Below are positions 1 to 64,000 of a stretch of 64,000 nt of DNA, one piece after another. The DNA lies in assembly GCA_027315185.1 (NCBI GenBank), contig DAHUYO010000006.1, forward strand, positions 395 to 64,394, written 5' to 3'. The stretch comes from Acidobacteriota bacterium. Lineage in GTDB: Bacteria > Acidobacteriota > Terriglobia > Terriglobales > SCQP01. The notes beneath the pieces are model-generated. The model ran no database searches. It saw only the letters and a list, made by a program, of their open reading frames with translations, and was not told where the DNA came from. The position numbers were made by a program, and so were the translations under genes. How positions within the stretch are numbered: the stretch's first letter is position 1; every line of letters begins with the position of its first letter.

Positions 1-76
1 CAAGATTCTTTTCGTCATTTTTCTGATCCTCTTCGTGCTCTCGCTGCTCGCCGGCCGCCGGCGCGGGCGGGGTTGA
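1..76 (+). CDS. 3' end of an upstream gene (partial); hydrophobic tail ...KILFVIFLILFVLSLLAGRRRGRG*
   Basis: Open frame runs in from the window edge to TGA at 74-76. It encodes a TM-like segment followed by a basic tail. No further support. Confidence 0.25.
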   Translation, partial: KILFVIFLILFVLSLLAGRRRGRG

Positions 77-215
77 CCCCGCTGTGGATCTGGCATTCAT
101 GCTTCGGCGCCGCTCGCGGGTCCGCGCGTTTTGCCCGGGGGGTAAAGCAGGCGCGGGAAGATCGCGCGGCTCCGCTTGCGCCTACGCCGCGGGAGAAAGT
201 CCCGCCGCAGCGACT

Positions 216-3200
216 TCAGTTCACGGTGAGCTTGAGGGTGGTGGAGTGAGAGACGCTGCCGGCCGAACCCTTGACCGTCAGTGTGTAGCCGCCCGACGGA
301 GTACCGGGGCTGCCCTTGGCGCCCCCGCCGCCTCCGCCGCTCCCTCCCCCGCCACAAGCGGCGAGGGCAACCGCGGCCAGCAGCAGCGCCGCAAGGCGCG
401 CGCGGCGCGGCAACGACCGCCGGCGCGCCTCTCGACTCCACGTCGCCGTGGCCAGCAGGAGCGCCAACGCCGCCGCCAGGAGTTCCCAATCAAAGGGAAG
501 CACGGGTGGGCGTGAGGCCGGGGGCGCCGGCGCCAATAGAGATGCGGCTGTGGTGGTTACCGTGACGGACACCGCGGACGGGCTGGATCCATTGGGGGTC
601 ACCGAGGCGGGAGACACGGCGCAGGTGGCCAGCGCCGGCGCGCGGGTGCACGTAAGAGCGACGGCCTGGTTGAATCCGCCCAACGCCGCCACGCCCAGGG
701 AATACGTTGCGGTCCCGCCCGGGCTGACCGTGGCGCTGGTCGCCGCGCCCGACGCTGGGCCGATGGTGAAATCCGGCGCCGCACCGCTCAACGTTGCGCT
801 TTGCGCGCTTCCGCCGGCGTTGTCGGCGAAGTCAACGACGGCGCTGAAATTTCCGCCCGTGGGGGGATCAAATGTGACCGATACCGCGCAGCTCCCGCCG
901 GGGGCCACCGTCTGCCCGCCGCACCCGTCGGAGGCCAGCGCGAAATCGGCCGCGTTGGCGCCGCTAAGGGTGACGGCGCCGGAAGCGAAGGTCAGAGGCG
1001 CGGAGCCGTCATTGGTGACGGTGAGGGTTTGTGCGGTGCTGGTGCTTCCGACGGCTTGGGAGGGAAACGACAGCGCGGCGCTGGAGAGCTTGACCGCGGG
1101 CGCGCCCGCGCCGGTCCCCGACAACGCTAGCGCCTGCGGCGCCACGGAAGCGCTGTCACTGAAGGTCAGCGTGCCGGTCACGGCGCCCGATGCCGTCGGC
1201 GCGAACGTCACTTGGATTTGGCAACTGCCAGCTACCGGCAACTGGGCGGGACAATTGTTGCTCTGCGCGAAGCCGCCGCTCGCGGCGATGGCGCTGATCG
1301 CCATGGGCGCTGAACCGGGGTTGCTGAGCGCGACGGTTTGCGCCGCGCTGGTTGCGCCGATGGCCTCGCTGCCAAAGTTGACGACGCGGGGTGCGAAGGC
1401 GGCGACTGGCGAATTCAGAAAGACCGAAACCGTGGCGCTGCTGAAATTGGCGAATGCCGCATCCAGCCCTCCGTCGCCGTTGAAGTCCGCGGCCGCCATG
1501 AACTGCTCGTTAGCGGAGATGCTGCCTGCATCGAATTCGTGGGCGCAACAGAATGTTCCATCGCCATTGCCCAAGAGCACCGTCATGACCCCGGAGCTTT
1601 GGCTGACCAGGGCGAGATCCGGCTTGCCGTCGCCATTGAAGTCGCCCACCACGGCCGACTGCGCGTCGAGAATGGAGGGCAGTTGCAGGCCCGCGGCATT
1701 GGTGAACGTCCCATCGCCCTGGCCCAACGCGACATTCACGATATTGGTCTGGGTGGACTTGACAACGTCGAGCTTGCCGTCACCGTTGAAATCGCCCAAG
1801 GCGAGCAGGCTGTCGCCCGGATCGGAGGGGTCCAATGGGGCGATCAGTACGGGCGGCTGAAACGTCGCATCGCCATTGCCGAGCAGGACGGCGACGCCGT
1901 TGTCGGTGGCCACGGCCAGGTCGGCGTTGCCGTCGCCGTTGAAGTCCCCGGCCAAGACAGTGTGGTACGGCGGGCTGTTGAGCATTGGGCCGGCGGCCAC
2001 TTGGATGGGCGGGCCAAACGTGCCGTCGCCCTTGCCGAGAAAAATGAAGACGTCGGGCGATCCCTGCGTGGTCGCGGCCATGTCTGGGATGCCGTCGCCG
2101 TTGACGTCGGCCGTTGCGAGCGACTCAATGATCGCGGGGACAATCTGATTGGCGGTATTGCGGAATGTCCCGTCGCCGTTGCCGAGGAGCGTGGCCAACG
2201 CCGGATCAAATACGCCGGACGAAACCTGCTCTTCATCGGCCACAACCAGGTCCGGCACGCCGTCCTGGTTGAAGTCGCCAACGGCCATCGGGCCAGGCTG
2301 GCCGCCGCTTCCGCTCGGGCCCGTGGCGGAGTCCAGATGCGCCGGAAACGTCCCATCGGCGTTGCTCAGCAGCGTGGAGACGCCTCCAGAGGCGGTGTCG
2401 CTGGTGGTGGCGATGTCCGGGCGGCCATCGCCGTTGAAGTCCGCAGATACCAGCGACGCCGGAGAGGAAAGAACCGGATAGGTGGAGCGAACCGGGAACG
2501 AGCCGTCGCCGCGGTTGATGAGCACGGAGAGCGAGTACAGCGGGGAATACCCGCCCACAACGGCCAAATCCGGCCGGCCGTCGCCGTTCGCGTCCAGCGC
2601 GCGGATCGCCGCCGGCTCCAGCCCGCCGCTGTATACGCGCGGAGGATTTTGAAAGGTGCCGTCGCCGTTGCCGAGCAGAAGGTCCACCTCGTTCGCATTC
2701 CGGTTGGTCAGCGCCAGGTCCGGCTTGCCGTCGCCGTTGAAATCGGCGACGCTGAGCTGCATGCCGTATACGTCCAATTGAGTGCTGGAATAGAGGACCG
2801 GTGCGGCGAAGGCGCCATTGCCCTTGCCCAGCAAGGTCGAGACGCCGCCTGTGGCGCCCGACGATGCGGCGATCAAGTCCAGATCGCCGTCGCTGTTGAG
2901 GTCGGCGGTTGCCAGCGCCGAGATCGTGCCGGAGACCGTATAACTGACCGGGGACTGGAAGCTGCCATCGCCGTTATTGACCAGCACGGAAATCGTGCTC
3001 TGGCCGCCGACGGCGATGTCCGGCCGGCCGTCGCCGTTGAAGTCCCCGAGAGCAAGGTATGGCGTGCCGGCGACCGAGTAGGTGACCGGCGCCTGGAAGG
3101 TGCCGTCGCCATTGCCCAGCAGCACGGCGATTGTGGCGCCGGGGCCGAAATCCTGCGTCGCTAGCACCAGGTCGAGTTTGCCGTCGCCGTTCAGGTCGGT

Positions 3201-3695
3201 CGCCGCCACCGCGGTGTACGTGCTGCCAACGCTGGGCGTCAGGGGTGTCGGTGCTTGGAAGGTCCCGTCGCCATTGCCTAGCAGGATGGAGGCATAGGGA
3301 GCGGAGTTCCCTCCAACGGCGACAATATCGAGCTTGCCATCGCCGTTGAAATCCCCCACAGCCAGGCTGGAGCCCGAAACCGCGTAATCCACCGGCGGAG
3401 CGAAGGTGCCATTGGGCCGGCCGAGGTAAATGGCAAGCACCGGTGTGCCGCTAACCCCTGCGGCAGTGAGTCCCAAAATGGCGAGATCCGGAATACCGTC
3501 GTGGTTGAAGTCTGCGACGGCGACCGGAGGCGCGCCCAGGGGCGGGGAGGTCGCGGCCCCCGCCAGCACCGGGGCGGCATAGCTAACCGTGCCAAACACA
3601 TAAGTCTGCGCCTTCAGACGCGGCACGCCTAACGTGCAGACCATCCCACCAACCAACAGAATCCCGTATCTGCGCCGCCGGGAGATTACAACCAC
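216..3695 (-). CDS. Giant secreted FG-GAP/VCBS-repeat protein with C-terminal Ig-like domains
   Basis: N-terminal signal peptide (MVVISRRRRYGILLVGGMVCTLGVPRLKAQ). More than 15 copies of the FG-GAP calcium-binding motif (DFNGDGKPDL / DLNGDGKLDL / GNGDGTF). The C-terminal third has Ig-like 'SCxVSVTF / TLTFSD' segments. Confidence 0.85.
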   Translation of the reverse strand: MVVISRRRRYGILLVGGMVCTLGVPRLKAQTYVFGTVSYAAPVLAGAATSPPLGAPPVAVADFNHDGIPDLAILGLTAAGVSGTPVLAIYLGRPNGTFAPPVDYAVSGSSLAVGDFNGDGKLDIVAVGGNSAPYASILLGNGDGTFQAPTPLTPSVGSTYTAVAATDLNGDGKLDLVLATQDFGPGATIAVLLGNGDGTFQAPVTYSVAGTPYLALGDFNGDGRPDIAVGGQSTISVLVNNGDGSFQSPVSYTVSGTISALATADLNSDGDLDLIAASSGATGGVSTLLGKGNGAFAAPVLYSSTQLDVYGMQLSVADFNGDGKPDLALTNRNANEVDLLLGNGDGTFQNPPRVYSGGLEPAAIRALDANGDGRPDLAVVGGYSPLYSLSVLINRGDGSFPVRSTYPVLSSPASLVSADFNGDGRPDIATTSDTASGGVSTLLSNADGTFPAHLDSATGPSGSGGQPGPMAVGDFNQDGVPDLVVADEEQVSSGVFDPALATLLGNGDGTFRNTANQIVPAIIESLATADVNGDGIPDMAATTQGSPDVFIFLGKGDGTFGPPIQVAAGPMLNSPPYHTVLAGDFNGDGNADLAVATDNGVAVLLGNGDATFQPPVLIAPLDPSDPGDSLLALGDFNGDGKLDVVKSTQTNIVNVALGQGDGTFTNAAGLQLPSILDAQSAVVGDFNGDGKPDLALVSQSSGVMTVLLGNGDGTFCCAHEFDAGSISANEQFMAAADFNGDGGLDAAFANFSSATVSVFLNSPVAAFAPRVVNFGSEAIGATSAAQTVALSNPGSAPMAISAIAASGGFAQSNNCPAQLPVAGSCQIQVTFAPTASGAVTGTLTFSDSASVAPQALALSGTGAGAPAVKLSSAALSFPSQAVGSTSTAQTLTVTNDGSAPLTFASGAVTLSGANAADFALASDGCGGQTVAPGGSCAVSVTFDPPTGGNFSAVVDFADNAGGSAQSATLSGAAPDFTIGPASGAATSATVSPGGTATYSLGVAALGGFNQAVALTCTRAPALATCAVSPASVTPNGSSPSAVSVTVTTTAASLLAPAPPASRPPVLPFDWELLAAALALLLATATWSREARRRSLPRRARLAALLLAAVALAACGGGGSGGGGGGAKGSPGTPSGGYTLTVKGSAGSVSHSTTLKLTVN

Positions 3696-3913
3696 GACTG
3701 CCGATTCTCGTGCTTCGCGTGCCGGCTGTCAAGCGCAGGGCGGGTAGGGCGCCAGCGGCCAAACGGATAGACGTTCGTCGCGCGTCCTGTCGCGGGGCTG
3801 GGGCCCGCGACAATCATTGCTTTGCCACACGAGCCGGCGTGGCGCGGTGGCGCGCGCACTTGCTGACGCCTCGAACCCGTCTCCCGGCGTGCCGCTTCGG
3901 GCGGCGCCACGAT

Positions 3914-4993
3914 TCAGCCCGCCTTGCGCCGCAGCCACCGCTGCACCACGGAGTCGAGAAAACCGCCGGTGCGCCAGCCGTATTCGCCGGTCCACCAGCC
4001 GCGGATAACGCCTTGGCGGTCCAGCAAGATAAAGGTCGGATAGGCGTGAACCCCGAACGCCTTCTCCAGCGCGGCGTGGCCGTCCCAAAACTGCGGCCAA
4101 ACCATGTGATGGGCGGCGATGAACTTTTGCCCGGCGGGCCGTTTCTCCTGGGAGTCAATGCTGAGGATGACGAAATCACCGCGCCGGCCATAGCGCTGCC
4201 AAATCTGCCTCAGCTCGCCGACGGTCTCGCGGCAGGGCGGGCACCAGCTGCCCCAAAAATCCAGCAGCACGACCTTGCCTTCCAGTCCGCGCGTGGATAG
4301 GCGCGCGCCGCTGTCGGTCCGCAGCCGGAACTCCGGCGCGTGATACGCCAGCGCCGCGTCGGGATCGGCCAGATCGGTTCTTGCCATCGCGGCGGCCGGT
4401 CCGTTCGGCGCCAGGCGCAGGGAGGCGCGGAACTGCCGATCGGCGGCGGCGGTTTGCCCCTCGCGCGCCAGGCAGACCGCCAGGTCGAAGCGCAGCACGG
4501 CGGAGTTCGGCGCCAGCGCCTCGGCGGCGCGAAAGTCCCGCTCACCCTGCGCCAGCCAGGCACGAATTTGCTTTTCGGGAACGTCGGGCAGGTGCTGATT
4601 CAGCGACGCCCGGCGGACGGCGACGGCTTGGTGATAGGCGCCGCGCCGCAGCTCGGCCGAGCCCGCGAGTTGCAACGCCGCGGCGCGCCGCGCCGCCGAA
4701 TGCGCCGCCCGCTCCGCCCGTCCGCAGTCCTTGATGCTGCCGCTGAACTTGGCGCGCAGGGCGTCCGCCTCGGCCATGCCCATGTAGCAGAGGACGCTAT
4801 CGGAGCCCGGCAGCTCCGCCGCCCGCGCGTAATCCGAGCGGGCCTTGCCGTATTGGTGCTTGGCCATCGCGGCACGGGCGGCGGCTAGCTCCGCTTGGTA
4901 TCCGGACGGCGGCGCCGCGGCTAGCGCCGCGGCGGCCAGGAAGAGCGCGGCGGCAGTGGCGGTGAGGTTGGCGAAGGCGCGAAAGCTGGACAT
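3914..4993 (-). CDS. TlpA-family thiol:disulfide oxidoreductase with N-terminal TPR-like region
   Basis: Signal peptide. Thioredoxin-fold active site 'LLDFWGSWCPPCRETVGEL' (WCxxC) and a 'YPTFILLD' cis-Pro loop region. Confidence 0.8.
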   Translation of the reverse strand: MSSFRAFANLTATAAALFLAAAALAAAPPSGYQAELAAARAAMAKHQYGKARSDYARAAELPGSDSVLCYMGMAEADALRAKFSGSIKDCGRAERAAHSAARRAAALQLAGSAELRRGAYHQAVAVRRASLNQHLPDVPEKQIRAWLAQGERDFRAAEALAPNSAVLRFDLAVCLAREGQTAAADRQFRASLRLAPNGPAAAMARTDLADPDAALAYHAPEFRLRTDSGARLSTRGLEGKVVLLDFWGSWCPPCRETVGELRQIWQRYGRRGDFVILSIDSQEKRPAGQKFIAAHHMVWPQFWDGHAALEKAFGVHAYPTFILLDRQGVIRGWWTGEYGWRTGGFLDSVVQRWLRRKAG

Positions 4994-5126
4994 GCAGGCA
5001 TTCTAGGTCGGCTCCCCCGCGCCGCCAACCCCGTAATCGCGCAAAAACTTGGCTTGCTGCGCCGCCGGAGCCGACAATTCCGTCGGCGGCTAGGAACAAG
5101 AGCCCGGCTGGCGCGTATTTAGATTT

Positions 5127-7535
5127 ATGCGCTCTGGGCTGCGCTTCCTGCGCCGTGAGCCCGGCCTCGCCGCCGTGGCCATTTTGACCCTGGCGATCGG
5201 CCTCGCCGCCAACACCACCATCTTCTCGGTCGTCAATGGCGTCCTGCTCCAGCCGCTGGCGTATCCCCATCCCGGCCGCCTGATCGCCGTTCAGGAATCC
5301 ATACCCCGGCTGTCGCTCAAATATCCGCAAATCCCGGCCAACGCCAAGGCCTACACCGCCTGGAAGCGCGGCGCCACGCTGCTCGCCGGCGTGGCGCTGG
5401 TCCAAGGCGGACAAGGCAGCCTGACCGGCGCCGGCCAGCCGGCGCTGCTGGACGTTCCCTCCGCCACGGCCAACCTATTTACGGTCCTTGGCGTTCATCC
5501 CGTGCTCGGCCGCAATTTCTCTCCCCACGCCGGCCAGCCCGGCCAGCCGCGCCAAGCCATCCTCAGCTATGCCTGCTGGCGCAGCCGCTTTCATGGCGAT
5601 CCCGCGATCGTCGGCCGCGGCATCGAGCTGAGCGGGCGCCTGTACAGCGTGGTTGGCGTGCTGCCGCCGCATCTTCACTTTTTCCATGGCCATGAACTCA
5701 GCCCGCTGATCGGCCTTGGCGACCGGCCGGAAATCTTCGTGCCGCACACCTTCACCGCCAGCCAGCTCAACGATGACGGCAACTTCAACTGGGCCGCCGT
5801 CGCCCGCCTCAAGCCCGGCGTCACCATGGCCCAGGCCCGCGCCCAGCTCGACGCCATTACCGCCCGCGTCGCCAATCAGTCGAAGGATTTCCCCGGCCTG
5901 CACGTCGTCGTCACGCCGCTGCGCGACCAAGTGGTGCGTGGCGCGCGGGAAGGGCTGTGGCTGCTGCTCGGCGCCGTGCTGGCCGTGATGCTGATCATCT
6001 GCGTCAACCTGGCCAATCTGCTCCTCGCCCGTTCCACCGCCCGCCGGCATGAGGCGGCCATCCGCGCCGCCCTCGGCGCCAGCCAGCGCCGCTTGCTGGG
6101 GCAGGTTTTGTCGGAGACGTTATTCCTGGCCATCTTCGGCGGCGCCGCCGGCCTGTTGCTGGCCCATTGGCTCTTGCGCGCCCTGGTCGCCGCCGCGCCC
6201 CTCAACCTTCCCCGCCTGCACAACGTCCATCTGGATCCCGCCGTGCTGCTGTTCACGCTGGCGCTGTCCATCGCCGCCGGCCTACTGGCCGGGCTGCTGC
6301 CCGCCTGGCGCCTGGCCCGCAGCGATCCGCAGTCCGCCTTGCATTCCTCCGGCGCCCGCGTCGGCGAGGGCCGCGCCCGCCGCTCGGCGCGGCAATGGCT
6401 GGTGGGCCTGGAAAGCGCGCTCAGTATTCTGTTGCTGGTTTCCGCCGGCCTGCTTTTGGCCAGCTTTTTCCGCGTCGCCGGCATCCGCAAGGGCTTCGCC
6501 GTCCGGCACCTGCTGACTGTCAGCCTTCAGCTGCCGACCACGCGCTACCACACCGGCGCCCAGCGCCAGGAGTTTTGGCGCCAGGCGCTGGCCGCCGCCC
6601 GCGCCTTTCCCGGCATTCGCGGCGCCGCGCTGATCAATACACTGCCTCTGGGCGGCAACAACGACGTCAACCCCATCACCATTCCCGGCGATACCCGGCC
6701 CATCACCGAGCAGCCGCTGGCCAACTGGCGGCGCATCAGCCCCAGCCTGTTGTCCGTCCTCAAGATTCCCCTCCTCGCCGGCCGCAATCTCAACGCCGCT
6801 GACGCCGGCCATCACCGCGTGCTGGTCTCCGCCGCCGCCGCCCGCGCCGCGTGGGGCCATCGCAATCCCATCGGGCAAACGTTTCGCCGCGCTGGGAATC
6901 CCCCGCCCTATACCGTCATCGGCGTGGTGGGCAATATGCACGCCGTCAGCCTGCTGTCCTCCGGCTTGGTGGTGTATCGCTTGTATGGCGGCAATAGCCA
7001 GGAATCGCTCGTGCTCAGCACCAGTCTTCCCGCCGCCACCGTCGGGCCAGAACTCCGCCGCGCCATCTGGACCATTGACCCTTCCATTCCGGTCGAGCGT
7101 TTCCGTTCCATGCGGCAAATCGTCGCCGCCACGCTCGCGCCGCGCCGCTTCCAAATGCTGCTGGTCGTGCTGTTCGCCGCCGCCGCCCTGCTGCTGGTCT
7201 GCCTGGGCATTTATGGCGTCGTCTCCTATTCCGTCGCCCGCCGTTCGCCGGAGATCGGCCTGCGCATGGCCCTCGGCGCCGGCGCGCCGGACCTCTACCG
7301 CCTGGTCTTCTTCACGGGCTTGCGGCCCGTGGTGCTGGGCCTGGCCGCCGGCATCGTCGCGGCACTGGCGCTGGGCCGCGTGCTGGGCAGCTTGCTATTC
7401 GGCGTCAGCCCCTTCAGCCCGCTGCTCTACGCCGCGGCCGCCGCCGGTTTGCTGCTGGTCGCCGCCGCTGCTTGTTGGCTGCCCGCCCGCCGCGCCGTCC
7501 GCATCGCCCCCTCCCTCGCCCTGCGCGTGGAATAA
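5127..7535 (+). CDS. ADOP-family (duplicated MacB/FtsX-like) ABC transporter permease
   Basis: Typical N-terminus 'LRFLRREPGLAAVAILTLAIGLAANTTIFSVVNGVLLQPL'. Two FtsX-like 4-TM blocks are separated by large periplasmic domains. The ~800 aa length is typical of acidobacterial duplicated orphan permeases. Confidence 0.85.
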   Translation: MRSGLRFLRREPGLAAVAILTLAIGLAANTTIFSVVNGVLLQPLAYPHPGRLIAVQESIPRLSLKYPQIPANAKAYTAWKRGATLLAGVALVQGGQGSLTGAGQPALLDVPSATANLFTVLGVHPVLGRNFSPHAGQPGQPRQAILSYACWRSRFHGDPAIVGRGIELSGRLYSVVGVLPPHLHFFHGHELSPLIGLGDRPEIFVPHTFTASQLNDDGNFNWAAVARLKPGVTMAQARAQLDAITARVANQSKDFPGLHVVVTPLRDQVVRGAREGLWLLLGAVLAVMLIICVNLANLLLARSTARRHEAAIRAALGASQRRLLGQVLSETLFLAIFGGAAGLLLAHWLLRALVAAAPLNLPRLHNVHLDPAVLLFTLALSIAAGLLAGLLPAWRLARSDPQSALHSSGARVGEGRARRSARQWLVGLESALSILLLVSAGLLLASFFRVAGIRKGFAVRHLLTVSLQLPTTRYHTGAQRQEFWRQALAAARAFPGIRGAALINTLPLGGNNDVNPITIPGDTRPITEQPLANWRRISPSLLSVLKIPLLAGRNLNAADAGHHRVLVSAAAARAAWGHRNPIGQTFRRAGNPPPYTVIGVVGNMHAVSLLSSGLVVYRLYGGNSQESLVLSTSLPAATVGPELRRAIWTIDPSIPVERFRSMRQIVAATLAPRRFQMLLVVLFAAAALLLVCLGIYGVVSYSVARRSPEIGLRMALGAGAPDLYRLVFFTGLRPVVLGLAAGIVAALALGRVLGSLLFGVSPFSPLLYAAAAAGLLLVAAAACWLPARRAVRIAPSLALRVE

Positions 7536-7676
7536 CCAGTGGCCTGGCGGTTCCGCGCCGCTCTGGCCGCACCCAGAGCAGCCATACGCAAGCCAGGAGG
7601 CGTACCCCGCCATGGGATGAAAGTGGGATCGTCGTCCCCGCCTGTCCGCCGCCGTTCGGAGCGGCGCCAAGCCTCG

Positions 7677-8114
7677 CTACTGCGCCGCCTGCGCCGCCAA
7701 CGACGCAACCACCGCCAACGCCGCCGCCAGCTCTTCGGGCAGACCGTGCCGCGCTTCCAAATACTCCGCCCGGTTATAGAACAATTGCACCTGCCCGCGT
7801 TCATCCTCCGCGACCAAAATCTTCAGCGGCAGGTCAAGGGCGATGCTCGGCGCGGCGATCATCAACGGGGTGCCCGCCTTCGGGCTGCCAAAAATCAGCA
7901 GCTGCGCCGGCCGCATCCGCAGCCCGACCTTGGCCGCTTCGTTCGCATGGTCAATCACCGCGATCAGCTGCACGCCCCGGGAGCGCAGCAGGTCCCTCAG
8001 CCGCTCGACCGTCGCCGCGACGGTATGCTGGCTAGCCACCGTCCCAATGCCTTCGCCGATCCGCATATTTGCTCCCCTCGCGCAGCGGTCCGGTCCCGGC
8101 CCCGCGCCCGTCAA
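7677..8114 (-). CDS. DUF302 domain protein (start more likely the ATG at 8066)
   Basis: Core 'IAVIDHANEAAKVGLRMRPAQLLIFGSPKAGTPLMIAAPSIALDLPLKILVAEDERGQVQLFY' matches the DUF302 signature. Confidence 0.6.
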   Translation of the reverse strand: MTGAGPGPDRCARGANMRIGEGIGTVASQHTVAATVERLRDLLRSRGVQLIAVIDHANEAAKVGLRMRPAQLLIFGSPKAGTPLMIAAPSIALDLPLKILVAEDERGQVQLFYNRAEYLEARHGLPEELAAALAVVASLAAQAAQ

Positions 8115-8190
8115 TGGCCACTTCCGCCCAACAGTATGCGCCTGCGGAAGGAGTCCACGGCGCGGGGGCGCAGGCGCCTGGCGCAGGCGC

Positions 8191-9588
8191 CTAATGCCCG
8201 GCCACCACCACCCACGCCGTGCGCAGCAGATCCGGCAGCCCGTAGATGTCCATGGCCGTGATCACGATGGCGCTGGCCCAGCCCGCCGCCAGCAGAAACT
8301 TCCCGTTGCGCCACTTGCCCATCACCTGCCGCGAGCTGGTGAAGTGCAGCAGCGGAAACATGGCGAACGGCAGTTGCAGCGCCAGCACCACCTGGCTGAG
8401 GTTCAGCAAATCCGTCACGCTGCTGCCGCCGCGCAGGCCGATCAGAAACACCGCGGGCAGAATGGCCAGCACGCGCGTGATCAGCCGCCGCAGCCACGGC
8501 TGGATGCGCCAGTGCATGAAGCCTTCCATCACCACCTGTCCGGCCAGCGTGCCCGTCACGGTGCTGCTCTGTCCGCTGGCCAGCAGCGCCACCGCGAACA
8601 GCGTGCTGGCGCCGACGGTTCCCAGCAGCGGCGCCAGCGTCAGGTACGCCACGCGAATCCAGTCGCTGTTGGGGCCAAAATGAATCACCCCGCCCGGCAC
8701 CGCCACGCTGGTGCGGCCGAAAAACACCATCGCCGCCAGCACCAAAATCGCCGCGTTGACAAAAAAGGCGATGGTCAGCGCCACCGCCGAATCCAGGGTA
8801 TTGAACTGGATCGCCCGCCGCATCGAGGCGTCGTCGCGCTTCAGTTGCCGGCTCTGCACCAGCGCCGAGTGCAGATACAAGTTGTGCGGCATCACCGTCG
8901 CGCCGATGATGCCGATCGCCACGTATAGCATGCCCACCTGCCCCAGGCTGGGAATGAACAGCGCCTTTCCCAGGGCGGCGAAGCTGGGATGCGTCTCCGG
9001 CAGGATGAAAATCTCGATGTAGTAGCAAACGGCGATGGTCGCCACCAACAGCAAAATCACCGCCTCGATGGTGCGCATCCCGAAGTTCTGCATCGCCAGC
9101 AAGAGCAGAACGTCCAGCCCGGTGATCAGCACCGCCCATAGCAGCGGGATATGGAACAGCAGGTTCAGCGCCACCGCACTGCCCAGCACCTCCGCCAAGT
9201 CGCAGGCGCCGACCGCGATCTCCGCCAGCAGCCAGTTGGGAATCCGCGTCCATTTCGGATACCAGTCGTGGCAGCACTGCGCCAGGTCCTTGCCGGTCAC
9301 CACGCCCAGCCGGGCCGAAATCACCTGGAGCACGATGGCCATCAGGCTGGCCAGCCCCACCACCCACAGCAGCCCGTAGTGATACTGCGCCCCTCCGGCC
9401 AGGTCGGTGCCCCAGTTGCCGGGGTCCATGTAGCCGACGCTGACCAGAATCGCCGGCCCCACGAACGCCCACCAATGCCGCCAAAATCCGGCTTCGTGGG
9501 GCGGCACCGCCACCGTGGCGTAGGCGCTTTCCAGCGACCGCTGCGGCCGCTCGGCGGCGGTTTCGGCGCGGCTGGAGAATGGGCTCAT
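8191..9588 (-). CDS. mntH: Nramp-family divalent metal (Mn2+/Fe2+):H+ symporter
   Basis: 'GYMDPGNWGTDLAGGAQYHYGLLWV' and 'GATVMPHNLYLHSALV' are Nramp signature motifs. The protein is polytopic, with about 11 TM segments. Confidence 0.9.
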   Translation of the reverse strand: MSPFSSRAETAAERPQRSLESAYATVAVPPHEAGFWRHWWAFVGPAILVSVGYMDPGNWGTDLAGGAQYHYGLLWVVGLASLMAIVLQVISARLGVVTGKDLAQCCHDWYPKWTRIPNWLLAEIAVGACDLAEVLGSAVALNLLFHIPLLWAVLITGLDVLLLLAMQNFGMRTIEAVILLLVATIAVCYYIEIFILPETHPSFAALGKALFIPSLGQVGMLYVAIGIIGATVMPHNLYLHSALVQSRQLKRDDASMRRAIQFNTLDSAVALTIAFFVNAAILVLAAMVFFGRTSVAVPGGVIHFGPNSDWIRVAYLTLAPLLGTVGASTLFAVALLASGQSSTVTGTLAGQVVMEGFMHWRIQPWLRRLITRVLAILPAVFLIGLRGGSSVTDLLNLSQVVLALQLPFAMFPLLHFTSSRQVMGKWRNGKFLLAAGWASAIVITAMDIYGLPDLLRTAWVVVAGH

Positions 9589-9797
9589 GCGCCGGCCGCA
9601 CCCCAGGATGCGGCCCGCCGCTCGGCGGCCCGGCCGCCAAGTCCAGAATTGTCATGAACCACGGTTAACGCAGGGAGAGGAACGGCGCTGCCGACGGGAA
9701 ATCGCTCCGAGCCGCGAAAATCGCCGATTCGCGCGTGGTCCAGTCTTGCGAATGCGGCCCATCTGCGCGAGAACGTGGCCATTGGTACAGGCTTGGC

Positions 9798-9826
9798 GTT
9801 AACCATGGCTAACAACAATGGTTAAC
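9798..9826. promoter_or_regulatory. Perfect 9-bp inverted repeat GTTAACCAT-N11-ATGGTTAAC upstream of mntH (candidate metalloregulator operator)
   Basis: Read directly from the sequence. A third related half-site, CCACGGTTAAC, lies at 9660-9670. All sit in the mntH 5' intergenic region. Confidence 0.3.
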
Positions 9827-10182
9827 CGATTCTCCCCGCTGAGTCAAATCGCCCGCGCCAGATCCGCGGCAGGAAATATCCCGCATGGCGTCCGCGTGAA
9901 GAAGGTAGGACCGTCCTCCCGGCTGTCGCGGCAACGCCGTCGGCCATGCGCGCCGCCGCTCGCGGGATAGGGCTGCTGCCCTGTGTACGGTCGCCCTCCC
10001 TCCCGGGCGGCGTCATCCCGCTGCTCGCTCCTCGGCCGCGGTGCGTGGAACAGGCTTCAGCCGGCGTGCCGCGGGCTTCGCCCGCGGTCGTCCTCCCGCC
10101 CCGTGCCGGCTTCGCCCCGCGCGGCTAGCCGCCAGGGGGTTAGCCCGCCGTCCGGCCGCGTCCCCAGGGCAACTGGCCGCGC

Positions 10183-11862
10183 CTAGATCGCGCCCCGCTT
10201 CATTTCCTGCATCAAGTGATCGCAGGACCGCACGCACAGCGCCATGATCGTCAGGGTCACGTTCTGGCAGCCGGAGGAAGGAAACGCCGAGCCGTCCATG
10301 ACGAACAGATTGGGCACGTCGTGCGATTGCTCGAATTGATTGAGCACCGAGGTCTTGGGATCGTTGCCCATCCGCGCCACGCCCAGCTCATGGATGGCCC
10401 AGCCGGGAATGGTCGGATGGGCGTAGATGCGGATGTTCTTCGCCCCTGCCGCCTCCAGCATCGCCCCCATCTGCTCGGCCATGTCCTTGACCATGGCGAA
10501 TTCGTTTTCGCCGTACTTGACGTGGAAGCGCAGCACCGGAATCCCGAACGCGTCCACCACCTCGGGATCAATCGAGACGTGGTTCTCCCAGCGCGCCAGG
10601 CTTTCGCCGAAGCCGCCGAAGCCGATCGTCACCCGCGGATCGAAGACCGCCTTGCGGAAGTAGCCGCCGAAGCCCCGCGCCCCCCAGTTGTAATCCACTC
10701 CGCCGCCGCCCTCGTAGCCGTAGCCGCGGATGAACTTGCTGGTCTTGCTGGCCGGGTCGAAGGGCAGGTTGCGGAAGCGCACCGTGTACAGATCGGCCGG
10801 CCGCTTCGGCCCGCTCAGCGTCGGCTTCTCGTTCAGGCCCTCCATCTCCCCGGCCGCGCCGCCGCCCATCACGTTGTCCATGAAGTACCGGCCCACCGCG
10901 CCGCTGGAGTTGGCCATGCCGTTGGGATGCCGCGGCGTGTGCGAGTTCAACAGGATGCGCGCCGACTCCTGCGCCTGCGCGCACAGCACCACCGCCCGCG
11001 CCTTCACGAAATGCCCTTCGCGCGTGATGCGGTCAATGTAGTAGACGCCGTTAGCCCGCTCCCGGTCCTTTTCCATCTCCACGCGGTAGGCCATGGCGTT
11101 GGGGATCAGCGTGCAGCGCCCGGTGCGGATGGCGTCGGCGACGGTGGTGAAGGAGGAGTTGAAATAGGCGTGCGCGACGCAGCCGCGGTGGCAGGGCCCG
11201 CAGTAATGGCAGGGCGCCCGGCCGTTGATGCCCCGCGTCAAGTTGGCGCAGCGGGCCAGCGTCATGGTGCGGTTCATCTTGTCCTTCACCCGCACCCGGA
11301 ACTGCATTTCCGCGCAGCTCAGCCCCATCGGCGGCTGGAACTTCCCGTCCGGCAGCTGCGGCAGGTGCTCCATCATGCCGGTGATGCCGACGTACTCTTC
11401 CACGAGGTCGTAGTACGGCGCCAGGTCGGGATAATCCAGCGGCCAGTCCACGCCATAGCCGTCATAGCTGGCGGCCTTGAAGTCGTAGTGGCTCAGCCGC
11501 AGGCTCACCCGTCCCCAGCAATTCGTCCGCCCGCCGACCATCCGCACCCGTCCCTGCCAGCTGAAGGGCATGTCCTTGTCGGTCGTGTACGGCTCGTCCA
11601 GGTCGTTGCAGTACCAGTTGTGCGTGAACTCGTCGCAGGCGTAGCACTGCACCTGCACCGCCTGCGTCTTCTCCAGCAGGTAGCGCGCCTGGTTGCGGTA
11701 GGGCAGCTCATAGGCGGGCTGGTGCTCGCAGAAATTGGCGTCGGACTGCGGCCGCCCGGCGTCAATCAGCGCAACCTTCAATCCGCCTTCCGCCAGCCGT
11801 TTGCAGGCCCAGCCGCCGCTCGCGCCTGAACCCACTACGATTACGTCATACGGTTCCGCCAT
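10183..11862 (-). CDS. GMC-family FAD-dependent oxidoreductase
   Basis: N-terminal Rossmann motif 'YDVIVVGSGASGGWACKRLAEGGLKVALIDAG'. C-terminal GMC_oxred_C-like 'HELGVARMG...NLFVMDGSAFPSSG'. Confidence 0.85.
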   Translation of the reverse strand: MAEPYDVIVVGSGASGGWACKRLAEGGLKVALIDAGRPQSDANFCEHQPAYELPYRNQARYLLEKTQAVQVQCYACDEFTHNWYCNDLDEPYTTDKDMPFSWQGRVRMVGGRTNCWGRVSLRLSHYDFKAASYDGYGVDWPLDYPDLAPYYDLVEEYVGITGMMEHLPQLPDGKFQPPMGLSCAEMQFRVRVKDKMNRTMTLARCANLTRGINGRAPCHYCGPCHRGCVAHAYFNSSFTTVADAIRTGRCTLIPNAMAYRVEMEKDRERANGVYYIDRITREGHFVKARAVVLCAQAQESARILLNSHTPRHPNGMANSSGAVGRYFMDNVMGGGAAGEMEGLNEKPTLSGPKRPADLYTVRFRNLPFDPASKTSKFIRGYGYEGGGGVDYNWGARGFGGYFRKAVFDPRVTIGFGGFGESLARWENHVSIDPEVVDAFGIPVLRFHVKYGENEFAMVKDMAEQMGAMLEAAGAKNIRIYAHPTIPGWAIHELGVARMGNDPKTSVLNQFEQSHDVPNLFVMDGSAFPSSGCQNVTLTIMALCVRSCDHLMQEMKRGAI

Positions 11863-12011
11863 GGTCTCCCCTTTTTTACCCGCAAGGGAGCGATAGTTTC
11901 ACACCGCGCCGCGGAAAGCAATCCCAAGCCGCCGCGCCGGCGCGAAGATTGCGGAGCGGGCGGCCTTGCCTGTCATCTCGCTCACACTCCGCGTCCGCGC
12001 GGAGAAAACGC

Positions 12012-12100
12012 AACGGCCATCCTCGCGTGTCTGCCCGCCGCGCCGCACGAAGAATGTGGGACGGCCATCCTCGCCTGTCCGCACGCCCGGCGCCGCAACC
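12012..12100. repeat. Tandem ~49-bp degenerate direct repeat (ACGGCCATCCTCGCxTGTCxGCxCGCC...), with a weaker third copy at about 11958-11990
   Basis: Copy 1 starts at 12012 and copy 2 at 12061. About 35 of the first 40 positions are identical. Located in the divergent intergenic region between the GMC gene and the 12257 gene. Confidence 0.45.
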
Positions 12101-12256
12101 GCACGCCGTTAGGCAAATTCCCGCTGCGCGCATGCTCCGCTTGCGTTATGCTGGGCGCGCGGGCGACCTCGCCCGCAAATTCGTTCCAAGCTCGCGCAGC
12201 ATCCGGGCAAACAGAATATTTCGCACCAACATTTCGCATTCGGCGGAGGCGCAACG

Positions 12257-12919
12257 ATGGAGCAGGGAAGCAAACGAGCGATGCTACGGAACCGCAACAC
12301 TGACAATAAGGATGCGCAGGCCGGCCGGACGGCGCCGCCCGCTTCCGCCGGCGTCAGCCGCCGCCGCATGTTGGGGCAGATGGCCGGAGGTTTGGCCGGC
12401 GCCGGCCTCGCGTTCCCGCTCGCCGCCGAAGCCGCCGCCGTCGGCCGCCCCGCCCGTCCCCCGGCTCTGCCCCACGCCTCGCCGCTCGCCGCCGAAATCG
12501 CCGCGCGGCTGTGGGCCGCCCCGCCGCTCACCGCCTCCCAGCTGCGCGACGCCATCGGGCCGCAACGCACCTCCATTCTCGCCATCCTCGCCGCCGGCCG
12601 GGAGTTGACGCGGGAGCTGCAAATGCTGCGCATCGGGGGCTCGCGCGCCGATCCGCTCTGGGCGCCGGCGTCGTTCGTGTTTCCCGAGTTCCGCCCGGCT
12701 TTGGAGCATACCTCCCGCGACACCGCCGCCGCCGCGCTGGTCTCCAAATATCTGTGGCTGATGGTCGCCGCCACCGAGGACGACGCGGCCGCGTTTTTCG
12801 GCCCGCTATTTTCCCTCAGCCGCTTGCGCGGCCTGCTCGGCGCCTTGGTCGCCGCCGGCGCCCTGCTGCCCGCCTCCGTGGACGGCCGTCCCGGCTTCCA
12901 AGTCGCCCCCGGCGGCTAG
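12257..12919 (+). CDS. Tat-signal hypothetical protein; its 3' end is the target duplicated by the BREX island
   Basis: Twin-arginine-like leader 'SRRRMLGQMAGGLAGAGLAFPLAAEA'. Intact ORF. The last 283 nt recur at 27432-27714. Confidence 0.55.
   Translation: MEQGSKRAMLRNRNTDNKDAQAGRTAPPASAGVSRRRMLGQMAGGLAGAGLAFPLAAEAAAVGRPARPPALPHASPLAAEIAARLWAAPPLTASQLRDAIGPQRTSILAILAAGRELTRELQMLRIGGSRADPLWAPASFVFPEFRPALEHTSRDTAAAALVSKYLWLMVAATEDDAAAFFGPLFSLSRLRGLLGALVAAGALLPASVDGRPGFQVAPGG
12637..12919 (+). repeat. Left copy of the 283-bp direct repeat flanking the BREX cassette
   Basis: Aligned by eye to 27432-27714: three substitutions plus a GC/CG swap just before the shared TAG. The repeat ends exactly at the stop codon. 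Confidence 0.9.
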
Positions 12920-13159
12920 CAGGAATGGCCCTCGGTCCGGCCTTTTGCTCGGGCCCGCCACCCATCAGCGGCGCCCTGACCTTCGCTCCAGGCGTTGCTT
13001 GAAAGCGCGCCGGCCCTTCGGGTACAGTGACAGAGCAGCGCAGCCGGCGGCAACCAATCCCTCGGCGGTAAGGAGATAGAAATCGAGCACAACGCCGGCG
13101 GGCCTTCAGGGTCCACATACACCACCCGGCTGCAAAAGGGAGGGGCGCTGCTGACGGAC

Positions 13160-13876
13160 ATGCGCCTCTTGGTCCGCACCTGGGAGGAGCGCAACCCGGA
13201 CGACGCTGACCGCCGCAAGACGCTGTCCCGCGTGCTCGGCAAGGCGTCCGGCGCCCGCGCGGCGGATACCTACCGGCGGGCCTTCCTGCCGCGGTTCATC
13301 CAGGGCGACCCACCGCAAGCGTGGCGGATTCTCCAGCCACTCGAGTCGGCGGACCTCCCCGTGGAGATCGTCCGCCCCGTCTATTACTGGGTCACCGTAC
13401 GCAGCGAGCCGCTGTTGCGCGACTTCGTCCTGGACGTTCTCCCCGGCTACGCGGCCGCGCCGTACAGGCAGGTGCGCGCCGAGGACGCCTACGCCTGGAT
13501 CGGGCGCCGGCTCGGGCAAGCCGGCCGCCGGTGGTCCCCGACCGTCACGCTCAAGGTCGCCCGCGGCCTTTTGGCCGCCCTACGCGACTTCGGCATTCTC
13601 ACGGGTGGCGCGAAAAAATTCATCGCACCGGCCTACCTACCGCTGGAATCGTTCGCCTATCTCGCCTTCGCCCTCCACCGCCTCGGCGCCTCCGGGGCCC
13701 GGCTGCTGGCGCACCCGGATTGGCGCCTGTTCCTATTGCCATCCGGCGCGGTGGAGCAGCTTTTCTTGCGGGCGCACCAACATCATTATCTCAACTACCA
13801 AGCCGCTGGGCGTATCATCCGAGTTGACTTCACCGCCGGCAATTACCGGGAGATGGCCGATGCCCTCCAGCGTTGA
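13160..13876 (+). CDS. brxA: BREX protein BrxA (DUF1819); the true start is probably upstream of the first ATG (frame open from 13031)
   Basis: First position in the BREX operon. The frame upstream of the ATG encodes 'YTTRLQKGGALLTDMRLLV', which I recall as BrxA N-terminus-like. AGGAG lies at 13070-13074. Confidence 0.75.
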   Translation: MRLLVRTWEERNPDDADRRKTLSRVLGKASGARAADTYRRAFLPRFIQGDPPQAWRILQPLESADLPVEIVRPVYYWVTVRSEPLLRDFVLDVLPGYAAAPYRQVRAEDAYAWIGRRLGQAGRRWSPTVTLKVARGLLAALRDFGILTGGAKKFIAPAYLPLESFAYLAFALHRLGASGARLLAHPDWRLFLLPSGAVEQLFLRAHQHHYLNYQAAGRIIRVDFTAGNYREMADALQR

Positions 13877-14453
13877 AATCCATTTTCAGGAGCTCGAGCG
13901 CGACCTCGCCAGCCAGCCGATGCGCATCAGCGCCTATCACGACCTGCCCTTCGCCATGCTCGCCTACCCGGCCAACCAAGAGTTCGAGTGCCGTGCGCGC
14001 ATTCGCCAGCTGGCGTTCTCCCTCGAGGGGCAGGGGCGGCGCGTCACCTTCATCTCTCTGGCGGCGCTGGTGTGGCGGGCGATTGAAACGACGGAGGGGC
14101 TGGACGCCATCGCCGCGGAGGAGCGCCAGTTCGGCTTCGAGCGCGCGCAGGAGACGGTGAATCGCATCCTCTCCGACGCTGATTTCGCCCCCCTCGCCGG
14201 GCTGCTCCTGGCCCGCATCGCCGGGCTTGACCCCGCAAGGGACATCGTCTTCCTGGTCCGGGCGGGCGGGCTGGCGCCGGCCATCTACCGCCGCGCGCGG
14301 CTGCTCGATGAGCTTCACGGCCAGACCCGCGTGCCCCTAATTCTCTTCTATCCCGGCTCGCCCGGGAAGGGCGGCCTGCATTTCATGGGCCTGCCGCCGC
14401 AACGCTACGCGGACGTGTACAACTACCGCATCAAGATCTACGGGGAGCAATGA
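13860..14453 (+). CDS. brxB: BREX protein BrxB (DUF1788)
   Basis: Sequence 'ISAYHDLPFAMLAYPANQEFECRARIRQL...VTFISLAALVW...DIVFLVRAGGLAPAIYR...ILFYPGS...YNYRIKIYG'. The ATG at 13860 overlaps the brxA end by 17 nt. Confidence 0.85.
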   Translation: MPSSVEIHFQELERDLASQPMRISAYHDLPFAMLAYPANQEFECRARIRQLAFSLEGQGRRVTFISLAALVWRAIETTEGLDAIAAEERQFGFERAQETVNRILSDADFAPLAGLLLARIAGLDPARDIVFLVRAGGLAPAIYRRARLLDELHGQTRVPLILFYPGSPGKGGLHFMGLPPQRYADVYNYRIKIYGEQ

Positions 14454-17400
14454 TGGAAACCATCGGCGAACTCTTCGCCAAGCCGATCGGCCGAACGATC
14501 GAGGAAGTGATCAAGGTCGGCCAGTCGGACGAATCGGTTGTCAGGGACGAGATCGCGGAGTATGTCGTCACCGACTCCATCCGCGATCATTTCCGGGAAC
14601 TCTATAAGGCCTTCGCCGATGCGCCGGCGGAGCCTACCGAGGGCATCGGCGTCTGGCTCTCGGGTTTTTTCGGGTCCGGCAAGTCCTCCTTCGCCAAGAT
14701 CCTCGGCTACACCCTCGCCAACAGAAATTTGGGCGGCGCCACCGCCAGCGAACTCTTCAAGAGAACGGCCTCGGACGGCACGATCGAGGCGTTGTTGGAC
14801 CTGATCAACCGCAAGATCCCCACCGACGCCGTAATCTTCGACATCTCCATGGAACGCGGCGTGCGCGGCGCCGATCGCATCACCAGCATCATGTACAAGG
14901 CCCTTCTCCGGGGCCTGGGCTACGCCGAGGATTTCGACCTCGCCGCGCTGGAGATCACCCTGGAGGCCGACGGCAGGCTCGCCGCCTTCGAGAAGAAATT
15001 CAACGAGCTGAATCGCGAGCCGTGGGAAAAGCGGCGCAAGGTGGGCCTCGCCATCAACGAGGCGAGCCGCGCCCTTCACGTCATGGACCCGGAAAATTTT
15101 CCCGAGGCGGGCTCGTGGGCTAGGCAGGCCGCCGGACGTGCGGATATCACGCCCAACGAGCTCGCCCAGCGCTCATTTGAACTGATGGCCCGGCGCCGCC
15201 CGGGCCGCGCCCTGGCGTTCATCATTGACGAGGTCGGCCAGTGGGTCTCCCTCAGCGTGGATCGCATGCTGGATCTCATGGGGGTGGTCCAGGCATTCGG
15301 GGTCGAGGGACGGAACCGCGTCGCGGCCCGCAAGGCCCCGGCGCCGGCTTGGATCGTCGTGACCGCGCAGGAGAAGCTGAACGAGGTGGTCACCGCCCTC
15401 GACTCGAAAAAGATCGAGCTCGCGCGCCTTCAGGATCGGTTTCGCCATGCGATTGACCTGAAGCAGACCGACATCTCCCAAGTCACCAGGCAGCGCGTGT
15501 TGGACAAGACGGCAGCGGCGGCGAAGATGCTCGCCAAGATTTATCGGGACAATGAGCCGCGCTTGAAGGAATTCTGCTCCCTGGAGGCCACCGGCCGCGC
15601 CCGGCCCATCACCCAAGACGACTTTGTGGGGCTTTATCCCTATCTTCCCTACCAGATCGAGCTGTCCATTGATATCGTGTCCGGGCTTCGCTCCCGCCGC
15701 GGCGTGTTCCAGCACGTAGGCGGCAGCAACCGCACCATCATCAAGCAGGCCCAGCAAATGATGATCCACGACCGCACCCATTTGGCGAGGGAGCCGGTCG
15801 GTACTCTGGTCACGCTGGACAAGCTGTACGAGCTCCTTTTCGCCGGCAATCTCTTGCCTACCGAGGTGACGCGCGAGGTGGAGGCGGTCGCCACGCAGCT
15901 CCCCGGCAACGCCATGGCGCTCAAGGTGGCCAAGGCCATCGCGCTGCTGGAGGACGTGACACGCCTGCCCCGCACGGCGCGCAACATCGCCGTGGTCCTG
16001 CACCCCGCCGTCGGCACCGACTCGCTCCGCTCGGCGGTCGAGGCGGCGATCCAACAGCTGGAGAAAGCCCAGTTCATCCGCGAGGCCGACGATGGCTATA
16101 AGCTCCTGACCGCGCAGCAGAAGAACTGGGAACGCGAGCGGAACGGCCTGGAGCCCAAACCGGCGGAACGCAACGGCGTCATCCGCGGCCTGCTGCGCGA
16201 GGTCTTCGAGGAGCCGAAGCTCCGAGGCTACAAATTCCAGGGCTTGCGCGCGTTCCGCGTGGCCCTCGGCTTCGAGGGCGAGGCGATCGGAGACGACGGC
16301 GAGGTCGGCTTCAACGTCCTCCCAGCGGAGGGGCCGGAGGACCGCGCCCAGCGGGCTCAGGAGGCCAGAACGCAGAGCAACGGCGACCAGGAGCGGATTT
16401 TTTGGGTAGCCGACTTCGGCGGCCAGATCGGCCGCCAGATCGTCGAGCTGTTCCGCTCCAAACAGATGGTCGAGACGCGCTCGCTGGCCGCCTCGCAAAA
16501 GACGCTGTCCGCCGACGAGCAGGTCGCCTGGAACGACGAGAAGATCCGCCAGGACCGCATTCACCGCGCCTTGCGCGAGGCAATCACCGCCGCCGTTGCC
16601 GCCGGCGTCGGCTATTTCCAGGGAGTGGAGAAAAACGGCCCGTCCCTGGGCAAATCTCTGGCGGAGGTTCTCGCCGCGCTGTTGGACGCCGCCGTGCCCC
16701 TGCTCTACCCAATGCTGCAGATGGGAAGCCGTCCCGTCGCTGGGGACGAGGCGGAGAAGTTCCTGACCGCGGCGACGCTGAACGGGCTGCCCCCGATCTT
16801 CTACTCGGACGGCGACGGCCTCGGCTTGGTCGCCTCCCAGGCCGGCAAGTTCGTGCCCAACCTGGCCGCCCCAATCTGCAAGCAGGTGCTCGAATATCTC
16901 CGCCGCGAATATTCCTTCGGCAACAAGATCACCGGCAAATCCCTGGAGGCGCACTTTAGCGCCCCGCCCTACGGCTGGGCGCTCGACGTCCTCCGCCTGG
17001 TGATGGCCGTCCTGCTGCGCGGCGGCGGCGTCGAGGTGACCCACCAGGGGCGCAAATACCGCAACCATGCCGATCCCCCCAGCCGAGTTCCTTTCACCAG
17101 CAACACCGCCTTCCGCGCCGCCTCCTTCGCGCCTCGCGAAGCCCTCGACCTCAAGATCCTCGGCGAGGCCGTGCGCAAATACGAGGCGCTCACGGGCAAG
17201 GACGTGGACGTCGAGGAGAACGCCATCGCCCAAGCCTTCCAGAAGCTCGCCGGCGAGGATCTCCAGCGCCTGTTGCCGCTGGAGGCCCGTATGGGAGCCC
17301 TCCGCCTCCCAGGGGCGGATTGGGTTGCCGAGCAGCGCCAATACCTCGAGGCGATCCTCGCCATGACCACCGATGACTGCGTGAAAACCCTATCGGGGGA

Positions 17401-18091
17401 GGGGGAAACCTATAAGCAGGCGCGCGCGCGCATTGCCCGGCTGGAGGCGGCGACCACCGAAGCCAACATCGCCGCCCTGGCGGCGGCTCGCCGCGCCTTG
17501 GAGTCCCTGTGGTCGGTGCTCAGCGCCCAAGGCACGGACGCCGAGACCGCCGCCGCGGCGGAGGGGCTGGCGCGCGCGCTCGCCTCCGAGCGCTTCTACG
17601 ACGAGCTTGGGCCGATCCGCGACGCGGCGGAGCGCATCGCCCGCGCCTACCAGGTGGCCTACGAGCGCGTCCACCAGGCGCGCAGTGACGTCTACGGCCA
17701 GGCCCTCGATGCCGTCCGCGGCATGCCCGAGTGGGGCGCGCTCGCCCGGAACGCATCCGTTCCCGCCGAGACCCGGGATGCCCTTCTCGCCCCGCTCTCC
17801 AGCCGGGCCTGCGAGCTCCATTACCAGCCGGAATCGGGCCTCTGCGCGCGGTGCCGCGCCGGCGTGAGCCAGATGCTTGCCGAAGCCGAAGCCGTCGAAG
17901 GCGTCCGCGCCCAGGTGGCGCAACGGGTGCGCCAGGCCGCCATGCCGGAGCAGCGCATCGAACGCGTCCGCGTCGGCGCCCTGGTGGCGGGCCCGCTGGA
18001 GACCGAAAAGGACATCGAGGACGCCCTGGGCGCCCTGCGCGACCGCCTCAGACAGCTTCTCGCCGCCGGCGTCCGCATCGTGCTGGAGTAG
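14450..18091 (+). CDS. brxC: BREX P-loop ATPase BrxC/PglY
   Basis: 1213 aa. Walker A 'GFFGSGKSSFAKILGY' lies near the N-terminus. ATGA overlap with the brxB stop. Canonical third position in type 1 BREX. Confidence 0.9.
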   Translation: MMETIGELFAKPIGRTIEEVIKVGQSDESVVRDEIAEYVVTDSIRDHFRELYKAFADAPAEPTEGIGVWLSGFFGSGKSSFAKILGYTLANRNLGGATASELFKRTASDGTIEALLDLINRKIPTDAVIFDISMERGVRGADRITSIMYKALLRGLGYAEDFDLAALEITLEADGRLAAFEKKFNELNREPWEKRRKVGLAINEASRALHVMDPENFPEAGSWARQAAGRADITPNELAQRSFELMARRRPGRALAFIIDEVGQWVSLSVDRMLDLMGVVQAFGVEGRNRVAARKAPAPAWIVVTAQEKLNEVVTALDSKKIELARLQDRFRHAIDLKQTDISQVTRQRVLDKTAAAAKMLAKIYRDNEPRLKEFCSLEATGRARPITQDDFVGLYPYLPYQIELSIDIVSGLRSRRGVFQHVGGSNRTIIKQAQQMMIHDRTHLAREPVGTLVTLDKLYELLFAGNLLPTEVTREVEAVATQLPGNAMALKVAKAIALLEDVTRLPRTARNIAVVLHPAVGTDSLRSAVEAAIQQLEKAQFIREADDGYKLLTAQQKNWERERNGLEPKPAERNGVIRGLLREVFEEPKLRGYKFQGLRAFRVALGFEGEAIGDDGEVGFNVLPAEGPEDRAQRAQEARTQSNGDQERIFWVADFGGQIGRQIVELFRSKQMVETRSLAASQKTLSADEQVAWNDEKIRQDRIHRALREAITAAVAAGVGYFQGVEKNGPSLGKSLAEVLAALLDAAVPLLYPMLQMGSRPVAGDEAEKFLTAATLNGLPPIFYSDGDGLGLVASQAGKFVPNLAAPICKQVLEYLRREYSFGNKITGKSLEAHFSAPPYGWALDVLRLVMAVLLRGGGVEVTHQGRKYRNHADPPSRVPFTSNTAFRAASFAPREALDLKILGEAVRKYEALTGKDVDVEENAIAQAFQKLAGEDLQRLLPLEARMGALRLPGADWVAEQRQYLEAILAMTTDDCVKTLSGEGETYKQARARIARLEAATTEANIAALAAARRALESLWSVLSAQGTDAETAAAAEGLARALASERFYDELGPIRDAAERIARAYQVAYERVHQARSDVYGQALDAVRGMPEWGALARNASVPAETRDALLAPLSSRACELHYQPESGLCARCRAGVSQMLAEAEAVEGVRAQVAQRVRQAAMPEQRIERVRVGALVAGPLETEKDIEDALGALRDRLRQLLAAGVRIVLE

Positions 18092-18093
18092 CC

Positions 18094-18930
18094 ATGGAGT
18101 CGCTGAACCTTTTCAACCAAAACTTCGCGGTCGTGGAGAGCCTTCTCCAGCTCTACCAGCTCTTCGGCGGCCTCCGGGAAGCGGAGCCGAGCGAACAACT
18201 CCGCCTCGCGGTCTGCGCCGCCTGGGGAGATCCCGGTTCGGCGCTGGTGCGCCACGCCCGCAACGATCGGGCCATGGTGATGGCCCGCGCCGTGGCTGTC
18301 ATTCCCCCGTCCCTCACCAGCCAACGCGGGCTGGATTTTCTCCTCCGCCAGGCGGTCGTCGTGGTCTGCGGCTCGCTCGAAGCGTTCTTTTGGGATTCCC
18401 TCCGGGAGAACGTGCTCACCATCGTCCGCGCCCGCGGCTCCAGGTCGGACAGATCCCTCACCGACCTGACGCTCACCTTGGGCGATTACATGTCCATCCT
18501 CCAGTACGCGGACCCGGACCTCCGCCTGCAACAGATCATCCTCAAGAACTTCGAGAGGCGCACGCTCTACGACACCGCGTCGATCGAAAAGATCACCCAA
18601 GTGCTGACCGTCGAAAGGTTCTGGGACCAGGTGGCGGAGAAATGCGGGAAAAAGCCGCAAGACATGCGCGCGGCGATCGCCGACCTCATCAGCCGCCGCA
18701 ACCTCATCACCCACCGCGCCGACCGGCCCGAGCGGGATGAGCCGTCCGACGAGCTCGGGCTCCGGCCTATCTCATTCGCCTGGACCAGCCTGCGCGTGCA
18801 GGAGGCCAGGGCGCTCGTCGCCGCCGGCGCGGAGCTGATGGAACATGCCCTGCGCCGCCTGCAGGCGCAGATCCGGGCCAGCGAGGAACAGATGGAGGCG
18901 CGGCGGGCCGCCGAGCGGGCGTCCGCCTAA
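18094..18930 (+). CDS. Accessory 278-aa protein inserted between brxC and pglX; putative HEPN-like (RNxxxH) nuclease
   Basis: ATG lies 3 nt after the brxC stop and the gene ends 15 nt before pglX. Appears helix-rich by inspection. 'ISRRNLITHRAD' contains the R-N-x3-H motif (R202...H207, nt 18697-18714). Confidence 0.5.
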   Translation: MESLNLFNQNFAVVESLLQLYQLFGGLREAEPSEQLRLAVCAAWGDPGSALVRHARNDRAMVMARAVAVIPPSLTSQRGLDFLLRQAVVVVCGSLEAFFWDSLRENVLTIVRARGSRSDRSLTDLTLTLGDYMSILQYADPDLRLQQIILKNFERRTLYDTASIEKITQVLTVERFWDQVAEKCGKKPQDMRAAIADLISRRNLITHRADRPERDEPSDELGLRPISFAWTSLRVQEARALVAAGAELMEHALRRLQAQIRASEEQMEARRAAERASA

Positions 18931-18945
18931 AGGAAAGGTTGCACC

Positions 18946-21900
18946 GTGGATCCGAATACCGTTGCCGCGCTGCGTAGTTTTACCTTGGACGCCAGGGCCT
19001 TCCTCGAGCAGGAGGCCAGCGAACAGCTCGAAGGCCTTTATGGCTGGATCCCTGGCGGCGACATCAGCCCGGCCAAGCACTACCCCGCCCTCACGGCCCA
19101 CGCGGAGGCCAAGGAGACCCGCCGCCGCCTGGAGCAGTTCCTCGCCGACGAGGGCGCCGCCGGCCTCAACCCCAAGGCGGCGCGCGCCAAGCTGGTGAAG
19201 GAAGCCGCCTTCACTTGGCTCAACCGCTTTGTCGCCTTCAGGCTGATGGAGGGCAGCGGCTTGATCAAGCAGACCGTCTCGCGCGGCGCCGAATCCAACG
19301 CCTTCAAGCTCTGGCTCACCGAGGCGGCCAACGCGCCCTGGCTGGCGGAGTACGAGCGCGGCGACCTCCCCAAGGACGAGATCGGCGAGGGTCCCCGCGC
19401 ACGCGCCTATCGCCGGTTCCTGCTCGCCCAATGCGCCAGGCTGGCGGAGGAGATCCGCGTCCTTTTCGACCCCGACGACCTGCCCAGCCGCCTTTTTCCC
19501 CGCGCTCCCGCCCTCCAGCGCCTGGTCGCCGCCGCCGGCGAAGAGGCCCTCGCGCCGGCCTGGGCCCCGGGCGGCGAGGAGGCCGTGGGCTGGATTTACC
19601 AATCGTTCAACGCTCGCGAGCTGGAGAGCGCCTTCCGCGAAGCGCGCACCTCCGGGAGGAAGTTTCAGAAGGAAGACATCGCCTCGGTCACGCAGCTGTT
19701 CACGCCACGCCTGGCGGTCAGTTTTCTGGTCGAGAACACGCTTGGACGCCTATGGCTCGAGATCCACCCCGACACCAGGCTGGCTCCCGGCTGGACCTGC
19801 CTCGCGCAGCCGCCCGGCGCCGCCGGGGCGACGCCCCGGCTCGCCCGAGAAATCACCTTCATGGACCCCGCGTGCGGCACAATGCATTTCGGGCTTGTCG
19901 CCTTTGACCTTTTCGCCGCGATGTACCAGGAGGAGATCGCCCGTGCCGGCGAGCCCGGCTGGCCTGCCACCCCGTCGGTCGCCAGCCAGCAGGAGATCCC
20001 CGCCGCCATCATCGCCAACAACCTCTTCGGGGTCGACATAGACCTACGGGCGGTCCAGCTGGCGGCACTGGCGCTTTACCTCCGCGCCAAACGGCTGGGC
20101 CCAGGCGCCGTCATACGCGACACGAACCTCGCTGTAGGCGGTGTCGAGGTCCTCGGCGGGCGCCGCCTCGAGAGGTTCCTCGCCGCAGCGGGCTTCGACG
20201 AGCCCGCCTACGAGGAGCTGACCCGCGCCGCATGGTCGGAGCTCGAGGCCGCGGAACAGCTCGGCAGCCTCCTCCGCCCGGAGCGGATCGTGGAAAGCGC
20301 CGTGGGATCGGCGAAGAAAGCGCGCGGGCCGGAACTGCCTCTCTTCGATGGGCTCTGGCAGAACCTCGCCGCGGCGGTCGCAAAGTCGCTCGATGAGTTC
20401 GCGCGCGGGGAGGCGGCCGCGGGCCGGCAGGCGACCTTCTTCGCGGGCGAGGGCGCGAGGGGCCTTCGCCTCCTCGACCTTCTTGCCCGCCAGTACGACG
20501 TCGTCGCGACCAACCCGCCGTACATGTCAAGCCGCAAGATGAACCCGACGCTGAAGGGCCTGGTCGCCAAGCATTTCCCATCCGCGAAAGGCGACCTGTA
20601 CGCGGCCTTCGTCGAGCGCTGCCTCGAGCTCGCCGGCCAGGGGGGCCGAGTCGGTATGCTCTCGATGCACTCTTTCATGTTTATCAGCTCCTACGAGCCG
20701 CTGCGTGGGCGGATCGCGAAGCGGGCCGCGATAGAAGCCCTCGCGCATTTCGGGCCGGGGCTCTTCGCGGTGGGCAACCCGGGCACCCTGCAGACCGCTG
20801 CGTACGCCCTGCGCCGCGAGCCGGACGCCGAGCGGCGCAAAGAGGCGGTGGGCACCTATTTCCGGCTGGTAAAAGAGCGGGACGCGCAGGCCAAGCAGAA
20901 GGCTTTCGAGGAATCGCTCGTCCGCCTCAAAAGCGGCCAGCCGGATCCGCGCGTCTTTCATTACCGCCAAGCCGACTTCGACGCCATCCCCGGCAGCCCC
21001 TGGGTCTATTGGATCACCCCCGGCCTGCGCCGCCTGTTCAAAGATTCGCCCCAGATGGCCTCGCTCTGCCAGCCGAAGATTGGAATGAGGACCGGGGACA
21101 ATCCCCGGTTCCTGCGCTATTGGTGGGAGGTCGGGCGCGGCGCCGTGGGCTTTGGGGCGGCCGACGCCAAGGGCGCGCTGCGGTCGGGCAAGGGGTGGTT
21201 CCCCTATATGAAGGGCGGCGCCTTCCGCAGGTGGTACGGGAACCAGGATCGGGTCGTCCGCTGGGCGGGCGACGGCGAGGAGATCAAGGAGAACACGCGG
21301 AGGCAATACCCGAGCCTCGGGGAGAACCTTGGGTGGAAGATCAGCAACGAGGGGTGCTATTTCCGCCGCGGCGTGACCTACTCCTACCTGACCGCCGGCC
21401 GTTTCAGCGCCCGGCTTTCTCCTGGTGGGTTCATTTTCGACGTCGCCGGTTCGTCGCTCTTCCCGGACGACGTGCCGCCCACCCTCGCGGTGATGAACTC
21501 GGAATTCGCGGCCTACGCGCTGTGCCTGATCAACCCCACCGTGAATTTCCAGGTCGGGGACATCGCCAGGCTGCCGATGCCGAGGCTATCGAGCCAGGCC
21601 CTCGAGCGCCTGGTCAATGAGGCCATCGCCCTGGCTCGCGCCGACAGCGAGGAGGACCAGACCACCTACGACTTTATCGCCCCGCCCGCCTGGCCCGGCG
21701 GCGCGGCTGACGTCGCCGCGCGCCACACGCGATTGGCGGAGATTGAGAGGGAACTGAACGAGGAGGTGTATCGCCTTTACGGCGTCGGCGCCGAGGACCG
21801 CGCGGCAATTGAGCGCGAGCTGGCGAAAAACGCCGGCGCGCCGGACGAGCGCGGCGAGGGCGAAGACAATGGCGAGGAGGGCGAAGACGGCGGCGAGGAG

Positions 21901-22791
21901 GCGGAGGCGGCAGGGGCCGAGGGTATGGGGCTGGCGCCGGAGGAATTGGCGCGGCGTTGGATCAGCTACGCTGTCGGCGTCGTGCTCGCCCGGTTCGACG
22001 TGGGAAAGGATGGTGGGTTGGGCCGTGGCCGCTTCCCGCCAAAAACCAACGACGCCCTGCGGCAGCTAGCCGCGCCCCGCGGCCTGCTGGTCCAGGACCC
22101 AGGCCATCCCGACGACTTCGCCCATCGCGTGCTTGCCGCCCTGCGCGTCATGCTCGGCCCGGACGCAGCCGACGACGCCGTCCACGCCGCCACCGGCACC
22201 GCCCGCCCGGCGGAAGACGCCCTGCGGGATTACCTGCCGCGCGCCTTCCTGAAATGGCATATTCAGGCGTATCGCAAACGCCCGGTCTATTGGCTGCTGG
22301 AGTCGCCCGCCCGCGCCTACGGCGTTTGGCTGTTTCATGAGCGGTTGGCGAAAGACACCCTGCTGCGCGTGCAGGCCGATTACCTGAATCCGAAAATCCG
22401 CCGCCTGGAGGGCGAGCTGAAGGGGATCAAGCAAAAGGAGGAGAACGCCGCCGGAACCGAAAAACGGCGGCTGAAATCCCAGGCGGACACCTGCATGGAC
22501 CTGCTCAACGACCTGCGCGAATTTCAGAAACGCCTCGACGACGCGGTCCAGGGCGGCTATGCGCCCCACCGCGACGACGGCGTCCTGCTGAACCTGGCGC
22601 CGCTCCGGGAACTGATCCCGGCGTGGTCGGCGGAGCCCCGCAAGGCATGGCAGGCGTTGCAGAAGGGCGAGTACGATTGGGCGCGCCAAGCGATGGCGTA
22701 TTGGCCGGACCGCGTGCGGGCGAAGTGCAAGAACAACCGCTCGTTCGCCATCGCCCACGGCCTTGAAAAGGCGGAGGCGGCCGGTGGCTAG
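18946..22791 (+). CDS. pglX: BREX N6-adenine DNA methyltransferase PglX
   Basis: 1281 aa. Catalytic 'VVATNPPYMSSRK' (NPPY). GTG start. Canonical position. Confidence 0.9.
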   Translation: MDPNTVAALRSFTLDARAFLEQEASEQLEGLYGWIPGGDISPAKHYPALTAHAEAKETRRRLEQFLADEGAAGLNPKAARAKLVKEAAFTWLNRFVAFRLMEGSGLIKQTVSRGAESNAFKLWLTEAANAPWLAEYERGDLPKDEIGEGPRARAYRRFLLAQCARLAEEIRVLFDPDDLPSRLFPRAPALQRLVAAAGEEALAPAWAPGGEEAVGWIYQSFNARELESAFREARTSGRKFQKEDIASVTQLFTPRLAVSFLVENTLGRLWLEIHPDTRLAPGWTCLAQPPGAAGATPRLAREITFMDPACGTMHFGLVAFDLFAAMYQEEIARAGEPGWPATPSVASQQEIPAAIIANNLFGVDIDLRAVQLAALALYLRAKRLGPGAVIRDTNLAVGGVEVLGGRRLERFLAAAGFDEPAYEELTRAAWSELEAAEQLGSLLRPERIVESAVGSAKKARGPELPLFDGLWQNLAAAVAKSLDEFARGEAAAGRQATFFAGEGARGLRLLDLLARQYDVVATNPPYMSSRKMNPTLKGLVAKHFPSAKGDLYAAFVERCLELAGQGGRVGMLSMHSFMFISSYEPLRGRIAKRAAIEALAHFGPGLFAVGNPGTLQTAAYALRREPDAERRKEAVGTYFRLVKERDAQAKQKAFEESLVRLKSGQPDPRVFHYRQADFDAIPGSPWVYWITPGLRRLFKDSPQMASLCQPKIGMRTGDNPRFLRYWWEVGRGAVGFGAADAKGALRSGKGWFPYMKGGAFRRWYGNQDRVVRWAGDGEEIKENTRRQYPSLGENLGWKISNEGCYFRRGVTYSYLTAGRFSARLSPGGFIFDVAGSSLFPDDVPPTLAVMNSEFAAYALCLINPTVNFQVGDIARLPMPRLSSQALERLVNEAIALARADSEEDQTTYDFIAPPAWPGGAADVAARHTRLAEIERELNEEVYRLYGVGAEDRAAIERELAKNAGAPDERGEGEDNGEEGEDGGEEAEAAGAEGMGLAPEELARRWISYAVGVVLARFDVGKDGGLGRGRFPPKTNDALRQLAAPRGLLVQDPGHPDDFAHRVLAALRVMLGPDAADDAVHAATGTARPAEDALRDYLPRAFLKWHIQAYRKRPVYWLLESPARAYGVWLFHERLAKDTLLRVQADYLNPKIRRLEGELKGIKQKEENAAGTEKRRLKSQADTCMDLLNDLREFQKRLDDAVQGGYAPHRDDGVLLNLAPLRELIPAWSAEPRKAWQALQKGEYDWARQAMAYWPDRVRAKCKNNRSFAIAHGLEKAEAAGG

Positions 22792-25363
22792 GGTTTCGGG
22801 CGAGCTGCGGCGCATAATCGAGGCCCAGCTCGCCGCCCGCGGCATCGTGGTCTGGTACGACGCGGAGAGGGCCTACGAGCAGTGGGTTGGGTCCCTCGCG
22901 CTGCCCGACGCGCCGGTGCTGCGGTACGAGTCCAGCTTTTTCGCGCTAAAAGCCGCGCTGGAGCCGTTCCTCGAATGGGTCGCCGCCGACGGCCGGCCCG
23001 ATCCCGGCGGCCACGTCCCGCGCCGCGTCCTGGTCTACGTTCCGCTCAGCCAGGACCAGTCGCATTACGCCCTGGTCGAAGCCGAAACCGCCGGCGCGGT
23101 CCTGCAGCCCGGCGCGCAGCCGCGGCAAGACACGCGGCTGAAGACCATCGCCGAGCGGGTATTCCGGGAAGTTGACCCCCAGCAGGCGGCGGAAGTTGGA
23201 CTCCAGGTGGAACGCGGCGCCTACGGCCTCGCGGAGCTGGACCGGATGGCGGAGCAGCAGGGCTCCGCCGCCGACGCGGGACTCCGCCTGATTTTCAACA
23301 CGGCCTCGCCCACCGAGGTGGCGCTGGCCTTTGCCCAGGATGGCCGCTACGATGCCGCCATCACCGCCAAGCAGGCGATGCCGCCGCTGGCCGCTCTGCT
23401 GGAGGCGGAGTTCGGCGTCGCCCTGAAGCCCAGCACCGCTCCGGCAGCCGCCCGCGCCGAGGTCCGCCGGCGCCTGCTGGCTGGCGATCTTCTGGCCGGC
23501 ATCCCGTCCGCGCAGCGCCCCCGCCAGCTCACGGCGCTTGCTCCGGGGGACGAGGCGCAGCTCGGGCGCTGCCGCCAGGTCTGCGAACATTGGCGCAACC
23601 GCGTGGACGCGCGGGAAGAATATTCCCACGCGGCCCGCCAGGTTGAGGCGGAGGTCCGCTTCCCATCTCTGTCCATCCCCGTGGCCGCCCTGGCGGCGAG
23701 TGAAACGTTTCCATCCGCCGAGGAAGTGCTGCTGGCGGAGGCGGAGGGTCGGATCACCGCCGGCGAGCTCCGCCCGGCGCTGGAGCTGGCGGAGGCTCGT
23801 CTCCGCTACTTTTGGGCGACCGCTGAGCCCGCCTTCGGCCTACAGTGGGCGTTCCTCGCGTCGGCCTGCCGCGCCGGACTTCTCGCCTCCACCGTCCGCG
23901 CTGCGCTGAAGCCGGCCCAGCGCGACGCCGACGGCCTTCTGGCGGCTTACGCGGCGGGCCCCGAGCCCTGGTGCCTGTTGGATACGTATTATCGCCAGAT
24001 GGAATCCTACGACGCCCAGCGCCGCGAAAGAGCCGCGGGGGACCGCGACGGGCTGGACCGCGCCGTTCGCCAGACCCGCCAAACCTACACCGAGGCCGTG
24101 GCGGCGCTGGCTGAGGCCTGGACCGACGCGCTCGCCGCCTCCGCATTCCGCCCCCAAGGCGCGCCGCGCCAAGACCGCGTGTACGCCGACTACGTCGCGC
24201 CGGCTCTCCGCGAAGGCCGCCGGACGGCTTATTTCCTCGTAGACGCCTTGCGTTTCGAGATGGGCCGGGAGCTGGCGTTAAGCCTCGAAAGGGACTTTGA
24301 GGCGGCCCTGTTCCCGACGCTGGCCGTCGCGCCGACGGTTACCGAGGTGGGCATGGCGGCACTGCTCCCCGGCGCCGAGCAGGGGATGGCGCTGGCCAGC
24401 AAGGCGGAAAAGCTAGCCGTGCGGCTGGACGGAGCGGTCCTGCGCGACCGCGCCGGGCGCCTGGCCTACATGCAAAGCCGCGTGGAGGCAAAGCTGCTGG
24501 CGCTCAAGATGTCGGAGATTTCCCGCGCCAAGCGCAAAATTGAGGAGGCCAGCCCCGGCCTGCTGCTGGTCACCTCGCAGGAAATTGACAAGCAAGGAGA
24601 GATGGGCGATGACGACGACGGCGCCCGGGAATACATGAACAATATGCTGGCCAGGCTCAGCCAGGTCATCTCCCGCCTGGCGCAGCTCGGATTCGAACAC
24701 TTTGTCATCGCCGCCGACCACGGGCACTTGTACGGCGAGGCCGGCGAGGCCGGCCTCAAGATGGATCCGCCCGGCGGCCAGACCCTGGCGCTGCGCCGCC
24801 GCGTTTGGGTTGGCCGGGGCGGCGATTCCGGCGCCGGATTCCTCCGTCTCTCGTCCCGCGACCTGGGTCTGGACGGCGAATGGGAGGCGGCGTTTCCGCG
24901 GGGCCTGGGGCTGTTCAAAACCCGCGGCGGTTCGGCGACCTATTTTCACGGCGGGCTGTCCTTGCAGGAAATGCTGATCCCGGTGCTCGTGCTCAAGGCC
25001 AGGGCCCGGCAGCCCGCGGCGCGCGGGGCGCGCGTGGAGCTCGCGCTCGCGCGCGGCAAGGTCACGACGCGATTCTTTTCGCTGACCCTGACGTATCGCG
25101 CCGAGGGGTTGTTCGGCGCGGACGCGGTGGAAGTCAGGCTGGCCGTGACCGCCGGCAGGAGGGAAGCCGGCGCGCCGGTGATGGCCGCGTACGGCTTCAA
25201 CGAGGCTAGCCGGGAGGTTCGCCTCCTGAGGGACCAGCCCAATCCGGTCACCGTCGGCGTGGCCGAGGAGGGAATCACGCGCCTGACCGTTACCGTGCAG
25301 GATGCGGCCACCCAAGTGGAGCTAGGCCGCCTGGAGAACATTGCAGTCGAGATCGCGATCTAG
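22763..25363 (+). CDS. pglZ: BREX alkaline-phosphatase-superfamily protein PglZ (start TTG 22763 or GTG 22784)
   Basis: N-terminal 'IVVWYDAERAY'. PglZ-domain region 'YFLVDALRFEMGREL ... FVIAADHGHLY'. Overlaps the pglX stop. Confidence 0.85.
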   Translation: MKRRRRPVARVSGELRRIIEAQLAARGIVVWYDAERAYEQWVGSLALPDAPVLRYESSFFALKAALEPFLEWVAADGRPDPGGHVPRRVLVYVPLSQDQSHYALVEAETAGAVLQPGAQPRQDTRLKTIAERVFREVDPQQAAEVGLQVERGAYGLAELDRMAEQQGSAADAGLRLIFNTASPTEVALAFAQDGRYDAAITAKQAMPPLAALLEAEFGVALKPSTAPAAARAEVRRRLLAGDLLAGIPSAQRPRQLTALAPGDEAQLGRCRQVCEHWRNRVDAREEYSHAARQVEAEVRFPSLSIPVAALAASETFPSAEEVLLAEAEGRITAGELRPALELAEARLRYFWATAEPAFGLQWAFLASACRAGLLASTVRAALKPAQRDADGLLAAYAAGPEPWCLLDTYYRQMESYDAQRRERAAGDRDGLDRAVRQTRQTYTEAVAALAEAWTDALAASAFRPQGAPRQDRVYADYVAPALREGRRTAYFLVDALRFEMGRELALSLERDFEAALFPTLAVAPTVTEVGMAALLPGAEQGMALASKAEKLAVRLDGAVLRDRAGRLAYMQSRVEAKLLALKMSEISRAKRKIEEASPGLLLVTSQEIDKQGEMGDDDDGAREYMNNMLARLSQVISRLAQLGFEHFVIAADHGHLYGEAGEAGLKMDPPGGQTLALRRRVWVGRGGDSGAGFLRLSSRDLGLDGEWEAAFPRGLGLFKTRGGSATYFHGGLSLQEMLIPVLVLKARARQPAARGARVELALARGKVTTRFFSLTLTYRAEGLFGADAVEVRLAVTAGRREAGAPVMAAYGFNEASREVRLLRDQPNPVTVGVAEEGITRLTVTVQDAATQVELGRLENIAVEIAI

Positions 25364-25375
25364 GAGCCGAAACCA

Positions 25376-27427
25376 ATGGCGCTGGGCACGGAGAAAACAA
25401 CGACGGATCTGGACCAAAAGGCGTCAGCGGTCTTCGCCGGCAAGGTGGTCCGCAAGGACTTGGTGCGCAAGGTCAAGGTCGGCGCCAACGTGCCCGTGTT
25501 CGTGCTCGAGTACCTGCTGGGCAAGTATTGCGCCACGGACGATCCCCAGGCGATCGAGGCCGGCCTGCGGGTGGTGAACTCCACCCTGGCGGAAAATTTC
25601 GTCCGGCCCGACGAGGCCAACAAGGCGCAGTCATTCGTTCGCGAGAAGGGAACCCATTCCCTGATTGACAAGGTCAAGGTCCGATACCTTTCCGACGACG
25701 ACAAATATTGGGCCGAGCTCGTGAATTTCGGCCACCGCTTCGTCCATATCCCCGACCAATACGTCCGCCAATTCGACCGCCTGCTCATGGGCGGGGTCTG
25801 GGCTCAGGTAAAACTCCGGCACCAGTACGACGATTCCGCCAGTGGCAAGAAGAGCCCATTCCGGATCGAAGAACTCCAGCCGATCCAGGTGGCCACCTTC
25901 AGCCTGGACGACTACCGCTCCGCCCGCGCCGCGTTCTCAACCGAGGAGTGGATTGACCTTTTGATCCGTTCCGTCGGCTTGGAGCCGACGGGCTTCGACC
26001 ACCGCCTCAAGCTCCTTCTGCTCACCCGTTTGCTCCCCCTCTGCGAGCCCAACTTCAACCTTGTCGAGCTGGGGCCGCGCGGCACCGGCAAGTCCTACGC
26101 CTATCAGGAGCTGAGCCCCTACGTCATCCTGCTCACCGGCGGCACCACCGTAGCCAATCTGTTTTACAACATGGCCACAAACCGGATGGGCCTGGTCGGA
26201 CTCTGGGACGCGGTGGCCTTCGACGAGGTCGCCGACCTGCAAAAGATGCCCAAGGAAGTCGTCACCACCTTGAAGACGTACTGTGAATCAGGGTCCTTCG
26301 CGCGGGGCAAGGAGTCCCTAACCGGCCACGCCTCAATCGCTCTATTCGGCAACACCAACCAGCCCGTCGAGGTGATGGTGCGCTCTTCCCACCTGTTCGT
26401 CCCGCTTCCCGACGCCATCCGGGAAGACCTCGCCTTTCTGGATCGCCTGCACTTCTACCTGCCCGGATGGGAAATACCCAAAATGCGGGTGGAATTCTTC
26501 ACCGACCACTACGGCTTCGTGGTGGACTACTTGGCCGAGGCGTTGCGCGAGCTGCGGCGGCACAACTTCACCGAGCTGCTCGACCGCCACTACGCGCTCG
26601 GCGCCCATTTGAACGCTCGCGACGTCAAGGCCGTACGAAAGACCGTGGCTGGCCTGGCCAAGCTGATTTACCCGAGCGGCGACGTGACCAAGGAGGGATT
26701 GGGCGAGATCGCCGAGCTGGCGCTGGAGGGCAGGCGCCGGGTGAAGGAGCAGCTCAAGAAGATGGGCTCGTTCGAATACCACCAGACCTCGTTTTCGCTG
26801 ATCGACGCCGAGACCAGGGAGGAGAAATATGTCGGTGTGCCGGAAGAGGGGGGAAGGAATCTAATCTCCGCGGATCCGCTCGCCCCAGGGTCGGTCTACA
26901 CCGCGGCCGTGGATTCCGAGGGCAAGGTGGGCCTTTACCGGCTGGAGGTGGGCTGCTCGCCGGGCACCGGAAAACTGAAAATCAGCGGCGCGGCCGATGG
27001 AGAGATGAAAGAGGCGATCCAGCGCGCGTTCGCCTACCTGCGCGGGCACAAGGTGGAGATGGGCATCGCGCAGGCCCTCGACACGACGGATTTCCACGCC
27101 GAGGCGATTGACCTGCTCGGCAACTACGTCCCCTGCGACGCCGGCGTCGCGCTCGTGGTCGCTGTCTATTCGGCCCTCAAGAAACAACCGGTCCTGCCCG
27201 CGCTCCTCGTGCTCGGCGACCTGAGCATCCAGGGCAACATCAAGCCTACCCACTCGCTCGCCGAGCCCCTACGCATCGCCATGGACAACGCCGCCCGCCG
27301 GGCGCTGATCCCGCTGGAGAACAAGCGCCATTTCCTTGAGGTCCCCGCCGATATCGTCGAGCGCGTGGATCCCATCTTCTTCGGCGACCCCATGACCGCA
27401 GCGCTCAAGGCCCTGGGAATGAACTGA
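25376..27427 (+). CDS. brxL: BREX Lon-like protease BrxL
   Basis: N-terminus 'FAGKVVRKDLVRKVKVGANVPVFVLEYLLGKYCATDDP'. AAA-like 'LGPRGTGKSY'. C-terminal Lon protease-like domain. Last gene of type 1 BREX. Confidence 0.9.
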   Translation: MALGTEKTTTDLDQKASAVFAGKVVRKDLVRKVKVGANVPVFVLEYLLGKYCATDDPQAIEAGLRVVNSTLAENFVRPDEANKAQSFVREKGTHSLIDKVKVRYLSDDDKYWAELVNFGHRFVHIPDQYVRQFDRLLMGGVWAQVKLRHQYDDSASGKKSPFRIEELQPIQVATFSLDDYRSARAAFSTEEWIDLLIRSVGLEPTGFDHRLKLLLLTRLLPLCEPNFNLVELGPRGTGKSYAYQELSPYVILLTGGTTVANLFYNMATNRMGLVGLWDAVAFDEVADLQKMPKEVVTTLKTYCESGSFARGKESLTGHASIALFGNTNQPVEVMVRSSHLFVPLPDAIREDLAFLDRLHFYLPGWEIPKMRVEFFTDHYGFVVDYLAEALRELRRHNFTELLDRHYALGAHLNARDVKAVRKTVAGLAKLIYPSGDVTKEGLGEIAELALEGRRRVKEQLKKMGSFEYHQTSFSLIDAETREEKYVGVPEEGGRNLISADPLAPGSVYTAAVDSEGKVGLYRLEVGCSPGTGKLKISGAADGEMKEAIQRAFAYLRGHKVEMGIAQALDTTDFHAEAIDLLGNYVPCDAGVALVVAVYSALKKQPVLPALLVLGDLSIQGNIKPTHSLAEPLRIAMDNAARRALIPLENKRHFLEVPADIVERVDPIFFGDPMTAALKALGMN

Positions 27428-27431
27428 CGCC

Positions 27432-27714
27432 GGGCTCGCGCGCCGATCCGCTCTGGGCGCCGGCGTCGTTTGTGTTTCCCGAGCTCCGCCCGGCTTTGGA
27501 GCATACCTCCCGCGACACCGCCGCCGCCGCGCTGGTCTCCAAATATCTGTGGCTGATGGTCGCCGCCACCGAGGACGACGCGGCCGCGTTTTTCGGCCCG
27601 CTATTTTCCCTCAGCCGCCTGCGCGGCCTGCTCGGCGCCTTGGTCGCCGCCGGCGCCCTGCTGCCCGCCTCCGTGGACGGCCGTCCCGGCTTCCAAGTCG
27701 CCCCCGGCGCGTAG
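27432..27714 (+). repeat. Right copy of the 283-bp direct repeat
   Basis: See 12637-12919. Confidence 0.9.
27432..27714 (+). pseudogene. Orphan 3' fragment (last ~93 codons) of the 12257-12919 gene
   Basis: Same reading frame and same stop as the full-length copy, but no 5' part. The 27472 'ATG' ORF in the track is just this fragment. Confidence 0.7.
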
Positions 27715-27806
27715 CGCCTCGGCCGCCGCGTTCAGCCTGCATTAACGCCGCCTCCCCTAGCTTTAAGGCTGGCGCAATTGCGCCGGCAATTGGAGGAATG
27801 GAAGCA

Positions 27807-28163
27807 ATGAAATCCCTAGTTTCGTCAACGTGCCGCGCCGCAGGGCTGATCCTGGGCGCGGGCCTGCTCATGTCGCTACCGCTGTTGGCCCAAAGCCAGA
27901 GCCAGCTCCGCGCGCAGGCCAAGATCGCCTACCGCCAGGCCCGCCACACCGCCCTGGTGAAGGAGCCCGGCCGCATCCTGAGCCATGAGTTGGAGCATGA
28001 GGACGGGCGCGTGATCTACACCTTCACCATCCACAACCGCCATGGCTACCATGAGGTCAACGTGGACGCCCGCACCGGCCGCTTGCTCGAGGACAGCCGC
28101 GAAAGCCGCGCCGAGGCGCTCGATGATATTCGCGAGTCCCGCCACGACCGTCAGCGGCACTAA
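27807..28163 (+). CDS. Small secreted PepSY-domain protein
   Basis: Signal peptide 'MKSLVSSTCRAAGLILGAGLLMSLPLLAQS'. PepSY-like 'AKIAYRQARHTALVKEPGRILSHELEHEDGRVIYTFTIHNRHGYHEVNVDARTGRLL'. GGAGG at 27792-27796 favours the ATG at 27807 over 27798. Confidence 0.65.
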   Translation: MKSLVSSTCRAAGLILGAGLLMSLPLLAQSQSQLRAQAKIAYRQARHTALVKEPGRILSHELEHEDGRVIYTFTIHNRHGYHEVNVDARTGRLLEDSRESRAEALDDIRESRHDRQRH

Positions 28164-28214
28164 TCGCCGCCAACCGGCGGGGCCCGAATGTCCTGCACGC
28201 CCCGCCGGTTTTCG

Positions 28215-28835
28215 TTACTTCCGCGCCAACTTCCGGCCGTTGCCGGCGCCGTGCTGCTGGGCCCACGCCAGCAGCGCGCGCGCCGCCTGGCCGCGATGGG
28301 AAAAGCGCGCCTTGACCTCCGCCGGCAGTTCGCCGAACGCGCAGCCCGCCGCCGGGGAATAAAACAGCGGATCGTAGCCGAACCCGTTGGCTCCCCGCTC
28401 GGCGCTCAGAATGGTTCCCTCGGCCCGCCCGGTGAACGTCGCCGCCACCCGTCCCTGCCGCGCCACCGCCAGCACGCAGACAAACGCTGCTTGCCGCCGC
28501 GCGCTGGGCACGCCCTCCAGCCGCCGCAGCAACAGCGCGTTATTGTCCTCGTCGCTGGCGCCCTCGCCGGCAAACCGCGCGGAATAGATCCCCGGCGCGC
28601 CATTCAGCGCCGCCACCTCCAACCCGGAATCATCCGCCAGTACCCACTCCTCGCCGCCCCAGGCGCGGCTGTACTCCGCGGCTTTTTTGCGCGCATTGGC
28701 GGCAAAGCTGTCCCCATCCTCGATCACCGGCGGCAACCGGGCGAAACCCGGCAGCAACGCCACCTCTAGGGCCGGGGCCATGCCGGCGAAGTCCCGCAGC
28801 TTGCCGGGATTGCCGGACGCCAGCCAGACCCTCAT
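28215..28835 (-). CDS. rdgB: Non-canonical purine NTP pyrophosphatase (RdgB/HAM1)
   Basis: '[16 protein letters not shown]...' and 'GFGYDPLF' motifs. 4-nt ATGA overlap with the rph stop. Confidence 0.9.
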
Positions 28836-29584
28836 CGTCCCGCCGCCAACGGCGGCGGCGCGCCCAACGCCTGTTCCAGCGCCCGGCGCTGCGCCGCGAT
28901 CAGCTCCGCAATGCCGCTCCTGGCCAGCGCGAACAGCGCCTGCGCTTGCGCCTCGTCAAAGGGCGCGCCCTCGGCCGTTCCCTGAATTTCCACGAACTTA
29001 CCGCCGCCGGTCAGCACGATGTTCATGTCCACTTCGGCGCGGGAGTCCTCGGTGTAGTTCAAATCCAGCACCGCCTCGCCCGCCACCACGCCCACGCTCA
29101 CCGCCGCCAAATAATCCTTTAGCGCGCTGGCCGCCAGCGTTTTGGACTGCCGCATCCGCTCCAGCGCCAGTGCCGCGGCGACGAATCCGCCGGTGATCGC
29201 CGCCGTGCGCGTGCCGCCGTCGGCTTGCAGCACGTCGCAGTCGAGAATCAGCGTCCGCTCCCCCATTCGGCCCAGGTCCACCACCGCCCGCAGCGCCCGG
29301 CCGATCAGGCGTTGAATCTCATGGCTGCGGCCCGAGACGCGCCCCTTGCTCACCTCCCGCGGCGTCCGCGTCAGCGTCGCCCGCGGCAGCATCGCATATT
29401 CCGCCGTCAGCCAGCCTTTGCCCTGGCCGCGCAGAAAGCCCGGCACCGTGTCCTCGATCGTCGCCGCGCACAGCACTCGGGTGTGGCCGACGGAGATTAG
29501 CGCCGATCCCTCGGCGGTGGGCAGAAAATCCGGTTCAATCGTCACCGGACGCAGTTGTTGCGGAGCACGCAGATCAGCACGCAT
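28832..29584 (-). CDS. rph: Ribonuclease PH
   Basis: 250 aa starting '[39 protein letters not shown]', with '...[12 protein letters not shown]'. The longer 484-aa ORF is an antisense-of-nuoI extension. Confidence 0.9.
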
Positions 29585-29674
29585 TCTTTTGAGTCTAGCC
29601 TGCCGCCCGCGCCTGCGGCGCCGCGCGGCGGAGGCGTTGCCCCCGAGCGCGCTTCGCCTGTCTATAATCAAGCT

Positions 29675-30133
29675 ATGGGCTCTCCGGTCAAGGACGCAAT
29701 CGCCATCGCCAAGGGTATGGGCGTAACCCTCAAGAACATGTTCCAGCCCGCGGTGACGGAGTTCTATCCCGACGAGCCGGTGCATTTCGAGGAGCGCTAT
29801 CGCGGCGTGCACGTATTGCAGCGCGATGAGAACGGTTTGGAAAAATGCGTCGCCTGCTTTCTCTGCGCCGCCGCCTGCCCCAGCAACTGCATTTACATCG
29901 AGGCCGCCGACAATACCGCCGAGCAGCGCATCAGCGGCGCCGAGCGCTACGCCTCGGTGTACAACATTGATTACAACCGCTGCATTTTCTGCGGCTACTG
30001 TGTGGAAGCCTGCCCCACCGACGCCATCACCCACGGCCATGGTTTTGAACTGGCCACCTACGACGCGAGCAATTTGATTTACCGCAAGGAGCAGCTGCTC
30101 GCCCCCGTGCCCGCCGCCGACCAGGCCCGATAG
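29675..30133 (+). CDS. nuoI: NADH-quinone oxidoreductase subunit I (2x[4Fe-4S] ferredoxin-type), stand-alone
   Basis: '[17 protein letters not shown]' and '[17 protein letters not shown]' cluster motifs. 'RGVHVL' NuoI-type N-terminus. Confidence 0.85.
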
Positions 30134-30349
30134 CCGCGGAGCCATTGCGTACCCGCCCGGCGGCTTCGCCGCCGCGTGGCCTGGGACAATCCGGCAGCAA
30201 GGGGCGCCGAACCGGGCCGTTTCCGACTGACGATCGCAGGGGATGGGCGTAGTCCCGTTTCGGCCTGGGTGGTAATGCCCTACCAAAGGTGCGAAACCGG
30301 AGCCAAGAGCGAACCCTGCTGCTCCCGCTGAAAACCTCCATCCCGACGA

Positions 30350-33300
30350 TTGGCGTCAGAAGCGGAAGTGAGCACCGTTTCCCTCCCGCTCCCGTCATCC
30401 ACGGTGGCGCAGACCGCCCCGCTGAGCTGGCAGCAAGAGCAGATTTGGCTGCATGGCCAATGGGCGGGCGCGGCGCCCATCTATCAAGAGACGGTAGCCA
30501 TTCGCCGCCAGGGCGGCTTTGCGGAAGCGCCCTTGCGTTCCATGCTCGCCGCTTGGGTGGCGCGCCATGACATTCTGCGCACGACATTCGGGGCCGGGGC
30601 CGATGCGCCCGTCCAGCGAGTCGCCGCCCAGGCCGAAACGGCGCCGCTGTCCATCGTGGACGTCGCCAGCGAAGCGGACGCCCTGGCGCTGGCGCAGGCC
30701 GATGCGTGCACCCCCATGGATTTGGCCAATGGTCCGTTGGTGCGCGCCCGCTGGACGCGGTGGCCCGAGGGGCAAGGCGTCTATTTAACGTTGCATCATT
30801 TGATTTTCGATGGCGCCACCGTGCGCCAAATCTGGCTGCCGGAGTGGGCCCTAGCCTATGGCGCCGGCAGTTCGGGAGCGGCGGCGCCCATGGCCGCGCC
30901 GGGCTACGCGGAGTACGCCCGCTGGCAGCGCCAGACTCCCGATGCCGCCGCCGAGCGGGCCGCCGAACATCGCGATTTCTGGCGCCGCCACTATCAGGGG
31001 GAGTGGCCGCGACTGGAGTTGGGCGGCGACCCCGCTGCGCCACGCTTCGCCGCCGTGAGCCGGCGCTTCAGATTGGAGCCCGCCTTGTGGGCGGCGCTGG
31101 CCCGGACCGCCTCCGCCTCCCGCGCCACGCCCTTCATGGTCCTGCTCGCCGCCTACGCGGCGCTGCTTCATCGCCTGGGCGGGCAGGAAACGGTCATCGT
31201 CGGCCTTCCCGCCGCCGCGCGGGGCGAGCGCCGCTGGGCGCGGCTGGCTGGGCCGATGGTCAATACTCTGGCCCTCCGCTTCGACTGCGGCGGTAATCCC
31301 AGCTTCAGTTCCTTCCTGCGCCAGGCCCGCGACAACCTGCTGGATGCGTTGGCGCATGAAGAGTATCCCTACACGTTGGCCCTGCGCGAGGCGCCGGGGG
31401 AGAGCACCGCCATTGGCTTGGAAGCGTATCTTTCCTTCCAGCCGCCGGATGAACATCCCGTTCCCGGTTGGGAACTCAGCCATCTGGAGGTGGAAACCAG
31501 CGTTAGCAAGTTTCCTCTTCACTTCGATATGGAAGCTGTCGCCGGCGGCGCCGAGGGCCGCTGCCATTGTCAGCGCTCGCGCGTGGACGCCGCCTTGGCT
31601 ACGGCGCTGCCGGAACATTGGCAGGTGCTGTTGGCAGGCGCCGGCGCCGATGCGGAGCAGCGCCTCGGCGCGCTGCCGCTGCTGTCGGCCGAGCAACGCC
31701 GCGCCGTGCTGGCCCTCAGCCGCGGCCCGGAACCCGTGCTGCCGGCCGGCTCGGTGGCCGAAGTGTTTGCCCGCCAGGCGGCGGCGACGCCAGAGGCGGT
31801 GGCCGTGGTGGCGTTGGAACCCGCAGCGGCGCCGGGGGCCGCGCCGCCCCGCCGCGTGCTCACCTACGCCGTGCTCCAGCACCAGGCCGAACAACTGGGG
31901 CGCGGCCTGCGCCGCGCCGGCGTCGCCCGCGGCGACGTGGTGGCCCTGGCGCTGCCGCGTTCGGCGGATACCATCGCCATCTTTTTGGCCCTGCTTGCCT
32001 GCGGCGTCGCTTATCTGCCGCTGGAACTCGATGATCCGCCGCAGCGGCGGCAGCGGCAGTGGCAAGCCGCCGGCGCGCGCTGGGTGATCGGACGCGGCGA
32101 GAGCGGCCTGCGCGCGTTGGCGATCGCGGAGCTGATGCGCCTTGGCGCCGCCCCCGAAGCCACGCCGCTTCCCGCTGTCCCGCCGGAAGCCATCGCCTAC
32201 ATCATGTGCACCTCGGGCTCGACCGGCGAGCAACTGCCCGTCCGCATTCCCCATCGCGGCATCCTGCGCTTGGTTGCCAACCCTGGCTATGCACATTTTG
32301 GCGACGACGAGACGTATTTGTTGCTGGCGCCGCTGGGTTTCGATGCCTCCACCTTTGAGATCTGGGCGCCGCTGCTGAACGGCGGCCGCTTGGTGATTCC
32401 TCCTCCCGGTCTGCCCACGGCCGGCGAGTTGGGCGATTGGATCCGCCAGGAAGAAGTGACGACGCTGTGGCTGACCACCGCGTTGTTCAACACCGTCATC
32501 GAGACCGCGCCCCAGGCGCTGGCGCCCCTGCGGCAGCTGCTCACCGGCGGCGAGGTGATGTCGTTGCGCCACATCCGCCAGGCGCGGCAGTCGCTGCCCG
32601 GCGTGGCCCTGTTCAATGCCTACGGGCCGACCGAAAACACCACGTTCACCACGATGCACCCGGTCGCCGGCACCTCCGGCCCCATGCCCCTCGGTCGTCC
32701 CATCGCCCATTCCCAAGCCTACGTCGTGGACCAGTATGGCGAACTGGCCGCCGCCGGCGCCGCCGGCGAGCTGTGGGTGGGGGGACTGGGCCTGGCGGCG
32801 GGTTACGTCGGCGGCCGAGCGGCGGAACGCTTCGTCACTCCCAGCTGGCTGGGCGGCGCACGGTTGTTCCGCAGCGGCGACCGCATGCGCTGGGAAAATG
32901 GCGAGTTGGCTTTTCTTGGCCGCCGCGATCAGCAGATCAAGCTGCGCGGCCTGCGCGTCGAGTTGTCCGCGCTGGAAGCGCATCTGGCCCGCCAGCCCGG
33001 CGTGCGCCAGGTGGCCGTGCTGGCCTCCGGCGCCGGCGCCGACCAGATGCTGACCGCGTTCGTCGCCGCGCACGACACCACGGCTGAGGTCTTGCGCTCC
33101 CGCCTCGCCGCCGAGCTGCCCGCCGCCACCATCCCCACTCGCTGGGTGATTCGCCCCGAGCTGCCTTGCCTGCCCAGCGGCAAACTGGATCGCCGCCGGC
33201 TGCCCGCCCTGGCCCCCGCGCTGCGGCGTGAGCCGCCCGCCGCGCACGCAATGTCGCTCCGGGAAGAGCAACTGCGCGCCATTTGGGAGCGTGCGTTGGG

Positions 33301-34336
33301 GCGCGACGGCATCGGCCGGGAGGATGACTTTTTCTCCTTGGGCGGGCACTCCCTGACCGCCCTGCGCATCTGCGCCGAAATGGAACGCCGCTTCGGGCGC
33401 CGTCTGCCGCTGGCCGCCCTGCCGGCGTACCGCACCATCGCCGCGCAAGCCGCCTGGCTGGAGCAAGGCGGCGCGGCGGCGCCGGTGGGCGAAAATCCAC
33501 GCGCCGTTCCGTTACAAACCGGCGATCCGGAGCGCCCTTGCATCTATTCGGTCGAGGCCGGAGACCGCTTCCTGCGCGTCGCCGAGCAGATGGGTCCCGA
33601 GCAGCCCTGGTGGAGCCTGCGCCTGGCCTCGCTGGCCGAGCTGCCGCACCCCAGTCCGATGGCCGCCATTGCCGCGTATCACATCCGCACGCTGCGGCAG
33701 CTCCAGCCAGAGGGGCCCTATTTCCTGACGGCATGGTGCCAAAACGGCGTCGTGGCGTTCGAGATGGCGCGGCAACTCGCCGCCGCCGGGCAGCATGTCG
33801 CGTGCTTGGCGTTGATTGATGCCGTCAGTCCCGCCTACTTGCGCCGCGTGGGTGGTTTTTGGTGGCCGATCTTTCGTAGCCGTTACGCCTGGCACCAGTG
33901 GCGCCTGCGGCGCCAAGGCGTCGGCGCGCTGACGGTCAATCGCGAGGCTGCGGCCTGGTCCAGCCCCGCCGGCGCCACCTGGCGCCGCTGGCTGTACCGC
34001 TGGCGGCGGCCCGCCGATCCGCCTCGCCTCGGCGAGCCCGCGGCGGTCGTGCAGCACGCTTTGCGCCGCTATCGCCCCGCCCCCTATCCCGGCCGCATCG
34101 TGCTGTTCCGGTCCCAGCACCAGATTCTTTCCTTCCGCGGCATGGGCCGGTTTCGCGATCCCAAGATGGGTTGGGAGGAATTGGCCGCCGGCGGATTGGA
34201 CATCCGCGAGATCATGGGCGGCCATACGGAAATTTTTGCGCCGCCGGGCGGCGCGGCCATGGCCCGCATCTTCGCCCACATTGTCACGGCCGCGGGCGTT
34301 CCGCTTCCCGTGGGCTGCGGGCAGGAATCATCATGA
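30350..34336 (+). CDS. Non-ribosomal peptide synthetase, single module C-A-T-TE
   Basis: C domain '[11 protein letters not shown]' (HHxxxDG). A-domain cores 'TSGSTGE', 'NAYGPTE', 'FRSGDRMRW', '[16 protein letters not shown]', '[10 protein letters not shown]'. PCP '[12 protein letters not shown]'. TE region '[20 protein letters not shown]...LIDA...GGHTEIF'. Confidence 0.9.
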
Positions 34337-36114
34337 TCCCAGACTGGTTGTCTTCCATCGCCGAACATGCGCGGCGGCGCCCTCAGGCCTTGGCGATTGT
34401 CGCCGCGGGGAAATCCCTCACCTACGAGGAGTTGGTGGCGCGTGCCCAGGGGTTGGCCGCGCGCTTGGCCGCAGCCGGCTTGGGACGCGAAAGCCTGGTG
34501 GCCCTGGCTCTGCCCAATGGCCTGGCCCGCGCCGCCGCCACGCTGGCGGTGCTCCAAGCCGGCGCCGCCTATCTACCGCTGAGTCCCAACGATCCTCCTG
34601 GACGCCTGGAGTCGGTGCTTTGGGATTCCGGCGCGGAACTGCTGCTGGCGCCGCCGGAACTGGCCCAGCACCTGGCGACCGGCCCTTGGTCCACATGGGT
34701 CATCCAGGGCCTAGAGGATCTGACCGATGGTGGTGGGCCCATTCCCCTGCCGACCGCGGCGCCGGAGGATCTCGGCTATGTGATCTATACCTCCGGTTCG
34801 ACCGGAGCGCCGAAGGGCGTGGAGATCGAGCGCTGCGCTCTGGCGCAGCTGATCGCCTGGCACCAGCGCGAATACCAGGTCACTCCCGCCGACCGCGCTT
34901 CGCTTCTGGTCCATCCCGCGTTTGACGCCGCCGTCTGGGAGTTGTGGCCCTATTGGGCGGCCGGCGCCAGCCTGCACGTAGCGCCGCCAGAGGCGCGGCT
35001 CGATCCGCGGGCACTGCGCGACTGGCTGCTGAGCGAGCGGATTACGATTGCAATCGCCGCCACCCCGCTGGCCGAACAGCTCATCACGCTGCCCTGGCCG
35101 GCGGAGACTCCGCTGCGGGCGTTGCTGACGGGCGGCGATCGGTTGCGCCGCCGCCCGCCCGCCGGTCTTCCATTTCCCCTGATCAATCATTACGGACCGA
35201 CGGAAGCCACCGTCGTCACCACCTATGGTTCGGTGCCGCCGGCGGGCGAGGGTCTGCCGACGATCGGCCGGCCGGTGCCCTATCTGGAGGTCCGCATCTG
35301 CGCTGGCGACTTGGCCCCCGTCGCCGCCGGCGACTCGGGGGAACTGTGCATCGCCGGCGCCGCGCTGGCCCGCGGCTACCGCCGCGACCCCCGGCTGACC
35401 GCGGAACGCTTCGTCATGGAATCGGCAACTGGGCGGCGGTGGTATCGCAGCGGCGATTGCGCCCGCTGGCGCGCGGACGGCGCCCTGGAGTTTCTGGGCC
35501 GGGCCGACCGGCAGGTGAAGATCCGGGGCTGGCGCATTGAGCCCGCCGAGATCGAGCGCCAGCTCATCGCCCATCCCGCCGTCGCGGCCGCCATCGTCGA
35601 AGTGGCGGCTCCCAGCCGTGGCGATCCTGCGGCGGATCCCCGCTTGGTCGCCTATTTGGCGGCTTGCGGCGCCGAGCGTCCAGGGCTGGCGGCGATGCGC
35701 GCGTTTCTCCGCTCCGAGCTGCCGGAACCGATGCTGCCCTCCGAGGTCCGCTGGCTGGCGGAGATGCCGCAGACGGCGCAAGGCAAATGGGATCGCGCCG
35801 CCCTGGCCACGGCGCCGGTGCTGGCCGCCGACGACGCCGCCGAGCCAGTGGCGGCGGCAGCCCTCAGCTCCACGGTCGCGGCGCTGGCTGGCATTCTCGC
35901 CGAAGCGCTGGGCGCCGACAGCGTCGGACCGGATCAAGATTTTTTCCTGCTCGGCGGACACTCCTTGCTGGGCGTGCAATTGATCGCCCGCGTGCGCGAG
36001 GAAATGGGCGTCGCCTTGCCCCTGCGCGCCATCTTCGACCATCCCACCGCCGCGCGCCTGGCGGAGGAAATTGACCGGCGTCGCGCGGGAGCCGCGCTGG
36101 AGGCGGCCCGCTAA
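34333..36114 (+). CDS. Free-standing adenylation-PCP (A-T) didomain protein
   Basis: ATGA overlap with the NRPS stop. 'YTSGSTGAPKGV', 'NHYGPTE', 'YRSGDCARW', 'GRADRQVKIRGWRIE', 'QGKWDRAAL'. PCP 'FFLLGGHSLLGV'. Confidence 0.9.
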   Translation: MIPDWLSSIAEHARRRPQALAIVAAGKSLTYEELVARAQGLAARLAAAGLGRESLVALALPNGLARAAATLAVLQAGAAYLPLSPNDPPGRLESVLWDSGAELLLAPPELAQHLATGPWSTWVIQGLEDLTDGGGPIPLPTAAPEDLGYVIYTSGSTGAPKGVEIERCALAQLIAWHQREYQVTPADRASLLVHPAFDAAVWELWPYWAAGASLHVAPPEARLDPRALRDWLLSERITIAIAATPLAEQLITLPWPAETPLRALLTGGDRLRRRPPAGLPFPLINHYGPTEATVVTTYGSVPPAGEGLPTIGRPVPYLEVRICAGDLAPVAAGDSGELCIAGAALARGYRRDPRLTAERFVMESATGRRWYRSGDCARWRADGALEFLGRADRQVKIRGWRIEPAEIERQLIAHPAVAAAIVEVAAPSRGDPAADPRLVAYLAACGAERPGLAAMRAFLRSELPEPMLPSEVRWLAEMPQTAQGKWDRAALATAPVLAADDAAEPVAAAALSSTVAALAGILAEALGADSVGPDQDFFLLGGHSLLGVQLIARVREEMGVALPLRAIFDHPTAARLAEEIDRRRAGAALEAAR

Positions 36115-37361
36115 TGGCCGCCGCCGATACCGCCGCCGAGCGGCTGACGCTGACCCGCCTGCTGGATCCCGCGGTGCTGGCAGATCCCTATCCGCTCTAC
36201 GCCCGGCTGCGGCGGGAAGCCCCGGTGCATTGGGACCCCTACCTCCATGCCTGGGTCGTGACCCGATACGACGACGTCATCACGGTGCTCCGGCAGTTTT
36301 CCGCCGCCCGGACGCCGAAGCCGGAGCAACTGGCGGCGATCGGCTTGGGCGAATTGGCGCCGGTGGCGGCGGTGCTGGTGCGGCAGATGCTGTTCCTCGA
36401 TCCGCCGGCCCACACCCGCATCCGCGCGCTCGCCGCCCAGGCCTTCACCCCTGGCCGCGTGGCGGCGATGCGCTTCCACATTCGCGACATCGTAGCCCGC
36501 CTGCTGGCGCCGCCCGCGGCCATTGGCCGCATCGAGGTGATCGCCGACCTGGCCGCGCCGCTGCCCAGCATCGTGACCGCGGAGATGCTCGGAGTGCCGG
36601 CGGAAGACCACGAGAGGCTGAAAGCCCTTTCGGCGGAGTTCGCCGGCATCCTCGGCAACTTCCAGCACAACCCCGACCGCGTGGCGCGCATGCTGCATGC
36701 GGTCGAGAGCCTGACGGCCTACTTCCGCCGCCACATCGCCGCCCTGCGCTCCGGGCGGGACCAGCGCAGCGGGCTGGTCGCCTCGTTGCTGGCAGCCGAG
36801 GTGGATGGCGACCGTCTGAGCGAGGAAGAGGTGGTCGCAAACGCCATCATCACCATGGTGGGCGGCCAGGAGACCACCACCAATTTGATCGGCAACGGGC
36901 TCTTGTCCCTGCTCCGCCATCCCGCCGAATGGGCCCGTCTGCGCTGCGACCCAAGCCTGGTTCCCACGGCGGTCGAGGAACTACTGCGCTACGAAAGTCC
37001 CAGTCAGCACACCGCCCGCTTGGCCCCCGCTGACCTAGAGCTAGGCGGGCGGCAGATCCGCCGCGGGCAAGCCGTCGTTGCGGTGATGGCCGCGGCCAAT
37101 CGCGATCCAGAGCAATTTCCCGATCCCGATCGTCTGGACCTCAACCGCCAGCCCAATCACCATGTCGCCTTTGGCTGGGGCGCGCATTTCTGTTTCGGCG
37201 CGGCGCTGGCGCGCATCGAGGGCCAGGAAGCACTGCGCGGCATGGTCGCCGCTTTCCCCCAGTTGGCGTTGACGGCAGAGCCGCTGGTCTGGCGGCCCAA
37301 CCTGGCGCTTCGCGGCCTGGAAGCCTTGCCGCTGGTGGCTGCCGGCAACGGCGCCCCCTAG
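36114..37361 (+). CDS. Cytochrome P450
   Basis: Heme-binding loop 'FGWGAHFCFGAALAR'. ExxR 'EELLRYESP'. Its ATG shares one nt with the A-T stop (TAATG). Confidence 0.9.
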   Translation: MAAADTAAERLTLTRLLDPAVLADPYPLYARLRREAPVHWDPYLHAWVVTRYDDVITVLRQFSAARTPKPEQLAAIGLGELAPVAAVLVRQMLFLDPPAHTRIRALAAQAFTPGRVAAMRFHIRDIVARLLAPPAAIGRIEVIADLAAPLPSIVTAEMLGVPAEDHERLKALSAEFAGILGNFQHNPDRVARMLHAVESLTAYFRRHIAALRSGRDQRSGLVASLLAAEVDGDRLSEEEVVANAIITMVGGQETTTNLIGNGLLSLLRHPAEWARLRCDPSLVPTAVEELLRYESPSQHTARLAPADLELGGRQIRRGQAVVAVMAAANRDPEQFPDPDRLDLNRQPNHHVAFGWGAHFCFGAALARIEGQEALRGMVAAFPQLALTAEPLVWRPNLALRGLEALPLVAAGNGAP

Positions 37362-37409
37362 CCGCGGCGGCAGCATGTCCGGCGCGGAGGCCGATGCTAG
37401 CATCGAGTT

Positions 37410-38243
37410 ATGGCGGATACGGACCTGCGGGAGGCGGTGCGGCAGCGCTACGGCGCGGCGGCGCAGCGGGTGAGCGGCGGTCAGAACAACGGTTGTTGCG
37501 GCGCAGCGCCCATTCAAGGCGGCTGCGACCCCATTACCTCCAATCTTTATGACGCCGAGCAGTTGGCGGGCATGCCGGAGGCGGCGGGACGGGCCTCGCT
37601 CGGTTGCGGCAACCCCACGGCGCTGGCGGATCTCCGGCCGGGCGAGGTAGTGCTGGACCTGGGTTCCGGCGGCGGCTTGGACGTGCTGTTGTCGGCGCGG
37701 CGAGTGGGGCCCGGGGGCAAAGCCTACGGTCTGGACATGACCGACGAGATGCTGGCGCTGGCGCGGGAGAATCAATCGCGCGCCGGCGTCGCCAACGCCG
37801 AGTTTCTCAAAGGTCACATCGAGGAAATTCCGCTGCCCGATGCCAGCGTGGACGTCATCGTTTCCAACTGCGTCGTCAATCTTGCCGCCGACAAGGATCA
37901 AGTGCTGCGCGAAGCTTTCCGCGTGCTGCGGCCCGGCGGTCGCTTGGCCATTAGCGACGTGGTCAGCCGCGGGGCCGCGCCCGTGGCCATCCGGCGCAGC
38001 TTGGAGTTATGGGTGGGCTGCATCGCCGGCGCATTGGAGGAAAGCGACTACCGCGCCAAACTGGCCGCCGCGGGATTCGCCGCGATCACGATCGAGCCCA
38101 CGCGCGTCTATCGGGTTGCGGACGCGCGCGAATTCCTGGCCGGGCAGGGCTGGGACGTGGACGCCATCGCCGCGCAAGTGGATGGGCTGTTTTTCAGCGC
38201 CTTTATTCGCGCGAGCAAGCCTGCAATGCCGCAAGGGGCCTAG
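37410..38243 (+). CDS. arsM: ArsM-like SAM-dependent methyltransferase
   Basis: SAM motif '[13 protein letters not shown]'. Cys pattern typical of arsenite methyltransferases ('GCCG', 'LGCGNP', 'SNCVVNL', 'WVGCIAGAL'). Confidence 0.75.
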
Positions 38244-38349
38244 GCCCGCAATGCCGGGCAGGGCGGCGGCGGGACGCGCGCGAAGGGGTGGGTGTCCGCC
38301 CAATCGGGGGAATTGACGCGCGCCGCCGCGGCGTTTCATTCTCGCGGCG

Positions 38350-39582
38350 ATGGCCAACGCCGCCCCATCCAGCCGCCCAACTCCGGCCGCCGCCTCCGAG
38401 ACGGTAGGCATGTGCGGCGTGGGCGGGCCAGAACGTGCGGCCAGCCGCGGAGCGGACGCAAAGGTCGCGGACGCATATGATCGGTGGCGCGCGCAGCTCG
38501 CGGGCAGTTGGCCCGAATTTCTCGCTCGCCGGCAAGCCGCGCTGTGCGCCGGCGGACCGGCGGTGGCCGCGGCGATCACGCACGCATTGCTGACGGCGGT
38601 GCTCGGCTGGCGCAGCGAGGAGATCTGCCGGCAGTATCGGCCGGCGGGGCCGGCACCCGCTGCCCCGGCACGGGCGGAACGGGGTAATGCCATGCGGGAG
38701 CCGGCGGGCGGGCGGACCGCCGAGCCGATCTGGGAACTCGCCGCTTCGCGGCTGCCCATGCCGAGTCCAGAGCCTGCGGAAACCTGGACCACGTTCCAGG
38801 TTGGCACTGGCAACGGGCGGGAGCGTTGCGTGCTGGCGATCTCCAGTCCGGGCGGGATACCGGTGCGGCAAACGGGGCGCTGTCATGCAATGCAGGCGGC
38901 AGCGCAGCGCGCCCGCGTGTTGGGTATCGGCCATGCCGGCGTTTGCGACGGCGGTTTGCTCTACCTCGAAGACGACGATGGCGGCCCGCGGCGCGCGCGG
39001 CTGCGGGTTTGGCTGGGGCAGACGAGCGCGCCGGGTGAACTATGGTGGGCGACGCCGATGGGACTGACGCAGCCGGTGACGCCAATGCAGGCGGCACTTG
39101 TCTTTACGCCGGCCGGCCCGGCGGTGGGGAGCGCCGTGGCGGACGGTTCCGGCGGCGTGGGATTGAAGGCAGGAGCACAACTGCATCCGCGGTTGCAACT
39201 GCCGGCCGCATGTTTCGCCTTTGTGGGCGATCCCATGCGGCCGACCACCTGGAAGCTGCCGTACCGCCGGGCGGATGGCCGCGCCGATCTGCGCCGGCTG
39301 ATCGCGGCGGCGCATCATGCGGCGGCTTCGCTGGCGACTCCGATCAGGGGCGGAGTGCCTTACGGCGAACTGCCGGTGGTTATCCACCGCCTGGCCGATG
39401 CCGCGCGCGAACTGGGCCAACTGTCGCCGGGCAATCGCCACCCCTCGGGCGTATTTCAGCGGCTGGCCGCCGCCGAGCAACGCTGTGGCGGGGTCTCGCC
39501 GCCGCGCATGGGGCCTGACGTGGCACTGCGATCCCCAGCGGTGGGTGCGGGCGGGCCAACGCGCCGAGGGGCCGGACAATGA
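38350..39582 (+). CDS. Hypothetical protein (weakly supported ORF; start uncertain)
   Basis: Longest sense ORF in an otherwise empty 1.3-kb gap. Protein-like stretches (e.g. 'CFAFVGDPMRPTTWKLPYRRADGRADLRRLIAAAHHA'). A hairpin plus T-run lies ~60 nt downstream. No recognisable domain. Confidence 0.3.
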   Translation: MANAAPSSRPTPAAASETVGMCGVGGPERAASRGADAKVADAYDRWRAQLAGSWPEFLARRQAALCAGGPAVAAAITHALLTAVLGWRSEEICRQYRPAGPAPAAPARAERGNAMREPAGGRTAEPIWELAASRLPMPSPEPAETWTTFQVGTGNGRERCVLAISSPGGIPVRQTGRCHAMQAAAQRARVLGIGHAGVCDGGLLYLEDDDGGPRRARLRVWLGQTSAPGELWWATPMGLTQPVTPMQAALVFTPAGPAVGSAVADGSGGVGLKAGAQLHPRLQLPAACFAFVGDPMRPTTWKLPYRRADGRADLRRLIAAAHHAAASLATPIRGGVPYGELPVVIHRLADAARELGQLSPGNRHPSGVFQRLAAAEQRCGGVSPPRMGPDVALRSPAVGAGGPTRRGAGQ

Positions 39583-39639
39583 TCGCCGGCCACGGGCCTT
39601 TTCATGTTGGTGCGGCCGGTTTGAGGGGAATCTTCGGCG

Positions 39640-39670
39640 AACGATGTAACGTCGCTCATCGTTTGTTTTC
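39640..39670 (+). terminator. Candidate intrinsic terminator: AACGATG-N10-CATCGTT followed by TGTTTTC, nested in an outer 9-bp stem (39630-38 / 39682-90)
   Basis: Inverted repeats read directly. The stem is short and only moderately GC-rich. Confidence 0.3.
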
Positions 39671-39926
39671 AGTTGGTTGCGGCCGAAGATGTTACGTTTT
39701 CGCCTTCCCGTATCGGGCCGCCTGTTGGCCGCCACGCAACTGGTTGCGCGCCAGCGGCCGCAGTAGCGATGGCTGGCGGCGACGCTATCGGGGCGAGGCA
39801 GCAGCGCGAAAGGACCCCGCCGCAGTGTTCGGCTTGACCGAAGCCGCTTAGATGCAGCGCTGGGGTAACGAGTTGTCCAGAAACCGGAATAGTAGGGGCC
39901 GGGGTGCGGTGCGGCGCTGGGGGTTG

Positions 39927-40169
39927 CTAGGCGGCAACGCGGGTCAGCAGGCGGCGGAGCAGGGAAGTGAGGGAGACGCCGGCCCAAACGGTTTCCATCA
40001 GCAGAAAACCCCATTGCTGCATGACCACGGCGGAGGCGGCGAGAATGGCGCTGCCGATGAAGTTTAGCAGCAGATAGGAATAGGCGTGCGGCTTCATGGT
40101 CCCGGTCTGGCTGAGCGCAAAGGCGATCAAGACCAAGATCGCGCCAGTGAGTTGAAAGGCTTCGTTCAT
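39927..40169 (-). CDS. Small (80 aa) three-TM membrane protein
   Basis: 'MNEAFQLTGAILVLIAFALSQTGTMKPHAYSYLLLNFIGSAILAASAVVMQQWGFLLMETVWAGVSLTSLL' has a clean hydrophobic periodicity. It resembles the CBU_0592-type small membrane protein family (from memory). Confidence 0.5.
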   Translation of the reverse strand: MNEAFQLTGAILVLIAFALSQTGTMKPHAYSYLLLNFIGSAILAASAVVMQQWGFLLMETVWAGVSLTSLLRRLLTRVAA

Positions 40170-40617
40170 GGTGGTGGCTCGGAGGGCGCGCCAGGACGAT
40201 TTTCGGCTCCGGACGCTGTTGCCTCAGTTTGCACCACAGCAGCGCAAGCGGCGCAGCCGCTCAGTTTCTTACGGTCCATCCATGGCAGGGCTGCGCCGTG
40301 GCGGTGGGGCGCGGCGTGGCCGCTGGTTTTCAGCGTGGGCGCGAAGGTACCGGCAACGCTTGGCTGGGCCAAGGGTGGTGGTAGGAGGGCCGACGGGATT
40401 GGCCGAGCCCAGCGGGGCGAGTGTGGCGCCTGCCCGGCGTCTTCACTCTGGCGAAATCAGGATCTCAGGCAATCGCCGGCAAATGGCGGCACCGCCGATC
40501 GGGCGGAATGCGCCCCCTTGAGATATTTGTAAACTGTTTATATTCAATGATTTAATCCGGTGTTCTGCGGGATCGCGGACGGGCGGCGAGAAGGCGAAAT
40601 AATTTTTGCAAAAATAA

Positions 40618-40647
40618 TTGACATCATCGCAGTCATGTTTTTATCAT
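40618..40647 (+). promoter_or_regulatory. Sigma70-type promoter candidate for hsp20: TTGACA-N18-TATCAT
   Basis: TTGACA at 40618-40623 and TATCAT at 40642-40647, in a conspicuously AT-rich island (about 40520-40680). GGAGG at 40673-77 precedes the ATG at 40684. Confidence 0.4.
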
Positions 40648-40683
40648 TCACTTGTAGTCAGATTATCACTTGGAGGAACCGCC

Positions 40684-41097
40684 ATGACCACTTTGCTCAA
40701 TCTGGATTTTCCCTTTACCGCTCTGGATGGACTGTTTGCTCCCCGGCTTCGCCCCGAGACGGCGACGATGGAATGGACGCCACGGACGGCGATCCACGAA
40801 GGCGAGCACGAGTTCACGCTGGAGTTGGATGTGCCCGGAGTGCAGCAACAAGACATCGAGTTGCAGGTGGAACAAAACCAGCTGACGATCCGCGGCGAGC
40901 GCAAGCCCTCGGCGGCGCTGGACAGCTACCGACGGGTCGAGCCCAGCTTTGGGACGTTCAGCCGCACATTCGCGCTGCCGGATTCGGTGAACAAGGACGC
41001 GATCTCGGCGAAGTTGGAAGCCGGCGTGCTGCGCGTCACGTTGCCGCAACGGGAGGAGACCAAGCCGCGGCGCATCGAAGTGAAGGCCAGCGCCTGA
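40684..41097 (+). CDS. Hsp20/alpha-crystallin small heat-shock protein
   Basis: 'WTPRTAIHEGEHEFTLELDVPGVQQQDIELQVEQNQLTIRGER...FGTFSRTFALPDSVNKDAISAKLEAGVLRVTLPQ' is a canonical ACD. Confidence 0.9.
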   Translation: MTTLLNLDFPFTALDGLFAPRLRPETATMEWTPRTAIHEGEHEFTLELDVPGVQQQDIELQVEQNQLTIRGERKPSAALDSYRRVEPSFGTFSRTFALPDSVNKDAISAKLEAGVLRVTLPQREETKPRRIEVKASA

Positions 41098-41374
41098 ACC
41101 GAGCTTGCGGAACCGGCGCCCGGCTAAACCATGTTTTCCGCACGGGCGCCATCGCCGGGACGAGAACAGCCCGGCCGGTTATGGTCACTCCATCATTCAC
41201 GGCGCGCCGGGGTGCGCGCGGGCGGCGGCAGGCAGCCACCTGCCGCCGTCATTTTTTGTGCGGGCAACCGCCTGCTCCGTTGCCGGGCCGGGGGCAAGCG
41301 ATGCAGGCGTTGCCGCGAGGACCTAGACTCAAGGCAGGGAGGCACGCTCCGCCGGCGCGGGGCGCGAACGCATA

Positions 41375-44035
41375 GTGCCGATTCGTTTTGACAAACTCAC
41401 GGTGAAATCGCAGGAAGCGCTGGAGGCGGCGCGGTCGCTGGCCGCTGAACACGGGCAAGCGGCCATCGAGCCGCTGCATCTGCTGCTGGCTTTGCTGGCC
41501 GACCGGGAAGGCGTGGTGCTGCCGCTGCTGGCGCGTTTGGGCGCCGACGTCCGCGCCATCACCGCCGACGCGGAGAAGGAACTGGCGCGGCGGCCGCAGG
41601 TGCAAGGCGCCAGCGTGGAGCGGGGGCTGAGCCCGGCGCTGGGGCAGGCGCTGGAGGAGGCGTTCCGCCAGGCGGACAAGTTCAAGGACGAATACGTCTC
41701 CGCCGAGCATCTTTTGCTGGGCATGCTGTCGCTGGAGCGGGATGCGGCGGCGGAGGTGCTGGCGCGGCACGGGGTGACCGCGGACCGGGTGTTGCAGGCG
41801 CTGATGGCGATTCGCGGCAGCCAGCGCATCACCGATCCCAACCCCGAGGGGAAGTTCCAGGCGCTGGAACGGTACGCCCGCGACCTGACGGAGGCGGCGC
41901 GGCAGAACAAGCTGGATCCGGTGATCGGCCGCGACGAGGAGATTCGGCGCGTGGTGCAGGTGCTGTCGCGGCGCACCAAGAACAACCCGGTGCTGATCGG
42001 CGAGCCGGGCGTAGGGAAGACCGCCATCGTGGAAGGGCTGGCGCGGCGCATCGTGGCCGGCGACGTGCCGGAGGCGCTGCGGTCGAAGCGGGTGGTGGCG
42101 CTGGACCTGGGGGCGCTGATCGCCGGAGCGAAGTACCGCGGCGAGTTCGAAGACCGGCTTAAGGCGGTGCTGAAGGAGATCGAGGACTCCGGCGGGCAGA
42201 TCATCCTGTTCATTGACGAACTGCACACGCTGGTGGGGGCGGGTGCGGCGGAAGGCTCGATGGACGCCTCCAACATGCTGAAGCCGGCGCTGGCGCGGGG
42301 CGAACTGCGGGCCATCGGCGCCACCACGCTGAACGAATACAAGAAGCACATCGAGAAAGACGCGGCTCTGGAGCGGCGCTTCCAGCCGGTGTTGGTGGGC
42401 GAGCCGACGGTGGAAGACGCCCTGGCGATTCTGCGCGGCTTGAAGGAACGCTACGAGATTCACCATGGCGTGCGCATTCAGGATGCGGCGCTGGTGGCGG
42501 CGGTGCGGCTGTCGCACCGCTACATCGCGGACCGGTTTCTGCCCGACAAGGCGATTGATCTGGTGGACGAAGCGGCGGCGGCGCTGCGCATGCAGCTGGA
42601 TTCGCGCCCGGCGGAGATCGAGGCGCTGGAGCGGCGGCTGACGCAGCTGGAGATCGAGCGGCAGGCGCTGGCCAAGGAGAAAGATCCCGGTGGGGTGGCC
42701 CGGCGGCAGCAGATCGAGGAGGAGATCGCCAATCTGCGGGAGCGCACCGCGGCGCTGACCGCGCGATGGACGGAGGAGAAGAGCCGGATCCAGCGGGTGC
42801 GGGAGGTGAAGCGGCAGCTGGACACGCTGCAAGGCGAGGAGGAGCAGGCGGAGCGGTCCGGCGACCTGAGCCGCGCGGCGGAGCTGCGCTATGGGCGCCG
42901 CGTGCAGCTGGAGCGGGAACTGGCCGCGGCGCAGCAGGCGCTGGAGGCGGCGGAGAGCGGGAAACGGCTGCTGCGGGAGGAAGTGGGCGAAGAGGATATC
43001 GCCCGCGTGGTGGCGAAATGGACCGGCATTCCGGTGAGCAAGATGCTGGAGAGCGAGACGCAAAAGCTGGTGGCGATGGAGGAGCGTCTGCACCATCGCG
43101 TGGTAGGCCAGAACGCCGCCGTTACCAGCGTCAGCGACGCGATTCGCCGCTCCCGCGCCGGGCTGGGCGACCCGCGCCGCCCAATCGGGTCGTTTCTGTT
43201 TCTGGGCCCCACCGGCGTGGGCAAAACGGAGCTGGCGCGCGCGCTGGCGGAGTTTTTGTTCGACGACGAGCACGCCATGATCCGGCTGGACATGAGCGAA
43301 TACATGGAGAAGCATTCGGTCGCCCGGCTGATCGGCGCGCCGCCGGGATATGTCGGCTATGAGGAGGGCGGGCAGCTGACGGAGCGGGTGCGGCGGCGGC
43401 CCTATTCCGTGGTGCTGCTGGATGAGGTGGAGAAGGCGCACGCGGACGTGTTCCACGTCCTGTTGCAGGTGCTCGACGACGGGCGGCTGACCGACGGTCA
43501 GGGGCGGACGGTGGACTTCCGCAACACCGTGGTGATCATGACCTCCAACCTGGGCAGCCAGGCGATCCGCAGCGGCGATTTCGCCAGCGCCGCGGCCGAG
43601 GCGGAGCTGCGGCGGCGCTTGCAGGAGATGCTGCGCAGCCATTTCCGGCCGGAGTTCTTGAACCGGATTGACGACATCATCATCTTCCATCCGCTGGGCC
43701 GGGAGCAGATCGAGGTGATCATTGACCTGCAACTGGAGCACCTGCGCGGGCTGCTGGCGGCGCGGGACATTCAGTTGGTGCTGGCGCCGTCGGCGCGCGA
43801 GCTGATCCTGGCGCAGGGCTACGACCCGGAATACGGGGCACGGCCGTTGAAGCGGGCGTTGCAGCGGCTGGTGCAAAATCCCTTGGCGTCGGCGCTGCTG
43901 AAAGGCGACATCCGGCCGGGCAGCGTGGTCGAGGCGGCAGCGGGCGCGAGCGGCGAACTGGCGTTCCGGACGGCGGCGGCGCAGGAAGCAGCCCCTGCGG
44001 CGGAAGGGGGCAAGCGCGCGGCGCGGCCGAAGTAG
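41375..44035 (+). CDS. clpB: ATP-dependent chaperone/disaggregase ClpB
   Basis: GTG start. Clp_N '[15 protein letters not shown]'. Two AAA+ modules with Walker A 'GEPGVGKT' and 'GPTGVGKT'. Long coiled-coil M-domain between them. Confidence 0.95.
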
Positions 44036-44147
44036 GCGGGGAAATGTCACTGGGGAAGGAGGCGGCCTGACCGCCTGAGGTTCGGGCGCCGGGCAGGCCG
44101 GTTCGCCGGCAGTGGCGGCTGGGACCCCGGAATGCGCGGCGGGCGTC

Positions 44148-44564
44148 CTAGCTCTGTGCGGCCTGAGGCGTGGGATGGCCGCCGTTTGGGCCCGGAACGT
44201 TTGCACACTCGATGATGCGCTCCGGGGCGATATGTCCCTCTTCTAGGGCGGCGCGAATCGCCGCTCGTGGACCGCTGCGGAGAAACTGCAGCCCGAGGAA
44301 GCGCGCCGCACGCACCTGAAGGATCGTCATTCCGGCGCAGCGAGCGTCGCGGATCTTACCAATGGTTTCGATTCCCCAATCGCGGCCAACCGCGACATCG
44401 GGCGTTTGGCTCAGGTGACTGCGCAGCAGCTCGACGGCTGCAACCTGGATGCACATTTCGTATTCCGGGCCGAAACCTCCCATCGCGACCGTCCAGATGG
44501 ATTCGCCGGCGTCCCAGCGGCGCACCTGTTCTGCGGCAGTCTCCGCGGCATCTTCCCAGCCCAC
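44148..44564 (-). CDS. Hypothetical cytoplasmic protein (138 aa)
   Basis: ORF with balanced composition, 60 nt downstream of the large OM gene on the same strand. No recognisable motif. Confidence 0.4.
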   Translation of the reverse strand: MGWEDAAETAAEQVRRWDAGESIWTVAMGGFGPEYEMCIQVAAVELLRSHLSQTPDVAVGRDWGIETIGKIRDARCAGMTILQVRAARFLGLQFLRSGPRAAIRAALEEGHIAPERIIECANVPGPNGGHPTPQAAQS

Positions 44565-44623
44565 GGCACCACTGTGCCGCCCAACGGACCCGGAGTCAAA
44601 CGCCGCCCGCCGTGCCGGCCTTA

Positions 44624-47593
44624 TTAGCGGTCCGGCTGCTGACCGGTGCGTGCGCGCAATGCGCGCGGCTTCGGGGGCCCGGCGGCGATGACGAAGTGGT
44701 CGCGGCGATTGGACTGCCAGCAGGACGGGGTATTGGCCGCGCAGAACTGCCGGGTCTTGCCGTGGCCGACGGCGCGGATGCGGCTGGCGGCGACGCCCAG
44801 GCGGATGAGGAAAAGCCGGGCGGCATTGGCGCGGCGCTTGCCCACGATCTGGTTGCCGCGAGCGCTACCGCGAGTGTCGCAGTAGCCGGCGACCAGGACC
44901 GGCACCGCAGGATGCGCCAGCAACCAGATGGCGTCGCGGCGCAGCGTACGGCGGGCGACGGCGTTCAAACTGGAGCGATTGAAGGCAAAGTAGATGTCGG
45001 CCACGTGGCGGCGGAACTTCGCGGCGAGCGATACCGGCCGCGCGCTGGTCCGCGACGTTGGCTTCCCCGCCGTGTGCGTGGCCGCCGGGTGTTTGCGCGC
45101 CGGAGTTGCCGGCGCGGGCGGAGGCGGAACGCCGCCGATGGTTTCCGCGGGTTCCACGGTGGTCTGCACAGCCTCGTGGTTCACGGGAACGGTGAGGCGC
45201 AGGGTCAAATCATGAACGGCGCCGCCGCTGGTGACCACGACCGGGGGTAGGGGCGCCGCCAGCCGCGCGCCCGCGGGCGCGGAATCTAGATCCACGACGG
45301 CGCGGTATTCGCCGGGCAGGACGTCCTGGAAGGAAAACCGCCCGTTCGCGTCGGTGAAGGCATAGAGGCCGGCGCCGGCCGGCTTTCCGGCGCGGCGCAG
45401 GCGCAGCTCGAGTCCCGCCAGCGGTTTGCCGTTGGCGCGCACGGCGCCGCTGACCGAGCCGACGACCTGCAAGGGAATGTTGACCCGCGGCGCCTCGGCT
45501 CCCACCTGAATGAGCCGCGGCCGGGCGTCCGGGGCGCTATATGCCGCAGGGAGATGGTTCATCTCCAGCCCGAGCAGATATTGCCCCGCGCGCACGGCGG
45601 GAAACTCGAACCGGCCCTTGGCGTTGGTGACTGTGGTCCGGCCGCTCAAGCTGACCTCGACGCCGGGCACGCCGCTATCGCCCGCGGTCCAGCGGCCGGT
45701 GCCGGCGCGGTCATTGAAGACGATGCCGCTGACGGTGGTGTAGGTCGGGACCAGACGGTCGGCGTCGCCTTCCGGCAAGCCGGCGAGCATCGGCACGCCG
45801 TGGCCCCAATGGATGGTCTTGGTGAGACGGATAAACAGCGTTTGCTGCGAGAGCGCGGGCAGCAGCGGCACCGGCCCGGCGCCCAGACCGACCAGGACCC
45901 GCGCGGGATTGAGCTGGCTGACCGACGAGTTGTGAATCCACTCGCCGCTGAGCGCGAACTGCCAAGGCAGATGCACGGTGGCGAGCAGCATGACGGTGCG
46001 GTAGGTCTCCAGCGAGAGCGCGGTTTGATCCCGCAGGTCCTTGCCCAACTGCGCCGAGCCGGAGAGCGTGAACCATTGGCCGAACTGCAAATTGCCGCCG
46101 ATCTGGCCATTCAACGTGGTGGCGCCGCCGGCGGTCTGCTGCAAGCCGACGATGGCGGAGATGCTGTCGCCGCCGAGCATGCGGTCTTGTTCGAGCTCTT
46201 CGGTATGCACCGTGGAGTTGCCGCTAGGCTGGGTCGAAGTCGAGACCCAATCTTGATAGCGCAAATAGGTGCGGTTGTCGCCATAGGAGCGCCCCGCCTG
46301 GAGTTGCGCCGTGGTCAGGCCCAGGCTGGGGCCTTGCGCGCCGCTCACGGGGGAGATTTGGCCCCGCGTGGCGCTGGCCAGCAGACTGTAGCCGTCGCCG
46401 GGATTGATGCTGACCGCGCCGCTGGTAGTGAAGGCGTCGGAGTTGGCGAAGGGCGAGGTGCCGAGGCCGCCGGCGTGATAATCCGCCAGCGAGGTGGAAA
46501 GGCTCCAGAGCGTGCTGGGATGGAGGTCAATGCTGGCGTAGGCGCCGCTGCGATCGCCGCTGATGACGTTGGCCAAGGGCAGATAATCCGCGCCCTCGCG
46601 CAGGGCGTAGGCCTGAATGTCGAATTTCGGGCGACTGACGATGGGACCAAAATAATAGGAGAGATCGTTCTGGGACTTGGCGCCGGGCGCGGCGGTCTGC
46701 CGTGCGCGGGAAAGAGAGACTTCGCCCAGCCAGTCGGCGTGTTTGCCCAAACGGTAATCGCCGTCCAGATAGAAGTTGTCGGCGCTGGCGGGCGGCTGGC
46801 CGAGCACCGGGGCCAGGAGGCTGGGAGCGGCGAGGCTGCGGGTGCGGAAATACCGCGCCTCCAGCGTCAGCGGGCCGCGGCCGGTCCATAGCAATTGCGC
46901 GCCGCTCAATTCGCTGGGCGAGGAGGTGAAGAACGGCAGGTAGGGGCCCTCCTGGATGAGTTCGCGGCCGGCGAAGGCGGTGAAGCGCAGGCCGGCGAAG
47001 CGATACTCCGCGGCGCCGCCGGAAAGATAGACGTCCGGGGAATAGAGGCTGCCGAAGTGCAGCGGCATGCGATCGGTGGCGAAGTTCAGCGTGCCGGCGC
47101 GCAGGAACCAGCGGCCGCCGGCGAAGGGGAGATTGCGCCAGGCCGCCAGGTTATTGCCGTTTTGCCAGGTGGATCCGTCGGTGGCGGAATCGAAGGAGAG
47201 GGTGAGCAGGCCGTCGGAGCCGAAGCTCTGCTGAAAATTCGCCAGCCAGCCGACTTGGGTTGGGCCGACGCCGGGCGTGCCGGCCACGGCGTTGCCGCTT
47301 TGGCTGAGGACTTCGGTGCCGACCTCGACTTCTCCCGCGTTGGGCTGCTGCGCCCGCGCGGCGCCGGCCAATAACAGCAGCACGGCTGTCGCGGCGAGCC
47401 AGTACCGCGAAACCACCGCCAGCCGCGCGGGCCAGCCGGGGAATGACCGGACGAGCCGTCGTGCGGGGGCAAGCCGCCGCGGCGCAGGGCCGAGCGGCGG
47501 GAGCGACCGGTGCGCGAGTTGGCTATTGCGTGGCTCCATGAGGGGGGGCGGCGGGAGATGCGGCGGAAGCGGCGGCGGCATTGCCGGTTGCAA
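44624..47593 (-). CDS. Large outer-membrane protein: N-terminal beta-barrel-like region + two CarboxypepD_reg-like domains + C-terminal OmpA-like peptidoglycan-binding domain (alternative start 47539)
   Basis: Signal peptide '...YWLAATAVLLLLAGAARAQQ'. Barrel-like alternating segments over ~550 aa. 'VSGIVFNDRAG...TNAKGRFEFPAVRAGQYLL' and 'VSGAVRANGKPLAG...TDANGRFSFQDVLPGEYRAVV'. OmpA_C 'IYFAFNRSSLNAVARRTL...VLVAGYCDTRGSARGNQIVGKRRANAARLFLIRLGV'. Confidence 0.75.
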   Translation of the reverse strand: MQPAMPPPLPPHLPPPPLMEPRNSQLAHRSLPPLGPAPRRLAPARRLVRSFPGWPARLAVVSRYWLAATAVLLLLAGAARAQQPNAGEVEVGTEVLSQSGNAVAGTPGVGPTQVGWLANFQQSFGSDGLLTLSFDSATDGSTWQNGNNLAAWRNLPFAGGRWFLRAGTLNFATDRMPLHFGSLYSPDVYLSGGAAEYRFAGLRFTAFAGRELIQEGPYLPFFTSSPSELSGAQLLWTGRGPLTLEARYFRTRSLAAPSLLAPVLGQPPASADNFYLDGDYRLGKHADWLGEVSLSRARQTAAPGAKSQNDLSYYFGPIVSRPKFDIQAYALREGADYLPLANVISGDRSGAYASIDLHPSTLWSLSTSLADYHAGGLGTSPFANSDAFTTSGAVSINPGDGYSLLASATRGQISPVSGAQGPSLGLTTAQLQAGRSYGDNRTYLRYQDWVSTSTQPSGNSTVHTEELEQDRMLGGDSISAIVGLQQTAGGATTLNGQIGGNLQFGQWFTLSGSAQLGKDLRDQTALSLETYRTVMLLATVHLPWQFALSGEWIHNSSVSQLNPARVLVGLGAGPVPLLPALSQQTLFIRLTKTIHWGHGVPMLAGLPEGDADRLVPTYTTVSGIVFNDRAGTGRWTAGDSGVPGVEVSLSGRTTVTNAKGRFEFPAVRAGQYLLGLEMNHLPAAYSAPDARPRLIQVGAEAPRVNIPLQVVGSVSGAVRANGKPLAGLELRLRRAGKPAGAGLYAFTDANGRFSFQDVLPGEYRAVVDLDSAPAGARLAAPLPPVVVTSGGAVHDLTLRLTVPVNHEAVQTTVEPAETIGGVPPPPAPATPARKHPAATHTAGKPTSRTSARPVSLAAKFRRHVADIYFAFNRSSLNAVARRTLRRDAIWLLAHPAVPVLVAGYCDTRGSARGNQIVGKRRANAARLFLIRLGVAASRIRAVGHGKTRQFCAANTPSCWQSNRRDHFVIAAGPPKPRALRARTGQQPDR

Positions 47594-48473
47594 CGGGGCC
47601 GATCACCACGTTTTTCTCGATTTGCTGAATCGCCGGCAGACCCATTTCGACGCGGGCGCGGAGCTGATAGGCGCCGGGGCCGGGCGGCGATTGCAGCGCG
47701 AAGCGCAGCAGACGCGTCGTCGCGGGCAGCACGACTTGGCTGCCAATGGGAAACGAGGCGATCGGTTGGCCGCCGACGCCGATGAGTTCCGTGGTGCCGC
47801 TGGCGCGGAAAAACGTCGTGCCGGTGTTGGCGATCAGCAGGCGCAGCTGCCAATGATGGCCGGAGCCGGCGGGCGGCGCCAAGGAAATGTCGGCCAACCG
47901 CCCCGCCACCGTGGGATGACCGACAGTGATGTACAGAATGGAGGCCATGCGCACGCGGGTGAAGATCTGGCTTTGGGCGCCCGGGCGCCGCAATGGGGCG
48001 CTGGTGAACAAGATTGAGGTGTTGCAGCCCTGCGCCGACGTTCCGGCGGGAACCTGAATGGTGTAGCGAATGGTCTCGGTTTGCCCCGGCGCGACCACGA
48101 ACTCGGCGGGGTTGATCTGCAGCCAGGCGGCGCAGCCGGCGCTAGCCGCCGGATCGCCGCGCATGGGGAAAATCGGGGTGCCGCGCGGCGACAGGCTCCA
48201 GTCGCTGGTCCGCGCCGTCATCGGCACGGGCACCGTGCCCAAGTTGGAAACATGCGCGGCGTCGGTGAGGGAGCCGCCGGAGGGCAAGTGGTAGGCCATG
48301 CGCAGCGGGTCCACGCCCAATTGCACCGCCTGTGCCGCCGCCGTCGCGGTGAAGGCGCCGAGGCTCGCGCCGATGAGCGCCGCCGCCAGCATCGCGCGGC
48401 GGCCGGGACGGCGGGCGCGGCTACGGCGTGGCCAGGGTGAAAGTGACGGTTTGCGAATAAGTTCCAGGCGCAT
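47523..48473 (-). CDS. Secreted Ig-fold protein, candidate periplasmic pilus chaperone (start 48473 or 48392)
   Basis: Signal 'RRSRARRPGRRAMLAAALIGASLGAFTATAAAQA'. PapD-like layout: 'VQLGVDPLRMAYHLPSGGSLTDAAHVSNLGTVPVPM' then 'LQINPAEFVVAPGQTETIRYTIQVP', with a second beta domain. Sits between the small subunit gene and the OM protein gene. Confidence 0.4.
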   Translation of the reverse strand: MRLELIRKPSLSPWPRRSRARRPGRRAMLAAALIGASLGAFTATAAAQAVQLGVDPLRMAYHLPSGGSLTDAAHVSNLGTVPVPMTARTSDWSLSPRGTPIFPMRGDPAASAGCAAWLQINPAEFVVAPGQTETIRYTIQVPAGTSAQGCNTSILFTSAPLRRPGAQSQIFTRVRMASILYITVGHPTVAGRLADISLAPPAGSGHHWQLRLLIANTGTTFFRASGTTELIGVGGQPIASFPIGSQVVLPATTRLLRFALQSPPGPGAYQLRARVEMGLPAIQQIEKNVVIGPVATGNAAAASAASPAAPPHGATQ

Positions 48474-49038
48474 AGTTCCAGGAATCGTGAAACACGAGGT
48501 TGCACGTGACGTTGGCGGAGAATAAAAAGCCCGTGCCCTCGGTGCCGCTGGCCGTGGTGGCGGCGGTGGCGGAGAGGGCGGTCGAGCCATTGGGAGTGGT
48601 GATGGTTCCGTTGTTGCCAGCGACGGTGCCCGTGCTGGTCCAGGTGACGGCGCTGACGGGAATGGCGGTCGGTCCGCCGGTGAAATTGGGAGCGTTGGCC
48701 GCCAGGCTGAGGGTCCAGTTGGTGTTGGCGGCGGGACGGAAGATCATCAGACGGACCGCGACCGCTGCCGAGCCGGGCACCAGCGGCTGGCTCGCGGGAT
48801 CGGTGGCGTTGAAGCTGACCGCATTCGGGGTGACGAAGATACGGCCTCGGCCGCCCCTGCCGCCACCGCGCAACATGCGCGCCGCCCGCGCCGCGGTGGC
48901 TGCTGCGACGCCGTGCGATGCGGCCGTCGCGCCGCCGGGGCGGACCCCCGGACCAGCCCGGCCGCCGCGCTGCGCCAGCGCCGGAACAGCCAGCGCCAGG
49001 GCGCAGAGAACGGCGAGATGGAGGCGGGGGATGGACAT
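48421..49038 (-). CDS. Secreted pilin-like subunit P3 (Gly/Arg-rich linker + beta domain ending ...PGTYSQTVTFTLATP)
   Basis: Signal 'MSIPRLHLAVLCALALAVPALAQ'. The C-terminal motif is shared with P1 and P2. Confidence 0.5.
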   Translation of the reverse strand: MSIPRLHLAVLCALALAVPALAQRGGRAGPGVRPGGATAASHGVAAATAARAARMLRGGGRGGRGRIFVTPNAVSFNATDPASQPLVPGSAAVAVRLMIFRPAANTNWTLSLAANAPNFTGGPTAIPVSAVTWTSTGTVAGNNGTITTPNGSTALSATAATTASGTEGTGFLFSANVTCNLVFHDSWNYAPGTYSQTVTFTLATP

Positions 49039-49170
49039 GACAAAACGCTGGGCTCCGGCGGGGCGCAACCTGCCCGCCGGAGCTGGCGCAGCCGCGCTAC
49101 AGCGGGCCGCGGCTGAACTTGGGTGCAGGTTCGGGATCTTGGTTGATGCGGGTCGCCTCTCCTGGTTGAA

Positions 49171-49186
49171 AGCAATTTTCTTGCCA
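49171..49186 (-). promoter_or_regulatory. Sigma54 (-24/-12) promoter TGGCAAGAAAATTGCT in front of the P3-chaperone-OM protein genes
   Basis: The minus-strand read matches TGGCAC-N5-TTGCW at 15 of 16 defined/spaced positions, with correct GG...GC spacing. It lies about 130 nt upstream of the ATG at 49038. Confidence 0.6.
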
Positions 49187-49194
49187 AAACGAGC

Positions 49195-49220
49195 GCCGCG
49201 CCGCCCGTGGGCGGCGCGGC
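49195..49220 (-). terminator. Intrinsic terminator after P1: GCCGCGCCGCC-loop-GGCGGCGCGGC followed by GCTCGTTTT
   Basis: GC-rich stem of 11-12 bp, 18 nt downstream of the P1 stop. The T-run merges into the -24 element of the next promoter. Confidence 0.5.
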
Positions 49221-49237
49221 CGGATGGCGGACGCTGG

Positions 49238-49777
49238 TTAGCTGACCGCCAAGGTGTAGGTGAGCGTGGTGGTGTAGGTGTCCGCCGCGAAGTTGCCGCT
49301 GGACACGGTGTAGGTGATGTTGAACTGCTGGTTCTGCGCGTGCGTGGAAGCCGCGTTGGTGAACAACGTGGCGCCCGCCGAGGCCAGAGCCGCGCTGCCG
49401 ACCAGGGTTCCGCTGCTAACGCTGCCGGCGGTGCTCAGAATCATGTCCGCATCCGGGATCACGTTGGCGGCGTTGCTACCCACCAAGGCGTCGGCACCAT
49501 TGCTGGAGGTGACGGTGATGCTGACCCCCGAGGTGCTGGTGCTGCCGGCGCGGTAGGAGAAGTTGACCTGCGTGGCGCCCGCGGCAGAAGCCCAAGGGCC
49601 GAACGTCGGACCGGTGAGGTTGATGGTGCTGGCGCTGTTGACCACGCTCAGCGTGCCGGCTACGTTCAGGTTCAACGCCAGGTTGGTGGTGCCCGTGGTT
49701 TGGGCCGAGAGCGGCGCGGCGGCCAAGCCTGCCATCACCACCAGGGCCAGAGTCGGAAGAAGCGATTTCAGTTTCAT
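49238..49777 (-). CDS. Secreted pilin-like subunit P1 (major-subunit candidate)
   Basis: Signal 'MKLKSLLPTLALVVMAGLAAAPLSAQT'. Ser/Thr/Ala/Gly-rich beta protein ending 'AADTYTTTLTYTLAVS'. The ATG at 49831 lies upstream of the predicted sigma54 transcription start, so 49777 is preferred. Confidence 0.55.
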   Translation of the reverse strand: MKLKSLLPTLALVVMAGLAAAPLSAQTTGTTNLALNLNVAGTLSVVNSASTINLTGPTFGPWASAAGATQVNFSYRAGSTSTSGVSITVTSSNGADALVGSNAANVIPDADMILSTAGSVSSGTLVGSAALASAGATLFTNAASTHAQNQQFNITYTVSSGNFAADTYTTTLTYTLAVS

Positions 49778-49834
49778 ATCCAGTGTCCGTTTCCGCTGGT
49801 CCATCATCTCGGCCCAGCCTTTGCTGGTCATAGG

Positions 49835-49850
49835 GGCAACCCTGGGGCCA
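49835..49850 (-). promoter_or_regulatory. Sigma54 promoter candidate TGGCCCCAGGGTTGCC in front of P1
   Basis: GG and GC dinucleotides are at exactly the consensus spacing and TTGC is intact. It lies ~60 nt upstream of the ATG at 49777. Confidence 0.55.
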
Positions 49851-50611
49851 AAGCCGCCGCCATTCTTGGCCCGGCTGCAACCTTAGGCGTTTCTAAGGCT
49901 TGTAGGGGAGGGACAGGAAAAACCCTGTACTTGCCACGCCGCCGCAGAGCGCCAAAAAACGTCGCTGCGTGGACGGCTCATGGCCTGTACTGCCTGGGTC
50001 AGCCGCCGGGGCGGCGGCGGTGCGGGCATCGTTGGCGATTTGCCCACGCAGATCGGGAGTGGCGGGCCCGGGCGGGAAATGCACAGGGTTTTGCCCGCCC
50101 GCACCGGCAGGGCGGGTAACACGACGTGCCCAGGCCGCGGGGACAGGGCCGGGGGCCCGGCCGCGGCATGCGGCGCCAGCGCACGGCTGACATCCGGCGG
50201 GGATCCCGCATCGCGCTGGCGGTGACCGGCGAGAACGCCCATCTCACCGTCACCGCGCCGAGCGCACCCGTAGGGTACCCGTCCCCGGCTGCCCAGCAAA
50301 GCTGCCGTCCCGGCCGGCCCCTCCCACTTTCTTCGCGCTGGGCGGGCGGCAGCAGAAACAAGCTCTCGTCTGGCGCGAGGGAGGCGGGCAGGGAGGCGAG
50401 CGTCCCGCTGGCCGTCAGGACGCGCAGGTAGCCACGGTGGCGCGGGATTTGTCATAGTGGGGCTAGCGCCGCCAGAGGAGCGCCGCGAAATCCGCGCCGT
50501 AATCGCCGCAGGCGCGGTTCGACACTGTTCTCTCGCGGCTTTTCCAGCGCACCGTTCGCATTCCGTCCCCACCGCCCCTGGCCGCCACCATCCCGTACCG
50601 CCGATCCCGCC

Positions 50612-52009
50612 ATGGCCGCATCTGCCCCTTCGACCGCAGCCTTATCCGCGCCGGCGGCGGTGCGTCTGCTGGCGGTGGATGACGAGCCGGAAATCTTGGC
50701 ATTGATCGCCGCCACGCTGGAGCCGATGACCGCCTGCGGCGATTTGGAAATCACCTCCGCCGCCGACGGCGCGGCCGCCTGGGAGGCGTTCGTCCGCCTG
50801 CGGCCGGGCATCGTTTTATTGGATCTGCGCCTGCCCGACGCCAACGGCATGGAGCTGCTGGCGCGCATGCTGGCCGCAGATCCCGGCGTCCATGTCCTGT
50901 TGCTGACCGGCTATTACTCCACCGCTTCCGCGGTGGAGGCCATCCAGCAGGGCGCCAGTGATTATCTGGAAAAGCCCTTTTCCGTGGAGCGCCTGCGCGC
51001 CGCCGTCGGCGTGCTGGTGGAGGAAGCGGGCCGGCGCCGGCAGAGCGGGGAGTTGCAGCGCGAGCTGGCGGCGCACGCCGAGGTGGACGGCATGATCGCC
51101 TCCGGCCCGGCGATGCAGGAGGTGCTGGCCGCCATCCGCCGCTACGGGCCGCATTTCAGCGCGGTGTTGGTGGAGGGGCCGACCGGCGCGGGCAAGGAGC
51201 TGGTGGCGCGGGCGCTGCACCGTCATGCCGGCCGCCGCGGGCCGATGGTGGTCGCCAACTGCTCCGCCATCGTCGAGAGCCTGTTCGAAGCAGAGATGTT
51301 CGGCCACGTCAAGGGCGCCTTCACCGGCGCCAGCAGCGACCGGGTGGGGCTGTTTGAAGCGGCCCACCAAGGCACGTTGTTTTTGGATGAGATCGGCGAC
51401 CTGCCGCTGCCCATGCAGGCCAAACTGCTGCGCGCCATTCAGGAACGCCAGGTACTGCGCGTCGGTTCGGTGACGCCGCGCGCGGTGGACGTGCGCATCA
51501 TCGCCGCCACGCATCACGAATTGTCGGCGCTGACGCGTGCCGGCCGGTTCCGCGAGGATTTGTACTACCGCCTGGCCGCGCTGCGCATCACCGTGCCGCC
51601 GCTGGCCGAGCGGCGCGAGGATTTGCCGCTGCTGACGCGGCATTTTTTGGCCCGCTACTCCGCCGAGTACGGCAAGCCGCTGCGCGGTCTGACCCGCCGC
51701 GCGCAGCTGGCCGTGGCGCGCTATGCCTGGCCGGGCAATATTCGCGAGTTGGAGAACGCGCTGGCCGCCGCCGCGCTGCACGCCGCCGCCGATTTCGTGG
51801 ACGTGGACGATCTGCCGGAGGCGGTGCGTGCGCCCGCGCCGCCCGGCGCCGATGCCGCCACGCCGCTGCTGACGCTGGCCGAGATGGAGCGCCGCTATGC
51901 GCGGCAAGCCGTGGCGGCTATGAACGGGAATAAGGTGCAGGCCGCCGCCGCTTTGGGCATTAGCCGCGCCACGCTGTACCGGCTGCTGCGATCTCCGTCT
52001 GCAACCTAG
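50612..52009 (+). CDS. Sigma54-dependent response regulator (NtrC family: REC-AAA+-Fis HTH)
   Basis: REC '[11 protein letters not shown]...[16 protein letters not shown]'. Walker A 'GPTGAGKE'. Intact 'GAFTGA' sigma54-contact loop. '[11 protein letters not shown]'. C-terminal '[16 protein letters not shown]'. Confidence 0.9.
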
Positions 52010-52146
52010 CAATCGTAGGACGGCCGTCCCGCCTGCCAATTTCTCCGCTGCGACCGCGCCACTGGGGTAGCCGTCACGGCTGCCGGGACCCGTCCGGCTG
52101 CCGATGCGCGTCCGGGATGCTGAGATCCCAACGCCGGCGGCCGGCG

Positions 52147-52695
52147 TTAGCTGACGGCCAGGGTGTAGGTGAGCGTGACGCTTTGACTCGGGGCCTGAGC
52201 CGACGCTTGGCTGGCCGGCGCGGAATAGCGGATTAGGAAGCTTTGCCCCAGGCCGTGGGCTTCCGGGCCGCCGCGCCAGAGGACCACGGCGCCGGTGGCC
52301 GGGGATACATATTGCTGGCTGGCGGTGAAGGCGCCGAGCTGCGGCGCGGGACCGGAGAGCGATAGAAGAATGCCGGCTTGGCTGGCCGCGGTAGGCAACG
52401 CCGCAACCGTTAAGGCGGCGCCGCCGAACTGGCTGGCGCGATAGCTGAGCGTGACCATGGACGCGCCGCCGGGCGTAGCCGAAATTGCCTGGCCCGACGC
52501 GGCCGTGGCGCCGTTCAAATTGGCGACCTGCAACACCGCCGCCGGACGCAGCGTCATCGCCAACGGGGTGGAACGATTTTGGGCGCGGGCGGCGGGGGTT
52601 ATCGCCGCCAACGCCAGCAACGCGGCCGGAGCCGCAAACCTCGAGTTGAACCGCGAGGAAGTGAATAACGAACGGAAGCGGAAACGGACGAACAT
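52147..52695 (-). CDS. Secreted pilin-like subunit P2
   Basis: The ATG at 52695 is preceded by GGAGGAG. Signal '...FAAPAALLALAAITPAARAQ'. The C-terminus 'SQSVTLTYTLAVS' is identical in its last 8 residues to P1. Confidence 0.5.
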   Translation of the reverse strand: MFVRFRFRSLFTSSRFNSRFAAPAALLALAAITPAARAQNRSTPLAMTLRPAAVLQVANLNGATAASGQAISATPGGASMVTLSYRASQFGGAALTVAALPTAASQAGILLSLSGPAPQLGAFTASQQYVSPATGAVVLWRGGPEAHGLGQSFLIRYSAPASQASAQAPSQSVTLTYTLAVS

Positions 52696-52723
52696 TGGTG
52701 CTCCTCCGTAGTGCAGACGGAGC

Positions 52724-52740
52724 GCCAAAACGCCGTGCCA
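52724..52740 (-). promoter_or_regulatory. Weak sigma54 promoter candidate TGGCACGGCGTTTTGGC upstream of P2 (alternative: AGGCTTAGAAATCGCT at 52794-52809)
   Basis: Perfect -24 TGGCAC, but the -12 GC is displaced by 2 nt. The alternative has correct spacing but a degenerate -24. Confidence 0.3.
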
Positions 52741-53013
52741 GCGCTTCATCCGGGGGTTGGCATCTATTTGATATTGCAGGGGCTTATTTAGCAAGCGATT
52801 TCTAAGCCTGGGGCCCGGCTAACGGTCTGTCTCAGCAATGAGACGCCGGCTAGAATCGAGACACTTCACCGGCGCTTCCAGAACCGGTGAATAGCCCTGG
52901 CAGCGGTGCATCGTCGGGGCGGATCCGCGTTTAAGGCAAGGGGATGGCCGCGCGGCTCTTTGGTTCACCCGGCAGAGCCGGCGGTCCGTGCCGGCACCCG
53001 CGGTTCGCGGACG

Positions 53014-53628
53014 TCAGCCGGGCGCCCCGGTCTCCGAGCCGCGCCCTCGCCCCGCGACGCCCGGCCGGGCGGGCGCTGCTCGCACTGGCGGGAAACGGGG
53101 CGGGAACGCCGCTCCGCCCCGGACCGGCAAATCGGCGGCGGCCAGCATCGCGGGAAGGGGGCGGTATTCGCGCGCCAAGGACCGGATGGCGTGAGGGCTG
53201 GCCAGATAGATCGGCGCGGCTTCCCGGCTGTCGCTCAGGAAACGCAGTGCGTCCAGAATCGCGGGAATTGAGGCGAGCGCCACGGCCAGGGCGGGCCGCG
53301 GCACGCGGGCGATGCACCAGAGGCGTCGGTGGGCTACCGCCAGCAGGCTGTTGCGCCGGATCCGCCACGGTCCCGGGGTGGGAGCCGGGAAGGCGGCGAG
53401 CAACTCCAGCATGCGCGACATGTCCGCAGCCTCTACCGACGCCCGTCGCGCGCCACTCAGCAGGCAGAATCCGCAGTCCACGAGGGCTGGGAACTGGCGA
53501 ATTGCCTCCGCGTCCTCCCGAGCGTTGGGTCGGCGCTTGGGCACCGCCGCTACCAGGCGCATATCCCGGAAGACCAGCAAACGCGACTCCTGTTCGACGG
53601 TGCGCCACATAACCTCTGCGTGCACCAT
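53014..53628 (-). CDS. Hypothetical protein (weak)
   Basis: The portion from 'MVHAEVMWRTVEQESRLLVFRD...' has protein-like composition, but the C-terminal 50 aa are low-complexity. Several overlapping ORFs compete here. Confidence 0.25.
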   Translation of the reverse strand: MVHAEVMWRTVEQESRLLVFRDMRLVAAVPKRRPNAREDAEAIRQFPALVDCGFCLLSGARRASVEAADMSRMLELLAAFPAPTPGPWRIRRNSLLAVAHRRLWCIARVPRPALAVALASIPAILDALRFLSDSREAAPIYLASPHAIRSLAREYRPLPAMLAAADLPVRGGAAFPPRFPPVRAAPARPGVAGRGRGSETGAPG

Positions 53629-53890
53629 TCCCCTGAGCCTAGCGGTTAGGGCGGCGGACCGCCATCCTCCATGCGGGTGCCCACCGCCGGTTTCACCCAA
53701 ATTGGCACCCGCGGCCGTCTCCACCGGCAGGACGCGGCATCCGCCCAGCCGCCACGGCACGCTAGCGTCGCCAACGCGGCGTCCGAAATGGCTGCCCTGG
53801 TGTCGGCGCAGCACCAGCGCGCAACTGCCGCCGAAGGGCGGCCGAGGGCAGCGGTTGCGCCGTCGGATGTGAATGGCGGATCACATACCG

Positions 53891-54403
53891 TTATTTCTGG
53901 ATTTCGTATAAGAGGTTGGGGCTGCCGTCCGGCGTCGGGCGGTCAATCTCGCCCGCCAGCTTCGCCCCGATCTTCTCCAGCGCGCGGCGCGAGCGCAGAT
54001 TGTTGGCGCCCACGGTGAACACCACGCGGTCCACCGAGCGCAGCGCATGCGCCAACAGCAGCCGCTTCATCTCGCCGTTGTAGCGGCCGCCCCAATACGC
54101 CCGCTGGAGAAACGTGTAGCCGATCTCGATCTCGCTTGGCGGCCCCGGCCGGTAGTCGTGATAACGCGTGCTGCCGATGATCTTGCCGCTGGCCCGCTCC
54201 AAGACCGCGAAGGCGCCGCCGGAGGCGATGCCGCTGTCGAAATATCTGCGGAATGCCGCAGGCAAAAACCGCGTCGGTTCGGGATGCTGCTGCCAAATCA
54301 AGGGATCGCCGGCGGCGGCATGCAGCGCCGCGTAGTCCGTTGGCCGCAGCGGCCGCAGAATCACCAGCTCGCCGGTGAGCGTGGGCTGAAGATCGAACCC
54401 CAT
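53891..54403 (-). CDS. GNAT-family N-acetyltransferase
   Basis: 170 aa. 'LVILRPLRPTDYAALH...IGSTRYH...IEIGYTFLQRAYWGGRYNGEMKRLLLAHAL...RVVFTVGANNLRSRRALEKIGA' shows typical RimJ/RimL-like motifs A and B. Confidence 0.8.
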   Translation of the reverse strand: MGFDLQPTLTGELVILRPLRPTDYAALHAAAGDPLIWQQHPEPTRFLPAAFRRYFDSGIASGGAFAVLERASGKIIGSTRYHDYRPGPPSEIEIGYTFLQRAYWGGRYNGEMKRLLLAHALRSVDRVVFTVGANNLRSRRALEKIGAKLAGEIDRPTPDGSPNLLYEIQK

Positions 54404-54659
54404 CCGCGCCAGGCTAGCACGCTGCGGCGCGGTCGGGTTGGTTGTTCCGGACCGCCGTGTCGGGCGGTACGCCGCCGTGCTTGCGGTCGAGTTGGCGTCC
54501 GAAGAACGGCGGCGGCGGCCTAGATCGGTCAGCGCTCGTCGAGGGCGCGCGTCCCACTGGCCAACAACCCGGATTTTGCCGTAAACTCGAACCAGTGCCA
54601 ATGCGCCCCTCGGGGCGCGATCCCGTCTGGATCGCGGCGGCATGCGCCGCCATCAGCGT

Positions 54660-54735
<76 letters not shown>

Positions 54736-55107
54736 TTCTTTTCCGCAACTTGCAGAACGCGCTGACGCGAACGGCACACCGCCGCCACGGGCCTTCGGCG
54801 TAGGCGGGCCATGCGGCGTGCCCGCCGAGCGGCCAGCGCTTCGGGGTCGGTCCACGGGGGCTTGGGCGGCAAGAGGTCTTCGGAAGTCAGCGAGCCCACT
54901 TTGGGCGGGACGGCCGCCGGCGCGTACGCGGGCGGGATTTGGGCCGGCCTTCCGTGGATGCCTAACCTAGAGGTGCGGCCGGCCTCGTCCGCCAAGGCCT
55001 GAACGCTGCGGTCGGGAACGGGAAGGGCTTGCTGAAGCTCTGGGCAGGCAAGTCAGAAGACCGGCTTGAAACACGTGCACCATTTATAATACATTGTACA
55101 TTTAACG

Positions 55108-55473
55108 GTGCAGCCCATGGCCGACGGGCCGGAGCCCAAGAAAATCCCGCTGATCTTCTTCCGCACGACGGCGGGGAGTGAGCCTGTCCGGGAGTGGCTG
55201 AAAGGGCTGGATGAATCCGAGCGACAGGCAATAGGCGAGGACCTCCTGCGGGCGCAGTGGCGTTGGCCGGTAGGGATGCCGCCGTGCCGTCCAATGGGCA
55301 ACGGCCTCTGGGAGATCCGGACGAACCTGCCCACGAAGAAGACGGCGCGCGTATTGATCTGCCTCTAGCGCGAGCACTTGGTCGCGCTGCCCGGCTTCAT
55401 CAAGAAAACGCACGCGACGCCGGCATCGGATTTGGCAACGGCGCGCAAGCGCCAGAAGGAGTTGGGACGATGA
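55108..55473 (+). pseudogene. HigB/Gp49-like (RelE/ParE superfamily) toxin interrupted by an in-frame TAG at 55366-55368
   Basis: 'IFFRTTAGSEPVREWLKGLDESERQAIGEDLL...GNGLWEIRTNLPTKKTARVLICL*REHLVALPGFIKKTHATPASDLATARKRQKEL'. The family-typical C-terminal half continues in the same frame after the stop and ends in ATGA coupling to the antitoxin. Confidence 0.7.
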
Positions 55474-55748
55474 GCAAGAAGCATATGGGTTCGAGCGTTG
55501 ATGACTTCCTAAGGGAAGAGGGCATCTTCGAGGAAACGCAGGCGCGGGCGATTAAGGAGGTCGTTGCGTGGCAGCTTGCCGAGGCCATGAAGAAACAGAA
55601 CATCTCGAAGAACAAGATGGCGATGCTCCTCAAGACGAGCCGCACCCAGGTGGACCGGCTGCTCGATCCGAAGAATGACATCACGCTCGGGAGCCTGCAG
55701 AAGGCGGCGGCAATGGTCGGGCGCCGGGTCAGGATCGAATTGGTCTAG
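55470..55748 (+). CDS. XRE/HigA-like HTH antitoxin
   Basis: 92 aa. 'ISKNKMAMLLKTSRTQVDRLLDPKN' is a helix-turn-helix. Its start overlaps the toxin frame's terminal TGA. Confidence 0.8.
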   Translation: MSKKHMGSSVDDFLREEGIFEETQARAIKEVVAWQLAEAMKKQNISKNKMAMLLKTSRTQVDRLLDPKNDITLGSLQKAAAMVGRRVRIELV

Positions 55749-56048
55749 CCGGACGGGTAAAGGAGCAAACTCGCGCATGAGCCGCTCTGGCAAAGGAATA
55801 CGCTTCGAGGTTCAGTGTGGCCACAGCGGCCCGGACGGAGATGGCCGTGCAGACCTGGTGGTGATGATCGGGGGCGTGGCCTGGTGCGGAACGGCGGGGG
55901 CTGGTCCGCACCCGATGCGGGGCGGCGGCCCAGCGTCCCCAGGGCCGGCCGCCCGCGCCTCCGGGTCCGGCGGCTTGCGCCGGCCGGGAACCGCGCTCAC
56001 CCCAGCCCAACCGGCGCGTCGCCGTAGGTTTGGCTTATACTGCCTGCC

Positions 56049-58151
56049 ATGATCAAGGCCAAGTGTGGGTTGCTGCTGCTCTCCGTGGCGTTCGCGCCGC
56101 TGCTTCCGGTGACGGCGCAGGCCGCCGTCAAGCCCCATCCGCTGACGCTGAACGATGTGTTTCGCGTGAAGGCCGTCAGCAGCCCGAAGGTGTCGCCGGA
56201 CGGGAAGTGGGTGCTGTATACGGTGCGGACGACGGATTTGAAAAAGGACAAGCGCACCACGACCCTGTGGATGGTGAGCTGGAACGGGAAACAGAACCGC
56301 CAGCTGACCTTTGGCTACGACGGTTCCGTCAGCGCGCCGGCGTGGAGCCCGGACGGGAAGTACATTTCGTTTCTATCCGGCCGGAAGGGCGCGGTGAAGG
56401 GCAAGCAGGTCTGGGTGCTGCCGCGCCGGGGCGGCGAAGCGCGGCAACTGACGCACCTGGCCAAAAAGCAGGGCACGATCCAGGCCTACCGCTGGTCGCC
56501 CAACGGGAAGCGCCTGCTGCTGACGGTGCATGTGGGCCGGGTGGTGAGCGCGAACGCCTTCGACAGCGCGAAGCTGCACAAGTACATTGCGCCGATCGTC
56601 ATCACGCGCTACCTGTTCAAGCAGGACATTCGCGGCTACATCACGGCGTCGTCGCACACGTTTCTGTATCTGTATGACATCGCGACGGGCAAGATGGCGA
56701 AGCTGACGGCCGGCAAGAAGTTCGACGAAAAAGACGGGGCGTGGTCGCCCGATGGGAAGGAGATTGCGTTCATCAGCAATCACACCGCGGAGCCGGAGCG
56801 GAACATCAACACCGACGTTTTCGTGGCGGCGGCGAAGGCGGGGTCGAAGCCGCGGCGGCTGACGCACTACACGGGCGCGGACGTGGGGCCGCTGGCATGG
56901 AGCCCGGACGGGCGCGAGATCGCGTTTTTGCGCGGCGGGCATGTGAAGTACTGGCAATACCAGGAGGACCGGCTGGCGGTGGTCGCGGCCGATGGCAGGG
57001 GGCGCGCCAAGGTGGTGACGGCGGCGTTCGACCGGCCGATTCATGAGCCGCAATGGACGCCGGACGGCAAGCATGTGATTGCGCTGGTGACGGACAACCG
57101 CAACCGCTATCCGGCCAGCATTGACGTCGCGACCGGCGCGGTGACGCGGCTGGTGAAGGCGGAAGGGTCATCGTGGGGCCACTCGGGAAAGGCGGGGCAT
57201 GAGGCGCTGCTGTGGACCACCGACACCAGCCCGAGCGAGTTGTTTGCGCTCAGCCATGGGCGACTGCGGCAGATGACGCACCAGAACGCGAAGTTGCTGC
57301 GGCGTTTGGTGCTGGCCAAGGCGGACAACATGCACGCCATCAGCCAAGACGGCACGCGCGTGTACGGGCTGATCACGCTGCCGGATAAAGCTGGGGCGAA
57401 GAAGCCGTATCCGCTGCTGCTGTGGATCCACGGCGGGCCGCAGGGGCAGGACGCGCACGGGTTTTCGGCTGTGCGGCAGTTGTTCGCGGCGCGCGGCTAC
57501 GCGGTGCTGAACGTGAATTACCGCGGCAGCGACGGCCGCGGGATCGCCTACCAGAAGGCGATCTGGGCGCACTGGGGCGTGGATGAGGTGCAGGACATCG
57601 AGGCGTGCGTCAACCAGGTGATCCGGGAAGGCATCGTGGATCCGAAGCGCATGGGCGTGGGCGGCTGGAGCTACGGCGCCATGACCACGGACTATATGAT
57701 CGCGCACACCAACGAGTTCAAGGCGGCGAGCGCGGGCGCGGGCGTAGGCGATCCGTTCATGCTGTATGGCGTGGACGAGTACGTCAACCAGTACAACTTT
57801 GAGTTGGGTGATCCCTGGACGCACGAGCAGCGGTACATCAGGATCGGCTACCCGTTCTTCCATGCCAACCAGATTCATACGCCGACGCTGTTCATGGGCG
57901 GCACCAGCGATTTCAATGTGCCGGTGGTGGGCGGCGAGCAGATGTATGAGGCGCTGCGCACGCTGCATGTGCCCGCGGTGCTGATTGTCTATCCGCAGCA
58001 GTTCCACGGGTTCACGCGGCCCACCTACATCCGCGACCGCTACCAGTACTGGTTCAATTGGTACGGCAAGTGGGTGCTGGGCCGGCACGTGGCGCTGTCA
58101 TATCGGCCCTGGGCGAAAAAGAAAGGCAAATCGAAAGGGAAGAGGAGCTAG
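56049..58151 (+). CDS. S9-family serine peptidase (beta-propeller + prolyl oligopeptidase/DPP-type catalytic domain)
   Basis: Signal peptide. Repeated 'SPDGK' propeller blades. Catalytic 'GGWSYGAMTT' (GxSxG). C-terminal Asp/His region 'GTSDFNVP...FHGF'. Confidence 0.9.
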   Translation: MIKAKCGLLLLSVAFAPLLPVTAQAAVKPHPLTLNDVFRVKAVSSPKVSPDGKWVLYTVRTTDLKKDKRTTTLWMVSWNGKQNRQLTFGYDGSVSAPAWSPDGKYISFLSGRKGAVKGKQVWVLPRRGGEARQLTHLAKKQGTIQAYRWSPNGKRLLLTVHVGRVVSANAFDSAKLHKYIAPIVITRYLFKQDIRGYITASSHTFLYLYDIATGKMAKLTAGKKFDEKDGAWSPDGKEIAFISNHTAEPERNINTDVFVAAAKAGSKPRRLTHYTGADVGPLAWSPDGREIAFLRGGHVKYWQYQEDRLAVVAADGRGRAKVVTAAFDRPIHEPQWTPDGKHVIALVTDNRNRYPASIDVATGAVTRLVKAEGSSWGHSGKAGHEALLWTTDTSPSELFALSHGRLRQMTHQNAKLLRRLVLAKADNMHAISQDGTRVYGLITLPDKAGAKKPYPLLLWIHGGPQGQDAHGFSAVRQLFAARGYAVLNVNYRGSDGRGIAYQKAIWAHWGVDEVQDIEACVNQVIREGIVDPKRMGVGGWSYGAMTTDYMIAHTNEFKAASAGAGVGDPFMLYGVDEYVNQYNFELGDPWTHEQRYIRIGYPFFHANQIHTPTLFMGGTSDFNVPVVGGEQMYEALRTLHVPAVLIVYPQQFHGFTRPTYIRDRYQYWFNWYGKWVLGRHVALSYRPWAKKKGKSKGKRS

Positions 58152-58328
58152 GGACGCAAGAGCACGCGAAGGTCCGCCGCGGCGGGTTGGCCACGGCGTT
58201 GCCCGGTCACAGAGTTGCGCGCATTACGGGCTTGATGCCGCGGTTCCTGCACGCCCGGCCGTTCTTTTCCGCTGTCCGCCCGAGGCGGCGGCACGGCAGG
58301 GATGCGCTGCGGCGAGCGGTGGGCGCGC

Positions 58329-58922
58329 TCAGCCGGCGATTTTGACGCCCTCGCCTACGTCCAGCGTTTTCCATGCCTTGCCGTCGCGGGAGGACTGGAT
58401 CTTGACGCGCACGCGGCTGGACGAGGAATAGACGTAGACGATGCGGGTGCGAAGCGTGTGGCCGTGGCGTTCGCTTGCGCTCTGCTCGATCCAGGTATTG
58501 CCGCGGATGGTCATGCGCGAGGAAAAGGGATGCGTGCCGCCGGCGCCGGCCGAGAACATCTCGTAATGCCAATAGCCGTGATCGCGGGAGTTCCAGGTGT
58601 CCACCACCAGCGACTTGACCGGCTTTCCGGCCCAAACGTTGTGGAAGGCGCAGAGCAGATAGCGCCGGTCGGTGGACCACCGGCAGTCGGCGCGCCAGGT
58701 CCACGCGGCGGCTTTCCGGCCCGGCGCGGCCCCCGCCGTGGCAATGGTTTTGCCATGGAAGACCCAACGTCCGATGGCGATATCCAGCTTTTGCAGTTGC
58801 ACCGGGCGTGCCGCCGCGGCCCGCGCCTCGCCCGCCGCCGGCCACCCTGCCGCTCCCAGGCCCGCGGCACCCACGCCCACGGCAAATACGGCCGCGGCCA
58901 AAACCACAAGCAAGCGTTTCAT
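58329..58922 (-). CDS. Secreted hypothetical protein
   Basis: Signal 'MKRLLVVLAAAVFAVGVGAAG'. Trp/His-rich beta-type mature region. No confident family assignment. Confidence 0.5.
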   Translation of the reverse strand: MKRLLVVLAAAVFAVGVGAAGLGAAGWPAAGEARAAAARPVQLQKLDIAIGRWVFHGKTIATAGAAPGRKAAAWTWRADCRWSTDRRYLLCAFHNVWAGKPVKSLVVDTWNSRDHGYWHYEMFSAGAGGTHPFSSRMTIRGNTWIEQSASERHGHTLRTRIVYVYSSSSRVRVKIQSSRDGKAWKTLDVGEGVKIAG

Positions 58923-59251
58923 CAAGACTCCCAGCTACTGCTGTTGGAACGATAACCGAAGTGGGCGCCGGTCGCGGGGCCCGCGCCCGTCAATCGTTGC
59001 CGCCTGGCGGCGGGCCGGGCCGCACATGGGGCGCGGGGAGGCGCGGGCCTGCGGGCGAGCGTGCACATGCATCGGCGCGCTGCGATCGGCGTCGCTTCCA
59101 ACCGCACCAATACGATTACGATGTAAAGTTTGCAAGTGGTGGACGCAGCGGCGCTGGACGGGAGCGGCGCAAGCCGCCGCCCGAAATTGCCTGGCGCGGG
59201 ATTGGCGGGATTGGGTTCACTGCATCGGCGAGGCGGTGAAGAAAGCAGGGG

Positions 59252-60265
59252 GTGATGGCGAAGAAAAATAGGCGCGGGAGGCCGGGGCAGGGAACTCCGC
59301 GGCAAGGCAGCCCAGAGCCGGGCGCCGCGCGGAAGGGAACTCCCGCGCATGGGGCCGCGGGAAACATTTCGCCCGCGGCGGGCGCGACCGGCCGGGCCGC
59401 GGCGGGGAAGGCCCCGGCGGGAGACGCCGCGCCGGGCAGGCACGGCCGGGCGCCGGCGCAAGGAGCGTCCGGCGCCGGCGGCGGCAAGCTGCCGTCGGCG
59501 GGGAAACGGGCCAAGCCGCTGCGGGAGAGCTTTATCCGCGTCTGGGCGCCGACCCTGGTGGCGGCGATCTTCATCAGTACCTTCAACGTGCAAGCCTTCG
59601 AGATTCCCTCCGGCTCGATGGAGAAGACGCTGCTGATCGGCGACCATCTGCTGGTGGACCGGATTCGCTTCGCGCCGCCGCCGCATTGGCTGCCCGGCGT
59701 GCTGCCCTACCGGCCCGTCCGCCACGGCGACATCATTGTCTTCATGACGCCGGTGCGGTCGGAAAAAGGCGTGCATTTGGTCAAGCGGGTCATCGGGCTG
59801 CCTGGCGACCGCATCCGCCTGGTGAATGGCGTGGTCTACCGCAACGGCCGTTCGCTGCGGGAGCCGTATGCCCTGCGTCAGCCGGTGGGCTGCAACGCCA
59901 CGCTGCCGAACCCGGCGCTGCAAAATTGGCCCGACGGCGGCCCGCTCGGCTACACGACCGAACGCTGGGCGGCGACGGAAGGCCAGTACATCCACGACGG
60001 ACAGGTGGTGGTGCCGCCGGGACATTATTTCGTGATGGGCGACAACCGGCTGTGCTCGTTCGATTCGCGTTATTGGGGCTTCGTGCCGCAGGCGAACATC
60101 ATCGGCCGGCCGGAGCTGGTCTATTGGTCGTATCGCAGCAAGGCCAGCCAGTATGGGCTGCCGGGGCATGGGAATATCGCCGCGTCGGTCGAGAGCTGGC
60201 CGTCGGTGCTGTGGCACCTTCCCACCCGCACGCGCTGGGAACGCACGTTCCACATCGTGCGGTAA
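59252..60265 (+). CDS. lepB: Signal peptidase I (S26) with ~85-aa low-complexity N-terminal extension
   Basis: 'IPSGSMEKTLLIGDHLLVDR' (catalytic Ser), 'VKRVIGLPGDRI' (catalytic Lys) and 'GDNRLCSFDSRYWGFVP'. Confidence 0.85.
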   Translation: MMAKKNRRGRPGQGTPRQGSPEPGAARKGTPAHGAAGNISPAAGATGRAAAGKAPAGDAAPGRHGRAPAQGASGAGGGKLPSAGKRAKPLRESFIRVWAPTLVAAIFISTFNVQAFEIPSGSMEKTLLIGDHLLVDRIRFAPPPHWLPGVLPYRPVRHGDIIVFMTPVRSEKGVHLVKRVIGLPGDRIRLVNGVVYRNGRSLREPYALRQPVGCNATLPNPALQNWPDGGPLGYTTERWAATEGQYIHDGQVVVPPGHYFVMGDNRLCSFDSRYWGFVPQANIIGRPELVYWSYRSKASQYGLPGHGNIAASVESWPSVLWHLPTRTRWERTFHIVR

Positions 60266-60274
60266 GGGCCGCGG

Positions 60275-62692
60275 TCAGCGCAACTGGGAGGCCAGGGCCA
60301 GGGCCTGACGGTGCAGCTGGAAGTCAGGATCGGCCCCGGCCAGCAGCGACAGCAGCGGCGCCAGCGCGGAGCGGGCGGCGGCGCGATGGCCCAAAGCCAG
60401 TTCGCACCGCGCCAGGGCCAAATAGGCCTTTTGCTTGCGCGGCTGAGGCTCCCAGCCGAGATAGCGGTCTGGGGGGCTGATCATGCGCCGGTACCAGCGG
60501 ACGGCGAGGGCCCAATCCCCGGCGCGGCGGGCGGCATGGGCCCGGGCGGCGAGCGCCAATACCTCCGCCGAGCTGCCGTCGTCGGGGTTGGGCCTGCCGA
60601 TCATCGCAATCGCGGCGGCGGCATGGCCTTGGGCGCAGGCGATTTCGCCGCGCAACAGGCGCAGATAGCCTTGCTCCTCGTGGTCGCGGGGATGGGCCAG
60701 TGGCGTAATCCGCGCCAGCAGGCCGGCGGCGTCGGCGGGATCGCCGGCGCGGGCGAACTCCACGCCCGCCAGCCCACCCCAAATCACTTTCGGCCCGATT
60801 TGGCCAAAATTCGCGACGGCTGCCCGCAGCTCGCGCAGTCCGGCGCCACGGTCGCCGCGCGCCAGGGCGATCTGTCCCAGCAGCAGCCGGCGGCGGGCGG
60901 TGGTCAACGGGTCGGCATGCGGCTGTGCGTCCATGGCTTCCCGCACCAAGGTTTCAGCCTGCGCCAAGCGTCCCTGCCAAAAATCCAGGCGCGCCAGCGA
61001 CACCAGGGCAATGGGGCGCAGCTCCGGGACGCGCAGCAGCGGGGCGAAGGCGGCGGCGGCGAGGCGCGGATGGCCCGCCCGCAGCAGCGTGAATCCGTAT
61101 TCGCGGTTGGTGTCGCCGGCCAGCTCCCAATGGCGGTCCAGCCGGAAGGCCTGCCGGTAGGCGGCGAGAGCCGCGGGATAATCGCCGCTGGACATGTTGG
61201 CCGTCGCCAGCTCGATGTAGGTGCGGGCGTCATTGGGGGCCACGTGCAGCAATCGGCGGTAGATGGGAACCGCCTGCCCCGCGCGTCCGTGCGTGCGCAG
61301 CAGACGGGCATAGTCGCTCAGCGCGGCCCAATCGTTGGGATACTCGCGCAGGTAGTTCTGATACAGCGCGATGGCGGTTTCCACCTCGCCCAGGTCATCG
61401 GCGCGATGGGCTTGGATCAGCTTGCGCTCCCGGCGGGTGAGGCGATGGGGGCGGGCCAGCGCCAGCGCGTATTCGGCCCGGCAGCCGGCCTCATCGTAAT
61501 AGATGTAGCTGCAATCCGCGCTGGCCAAGGCGGCATGCACCATGGCGAAGCCCGGATCGGCCAGCAGGGCCTCGCGGTACAGCGCCATGGCGGCGGCGAA
61601 ATGGCCGCGCCGCCAGGCGTGCTCGCCGTCCGCATAGTCGCGCAGCGCGGTGAGCGACGGCGTGGTGACTTCGGGCAGCCGCTGCTGGCCGCCCAGGCCG
61701 CCGACGAGGCCTCGCCCGCCATCGCGGCGCAGGTCGCCGGCCAGCGCCCCCAGCGCGTCCAGGATGCGATCGCTGCCATCGGCGCGCACAATATGCGAGG
61801 CAAGGACCCGGCCGGTGGCTGGGTTGACCACCTCCGCCGTCAGCGCGTACTCCTTGCCCGTGCGGGCGATGGCTGGTTCGATCAGCGCCGCCAAGCCTTC
61901 CCGCCGGCAGATCTGGCGGCCCAGGCGGGCCGTCAAAGGGGCGTGCCGCCGCTGGCCCAGCAGGCGGAGCTGGCCGCCGATGCGGCTGCGGGGAAACAGA
62001 ACCAGGCGGCGGGACTGTTCCAGGCTGACCGCCAGGGCGGTGTCCAGGGCGGGGCCCAGGCGCGCTTCACCGGTGCGATTGGTCATGGGCAGCAGCAGAA
62101 CCTCTGCCCGCGGTCCGAACGAAAACACCGGGCGCAAGTGCAACAGCCATCCCGCCCCGGCCGCCACAGCCACCGCCAGCACTGCGGCCACCGTCCACCA
62201 CCAGCGCCGCTGCGCCGGCGTGGGCCGAGGCGGCAGGGAAGCGGCGGGGGGGGCCGGCTGCGGCGGCAGGGAGGCGGCGGGGGTGGCCGGCGGCGGGGCG
62301 GGAGCCGATGGCGCTGCCGGAACGGCGGCGGCTGCCGGGCGGATGGGCGGCGGGCCGGGCGCCGCGGCGGGCTCCAGCGCCGCGATCCAGCGATACCCGC
62401 GCCGCGGCACGGTGGCGATGTACCGCGGCTTCTGCGGGTCATCCTCCAGCGCCTCGCGCAGCTTGCGCACCACGGTGTTCAGGCCGTCATCGAATTCGCC
62501 GAATTCCTGGCCCGGCCACAGCGCCTGCTGGAGTTCGGCGCGCGTCAGGATTTGGTTGGGCCGCGCCAGCAGCGCTTCCAGCAGCCGCAGCGGCTTTTCC
62601 TGGACATGGATCTCCGCGCCATCGCGGCGCAGCACTCCCGCGCCCAGGTCCAACTCAAAACGAGCGAAGCGCAACACCCCCCGGGATTCCAT
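60275..62692 (-). CDS. CadC/OmpR-type winged-helix transcriptional regulator with TM segment and large TPR domain
   Basis: N-terminal 'FARFELDLGAGVLRRDGAEIHVQEKPLRLLEALLARPNQILTRAELQQALWP...NTVVRKLREAL' (trans_reg_C). Pro-rich linker. TM 'WWWTVAAVLAVAVAAGAGWLL'. Multiple TPR-like repeats. Confidence 0.8.
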   Translation of the reverse strand: MESRGVLRFARFELDLGAGVLRRDGAEIHVQEKPLRLLEALLARPNQILTRAELQQALWPGQEFGEFDDGLNTVVRKLREALEDDPQKPRYIATVPRRGYRWIAALEPAAAPGPPPIRPAAAAVPAAPSAPAPPPATPAASLPPQPAPPAASLPPRPTPAQRRWWWTVAAVLAVAVAAGAGWLLHLRPVFSFGPRAEVLLLPMTNRTGEARLGPALDTALAVSLEQSRRLVLFPRSRIGGQLRLLGQRRHAPLTARLGRQICRREGLAALIEPAIARTGKEYALTAEVVNPATGRVLASHIVRADGSDRILDALGALAGDLRRDGGRGLVGGLGGQQRLPEVTTPSLTALRDYADGEHAWRRGHFAAAMALYREALLADPGFAMVHAALASADCSYIYYDEAGCRAEYALALARPHRLTRRERKLIQAHRADDLGEVETAIALYQNYLREYPNDWAALSDYARLLRTHGRAGQAVPIYRRLLHVAPNDARTYIELATANMSSGDYPAALAAYRQAFRLDRHWELAGDTNREYGFTLLRAGHPRLAAAAFAPLLRVPELRPIALVSLARLDFWQGRLAQAETLVREAMDAQPHADPLTTARRRLLLGQIALARGDRGAGLRELRAAVANFGQIGPKVIWGGLAGVEFARAGDPADAAGLLARITPLAHPRDHEEQGYLRLLRGEIACAQGHAAAAIAMIGRPNPDDGSSAEVLALAARAHAARRAGDWALAVRWYRRMISPPDRYLGWEPQPRKQKAYLALARCELALGHRAAARSALAPLLSLLAGADPDFQLHRQALALASQLR

Positions 62693-62901
62693 GGCGCAGC
62701 CGGACTGCCGAGTGACCAGATTCTAACATGGCCGGAAATCAGCGGTTCAGCGATGGTTCAGATGTGATTCAGCCTAAGTCCAGGCGCCGTCCATTGACCG
62801 ATCCCGGCCGCCGCGGCCATTCTGCCCCGCGACGCACCATTCGCCGCTGACTCACTACCCGGCGAAACAGTGCAACAGTTTGCGCCATCAGGATCGCCGT
62901 T

Positions 62902-64000
62902 ATGAGTTATACCGCCCTTCGCCCCCCGGTTCGCATCGCCACCCTGCTGCTCGCCATCGCCGCCGTTCTCGCCGCCGCGCCCCGGCCGCGCGCCCCGCGG
63001 TTGCCGGTCCGGCTGCCCGCCGCTGTCGGCCGGGCACTGGCGCGTCCGAGCCTACAGTTCGTGCCCAATCGCGGCCAGGCGCCGCGGGGCGTACGGTTTG
63101 TGGCGCAGGGGCCGAACTACACCTTGCGCTTGGCGGAAAAGGCGGCGGTGCTGAGGCTGGCCGGCGGGCGGGCGGTAGAGCTGCGCCTGTGCGGGGCCGA
63201 GAACGCCTCCATTGCCGGGGCGGACCGGCAGCCGACGCGCTATGCGTTTTTCCAGGGGCGGCGCTCCATCCGCAACGTGCCCAGCTACGGCCGCGTGGTG
63301 TATCGGGGCGTGTATCCGGGAATCAATCTCGTCTTCCGCAGCCGCGAAGGAAAGCTCGAGTACGATTGGCGGCTGGCCGCCGGCGCCGATGCCAGTGCGA
63401 TTCGGCTGCGGCTGGGCGGGTATCAGGCGCTGGCAATTCGTCCCAGCGGCGACATCGATATTCGCACCGCCGCCGGCGCCGTGCGCATGCTGCGGCCCCG
63501 CGCCTTCCAGGGCGGCCGGCCGGTGGCCGTCCGCTATCGCCTGGGCCGCGGCGGCGCGGTGGCCCTGCAACTGGGGCGCTACGACCACCAGCGGCCGCTG
63601 GTGATTGACCCGCTGGTGGTGGTCACGGTGAGCGGCACGCAGGGAGCGTTTACCGCCGGGACGGCCACTGCGGTAACGGTAGATGCCTCCGGCAACGCCT
63701 GGGTGGCGGGCGCATGTTATCTCCAGGAATATTCGTCCAGCGGGGTCCAGCTGCAGCAGGACGTGGTCGCCAAGGCGGGCGCGTGCACGGTCAGCGGCCT
63801 CGCGGTGGACGGCACGGGGAACGTTTATGCCACCGGGACGGCGCAGCCGAACGCGGGCTTTCCGGCGACCAGCAGCGAGGAGACCTTGGCGACCTACACC
63901 GGCCCCACGCCCTACTTGTTGATGTTTGAGCCTTCGACCCAGACCCTCGAGTACGCGGATTATTTTGAGGGGGCGCAGTGCCTGGCAACGCCTGACGCCA
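62902..64000 (+). CDS. Secreted DUF7948/SBBP-type beta-propeller repeat protein, 3'-truncated by the window end
   Basis: This frame is not in the ORF track because it has no stop. 'MSYTALRPPVRIATLLLAIAAVLAAA' is a signal. 'LQFVPNRGQAPRGVRFVAQGPNYTLRLAEKAAVLRL' is the typical N-terminal module. It is followed by 'DASGNAWVAG', 'DGTGNVYATG' SBBP-like repeats. Confidence 0.6.
   Translation, partial: MSYTALRPPVRIATLLLAIAAVLAAAPRPRAPRLPVRLPAAVGRALARPSLQFVPNRGQAPRGVRFVAQGPNYTLRLAEKAAVLRLAGGRAVELRLCGAENASIAGADRQPTRYAFFQGRRSIRNVPSYGRVVYRGVYPGINLVFRSREGKLEYDWRLAAGADASAIRLRLGGYQALAIRPSGDIDIRTAAGAVRMLRPRAFQGGRPVAVRYRLGRGGAVALQLGRYDHQRPLVIDPLVVVTVSGTQGAFTAGTATAVTVDASGNAWVAGACYLQEYSSSGVQLQQDVVAKAGACTVSGLAVDGTGNVYATGTAQPNAGFPATSSEETLATYTGPTPYLLMFEPSTQTLEYADYFEGAQCLATPDA

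Follow-up and report, generated by a model that had tools for sequence, protein, structure and literature searches.

By what route does a 14.5-kb defence operon come to lie between two copies of the 3' end of a conserved gene, with no recombinase gene beside it? The question is posed by a 64,000-nucleotide stretch of Acidobacteriota DNA (hereafter the window), in which a preliminary description had placed a BREX cassette within a 283-bp direct duplication. Pairwise alignment and a repeat finder (family D2) both recover this duplication, with 279 of 284 positions identical and the two copies spaced 14,795 bp apart:

12637-12920, plus strand: left repeat copy, nt 525-807 of a core gene plus 1 nt (alignment, repeat finder)
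27432-27715, plus strand: right repeat copy, 3' remainder (nt 525-807) of the resident core gene, at the native position (alignment, downstream synteny)

Identity of 98% across 284 nt cannot have arisen by chance, and the pair stands alone among the long repeats of the window, FG-GAP repeats inside one gene excepted. The copies differ at 12676 (C/T), 12689 (T/C), 12824 (T/C) and at the adjacent pair 12915-16 (GC/CG), leaving identical runs of 39, 12, 134, 90 and 4 nt. The homology stops at a common TAG plus one base, and the right copy starts 4 nt past the brxL stop codon (TGA at 27425-27427, then CGCC).

Between the copies, and all on one strand, the predicted genes make up a complete type-1 BREX operon, with the six core genes in canonical order (the Logan contig named in some lines is an independent contig, L008, from SRR13766252):

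12921-13159, plus strand: BREX leader, without a homologue in the relatives whose site is empty
13160-13876, plus strand: brxA (Pfam, PADLOC; 100% identical in the Logan contig)
13860-14453, plus strand: brxB (Pfam, PADLOC, Logan contig)
14450-18091, plus strand: brxC, a pglY-like ATPase gene (PADLOC, 870 bits)
18094-18930, plus strand: HEPN_RiboL-PSP gene, an embedded auxiliary that is not core BREX
18946-22791, plus strand: pglX (brxX), methyltransferase gene (Pfam, PADLOC)
22784-25363, plus strand: pglZ (Pfam, PADLOC, Logan contig)
25376-27427, plus strand: brxL, Lon-like (Pfam, PADLOC)

All six core genes (brxA, brxB, brxC, pglX, pglZ and brxL) are matched by Pfam and PADLOC together, the further PADLOC scores being 638 bits for PglX, 357 for PglZ and 934 for BrxL. 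The leader holds a predicted sigma-70-like site (12999-28) and an AAGGAG motif (13070-75), and from ~13031 it is in frame with brxA, encoding a conserved N-terminal extension of BrxA. Of the earlier statement that only BREX genes lie between the repeats, the BREX set stands but the word 'only' does not, given the HEPN gene. The latter, for whose RiboL-PSP type no PADLOC model gave a match, is kept at the same position in the closest BREX relatives. Type-1 BREX loci with embedded auxiliary effectors have been described (PMC12839542), and the arrangement here is like theirs in its canonical order and its standalone HEPN within the core locus, differing in that the HEPN is of the RiboL-PSP type. 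As a system, then, there is nothing unusual in type-1 BREX with an embedded HEPN. A metagenome scan with BrxL returned 578 relatives, the best only 80% identical, with 10-kb flanks that stop short of brxA. After the identical Logan contig, the next closest BrxA homologues are 72-74% identical and lie in unrelated contexts, with no core-gene fragment beside them; the BREX of L098 adjoins DruA/kinase genes.

The gene represented in the repeat is a conserved, mutL-linked core gene of 268 codons that lacks a signal peptide. Its full-length members have no NCBIfam, PADLOC or PDB-sequence match, and their Pfam matches are sub-threshold only (HTH_20, E 0.11; DUF7346, E 0.3). An AlkZ-like identity for the 80-residue right fragment (27.9 bits) was set aside as unreliable, since the full-length members do not reproduce the match. 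In five relatives (L004, L009, L010, L001 and L002; 70-96% nucleotide identity, none closer than ~96%) the gene is intact and lies, with no BREX, between mutL and Ham1, with a PepSY gene before Ham1 in some; these are the empty sites for which the preliminary description had proposed a search. The genome scan for the core-gene family, which yielded empty sites, used N-terminal patterns, and so misses the window's own truncated copies. The same neighbours follow the right repeat copy:

27807-28163, plus strand: PepSY-domain gene, the native downstream neighbour
28215-28835, minus strand: Ham1/RdgB-family dITP/XTP pyrophosphatase gene, native downstream flank

Downstream of Ham1 come RNase PH, ferredoxin and NRPS genes, as in L010 and L001, and the right flank is colinear with L010 for >9 kb (blastn). 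The PepSY gene is present in L004 and L009 and absent in L010, L001 and L002; this module alone is the cargo that varies at the site among the five relatives, at the same boundary as BREX, and no other defence cargo was seen in them. The right copy, previously taken for an orphan fragment, is actually the copy in native context.

The left copy was said to complete an intact Tat-signal ORF. That ORF is open, but it fuses fragments of two genes:

10183-11862, minus strand: GMC oxidoreductase gene (Pfam), the last complete gene of the left-flank neighbourhood
12257-12919, plus strand: chimeric ORF of 220 codons (two disjoint sets of protein matches, P0007-10 versus P0001-6; tblastn)
12257-12448, plus strand: 5' fragment of a gluconate 2-dehydrogenase subunit 3 family gene
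12432-12448, plus strand: junction J1, a 17-nt GC-rich microhomology (three-way alignment, ungapped comparison)
12432-12919, plus strand: left fragment of the core gene, nt 320-807 of 807 (blastn to L010, L009 and L004, with alignment)

The first ~62 codons of the chimera are the N-terminus, with its Tat signal, of a gluconate-2-dehydrogenase-subunit-3-family protein, and the remainder is the 3' 60% of the 268-codon core gene, in frame, encoding the C-terminal 158 of its 268 residues. The subunit-3 fragment together with the region upstream of it (12173-12448) is 98.2% identical to L099. J1 was defined against this 98%-identical subunit-3 relative and against L010, the closest core-gene relative; its microhomology, CCGCCGCCG[T/C]CGGCCGC, is common to both parent genes, and the window has the T of the subunit-3 type, which places the crossover within the last 7 nt. 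The left flank (MacB, DUF302, Nramp, GMC) is syntenic with L005, not with the mutL neighbourhood (blastn). There is no whole core gene in the window, and its first 319 nt and mutL are missing from the 64 kb; the core gene is no longer intact at this locus. With J1, a further breakpoint lies 205 bp upstream of the left repeat copy, which contradicts the view that an island was simply inserted at the 3' end of a gene. A plain deletion was rejected as the source of J1 on the gene order of the relatives, in which hisS, aspS and mutL would be lost; for this reason J1 would most simply be one end of an inversion or translocation. A query with a synthetic reciprocal chimera (core-gene N-terminus plus subunit-3 C-terminus) matched nothing beyond the two native families; as genes of this kind may be classed as pseudogenes in NCBI annotation, the result decides neither way on an inversion.

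Composition sets the cassette apart from its surroundings. Its tetranucleotide correlation with the flanks is r 0.94, as against 0.990-0.994 for twelve equal-sized flank chunks and 0.989 for left versus right flank; of the k-mer and GC-skew comparison suggested at the outset, tetranucleotides separate the island, whereas GC content and skew do not. Both repeat copies are ~94% identical to L010, the closest relative at ~6% distance, and 98-99% identical to each other, and each carries changes that are derived relative to outgroups. Copies that are native-like, 1-2% apart and ~6% from the closest relative point to a duplication within this lineage, and to a recent one, as had been proposed. The difference at 27619 is missing from the independent assembly and is thus very recent. 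Judged from its sequence, the cassette is foreign and horizontally acquired, while both repeat copies are native-like.

Integrative elements such as e14 and phage 21 in icd target protein genes at their 3' ends, for which they bring substitutes. The locus resembles them in its direct repeats, which consist of a protein gene 3' end up to the stop codon (here 283 bp), and in having a 3' fragment at one end. An integrase-bearing island could likewise have integrated site-specifically at the 3' end of the core gene, supplied a replacement 3' end and later lost its integrase; repeats that end at a stop codon are a classic signature of this process, and relatives have empty sites. Such an origin is nevertheless very unlikely here. 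The cassette is foreign in composition, yet the repeat adjoining it is native-like and matches the resident copy at 98-99%, so that an e14/icd-like island bringing its own 3' end fits poorly. The repeat, near-identical over 283 nt, far exceeds an att core, and the target gene is truncated and chimeric rather than restored intact. Non-genic DNA inside the repeats amounts to only 240 nt (the leader, partly brxA-coding) plus 4 nt, which leaves no room for integrase remnants.

The statement that integrase, transposase and tRNA genes are missing was upheld by domain and tRNA searches. Recombinase or transposase domains were found neither in sense or antisense ORFs of 12916-27427 nor in the main ORFs of the window, so the 64 kb hold no integrase, no excisionase accompanies the repeats, and the tyrosine or serine recombinase of an integrative element is absent. 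No tRNA lies near the repeats (the nearest is at 54660), and there are no Rfam matches in 11000-29000. As for a transposon or IS element, there is no transposase, the duplication is 283 bp and not short, and terminal inverted repeats are absent, the two insert ends sharing no exact inverted match above 9 nt.

On balance, the BREX operon was probably captured by illegitimate and/or single-crossover homologous recombination, with no element-encoded recombinase, the J1 fusion being a second illegitimate junction. The core gene would recently have undergone duplication of its last 283 nt (nt 525-807) within the lineage, and the operon, with its leader and own promoter-like site, would have been placed between the two copies, its left edge exactly at the core gene stop codon and its right edge 4 nt past the brxL stop. 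Joining may have involved microhomology-type illegitimate joints, a single crossover of Campbell type from a circle carrying the 283-bp homology, or both, and either route would leave the homology duplicated on both sides of BREX. At J1, the 3' 60% of the core gene would have been joined to the subunit-3 gene, from another neighbourhood, across the 17-nt microhomology. Several recombination routes give the same product. What is observed is the anatomy, the chimeric ORF, the empty sites, the foreign composition of the cassette beside native-like repeats, the lack of recombinase, tRNA and inverted repeats, and the microhomology at J1; the mechanism, like the order of events and excisability, is something that we infer.

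Campbell-type single-crossover insertion-duplication, as with suicide vectors, yields homology, insert and homology. The topology here is the same, and insert plus one repeat would be a 14,795-bp circular permutation that matches the Logan contig; unlike with suicide vectors, there is no vector or replicon backbone, and a circle made only of BREX plus 283 bp of a core gene would itself need an origin. A second parallel is offered by rhs/T6SS effector-immunity loci, where homology-facilitated illegitimate recombination (HFIR) and C-terminal displacement occur (Kirchberger et al. 2017, PMC5361080, and references therein). These loci would share with the present one the recombinase-free capture of foreign DNA, with a homology anchor in a conserved gene and an illegitimate joint at the opposite end, and the displaced orphan 3' fragments downstream. 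However, resident DNA is usually displaced or deleted in such events, and the orphans that they leave are divergent; at the present locus the orphan is instead a near-identical duplicate, and for HFIR an anchor with an upstream joint would be an unusual outcome. Ample documentation exists (2017, PMC5635113) for hotspots without mobility genes whose content turns over through recombination in the core genes on either side, and defence hotspots are known in E. coli and P. aeruginosa (PMC10121019, PMC10250203). The present locus is like these in that conserved core genes enclose a defence system unaccompanied by integrase, transposase or tRNA genes, that the site stands empty in relatives, that PepSY, a second and smaller variable module, occupies the same boundary, and that mutL, the native neighbour, is a repair gene, in keeping with a tendency noted in PMC5635113. 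The differences are that a hotspot double crossover in flanking genes leaves no duplication, whereas a 283-bp direct duplication is present here, that another neighbourhood stands in place of the upstream core flank, and that the five relatives carry no alternative defence cargo.

For two or three illegitimate joints to arise independently within 15 kb is an uncomfortable coincidence, unless they stem from one complex event. A single replication-based event of this kind, microhomology-mediated template switching (MMBIR-like), might have made all three novel joints: a broken subunit-3 end would prime at core gene nt ~320 on a BREX-bearing template, copying would run through the gene end, the leader and BREX to 4 nt past brxL, and a switch to resident nt 525 would carry it on into PepSY. 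The clustering of three novel junctions within 15 kb, the position of J1 in a 17-nt GC-rich microhomology with the reading frame kept, the native origin of the duplicated sequence and the lack of a recombinase all suit this scheme. It is unlikely nonetheless, since it requires a near-identical strain with BREX directly after the same gene, none of which was found in the scans, and since a non-reciprocal product would lose essential genes unless a translocation is involved. Microhomology is demonstrated at J1 alone.

The anatomy could also be an artefact of assembly, the source being a metagenome-assembled contig (83.7 kb). The true state would then be a single-copy chromosome, in which the fusion ORF is followed directly by PepSY, and a separate 14,795-bp BREX molecule, circular or located elsewhere; a strain mixture or a contig chimeric between two neighbourhoods would serve as well. 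The Logan contig (14,821 bp, 1 mismatch) confirms the inner junctions, from repeat end through leader to brxA and from brxL to the repeat. Its length is one period (14,795 bp) plus 26 nt, with overlapping ends, and it fits the integrated form and a circle equally. The longest identical run in the repeat, 134 nt here and 225 nt in the Logan version, could confuse short-k graphs. The outer junctions (J1, and right copy to PepSY) are seen in this contig only; exact look-ups of the chimeric ORF, the GMC oxidoreductase and PepSY in a protein collection gave no record, and the outer junctions are thus without an independent copy. Against this, the Logan contig stops exactly at the GC/CG difference, with an overlap of 26 nt and not k-1 = 30, which suggests, if k = 31, branch points with both continuations in that sample. 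A BREX-only circle carries no replication function, and in two assemblies the internal copy differences keep the same phase with brxL. Neither repeat lies at a contig end, and the 64 kb contain no N characters; at 7-17 nt, the microhomology of J1 could not cause a k-mer misjoin, being too short; and left and right flanks have one tetranucleotide signature in common. Taken together, these points make an artefact quite improbable.

A RecA crossover between the copies would, from the arrangement of the repeats, remove or circularise exactly 14,795 bp. It is conceivable, if rather far-fetched, that BREX and 283 bp of core gene form a recombinase-free mobile cassette, in which the borrowed piece of core gene acts as a portable homology 'att site'. 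If so, the RecA-released 14,795-bp circle would, after transfer, re-insert the defence system into any close relative, and defence cassettes would spread within the species with no element-encoded enzyme. The length of the Logan contig, exactly one period plus 26 nt, would suit a circle of this kind.

Under the favoured reading, recombinase-free capture, the locus is apparently a tidy example of a known way to gain defence genes and no new kind of system. It also calls for caution in annotation: the plausible open 'Tat-signal protein' beside the island is a fusion of two unrelated gene fragments, and the apparent 'orphan' is the copy in native context. Integrases, or double crossover in conserved flanks, account for most defence islands, whereas the scars of a third route, native-sequence duplication and microhomology joints, may be kept here. 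The locus thus provides a concrete, checkable case in which a 14.5-kb BREX operon may enter, and could leave, a chromosome without a mobility gene.

A whole-window repeat search together with pairwise alignment recovered one two-copy direct repeat around the BREX cassette, at 12637-12920 and 27432-27715, with a spacing of 14,795 bp. The preliminary description had reported copies that are identical apart from three substitutions and a GC/CG swap beside the TAG stop, with the right copy starting 4 nt after the brxL stop codon, and both observations stand. The differences (left/right) are 12676 C/T and 12824 T/C, which are synonymous, 12689 T/C (Phe/Leu), and the adjacent pair 12915-16 GC/CG (Gly/Ala), leaving mismatch-free runs of 39, 12, 134, 90 and 4 nt; homology ends one base past the common TAG. 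A terminator-like hairpin (GGCCGCGTTTTTCGGCC followed by a T-rich tail) lies within each copy on the plus strand (12787-12803 and 27582-27598), and the right-hand hairpin, ~155 nt 3' of brxL, could by chance serve as a terminator of the BREX operon. Repeat families D1 and D3-D5 of the window are due to a 1170-residue FG-GAP/VCBS-repeat protein with ASH/Ig-like domains (216-3728, minus strand).

The repeat corresponds to nt 525-807 of an 807-nt (268-codon) gene that is intact in five relatives, namely two Terriglobales MAGs (L001, L002), a farmland metagenome contig (L004) and two Acidobacteria MAGs (L009, L010). In these relatives the order is hisS-aspS-mutL, the 268-codon gene, PepSY and/or a convergent Ham1, RNase PH, ferredoxin and NRPS. 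From 27433 onward the window is colinear with these loci, at 94-96% identity to L010 over >9 kb and ~92% to L004 and L009, PepSY included. No BREX genes are present at this locus in any of the five, where the 268-codon gene is directly followed by PepSY or Ham1. The anticipated empty site is therefore found in all five, and the right copy, previously regarded as an orphan, is what remains of the resident gene at its native site.

The PepSY module (27716-28232 in the window, 4058-4552 in L004, ~1805-2311 in L009) is missing at 10804-10810 of L010. Its presence/absence boundary coincides exactly with the start of the BREX leader, at the stop codon of the 268-codon gene, and where PepSY is missing the stop codons of the 268-codon gene and Ham1 overlap. 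This boundary has been hit at least twice. The 268-codon gene stays beside mutL even at 26-37% identity (L012, 7999-10732; L014, 7950-10834), a linkage suggestive of a conserved role connected with mismatch repair. Searches with full-length members gave no significant match among Pfam, NCBIfam or PDB sequences; on its own, the 80-residue right fragment has a borderline AlkZ-like match (27.9 bits), which is not reproduced with full-length members.

The left copy had been described as completing an intact Tat-signal ORF. However, a protein search with this ORF (12257-12919) returned two sets of hits without overlap, one of 268-residue hypothetical proteins covering only the C-terminal ~72% (P0001, 93% identical), and the other of ~244-residue gluconate-2-dehydrogenase-subunit-3 proteins (PF13618) covering only the N-terminal 30% (P0007, 94%). 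By sequence comparison, residues 1-62, including the twin-arginine signal, belong to the subunit-3 family, and the rest corresponds to residues ~111-268 of the 268-residue family, marking the ORF as a chimera of two gene families. At the DNA level, 12173-12448 is 98.2% identical to a subunit-3 locus (L099), and homology to the 268-codon gene of L010 starts at 12432. The junction, termed J1, is thus 17 nt common to both parents, CCGCCGCCG[T/C]CGGCCGC, with the reading frame of both maintained.

Of the 807-nt gene, nt 320-807 are present on the left and nt 525-807 on the right; the first 319 nt, as well as mutL, are absent from the window. Left of 12432, the MacB, DUF302, Nramp and GMC oxidoreductase genes and the subunit-3 5' end are colinear with a different locus (L005), placing the cassette at the join of two neighbourhoods. 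The simplest reading of J1 is as one end of an inversion or translocation, because hisS, aspS and mutL would be lost in a deletion. A synthetic reciprocal chimera used as a protein-search query retrieved native families only, and exact look-ups of the chimeric ORF and the GMC and PepSY proteins of the window found no record. Between the GMC and subunit-3 genes, L005 carries ~9 tandem copies of a ~101-nt GC-rich intergenic repeat (7762-8717), an array annotated as a 419-residue 'gene'. In the window, three degenerate units occupy the corresponding place (11938-12087) and a lone copy lies near 50.3 kb (50212-50344, minus strand); the repeat looks REP- or MITE-like.

The DNA between the copies holds a canonical operon that is a member of type-1 BREX, with the core genes assigned by both Pfam and PADLOC:

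12921-13159, BREX leader (240 nt) with a sigma-70-like site and an AAGGAG box
13160-13876, brxA
13860-14453, brxB
14450-18091, brxC
18094-18930, plus strand, HEPN_RiboL-PSP gene of 278 codons, between brxC and pglX
18946-22791, pglX
22784-25363, pglZ
25376-27427, brxL

The interval had been said to contain BREX genes only, a statement that the HEPN_RiboL-PSP gene contradicts. This gene matches no PADLOC model, and occupies the same brxC/pglX position in the two closest cassettes (L097, 5527-6327; L098, 12411-13265), whose BrxA proteins are 72-74% identical to that of the window. Standalone HEPN effectors within BREX loci have been described (PMC12839542), and the embedded gene probably encodes an RNase that serves this BREX subfamily as an auxiliary effector. 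The stretch that precedes the brxA ATG (13160) encodes in frame (13031-13159, plus strand) a motif, YTTRLQKGGALL, that is conserved among 284-residue BrxA relatives. This frame contains no ATG, GTG or TTG codon, and ATA/ATC codons come after the AAGGAG box (13070-75); in the window, brxA may be N-terminally shortened or may start at a non-canonical codon.

GC content and skew do not separate the cassette from its flanks, whereas the tetranucleotide profile does. The correlation of cassette with flanks is 0.94, as compared to 0.990-0.994 for each of twelve equal-sized flank chunks against the rest and 0.989 for left against right flank, values that mark the cassette as foreign and its two flanks as of one genome type. 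Both repeat copies are equally far (~6%) from L010 but only 1-2% from each other, and each has derived changes of its own relative to outgroups. This pattern agrees with the recent date first proposed, and indicates a duplication in this lineage from resident sequence, not one brought in with the cassette. In the codon before the stop, L010, the closest relative (GGC TAA), and the left copy (GGC TAG) are alike, and the right copy reads GCG TAG.

An assembly artefact is retained as a rival, as the outer junctions are known from the window's contig alone; the window has no Ns, and both copies lie well within the contig. A 14,821-bp Logan contig from SRR13766252 (L008) matches 12889-27709 with one mismatch, a left-type T at 27619, and bears out the joints from repeat end through leader to brxA and from brxL to repeat. 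With an end overlap of 26 nt, the contig covers one period plus 26 nt, where a closed circle is expected to overlap by k-1 = 30, and its k-mer content fits repeat-BREX-repeat and a circle plus empty site alike. Its last base lies immediately before the GC/CG difference, and it begins with the first 31-mer to include the G of TAG; these end points (27709 and 12889) are where the left, right and L010-like (TAA) alleles would diverge at k = 31. We infer that the ends would be graph branch points with both continuations in the sample, possibly including an L010-like TAA allele, a hint that BREX-bearing and empty-site strains co-occur there.

The absence of integrase, transposase and tRNA between the repeats was upheld: sense and antisense ORFs of the interval encode no recombinase or transposase domains, and no tRNA, Rfam family or terminal inverted repeat at the insert ends was found at the locus. 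Integrase-mediated entry with later loss of the integrase is kept as a rival, but an element-encoded recombinase is at odds with the anatomy: the interval has neither a gene nor space for such an enzyme, the long repeat is native-like with nearly identical copies, and the target gene has not been made whole again. The anatomy speaks instead for host recombination, which could have proceeded through illegitimate joints (J1 shows microhomology) or through one crossover of a circular intermediate at the 283-bp homology, the simplest route to the duplicated 283 bp. As a further rival, one template-switching event may lie behind all three joints. By its topology, the locus would permit excision through crossover between the two copies. 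In its mode of residence the locus is like the hotspots without mobility genes of Oliveira et al. (PMC5635113), and it resembles orphan 3' fragments ascribed to homology-facilitated illegitimate recombination (PMC5361080). Two defining features of integrase-mediated islands are lacking. The locus is a fresh, well-resolved case of a kind already known.

Follow-up and report, generated by a model that had tools for sequence, protein, structure and literature searches.

A predicted RiboL-PSP-HEPN ribonuclease gene that accompanies brxC in a sub-lineage of type 1 BREX operons

A complete type 1 BREX operon of an Acidobacteriota bacterium contains, between brxC and pglX, a gene whose product is most likely a standalone RiboL-PSP-HEPN protein with an intact Rx4H motif, predicted to be a metal-independent endoribonuclease. 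From the comparison of homologous loci, this gene appears to be a lineage-specific addition to the six core genes, present facultatively in a sub-lineage of type 1 BREX. It behaves as a satellite of brxC and not as a filler of the gap between brxC and pglX, and the link with brxC is ancient and extends across phyla. As a whole, it probably represents a facultative seventh BREX-1 gene encoding an RNase effector that is controlled by BrxC. To our knowledge, the way in which BREX arrests phages is still unclear, and the role of BrxC is among the least understood parts of the system; the finding of a predicted RNase gene that is probably coupled to brxC in translation and is kept behind it in several phyla points to an ability of BrxC to control an effector. 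Publications of 2013 and 2026 had already described HEPN genes in BREX loci, and the present one is an instance of a known category. What is added here is its nature of brxC satellite, the age and cross-phylum extent of this link, its dispensability and occasional decay, and its presence in cultured hosts.

The gene and its operon

The window, that is, the whole stretch of 64,000 nucleotides that was analyzed, carries on its forward strand a BREX operon with the order BrxA-BrxB-BrxC-[HEPN ORF]-PglX-PglZ-BrxL, as recognized by Pfam, PADLOC, and NCBIfam (Table 1). Type 1 BREX is described as a set of six conserved proteins (PMC13326643), and the six corresponding core genes (brxA, brxB, brxC, pglX, pglZ, and brxL) are all found in this single operon, which confirms the identity given to the two flanking genes in the initial annotation. 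The starts of two of the core genes lie within longer reading frames. The ATG at 13860, the likely start of brxB, is in frame with a longer ORF that opens at 13605; it is preceded by GGGAG, and the alignments of homologues open near residue 83-96 of the long ORF. In the case of pglZ, the longest ORF opens at TTG 22763 and many alignments of homologues begin at residue 8, the likely start being the GTG listed in Table 1.

The HEPN ORF translates into 278 amino acids plus a stop codon. The stop codon of brxC (TAG, 18089-18091) is separated from the ATG at 18094 by 2 nt, which corrects the 3 nt given previously, and the 15 nt reported between the stop codon of the HEPN gene (TAA, 18928-18930) and the GTG of pglX at 18946 are the same in the sequence. 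A GGAG motif (18085-18088) is located 5 nt 5′ of the HEPN start codon. This layout of the junction suggests that the expression of the two genes may be translationally coupled.

The length of this ORF says little by itself, because long ORFs fill all the frames of the window at its G+C content of 68%. Among 5.8 billion proteins searched, there are 281 homologues of the same length with 50-76% identity, most of them of 275-285 aa and all of them with PF18735. The existence of these equal-length homologues, together with a Pfam match above the gathering score and an invariant motif, confirms that the ORF is a genuine gene; the original description of a tightly packed 278-aa ORF between brxC and pglX agrees with the reading frame, the neighbors, the Pfam match, and the homologues. 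Two additional candidates were rejected. The first was an antitoxin hidden in another frame or on the opposite strand: no overlapping or antisense ORF at the HEPN gene, on either strand, has a Pfam match, and ORFs of this kind are expected at 68% G+C. The neighbors being BrxC and PglX, the earlier remark that no MNT or antitoxin partner is adjacent also holds. The second candidate was that the HEPN gene, on its own, had been acquired recently by horizontal transfer, which was discarded as its G+C (0.66) does not depart from the values found along the operon and the gene co-diverges with BrxC.

Table 1. Position of the HEPN gene, its main sequence elements, and the BREX genes in the window.
Feature	Position	Strand	Evidence
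brxA	13160..13876	+	Pfam BrxA, PADLOC BrxA
brxB	13860..14453	+	Pfam and PADLOC BrxB; likely start ATG 13860
brxC, 1213 aa, P-loop ATPase	14450..18091	+	PADLOC BrxC 870 bits, NCBIfam BREX_BrxC 720 bits
brxC-HEPN junction: GGAG, stop TAG, 2 nt, ATG	18085..18096	+	Sequence
HEPN gene, 278 aa, RiboL-PSP-HEPN family	18094..18930	+	ORF/translation, PF18735, 281 homologues, AlphaFold2 model
E96 codon, candidate second HEPN active-site residue	18379..18381	+	Conserved acidic position, helix 77-113
RNase motif R201-R202-N203-L-I-T-H207-R-A-D210 (predicted Rx4H active site)	18694..18723	+	Sequence; invariant in 77/77
pglX, 1281 aa, BREX-1 adenine methyltransferase	18946..22791	+	NCBIfam BREX_1_MTaseX 816 bits, Pfam Eco57I
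pglZ	22784..25363	+	Pfam PglZ, PADLOC PglZ; likely start GTG 22784
brxL, Lon-like	25376..27427	+	NCBIfam TIGR02653 1056 bits; Pfam BrxL_N, BrxL_ATPase, Lon_C

Family assignment and predicted structure

The assignment to the HEPN superfamily, proposed initially from a single motif and its context, is upheld by profile searches. The window protein matches PF18735 (HEPN_RiboL-PSP) with 33.3 bits, the gathering score being 28.4, and this profile is also matched by the 37 homologues that were aligned (37/37; best 1.9e-14). HEPN_MAE_28990 is weakly matched by 18 of these 37 proteins, and the recurrent weak secondary matches in this set are only to HEPN families (MAE_28990, Swt1, and Apea). One of the homologues is already labeled as 'HEPN domain-containing protein' in RefSeq. 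Scans of the protein with PADLOC, NCBIfam, and PHROGs returned no informative family, and sequence searches of the PDB gave nothing meaningful, whether the query was the protein itself or the profile of its family.

The sequence SRRNLITHRAD, in which an R-N-x3-H motif had been noticed, is read at residues 200-210, the motif being R202-N203-x3-H207. In the alignment of 37 homologues, R201, R202, N203, H207, D210, R211, and P212 are invariant. The analysis was extended to 77 homologous proteins (26-76% identity) taken from 88 loci, including a second clade at 26-32% identity, and RRNxIxHRAD is invariant in all of them (77/77); the conservation of R202 and H207, singled out in the initial annotation, is accordingly found in the first set and then in the second, and N203 is also unchanged. 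Position 96 is acidic in the 77 homologues, clade A having E and clade B having D. It is important to note that the motif by itself is weak evidence, because shuffles of this Arg-rich protein yield Rx4-6H in 67% of cases (R[NDH]x3-5H in 9%).

The AlphaFold2 model of the protein is all-alpha, with a pLDDT of 86.3 (88.6 for residues 1-252), and presents long helices at residues 2-24, 77-113, 188-206, and 228-277 and a single small beta-hairpin, in agreement with the helix-rich character that had been assigned by inspection. In this model, R202 and N203 close the helix 188-206, which ends in T206, and H207 is the first residue of the loop. The HEPN motif has been described at the point where core helix-3 gives way to the loop that leads to helix-4 (PMC3710099), and the predicted placement of the motif agrees with this helix-3 position. 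E96 lies within the long helix 77-113, and is a candidate for the second conserved acidic residue of HEPN domains, which is expected upstream of the motif, in helix-2. Foldseek searches of the PDB with the full-length model and with residues 1-252 gave no match with E < 0.001, and the best hint was obtained in BFVD, with a phage MAE_28990-like HEPN protein (E 0.24, probability 0.85). The answer that these results give to the expectation of a four-helix HEPN core is partial: the model is all-alpha and the motif is at the end of a helix, while no HEPN structure was retrieved with significance by Foldseek. Queries with all-helical models return, in general, many meaningless matches to helical bundles.

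Membership of the HEPN superfamily is supported by the profile, the motif, and the placement of the motif in the model. An unrelated helical protein, carrying Rx4H by chance in an Arg-rich sequence, would fit the frequency of such motifs in the shuffles and the lack of significant Foldseek or PDB sequence matches to HEPN structures; against it stand the gathering score passed by every one of the 37 homologues, the secondary matches restricted to HEPN families, the invariance of the motif and its position at the end of a helix, and the conservation of the upstream acidic residue, so that this explanation is very improbable.

Linkage to brxC and distribution in BREX loci

The genomic context was studied in 11 loci from genomes (one per species) and 77 from metagenome contigs, in which the BREX proteins of the window were located by tblastn. 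The C-terminus of BrxC is found directly upstream of the HEPN gene in 65 of the 74 loci with >400 nt of upstream sequence, and in all the genome loci (11/11). The gap between both, as measured by tblastn, is mostly of 5-11 nt, equivalent to 2-8 nt of intergenic sequence, and a spacing of 2-6 nt like that of the window is found in most of the 65 loci. In the 3′ direction, 60 loci continue with pglX as the next BREX gene and 5 with pglZ. For instance, the order in L076, L079, L080, and L082 is BrxA-BrxB-PglX-BrxC-HEPN-PglZ-BrxL; because this alternative order keeps the HEPN gene behind brxC and before pglZ, brxC and the HEPN gene have changed place as a unit. A location directly behind brxC is likewise found for the distant HEPN clade (L066-L087, 26-32% identity). 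The homologues are overwhelmingly found in BREX loci, as an association with defense would predict, and the position anticipated for them is recovered as far as the upstream neighbor is concerned, the tie being to brxC and not to the interval between brxC and pglX.

The HEPN loci are distributed among Desulfobacterota (Desulfatibacillum alkenivorans DSM 16219, strain NaphS2, Desulfosalsimonas propionicica, and Geobacter sulfurreducens), Armatimonadota, Planctomycetota, and Verrucomicrobiota, and are also present in Hyphomicrobiales and Candidatus Saccharicenans. Across the loci, the pairwise distances of the HEPN proteins correlate with those of BrxC with r = 0.90-0.92, a value that is not to be read as a probability because of the relatedness among the sequences, and the mean divergence is the same (0.41 vs 0.40). 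This correlation is as tight as that of BrxC with PglZ or BrxA, and the HEPN distances correlate nearly as well with PglZ and BrxA. At the level of sequence distances it shows a long co-inheritance of HEPN and BrxC; a co-divergence of this kind would also arise from simple co-inheritance in one operon. The HEPN family is small, with 401 clusters when 1.84 billion representatives are considered at 50% identity, and no BrxC-HEPN fusion is found among the best 150 of these 401 family representatives, all of which are ≤396 aa.

The frequency of the gene was estimated in nine BrxC relatives of the same clade, 52-57% identical, which were chosen by the length of their contigs only, without regard to the presence of HEPN, in order to avoid a sampling bias (Table 2). 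A PF18735 gene is located right after brxC in five of the nine and absent in the other four. In a neighbor-joining tree of BrxC, the HEPN-less proteins appear in two separate places among the HEPN-positive ones, which suggests at least two losses of the HEPN gene, in a tree that carries no support values and in which HEPN-positive loci are over-sampled. Truncated or frameshifted HEPN copies occur in L011, L061, L064, and L097. A core component would be present in essentially all the systems of the lineage, and the observed frequency (5/9) is far from this; the HEPN gene is dispensable for its BREX lineage and is decaying in some cases. No HEPN homologue was detected by tblastn in 72,556 plasmids. 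As for its annotation, no PADLOC or NCBIfam BREX model covers the gene, and because PADLOC 2.0.0 has no model for this HEPN, a seven-gene BREX-1 would be annotated as having six genes, with a gap between two of them left unexplained.

Table 2. Presence of a PF18735 gene right after brxC in nine BrxC relatives.
BrxC relative	Locus	PF18735 gene	Remarks
P0327 (G. sulfurreducens)	L089/L090	Yes	
P0340	L092	Yes	Schlafen gene after pglX
P0381	L094	Yes	
P0308	L097	Yes	Split into 87 + 187 aa
P0329	L098	Yes	
P0323	L091	No	MNT + classical HEPN (PF05168) between pglX/pglZ
P0353	L093	No	
P0278	L095	No	Schlafen gene after pglX
P0295	L096	No	Degraded locus

The facultative occurrence of the gene raises the question of whether it could be an autonomous toxin, or a single-gene defense module, that is lodged in the BREX operon, much like the PARIS, GmrSD/BrxU, or Schlafen insertions of BREX loci, and works with no need of BrxC or any other BREX protein. 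Besides the presence in only part of the sampled loci, this alternative is favored by the other RNase accessories that sister loci carry elsewhere in the operon (MNT+HEPN (PF05168) in L091, Schlafen in L092/L095), and by a side-branch of the family that retains an intact motif in ABC efflux operons without BREX, from which it follows that the HEPN protein can exist without BrxC. Moreover, accessory nucleases are described as commonly embedded in BREX loci (PMC12839542, main text), and PF18735 is tabulated among small stand-alone defense systems (PMC10952713, review table). In that table, PF18735 is the HEPN domain of PD-T4-2, PD-T4-5, PD-T7-3, and ApeA (PMC10952713); the PADLOC models of these four systems gave no convincing match to the window protein, and no PADLOC model of a stand-alone system matches it. 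An autonomous module is also difficult to reconcile with the fixed spot right behind brxC, which is kept even when the gene order changes, with the short intergenic gap, with a co-divergence with BrxC that reaches equal depth and includes the second clade, and with the absence of a cognate antitoxin or sensor gene of its own. All in all, this alternative deserves consideration and is rather unlikely, and an effector connected to BrxC is preferred.

Relation to known HEPN proteins and possible role

The occurrence of standalone HEPN, Schlafen, and PIN RNases in BREX core loci is presented as a recurring theme in the main text of a 2026 survey published in NAR, where the standalone HEPNs inside BREX loci are read as 'backup suicidal effectors' (PMC12839542). 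The window protein resembles them in being standalone, in its location inside a BREX-1 core operon without MNT, and in its proposed function as an auxiliary RNase effector. The main text of the survey refers to these HEPNs generically, and the RiboL-PSP family and a fixed position after brxC are absent from it (PMC12839542); relative to this text, the new elements are the tie to brxC, which holds for both deep clades and under either gene order, and the presence in about half of one BrxC clade. The survey also reports HEPN domains fused to the N-terminus of BrxC-like DUF499 ATPases in 1370 taxa of BREX-related systems (PMC12839542), and such HEPN-DUF499 fusions were first noted in an earlier work (PMC3710099). 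These Type-1 BREX-related (Hma) systems also combine a HEPN RNase with a BrxC-family STAND/ORC-like ATPase in a methyltransferase-containing operon, and they imply too that an ATPase of this kind can control an effector. However, the HEPN domain of Hma is of the Swt1/Abi2 family and forms an N-terminal fusion with the ATPase, whereas that of the window is of the RiboL-PSP family and is encoded by a separate gene downstream of brxC.

With the RiboL-PSP-HEPN family (PF18735) itself, the window protein shares a profile match above the cut-off and an Rx4H motif with N after R. This family has been considered distantly related to the AbiD/AbiF Abi proteins, and its 2013 entry ('Ribo L-PSP-HEPN') contains only endoRNase L-PSP fusions and ParB operons, not Pgl/BREX (PMC3710099). 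Neither an L-PSP fusion nor ParB is found near the HEPN gene of the window, the contexts observed in the family being BREX or ABC efflux operons. The window subfamily differs by being standalone, of about 280 aa, and linked to BrxC, and by possessing an extended N-terminus together with a long helix at its C-terminus. The L-PSP fusion or the ParB operon is a contextual feature of RiboL-PSP-HEPN and not a strictly defining one.

Other HEPN proteins have been related to BREX-like operons or to defense in general. Anantharaman et al. [quoted passage not shown] The similarity lies in the operon, which comprises PglZ, PglY/BrxC, PglX, and a Lon-type ATPase; in contrast, those HEPNs belong to other families and their association is sporadic, whereas that of the window HEPN is systematic within its BREX-1 sub-lineage. 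[quoted passage not shown] Compared to the genes nested in BREX hotspots (PARIS, GmrSD/BrxU, Schlafen), the HEPN gene is distinguished by the lack of a PADLOC match, the fixed position, and the coupled divergence (r = 0.9).

A possible mechanism can be outlined for the preferred reading. BrxC, the STAND/ORC-like ATPase of BREX, would be produced along with the HEPN protein and would keep it inactive. When BREX is triggered, overwhelmed, or inhibited, the HEPN protein would cleave RNA of the host and/or the phage, and this cleavage might serve as a backup arm leading to abortive infection or growth arrest. We infer an RNase activity, a physical or regulatory coupling to BrxC, an abortive outcome, and an RNA target, and a backup effector is proposed because there is no antitoxin gene, because HEPN-DUF499 fusions are known, and because the HEPNs of BREX loci have been read as backup effectors in the literature. 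Three options had been offered at the outset, namely an effector wired into BREX, an independent nested defense gene, and a regulator; the first is the one favored by synteny and co-divergence.

The third option, a regulatory or structural BREX subunit instead of a suicide effector, could take the form of an RNA-binding or RNA-processing factor that acts on the polycistronic BREX mRNA and sets the BrxC:PglX stoichiometry, or of a scaffold for the assembly of BrxC. The tight coupling to brxC and the location at the brxC/pglX boundary are compatible with both, some HEPN domains are described as non-catalytic binders, such as MtlR (PMC3710099), and the long C-terminal helix 228-277 of the model could mediate oligomerization. 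Nonetheless, non-catalytic HEPNs are reported typically to lose the motif (PMC3710099), while R, N, and H are invariant in all the homologues of the window protein; the alternative gene order, with the HEPN gene before pglZ, shows that it is not specific to the brxC-pglX junction, and its loss in about half of the clade speaks against an essential structural role. A function of this type is quite improbable, and the BrxC-controlled effector remains the preferred explanation.

A more specific form of the BrxC-controlled effector is that BrxC and HEPN constitute a sensor-effector or guard pair, in which the RNase would be held inactive on BrxC. The RNase might then be freed or activated when BrxC changes its state upon recognition of unmodified phage DNA or, alternatively, upon the binding of a phage anti-BREX protein to BrxC. 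OrbA is described as an anti-BREX protein that acts through BrxC (PMC11580459). Such a pair is a speculative proposal, which we regard as unlikely in this precise form. If it were true, this BREX-1 lineage would possess a built-in abortive-infection arm that punishes the inhibition of BREX, and the brxC-HEPN dyad would offer a direct read-out of BrxC activation. The presence of the dyad in cultured bacteria, namely Geobacter sulfurreducens, Desulfatibacillum alkenivorans DSM 16219, and Desulfosalsimonas propionicica, makes experiments with mutants feasible.

Direct repeats around the BREX cassette

The entire type 1 BREX cassette of the window (brxA to brxL) is flanked by a pair of 284-nt direct repeats, identified by a repeat search of the window and separated by a spacing of 14,795 nt. 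Both copies, which are 98% identical, share the terminator-like hairpin GGCCGCGTTTTTCGGCC. The first copy corresponds to the 3′ end of ORF 12257-12919, which encodes a 220-aa protein with no Pfam match, while the second starts 5 nt past the brxL stop and overlaps the 5′ start of a PepSY-domain ORF (27549-28163). No integrase is found in the interval between the two copies. This arrangement suggests that BREX was inserted with target duplication or, alternatively, that it could be lost through recombination between the two copies. Shorter, imperfect direct repeats (families D2, D4 and D6) are also present 5′ of the operon, around ORF 12257-12919, and comprise a unit of about 45 nt in three copies and units of about 30 nt in pairs.

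Accessory genes of sister BREX-1 loci

Sister BREX-1 loci, belonging to the neighbourhoods of BrxC relatives chosen without regard to the HEPN gene, carry different RNase accessories, in this case placed between pglX and pglZ. They are an MNT plus classical HEPN pair, in a locus (L091) without the brxC-linked HEPN gene, and Schlafen/AlbA_2 genes accompanied by HATPase_c_4 genes. In certain related BREX-1 loci, a BrxE gene lies directly 5′ of brxA, a position at which the window has no Pfam-recognisable gene.

Spacing and decay of the BREX-linked HEPN gene, and a tandem module

The intergenic distances around the HEPN gene are usually a few nucleotides. In contrast, a sub-group of four loci (L007, L032, L033 and L034) shows spacers of about 512 nt between the BrxC and HEPN genes (e.g., 5265-5778 in L032) and of about 239 nt between the HEPN gene and pglX. 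Decayed copies of the HEPN gene were noticed in four other loci, which is consistent with this gene being costly or dispensable.

Two further loci (L083 and L084) contain a tandem repeated module in which the C-terminal half of PglX (matching residues ~669-1280) is followed by BrxC and HEPN. Another PglX C-terminal half comes after the module in both, and L083 then adds a second BrxC. One possible reading is a BREX specificity module that has been duplicated or undergoes shuffling.

Features of the window and of related loci (L-numbers)
Feature	Location	Coordinates	Remarks
Direct repeat, copy 1	window	12637-12920	284 nt
Direct repeat, copy 2	window	27432-27715	284 nt
Short imperfect direct repeats	window	11938-12087, 12406-12532	D2, D4, D6
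MNT (PF01909) + HEPN (PF05168)	L091	12643-13370	
Schlafen/AlbA_2 + HATPase_c_4	L092	from 13442	
Schlafen/AlbA_2 + HATPase_c_4	L095	from 12843	
BrxE (PF26412)	L095	3114-3662	
BrxE (PF26412)	L096	3085-3621	
Decayed HEPN	L011 (strain NaphS2)	10001-10465	truncated to ~155 aa, motif missing
Decayed HEPN	L061	855-1656	frameshifted
Decayed HEPN	L064	10001-10426	C-terminal half alone detectable
Decayed HEPN	L097	8658-9487	split, 87 + 187 aa
Tandem module	L083	3110-15788	
Tandem module	L084	3389-12682	
Side-branch HEPN	L052	8298-9113	also L053
Side-branch HEPN	L056	10001-10789	also L057, L073
Side-branch HEPN	L059	3871-4659	
Side-branch HEPN	L060	5890-6699	
Side-branch HEPN	L047	1974-2789	

A HEPN side-branch outside BREX

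A side-branch of the BrxC-linked HEPN family (41-50% identity) was found outside BREX loci; for L047, no BREX genes are detectable on its short contig. In the loci whose neighbours were scanned, the side-branch genes are housed in tripartite ABC efflux operons with the order HlyD, two ABC_tran, two ABC-2 permeases, HEPN and then the outer-membrane factor OEP. In L056 and L059 the HEPN gene is located 3′ of OEP instead, and in L060 it adjoins a TetR gene. The side-branch proteins keep the predicted RNase motif RRNxIxHRAD intact and, in a neighbour-joining tree, the branch is nested inside the BREX-linked HEPN clade.

Follow-up and report, generated by a model that had tools for sequence, protein, structure and literature searches.

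A three-gene operon of two NRPS proteins and a P450 in an Acidobacteriota bacterium is a permuted-order member of a widespread cassette family and probably makes an oxidised Leu-Val dipeptide

Introduction

Free-standing A-T proteins paired with a cytochrome P450 form a wider group of cassettes that act on tethered amino acids, among them NovH/NovI, NikP1/NikQ and BpsD/OxyD. The described systems closest to the locus reported here are LctB/LctD from lactacystin biosynthesis (PMC11730586) and PlyR from polyoxypeptin biosynthesis (PMC3943440). In both, a Leu-type A-T is followed by a coupled P450 and the residue is passed to an NRPS, and both are precedents for the P450 oxidation of tethered Leu.

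The second half of the locus, a C-A-T-TE protein, also has described counterparts. AB3403 of Acinetobacter baumannii (PDB 4ZXH/4ZXI) has the same architecture, with a donor supplied in trans by a free-standing carrier and a Cys nucleophile in its TE. However, glycine occupies its crystallised A domain, it has no A-T and P450 pair, and its pathway is uncharacterised. Its gene neighbourhood includes acyl-CoA-type genes. ObiF1 of obafluorin biosynthesis is likewise a C-A-T-TE termination module with a donor in trans, and ObiF1 and SulM (sulfazecin) both carry Cys for Ser in the TE triad. These two enzymes form a β-lactone and a β-lactam, respectively, using a β-hydroxy or β-amino group on the TE-proximal residue. 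The corresponding residue at the locus studied here is predicted, from the specificity code, to be Val.

Results and Discussion

The window, that is, the whole 64-kb stretch of DNA from a soil Acidobacteriota genome that was analysed, contains four verified ORFs in a row, as follows:

30350..34336, + strand: NRPS termination module C-A-T-TE, 1328 aa; Pfam Condensation, AMP-binding, PP-binding and Thioesterase; orthologues at 55-94% identity; under purifying selection
34333..36114, + strand: A-T didomain, 593 aa; AMP-binding and PP-binding only, with no C domain
36114..37361, + strand: cytochrome P450, 415 aa; TAATG-coupled to the A-T gene
37410..38243, + strand: arsenite methyltransferase ArsM, 277 aa; NCBIfam NF008823 at 355.5 bits (cut-off 263)

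The original prediction described these genes as tightly linked, and the same overlaps and spacing were found again: the NRPS stop (TGA) and the A-T start overlap as ATGA, the A-T stop and the P450 start overlap as TAATG, and 48 nt separate the P450 from the methyltransferase. The NRPS may truly start at an alternative GTG at 30368, which is the start used by orthologues. The operon was also found in the other three species genomes of the genus and on metagenome contigs, at 55-94% identity. Each NRPS domain is under purifying selection: dN/dS spans 0.06-0.65 across the pairs compared, and 0.06-0.27 when only the two closest orthologues are considered. The genes that flank the operon in this genus are rph, rdgB, a NuoI-like gene and hsp20-clpB; the NuoI-like gene lies outside the system. 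The three-gene operon, with two NRPS proteins and a P450, is real.

The fourth gene had been counted as an ArsM-like member of the cluster, and this assignment was not supported. By its sequence the product is a genuine ArsM with a complete set of arsenic-binding Cys residues. Its best solved relatives are ArsM enzymes, and its GCGNP, SNCVVNL and GCIAGAL motifs align with GCGNP, SNCVINL and GECLAGAL of solved ArsM; we take these Cys motifs to be As(III)-binding. A tailoring role, with the enzyme recruited to methylate the peptide in a four-gene cluster, would agree with the position of the gene on the same strand 48 nt past the P450 and with the retention of this arrangement in the two closest orthologous loci. 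We consider it very improbable, given the score above the curated ArsM cut-off and the retained Cys residues, and given that the recurrent neighbour families of 80 related loci include no ArsM homologue. In addition, in one species of the genus (G019) ArsM is missing together with a 410-aa ORF and a small ORF, and an hsp20-like gene directly follows the P450. Because it is missing from the operon in that species, ArsM is probably a neighbour outside the cluster.

The P450 places the operon in a much larger family. Relatives of the P450 with 62-70% identity were found in at least 565 species genomes from at least seven phyla, almost always directly downstream of a Leu-specific A-T gene and usually beside a C-A-T-TE gene. 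Seventy-six related loci reach far enough upstream for a strict adjacency test, and in 72 of them the P450 start coincides with the end of a stand-alone A(-T) gene. The test misjudged two further loci, both of them P450 fusions with an A-T upstream. The set of A-T, P450 and C-A-T-TE co-occurs across phyla. Median identity to the window proteins is 66% for the P450, 45% for the A-T and 31% for the partner NRPS, whose specificity varies (Gly, Val-like, Ser and others). This unequal conservation, together with the variable partner specificity, fits a conserved Leu-plus-P450 unit that would feed variable acceptors.

The window operon is thus no isolated oddity but belongs, with a permuted gene order, to a very widespread cassette family. 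It shares with the family the three core genes, Leu- and Val-type codes, a Cys-TE and the 62-70% identity of the P450. It differs in having C-A-T-TE first, an order seen in 4 of 36 complete cases, one of them a congener. It also differs in an Asn-to-His change in the Leu code, in a degenerate in-module P-loop, and in lacking a linked PPTase and an EPS context; the genome has one PF01648 (PPTase) match, on contig C199. The cluster had earlier not been recognised as a characterised pathway, and in agreement with this, the literature searched contained no characterised equivalent or product for the cassette family.

The following features of the two NRPS proteins bear on what the operon would make:

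about 30407-31705, + strand: C domain of C-A-T-TE
30794..30814, + strand: C-domain catalytic motif HHLIFDG (residues 149-155), intact; Pfam Condensation E 2e-58
about 31766-33184, + strand: A domain of C-A-T-TE
32213..32242, + strand: A3 P-loop of the in-module A domain, atypical in having [10 protein letters not shown] in place of the usual SGSTGxPKGV
about 33266-33460, + strand: T domain of C-A-T-TE
about 33527-34309, + strand: TE domain of C-A-T-TE
35962-35964, + strand: carrier Ser544 of A-T

Among solved structures, the C domain is closest to Txo2, Txo1 and TycC6; the CDA starter C domain trails far behind in score, and neither SrfA-C nor EntF is on the list of matches. The C domain of AB3403 is distant, aligning at E 2.7e-12 over part of the domain. 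By sequence, the window C domain resembles the type that accepts L-aminoacyl or peptidyl donors. An intact domain of this type at the start of the synthetase upholds the earlier argument that the protein needs a donor. The GGHSL phosphopantetheine motif is present in the T domains of both NRPS proteins.

Extraction of the A-domain codes had been proposed as a check on the original prediction. Read by alignment to a GrsA segment, the codes are Val-like for the in-module A domain (DAFWLGATF, conserved in the clade) and Leu-like for the stand-alone A-T (DAWILGHVV). The orthologue with 55% identity has the in-module code DAFWLGGTF, which is listed as a Val code (PMC9113097). The A-T code of orthologues is DAWFLGHVV; the genus has His at the place of Asn in Leu codes, and such a His code (DAWILGHVV/DAWFLGHVV type) was listed in no paper found. 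In other phyla the equivalent A-T reads DAWFLGNVV in 73 of 82 stand-alone A domains, which we take to be the canonical Leu code.

In terms of the donor, a single C domain was found in the source genome (86% complete) and in each of the three congeners, the completeness of one being 97%. Extra NRPS modules elsewhere, named earlier as the finding that would speak for other partners, were thus absent in that no second C domain occurs in the four genus genomes; since the genome has one C domain, no further NRPS partner is needed. The claim that the A-T is the only donor candidate stands in part: it agrees with the sole C domain in the four genomes, but the genome has 11 PP-binding matches, among them an unlinked T-TE locus. 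As originally proposed, the best reading is a dipeptidyl product for which the stand-alone A-T is the donor, because the C domain is intact, is the only one per genome, and belongs to a gene set that recurs across phyla.

On balance we think it probable that the operon encodes a minimal split NRPS with two modules and a single oxygenase, which together make an oxidised Leu-Val dipeptide. The A-T protein would activate Leu or a close aliphatic analogue and load it onto its own carrier domain. The P450 would then oxidise the tethered residue, most likely by side-chain hydroxylation and possibly at the β-carbon, by analogy. The C domain would accept the oxidised leucyl thioester as donor and join it to Val from the in-module A domain, and the Cys-Asp-His TE would off-load the dipeptidyl chain, whether through hydrolysis, cyclisation or transfer to another nucleophile. 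The donor and acceptor roles, the mode of release, and the substrate and regiochemistry assigned to the P450 are as we infer them here. Several observations speak against this reading: the His in the A-T code of the genus, the altered P-loop of the in-module A domain, the lack of a linked redox partner or MbtH-like gene, and the 86% completeness of the genome. Taken separately, the steps are textbook NRPS enzymology: an A-T acts in trans, a P450 modifies a tethered residue and a C-A-T-TE terminates the chain.

The identity of the acceptor depends on the in-module A domain. The PKG of its A3 P-loop is gone in all four orthologues, which read EQLP, EPQA(V) or EPRA(V), and the loss could impair adenylation. 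In the other scanned partner modules xP(K/R)G is kept in all but one, which reads VAKG. If the A domain were dead, the Leu-type stand-alone A domain might load both carriers to give oxidised Leu-Leu, and six related loci do encode C-T-TE proteins that lack an A domain altogether. We regard this outcome as highly improbable. The Val-like code is conserved, and the domain retains core motifs A5 (NAYGPTE), A6 (GELWV) and A8 ([11 protein letters not shown]) as well as the A10 Lys. The sequence argues for an A domain that still works, because its core has dN/dS values of 0.16-0.33, which indicate purifying selection on par with the other domains.

The P450, with an intact haem loop (FGWGAHFCFG) and GGQETT motif, is the sole enzyme of its kind encoded in the genome. 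Its haem ligand is located as follows:

37191-37193, + strand: P450 haem ligand Cys360

As in NovH/NovI-type pairs, the A-T is free-standing with no C domain, and the P450 is adjacent and co-inherited. By sequence and predicted fold, the nearest solved P450s are CYP107P2 and BioI bound to acyl-ACP (36-37% identity), and the top matches are CYP107P2, BioI, CYP125, CYP109 and PikC. The solved aminoacyl-carrier hydroxylases are not close, and neither OxyD nor P450sky ranks among its 60 best matches by sequence or its 50 best by fold in the PDB. Because these two are absent and the nearest relatives are of the CYP107/109 type, β-hydroxylation is possibly the reaction by analogy only. In contrast to LctB/LctD-type cassettes, the P450 belongs to its own very conserved multi-phylum subfamily, no MbtH-like gene was found in the genome, and no dedicated release thioesterase is linked to the A-T/P450 pair. 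Neither a ferredoxin/reductase partner nor an MbtH-like gene is linked to the operon.

The P450 might instead act late, on the released dipeptide or on cyclo(Leu-Val), as CYP121 and CypX do on cyclodipeptides. Its match to the cyclodipeptide-synthase-associated P450 model TIGR04538 (169 bits, below the cut-off of 500) and the mostly free substrates of its nearest solved relatives agree with such a role. We nevertheless judge late tailoring decidedly unlikely. The P450 is linked near-invariably to the A-T gene and not to C-A-T-TE, and four loci (L045, L077, L088 and L090) combine A-T, P450 and PPTase but lack a C domain within 8 kb. In two others (L087 and L093) the P450 is fused straight to an NRPS module, and one of the two closest structures, BioI, is carrier-dependent. 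Oxidation of tethered Leu is accordingly retained as the preferred reading.

The TE domain carries the Cys variant of the triad, Cys-Asp-His, with Asp at +27 from Cys, and does not show the classical Ser-Asp-His pattern:

33737..33739, + strand: TE nucleophile codon TGC, Cys1130 in LTAWCQNG; Cys kept in all orthologues
33818-33820, + strand: TE triad Asp1157
34223-34225, + strand: TE triad His1292, in GGHTE

The best solved match of the TE is AB3403 (4ZXH), which reads GWCFGG at the nucleophile where the window protein reads AWCQNG. A Cys nucleophile kept in all orthologues, the precedent of ObiF and SulM as characterised Cys-TEs (PMC10510592), and a P450 that could putatively supply a β-hydroxyl would all suit closure of a strained β-lactone or β-lactam ring. 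Such a ring is very improbable here, since the residue predicted to be oxidised is the N-terminal donor, while the TE-proximal residue, predicted as Val, would have no β-heteroatom. There is also no detectable similarity to the TE of ObiF1: ObiF1 (6N8E) aligns only to residues 469-1039 (the A-T region) and is absent from a TE-only search at E up to 1. Moreover, Cys-TEs are frequent in this lineage irrespective of context, and the cassette family uses both Ser (about 32) and Cys (about 21) as the nucleophile.

A Cys acyl-enzyme would also suit transfer of the (oxidised Leu)-Val acyl group to an acceptor such as an exopolysaccharide sugar or a lipid, in which case the operon would decorate a cell-surface polymer. 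EPS-type neighbours, including a priming sugar transferase and Wza, lie within 8 kb at 25 of 80 related loci, and in another Terriglobales genome related Cys-TE C-A-T-TE pairs sit inside an EPS-type locus. ORFs at the EPS-type loci were also read as Wzc-, Wzx- and Wzz-like, with no Pfam match. However, we find surface decoration unlikely for this operon, as no EPS-type gene was found in the window, the flanking genes in the genus are the rph, rdgB, NuoI-like and hsp20-clpB genes given above, and the other 55 of the 80 loci have no EPS-type neighbour.

The favoured product thus remains an oxidised Leu-Val dipeptide. We suggest, tentatively and with more doubt than confidence, that the unusually conserved Leu A-T/P450 pair makes an oxidised Leu beyond simple β-hydroxyleucine. 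Together with the Val module, with its atypical P-loop, and the Cys-TE, this would give a small dipeptide scaffold, new and either cyclic or reactive, whose ecological role (such as signal, antimetabolite or surface decoration) would be conserved in uncultured soil bacteria. At about 7 kb and three genes, the operon is among the smallest self-contained members of its family and is a convenient construct for P450 action on Leu and for the role of the Cys-type TEs of the clade. Among the small NRPS cassettes of uncultured soil phyla, the family itself is one of the more widespread. Phyla with the cassette include Acidobacteriota, Methylomirabilota, Verrucomicrobiota, Chloroflexota and Eremiobacterota.

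Gene content and conservation of the operon

The window has a high GC content (65-71%). Its source is a 3.77-Mb metagenome-assembled genome of an acidobacterium (Terriglobales) that is 86% complete. Four open reading frames (ORFs) with the same direction were found where the original prediction had placed them, and they are listed here with two further genes on the 3' side.

30350-34336, + strand: NRPS with Condensation, AMP-binding, PP-binding and Thioesterase domains (C-A-T-TE)
34333-36114, + strand: A-T, with AMP-binding and PP-binding domains
36114-37361, + strand: cytochrome P450
37410-38243, + strand: class I methyltransferase (ArsM)
38350-39582: 410-aa ORF of low complexity, missing from G019, another species genome of the genus
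40560-41375: hsp20-like gene in front of clpB

The tight linkage originally described for the four genes was confirmed in the sequence as an ATGA overlap, a TAATG overlap and then a 48-nt gap, and a domain search of the four ORFs bore out the proposed make-up of C-A-T-TE, A-T, P450 and methyltransferase. The C domain motif HHLIFDG, the GGHSL motif of both carrier domains (in C-A-T-TE and in A-T), the P450 haem loop FGWGAHFCFG and acid-alcohol pair GGQETT, and the TE triad of Cys1130, Asp1157 and His1292 are all intact. Every NRPS domain was found to be under purifying selection when compared with four orthologues (dN/dS 0.06-0.65). Orthologous operons with 55-94% identity are present on metagenome contigs, and one is also present in all three of the other species genomes of the genus. 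No regulatory RNA was detected by Rfam within 29000-41000, and promoter and terminator scans gave matches no better than chance.

Limits of the cluster

The core that is always present consists of the C-A-T-TE, A-T and P450 genes, and the methyltransferase lies outside it. This gene had been counted as a member of the cluster, and a role for it as the tailoring enzyme was considered, but it is a genuine ArsM: it scores 355 bits with the curated model NCBIfam NF008823 (cut-off 263), arsenite methyltransferases rank first among its solved relatives, all three cysteine motifs were found, and it is gone from its place after the P450 in G019; the tailoring role was rejected on these grounds. In G019 the hsp20-like gene lies directly 3' of the P450, which indicates that a single, separate insertion/deletion unit comprises ArsM, the 410-aa ORF and a small ORF. 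This block (37410-40532) occurs in the window genome and in a second species genome, G007, and is absent from G019. Searches of domain and family models gave no family match for the 410-aa ORF.

On the 5' side, a 4Fe-4S gene (29675-30133) was considered as the source of the ferredoxin for the P450 and was rejected because it scores as NuoI (185 bits, cut-off 163) and is a core gene of the family, being present in 28 of 28 genomes at 82-99% identity while the operon is missing from most of them. The NuoI-like gene and ArsM are thus both excluded from the cluster. The NuoI-like 2x[4Fe-4S] gene is solitary, adjoining rph and rdgB and away from any nuo operon. Empty-site comparison with sister genera gave no clean insertion boundary, and synteny stops past the NuoI-like gene.

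The donor for the C domain

When the C domain was ranked against solved structures, the nearest were Txo2, Txo1 and TycC6, the CDA starter domain scored far lower, and SrfA-C and EntF were not in the list of matches. This ranking indicates that the donor is L-aminoacyl or peptidyl and not acyl or aryl, and a starter (lipo-initiation) C domain was rejected on the same basis. The source genome, at 86% completeness, contains one C domain and one P450; a single C domain is likewise found in G007 (97% complete), in a third species genome of the genus, and in G019, where it is split across two contig ends. The original prediction that the A-T is the only candidate donor was upheld in part. It agrees with the sole C domain and with the linkage of these genes in the wider family, but the source genome has other carrier proteins, with 11 PP-binding matches, among them a T-TE locus on contig C111 that is unlinked to the operon. 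Despite these, comparative evidence from the wider family ties the A-T to the C-A-T-TE.

The locus on contig C111 (22000-36000) is a second carrier-protein locus and lacks a C domain. The proteins encoded there are a flavin monooxygenase, an ATP-grasp protein, a GNAT/FemAB-like protein, the T-TE didomain, an asparagine-synthase-like enzyme, a PLP Cys/Met-family enzyme, a stand-alone A domain and a 2-hydroxyacid dehydrogenase. The TE nucleophile of its T-TE is also Cys (GYCGGG).

Specificity of the adenylation domains

Specificity codes were taken from an alignment made with MAFFT, in which a GrsA segment served as the anchor. The in-module A domain has the code DAFWLGATF, and its 55%-identity orthologue has DAFWLGGTF, which is listed as a Val code (PMC9113097). 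The A-T reads DAWILGHVV in the window and DAWFLGHVV in three orthologues, and the A-T code of the genus was not listed in the papers searched. The canonical Leu code is DAWFLGNVV, and DAWFLGHVV is one residue off it.

An alternative reading is that the in-module A domain is inactive, as its A3 P-loop (32213-32242) lacks PKG, with EQLP in the window and EPQA(V) or EPRA(V) in the orthologues; among the other partner modules scanned, xP(K/R)G is kept with a single exception. Against this, the domain is still constrained by purifying selection despite its altered P-loop.

A widespread pairing of A-T and P450

Database relatives of the P450 number in the thousands, the best 120 all being at least 65% identical, and a scan with one genome per species found relatives in at least 565 species genomes. 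The best 80 of these share 62-70% identity with the window P450. They come from Acidobacteriota (Blastocatellia, Pyrinomonadaceae, Terriglobales, Angelobacter, Sulfotelmatobacter and others) and from Methylomirabilota/Rokubacteria, Chloroflexota, Verrucomicrobiota, Rhodospirillales, an actinobacterial MAG and Eremiobacterota. A strict adjacency test was applied to the 76 of the best 80 loci that have enough upstream sequence, and in 72 of them the P450 start coincides with the end of a stand-alone A(-T) gene; two further loci are P450 fusions that this test misjudged. Of 82 stand-alone A domains in related loci, 73 have the code DAWFLGNVV.

In 71 of the best 80 loci a C-domain protein is encoded within 8 kb, and in 36 loci a complete C-A-T-TE, which is placed after the P450 (29 loci), before the A-T as in the window (4) or on the opposite strand (3). 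The partner modules vary in specificity (Gly-like, Val-like, Ser-like and others), and about 32 TEs across related loci have a Ser nucleophile and about 21 a Cys. Median identity to the window is 66% for the P450, 45% for the A-T and 31% for the partner NRPS. By this unequal identity, the conserved unit is the Leu A-T together with the P450, and the downstream acceptor module appears to be interchangeable. Judged by its codes, the window operon is a putative Leu/Val version with a permuted gene order. Val-type partners are also found in Methylomirabilota loci, and an actinobacterial MAG shares with the window both the order of the genes and the code DAFWLGATF.

Six loci (L050, L069, L071, L081, L084 and L085) encode a C-T-TE protein that has no A domain and has a Cys TE nucleophile; no canonical HHxxxDG motif was detected in the six proteins. 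This suggests that the Leu/P450 unit may be used differently there. In L087 and L093, the Leu A-T gene is followed directly by an in-frame fusion of the P450 to the N-terminus of an A-T-TE module. A Sfp-type PPTase is a recurrent neighbour (21 loci).

Proposed biosynthetic route

The P450 is of the normal oxygen-activating type. Among solved structures, those closest to it in sequence and predicted fold are CYP107P2 and BioI, the latter crystallised with acyl-ACP (36-37% identity), and OxyD and P450sky were not among its best solved-structure matches. The AlphaFold model was of moderate quality (pLDDT 74) and added nothing beyond the sequence ranking. The best match, PDB 8YHN (Streptomyces CYP107P2), is an orphan enzyme and hence gave no functional lead. 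Gene linkage, the fusions and the resemblance to BioI make action on a carrier-bound substrate a well-supported prediction, and P450 oxidation of tethered leucine has precedents in LctB/LctD (PMC11730586) and PlyR (PMC3943440). The rival reading is that the P450 tailors the free dipeptide late.

Our preferred mechanism is a four-step route of loading, oxidation, condensation and release. The A-T would be loaded with Leu or a close analogue, the P450 would oxidise this residue while it is tethered to the carrier, the oxidised residue would act as donor and be condensed onto Val-S-T, and the Cys-TE would off-load the product. The original prediction did not recognise the cluster as a characterised pathway, and this holds for the literature searched; no characterised equivalent appeared in searches on the two specificity codes, on Acidobacteria NRPS/P450 clusters, or on C-A-T-TE with P450 and leucine. 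The biosynthetic logic is already known, and the literature searched contains no characterisation of the A-T/P450 family.

Two other fates of the product were considered at the release step. The Cys-TE may form a β-lactone in the manner of ObiF; every orthologue has a Cys as its TE nucleophile, as does the best solved TE match, AB3403, and the alignment of ObiF1 with the C-A-T-TE covers the A-T region only. Alternatively, the TE may transfer the product to a polymer instead of releasing it free, in keeping with the exopolysaccharide-type genes near 25 of the best 80 loci; against this, the 64-kb window has none of these genes (nor a Sfp-type PPTase). Cys-TEs are the norm among single-module NRPSs of Terriglobales and the T-TE on contig C111 also has one, so the Cys is a trait of the clade and is not peculiar to the operon.

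In another Terriglobales genome (G122:C2:4034000-4053999, locus L016), a tandem pair of C-A-T-TE genes, both with Cys-TEs, and an A-T upstream of them were observed inside an exopolysaccharide-type locus that encodes a GT4 glycosyltransferase, Wza, Wzz, a priming sugar transferase and a GDSL lipase.

Follow-up and report, generated by a model that had tools for sequence, protein, structure and literature searches.

A type I thioesterase with cysteine at its nucleophile elbow in a compact NRPS/P450 cassette

Cysteine thioesterases in described synthetases

Cysteine in the nucleophile position of a nonribosomal peptide synthetase (NRPS) thioesterase (TE) is described for ObiF (ObiF1), which forms the beta-lactone of obafluorin, and for SulM, which forms the beta-lactam of sulfazecin. 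In both, the catalytic Asp follows strand b7 ('position II') and a Gly occupies Cys+27; both cluster with the type II TEs RifR and RedJ (PMC6668435; PMC11298585). In ObiF1 the residue at Cys+27 is Gly1173 and Asp1254 follows the next strand (PMC6668435); the catalytic Asp of SulM is Asp2926 (PMC11298585). A Gln-Cys-Asn motif is further found in SulM, and the substrates of both enzymes bear a beta-nucleophile on the C-terminal residue (PMC6668435; PMC11298585). Moving the Asp of ObiF to the Cys+27 site did not restore activity (PMC11298585), and an Asp placed as in EntF is described as a steric block to loading of the ObiF Cys (PMC6668435).

The TE of BulbE (bulbiferamide, Microbulbifer) uses Cys961, Asp988 and His1097, with the Asp on the loop after b6; its cyclising aminolysis does not proceed without the Cys, and hydrolysis is all that the Cys-to-Ser mutant achieves (PMC11536411). 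Overall, a Cys-to-Ser exchange in all three characterised Cys-TEs abolishes the natural reaction while hydrolysis remains (PMC6668435; PMC11536411). For AB3403 (ABBFA_003403) of Acinetobacter baumannii structures are available (PDB 4zxh and 4zxi), but the chemistry of its TE is uncharacterised (PMC11298585). As for P450 enzymes acting beside such assembly lines, hydroxylation of carrier-bound Leu has been proposed in polyoxypeptin biosynthesis (PMC3943440). Our literature searches found no census of Cys-TEs.

A three-gene cassette and its catalytic residues

The window, that is the whole stretch of 64,000 nucleotides that was analysed, contains three overlapping genes with the following features:

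30404 to 34336, + strand: NRPS gene, a C-A-T-TE termination module of 1310 aa (Pfam Condensation, AMP-binding, PP-binding and Thioesterase)
30407 to 31705, + strand: condensation (C) domain of the elongation type (Pfam PF00668), with HHLIFDG at 30794-30814
31766 to 33184, + strand: module-2 adenylation (A) domain, predicted code DAFWLGATFK (Val-like aliphatic)
33266 to 33460, + strand: carrier (T) domain (Pfam PF00550), phosphopantetheine Ser in GGHSL (TCC 33350-33352)
33527 to 34309, + strand: type I thioesterase domain, alpha/beta hydrolase (Pfam PF00975, AlphaFold2, Foldseek, dN/dS)
33731 to 33748, + strand: nucleophile elbow A-W-C-Q-N-G, catalytic Cys encoded by TGC 33737-33739
33818 to 33820, + strand: catalytic Asp1157 (GAT, in LIDA), located at Cys+27 and immediately following strand b6 ('position I')
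33842 to 34114, + strand: lid region, rich in Trp and Arg (pLDDT 45-66; dN/dS 0.10 against L001)
34223 to 34225, + strand: catalytic His1292 (CAT, in GGHTE), after strand b8 and aligned with the GDH of AB3403
34333 to 36114, + strand: stand-alone A-T loading module of 593 aa, predicted code DAWILGHVVK (Leu type), start overlapping the NRPS stop (ATGA)
36114 to 37361, + strand: cytochrome P450 of 415 aa, heme motif FGWGAHFCFG, start overlapping the A-T stop (TAATG)

The NRPS reading frame opens at TTG 30350; its annotated start is probably GTG 30404, as judged from a near-identical database protein (P0234). The elbow reads GCA TGG TGC CAA AAC GGC, or A1128 W1129 C1130 Q1131 N1132 G1133 in the numbering of the frame 30350-34336, which is used throughout (C1130 is Cys1112 when counted from GTG 30404). 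Among solved structures the C domain is nearest to Txo1/Txo2, TycC-C6 and the fuscachelin PCP-C, with starter C domains being far weaker matches. The A-domain codes were read by alignment to GrsA-PheA positions 235-517, by an LgrA alignment and by a multiple alignment, and the specificities are predictions; the module-2 code is called Val-like by comparison with the published Val codes DAFWIGGTFK and DAFWLGGTFK.

The alignments and the AlphaFold2 model put the Cys in the nucleophile register, independently of the SrfA-C alignment on which a preliminary description of this locus had based the same assignment. In a phmmer search against PDB chains the elbow stretch is aligned to GWCFGG of AB3403 and GYSMGG of 7r0x, and it also pairs with GWSLGS (7crn) and GWSFGG (NocB). 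With 80 homologues aligned in MAFFT, the nucleophile column has Ser in 59 sequences and Cys in 17, and in every alignment, including those made with HMMER, our Cys stays in this column. The Asp and His columns are each at least 90% conserved in the TE family. Similarly, the AlphaFold2 model of the TE (pLDDT 81.6 overall, 95-98 in the core) predicts Cys88 on the nucleophile elbow, flanked by strand 82-87 and helix 90-103, Asp115 directly after strand 108-114 (b6), and His250 after strand 241-246 (b8). The Cys nucleophile of the preliminary description, together with the retained Asp (LIDA) and His (GGHTEIF), is thus confirmed.

The domain scores 45.2 bits against PF00975 (cut-off 26.4), and a protein search yields 25,578 relatives at E<=0.001. 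AB3403 is the top Foldseek match of the model (E 2.9e-14); all top matches are TE domains, and the top 50 consist of AB3403, Pks13, FAS, EntF, NocB and similar. The same elbow is widely conserved, which argues against a sequencing accident: T/A-A/G-W-C-Q-N-G is present in the related loci L001 and L002, in each of the 15 proteins of the 90% cluster, and in L006 and L007, where TE identity is only 65%.

Both glycines of GxSxG are replaced in the elbow (A-W-C-Q-N), which is unusual, and it might be argued that the domain is a decayed, inactive TE: at Nu-2 the family has Gly in at least 90% of cases and the window has Ala. This seems extremely improbable to us. A residue other than Gly at Nu+2 is common in the clade (GLCVNG, GGWCQAG, GGWCLSG), Asp and His are kept, the core fold is confidently predicted and at least 17 independent assemblies share the elbow. 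Moreover, the TE evolves under purifying selection (dN/dS 0.20) close to that on the C (0.23) and A (0.17) domains, which argues for a functional enzyme; the value for the whole NRPS gene against L001/L004 is 0.20 as well. The lid, despite its low model confidence, is the most constrained part of the TE domain (0.10). Cys1130 is best explained as a true nucleophile that accepts the acyl chain, in a functional type I TE with ordinary triad geometry (Cys after b5).

The adjacent A-T/P450 pair, noted before, is a real functional unit, being translationally coupled and co-conserved in metagenome loci. Of 80 independent metagenome loci, nearly all have an A-T gene beside the P450, almost always with a Leu code; by script, 52 of the 58 loci with enough upstream sequence show an A-T or T reading frame as the immediate upstream neighbour of the P450, and four of the six misses (L039, L053, L063 and L091) show an upstream A-T or T on inspection. 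The code DAWFLGNVVK is carried by 56 of the A-T genes adjoining a homologous P450. P450 homologues at 63-84% identity are abundant across phyla; nearly all lie between an A-T gene on the upstream side and, on the downstream side, a gene that starts with a C domain. The P450 itself has a dN/dS of 0.10. Genomic context was taken from relatives, the P450 and NRPS of the window having no exact match in the contig index. Among soil bacteria that are uncultured, the cassette is widespread (Acidobacteria, Methylomirabilota and Thermoanaerobaculia); the window derives from an uncultured soil acidobacterium. In the PDB the P450 is matched best by 8yhn, BioI (an acyl-ACP P450), CYP125 and PikC. OxyD, NikQ and P450sky are absent from its best 60 PDB matches, which is weak evidence since aminoacyl-carrier hydroxylases do not form one clade.

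Genes flanking the cassette were also considered. The methyltransferase at 37410-38243 was rejected as a tailoring enzyme: it scores 355 bits against the NCBI arsenite methyltransferase model (cut-off 263) and is absent from the L006/L007 cassette. Its cysteines lie in GCCG, GCGNP, SNCVVNL and GCIAG contexts, which we take to be the As(III)-binding motifs of ArsM. The upstream 4Fe-4S ferredoxin gene (about 29678-30133), considered as redox partner of the P450, is unlikely in that role (dN/dS 0.04, ~270 bp from the NRPS gene); judging by its sequence it looks like a housekeeping NuoI-type protein. The 395-aa reading frame at 38395-39582 matches no Pfam or NCBIfam family and is absent in L006.

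Cysteine, serine and the mode of release

In the preliminary description Cys-type NRPS TEs were called rare. Within this clade the opposite is found: a HMMER alignment of the best 150 representatives (from 1.84 billion proteins) contains 110 TE stretches with Cys, 64 with Ser and 5 with another residue, making Cys the majority nucleophile, and a solved example of the same kind exists (AB3403, 4zxh), though few are characterised. Close relatives show a mixture of Ser and Cys TEs, and related cassettes carry either. Cys by itself is an ordinary variant in this TE family. Among cassettes with a Val-like module 2, nine distinct loci besides the window have a Cys TE and two a Ser TE, a hint that this product type favours Cys. 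L043 combines the module-2 code DAFWLGGTFK with a Ser TE, and L044 shares gene order and codes (module 2: DAFWLGATFK) with the window and has a Ser TE (AGASFGG), so that Cys may not dictate the chemistry. Homologous Ser TEs with the same chemistry had been named beforehand as evidence against the preliminary interpretation; L044 provides a partial case of this by its gene order and predicted module-2 code.

While residue identity, triad positions, fold, purifying selection, family placement and cassette conservation are shown directly, we infer from the codes, the domain order and the triad which substrates are used, what the P450 does and how the chain is released. The stand-alone A-T would load a Leu-type residue as N-terminal residue of a split two-module NRPS, and the P450 most likely oxidises this residue on its carrier. 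The two-module logic follows from the elongation-like C domain, the overlapping genes and the collinear order A-T, P450, C-A-T-TE in L008 and L010. The L010 cassette is of a GGYCNGG type and has no Asp after b6. The C domain would join the Leu-type residue to the Val-type residue of the C-A-T-TE protein, after which Cys1130 would take over the dipeptidyl chain from the carrier thiol, forming a thioester acyl-enzyme. Such a thioester intermediate favours aminolysis or cyclisation over hydrolysis; release would most likely be brought about by a nucleophile within the chain, with the free N-terminal amine as the foremost candidate, and its attack would give a hydroxylated diketopiperazine-type product and not a beta-lactone. 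Our tentative preference, held at somewhat short of an even chance, is a functional Cys/Asp/His type I TE of the AB3403/BulbE kind that offloads a modified Leu-Val dipeptide, probably by cyclisation or aminolysis.

The strongest competitor, less likely but to be taken seriously, is that Cys and Ser are interchangeable and the TE merely hydrolyses its substrate to a linear (hydroxy)Leu-Val acid, without any special chemistry of the Cys. The alternation of 110 Cys and 64 Ser stretches in the best 150 representatives, the single base change that separates TGC from a Ser codon, the Ser TEs of L043 and L044 and the ordinary triad geometry are all in line with this. Against it, Cys predominates in Val-type cassettes and is kept across 35% TE divergence in the lineage, and all three characterised Cys-TEs lose their natural reaction as Ser mutants (PMC6668435; PMC11536411). 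It has also to be considered that the TE-like domain is an acyl- or aminoacyl-transferase, which would not itself release the chain but pass it on to a further carrier or to a nucleophile from outside: a Cys nucleophile would permit an energy-neutral thioester hand-off, and TE relatives are often internal or tandem in larger synthetases (C-A-T-TE-A-T..., TE-TE). The models for such a transfer, SyrC and CmaE, are stand-alone Cys hydrolases. The window TE, however, is the C-terminal domain of the last module, and neither Pfam and NCBIfam searches nor the loci of relatives reveal a further carrier protein or NRPS gene near the cassette, so that we consider a transferase hardly probable.

The preliminary description had put forward a beta-lactone-type product, by analogy with ObiF and SulM, as a reasonable but unproven hypothesis. 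On this reading the Cys-TE would close a strained four-membered ring, a beta-lactone or a beta-lactam, with the P450 providing the beta-substituted residue at the C-terminus. The nucleophile and the small predicted product fit this idea, as does the tight linkage of the P450 to a carrier-bound amino acid; BulbE shows in addition that a position-I Asp is compatible with unusual cyclisations (PMC11536411), and the P450 may also act on the Val-type residue, beta-hydroxy-Val being a good lactonisation substrate. Nonetheless, the analogy fails at several points. The catalytic Asp stands at Cys+27 after b6, where ObiF1 has Gly1173, the SulM motif Gln-Cys-Asn is missing (the window has W-C-Q), and the best matches are AB3403, Pks13, FAS and EntF: ObiF is absent from the 30 phmmer PDB matches at E<=1, none of ObiF, SulM, RifR and RedJ is in the Foldseek top 50, and the profile aligns ObiF only as far as the middle of the TE. 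Furthermore, the module-2 code is predicted to be Val-like, not a code for a beta-hydroxy amino acid or Dap, so the C-terminal residue would lack the beta-hydroxyl that beta-lactone logic requires; the P450 is paired with the upstream Leu module, and any hydroxyl would consequently sit on residue 1. A beta-lactone product is therefore unlikely, and we regard an enzyme of the ObiF/SulM type as a very improbable reading of this locus.

A more far-reaching variant, which we put forward as speculative and rather improbable, is that the three-gene cassette makes an undescribed class of small oxidised dipeptides, with Val-type cassettes needing the Cys-TE for a cyclising release that is impossible for a Ser-TE. 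Products could then be a hydroxylated diketopiperazine, a seven-membered depsi-ring closed via the Leu hydroxyl or, least likely, a beta-lactone.

The main value of these results is corrective: Cys at the elbow alone is no flag for beta-lactone or beta-lactam chemistry, and it needs checking as well where the catalytic Asp lies and which residue is bound to the TE. For genome mining, the AB3403-type TE clade has more Cys than Ser, in members without a known reaction. Likewise, the compact cassette with its very conserved Leu-A-T/P450 pair is present in many soil metagenomes without an assigned product; with ~7 kb and three genes it suits direct heterologous expression.

Comparison with known systems

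The ObiF, SulM and BulbE TEs were compared through the published papers and their ranks in PDB searches. ObiF and SulM resemble the window in having Cys in a terminal NRPS TE and small products, whereas none of their other features (position-II Asp, likeness to type II TEs, Gln-Cys-Asn motif, C-terminal beta-nucleophile) is present in the window TE. The A-T/P450 pair is similar to NikP1/NikQ and to the arrangement proposed for PlyR (beta-hydroxyleucine), where a free-standing A-T stands beside a P450 that hydroxylates carrier-bound amino acids; the pair of the window is translationally coupled, co-conserved across phyla and has a Leu code. Unlike NikP1/NikQ-type pairs, however, the window A-T is also the loading module of the assembly line, and its P450 is nearest among solved structures to BioI, PikC and CYP125-like enzymes, not to known aminoacyl-carrier hydroxylases.

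AB3403 is the best profile match (359 bits, over the whole TE including the lid) and is, like the window protein, a single-module C-A-T-TE protein (~1320 aa). Its Cys in GWCFGG, its Asp at Cys+27 after b6 and its His in GDH all recur here, with 40% identity over 58 residues around Cys and Asp. Outside the core the two TE sequences have diverged beyond the reach of BLASTP, and the C domain of AB3403 is only a weak match to that of the window (E 3e-12, against 3e-38 for Txo2). Orthology over the whole protein was consequently rejected, the similarity being confined to the TE, with a distant C domain. The AB3403 gene is also not known to have an accompanying A-T/P450 pair, unlike the window. For BulbE, likened here by its published description, the spacing between Cys961 and Asp988 equals that between Cys and Asp in the window; it closes a macrocycle via the indole nitrogen of a longer ureidopeptide, whereas the window chain is predicted to be a dipeptide. 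Overall, the TE is best explained as a member of the AB3403/BulbE class and not of the ObiF/SulM class.

Nucleophile elbow of the thioesterase

The Pfam domain order of the NRPS gene marks its product as a C-A-T-TE termination module, in which the residues of interest are encoded as follows.

30350-34336, + strand: NRPS gene, 1328 codons (Condensation, AMP-binding, PP-binding, Thioesterase)
33731-33748, + strand: nucleophile elbow, GCA TGG TGC CAA AAC GGC (A-W-C-Q-N-G)
33737-33739, + strand: catalytic Cys codon, TGC
33818-33820, + strand: retained Asp (LIDA), GAT
34223-34225, + strand: retained His (GGHTE), CAT

In P0234, a database protein of 1310 aa that is all but identical, translation begins at GTG 30404, so C1130 of the preliminary description is C1112 of the annotated protein; we keep C1130 (numbered from 30350) throughout. 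Four independent routes place this Cys at the nucleophile position. With phmmer against PDB sequences, an 11-residue window segment pairs with PYFLGGWCFGG of AB3403, and the elbow also pairs with GYSMGG (oocydin TE 7r0x), GWSLGS (7crn) and GWSFGG (NocB). Of 80 homologues from a word-indexed search, 59 have Ser and 17 have Cys in this column, which contains 110 Cys, 64 Ser and 5 others in 179 elbow-covering TE stretches of the best 150 proteins from an exhaustive HMMER search over 1.84 billion representatives. Finally, an AlphaFold2 model built from a 47-sequence alignment (pLDDT 81.6 overall, 95-98 in the core) has the Cys after strand 82-87 and ahead of helix 90-103, the Asp right behind strand 108-114 and the His behind strand 241-246. 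Family-wide, conservation is 90% or higher in the columns of the Asp and the His. The initial reading of Cys for Ser with Asp and His retained is therefore sound, and the alignment and triad model proposed as checks agree with it.

Because both GxSxG glycines are substituted, a decayed TE was considered, but this is argued against by dN/dS, by elbow conservation and by the variability of the second residue after the nucleophile, which is frequently non-Gly in the clade (GLCVNG, GGWCQAG, GGWCLSG). Against the 94%-identical L001 orthologue, dN/dS is 0.20 for the TE, 0.23 for C and 0.17 for A. The elbow is the same or nearly the same in the L001 and L002 loci and 15 cluster members, and reads AGWCQNG in L006/L007 even though their TE is just 65% identical. 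The TE lid (33842-34114) is markedly Trp/Arg-rich (notably in stretches of 19 and 10 residues) and has low model confidence, yet is under the strongest constraint within the TE (dN/dS 0.10).

A recurring cassette around the P450

Two further genes follow the NRPS gene directly.

34333-36114, + strand: stand-alone A-T, start overlapping the NRPS stop (ATGA)
36114-37361, + strand: P450, heme motif intact, start overlapping the A-T stop (TAATG)

The genes are most simply read as a split two-module NRPS, with the A-T as predicted module 1 and C-A-T-TE as module 2. The C domain is nearest to elongation C domains (Txo1/2, TycC-C6), whereas starter C domains and that of AB3403 match far more weakly; the more distant relatives L008 and L010 have the collinear order A-T, P450, C-A-T-TE. 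At the GrsA positions the predicted codes are DAWILGHVVK (Leu-like) for the A-T and DAFWLGATFK for module 2, which we take to be one step off a Val code. The P450-oxidised residue would then be residue 1 rather than the TE-bound one.

Soil metagenomes, as well as Acidobacteria, Methylomirabilota and Thermoanaerobaculia MAGs, contain very many homologues of the P450 at 63-84% identity, and alignment to the P450 retrieved 80 metagenome loci. A script detected an A-T (or contig-truncated T) immediately upstream of the P450 in 52 of 58 loci, and inspection reveals one in four of the six missed; in 47 of 56 loci the gene immediately downstream begins with a C domain. Of the partner A-T genes, 56 carry the canonical Leu code DAWFLGNVVK. 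The cassette (34333-37361; L006-L091) recurs across the 80 soil-metagenome loci and MAGs of several phyla. Conserved adjacency and Leu code support the suggestion that the pair acts jointly on a carrier-bound amino acid, but the reaction is predicted and the residue would be the first. A proposed precedent is PlyR of polyoxypeptin biosynthesis, for which carrier-bound Leu is likewise the proposed substrate (PMC3943440). Since the nearest solved relatives of the P450 are BioI, PikC and CYP125-like enzymes rather than known aminoacyl-carrier hydroxylases, its reaction is only putative. No assigned product was found for the Leu-A-T/P450/C-domain-gene cassette, which is in our view a more interesting lead than the Cys itself.

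Neither the modules that follow the P450 nor their TEs are uniform. A Val-like module 2 goes with a Cys TE in the window, L006/7, L080, L008/9, L010, L012, L027, L074 and L079, and with a Ser TE in L043 and L044; other codes, such as DPRNFVLRAK, mostly have a GGRSLGG elbow. Cys is preferred for the predicted Leu-Val type but not required. A Ser homologue with the same chemistry had been named as counter-evidence to a special role for Cys: L044 supplies this in part, having the window's gene order and an identical DAFWLGATFK with elbow AGASFGG, its chemistry being predicted only. A GGYCNGG lineage of Cys-TEs (L008 10230-15233, L010 10248-14288, L012, L027, L074, L079), which shares only about 25% identity with the window TE, has no b6 Asp at all; Ala occupies the site, for example in LIATDADTR, and an alternative acid or a Cys-His dyad may serve instead. 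In L008 a Methyltransf_21 domain is fused behind the TE.

Neighbouring genes

216-3695, - strand: large FG-GAP/ASH repeat protein
13160-27427, + strand: complete-looking BREX system, six genes
13160-13876, + strand: BrxA
within 13160-27427, + strand: BrxB
14450-18091, + strand: BrxC
18946-22791, + strand: PglX methylase
22763-25363, + strand: PglZ
25376-27427, + strand: BrxL
about 29678-30133, + strand: 2x[4Fe-4S] ferredoxin-like gene, NuoI-type in appearance
37410-38243, + strand: arsenite methyltransferase (NF008823, 355 bits, cut-off 263)
38395-39582, + strand: 395-aa ORF, no Pfam/NCBIfam match
41375-44035, + strand: ClpB
50612-52009, + strand: sigma-54 response regulator

The window comes from an acidobacterium that has not been cultured. 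The methyltransferase, with cysteines in GCCG, GCGNP, SNCVVNL and GCIAG, was rejected as a tailoring enzyme because it is missing from the L006/L007 cassette. The 4Fe-4S gene just upstream of the NRPS gene keeps its position in L004 and L006 (99% identical in L004, dN/dS 0.04) and is probably housekeeping, not a redox partner of the P450. The 395-aa ORF occurs in L004/L005 (89% identity, dN/dS 0.28) and is missing in L006/L007. BREX is not at the corresponding place in L004 or L006; these (and L001, by ORF sizes only) carry MutL and a 268-aa gene upstream of Ham1/RNase PH, so BREX looks like a strain-specific insertion. The repeat protein, ClpB and the response regulator are ordinary chromosomal context, and nothing tied to the NRPS was seen in the rest of the window.

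Chain release and the kind of Cys thioesterase

Cys-type TEs, described as rare, are so only among characterised enzymes: Cys is the majority among the nearest relatives (110 against 64 Ser in the best 150 proteins), many of which are C-A-T-TE or A-T-TE proteins. We found no published census of Cys-TEs. Many of the nearest relatives (P0083, P0087, P0091, P0092, P0093, P0143, P0154, P0159, P0227) have tandem TE-TE or internal TEs, the latter within multi-module synthetases (e.g. C-A-T-TE-A-T-...), often with Cys in one copy and Ser in the other.

In the mechanism we propose, an oxidised Leu-Val dipeptidyl chain would pass from the carrier thiol to Cys1130, its thiol activated by His1292 and Asp1157. 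Most likely an internal nucleophile, with the free alpha-amine as the prime candidate, would then release the chain as a diketopiperazine-type product. Internal release is suggested because a thioester intermediate favours aminolysis or cyclisation, and because Ser mutants of every characterised Cys-TE revert to hydrolysis (PMC11536411, PMC6668435). Taken whole, this account is tentative and a little short of an even chance. Plain hydrolysis, the Cys having no special role, is the reading to set beside the Ser TE of L044, and beside those mutants it appears unlikely. Formation of a beta-lactone or beta-lactam, suggested initially from ObiF, SulM and the A-T/P450 pair, is highly improbable: ObiF/SulM substrates bear the beta-nucleophile on the C-terminal residue (PMC6668435, PMC11298585), whereas the oxidised residue here is predicted to be the first, and the TE is of another kind.

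The Cys is real, and the TE is a Cys-TE with a canonical triad, a kind already known. ObiF and SulM combine the Cys with an Asp shifted to the loop behind the next strand ('position II'), ObiF1 having Gly1173 at Cys+27 and SulM a Gln-Cys-Asn motif, and overall they resemble the type II TEs RifR and RedJ; AB3403 has Cys plus Asp at the ordinary site (PMC6668435, PMC11298585). BulbE, the third characterised Cys-TE (Cys961/Asp988/His1097, Asp behind b6), catalyses an indole-N macrolactamisation beyond reach of its Ser mutant (PMC11536411). Foldseek matches the window TE best to AB3403 (E 2.9e-14), then to Pks13, FAS, EntF and NocB TEs; ObiF, SulM, RifR and RedJ are absent from the top 50, and ObiF from the 30 phmmer PDB matches at E<=1. 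The family profile aligns AB3403 across the whole TE including the lid (359 bits), and ObiF just to mid-domain. Together with the Asp position, these results argue against the ObiF/SulM analogy and make it very probable that the window TE is of the AB3403/BulbE kind: like both it joins Cys to an ordinary-site Asp, at Cys+27 and, as in BulbE, behind b6, whereas in ObiF and SulM the Asp is at position II.
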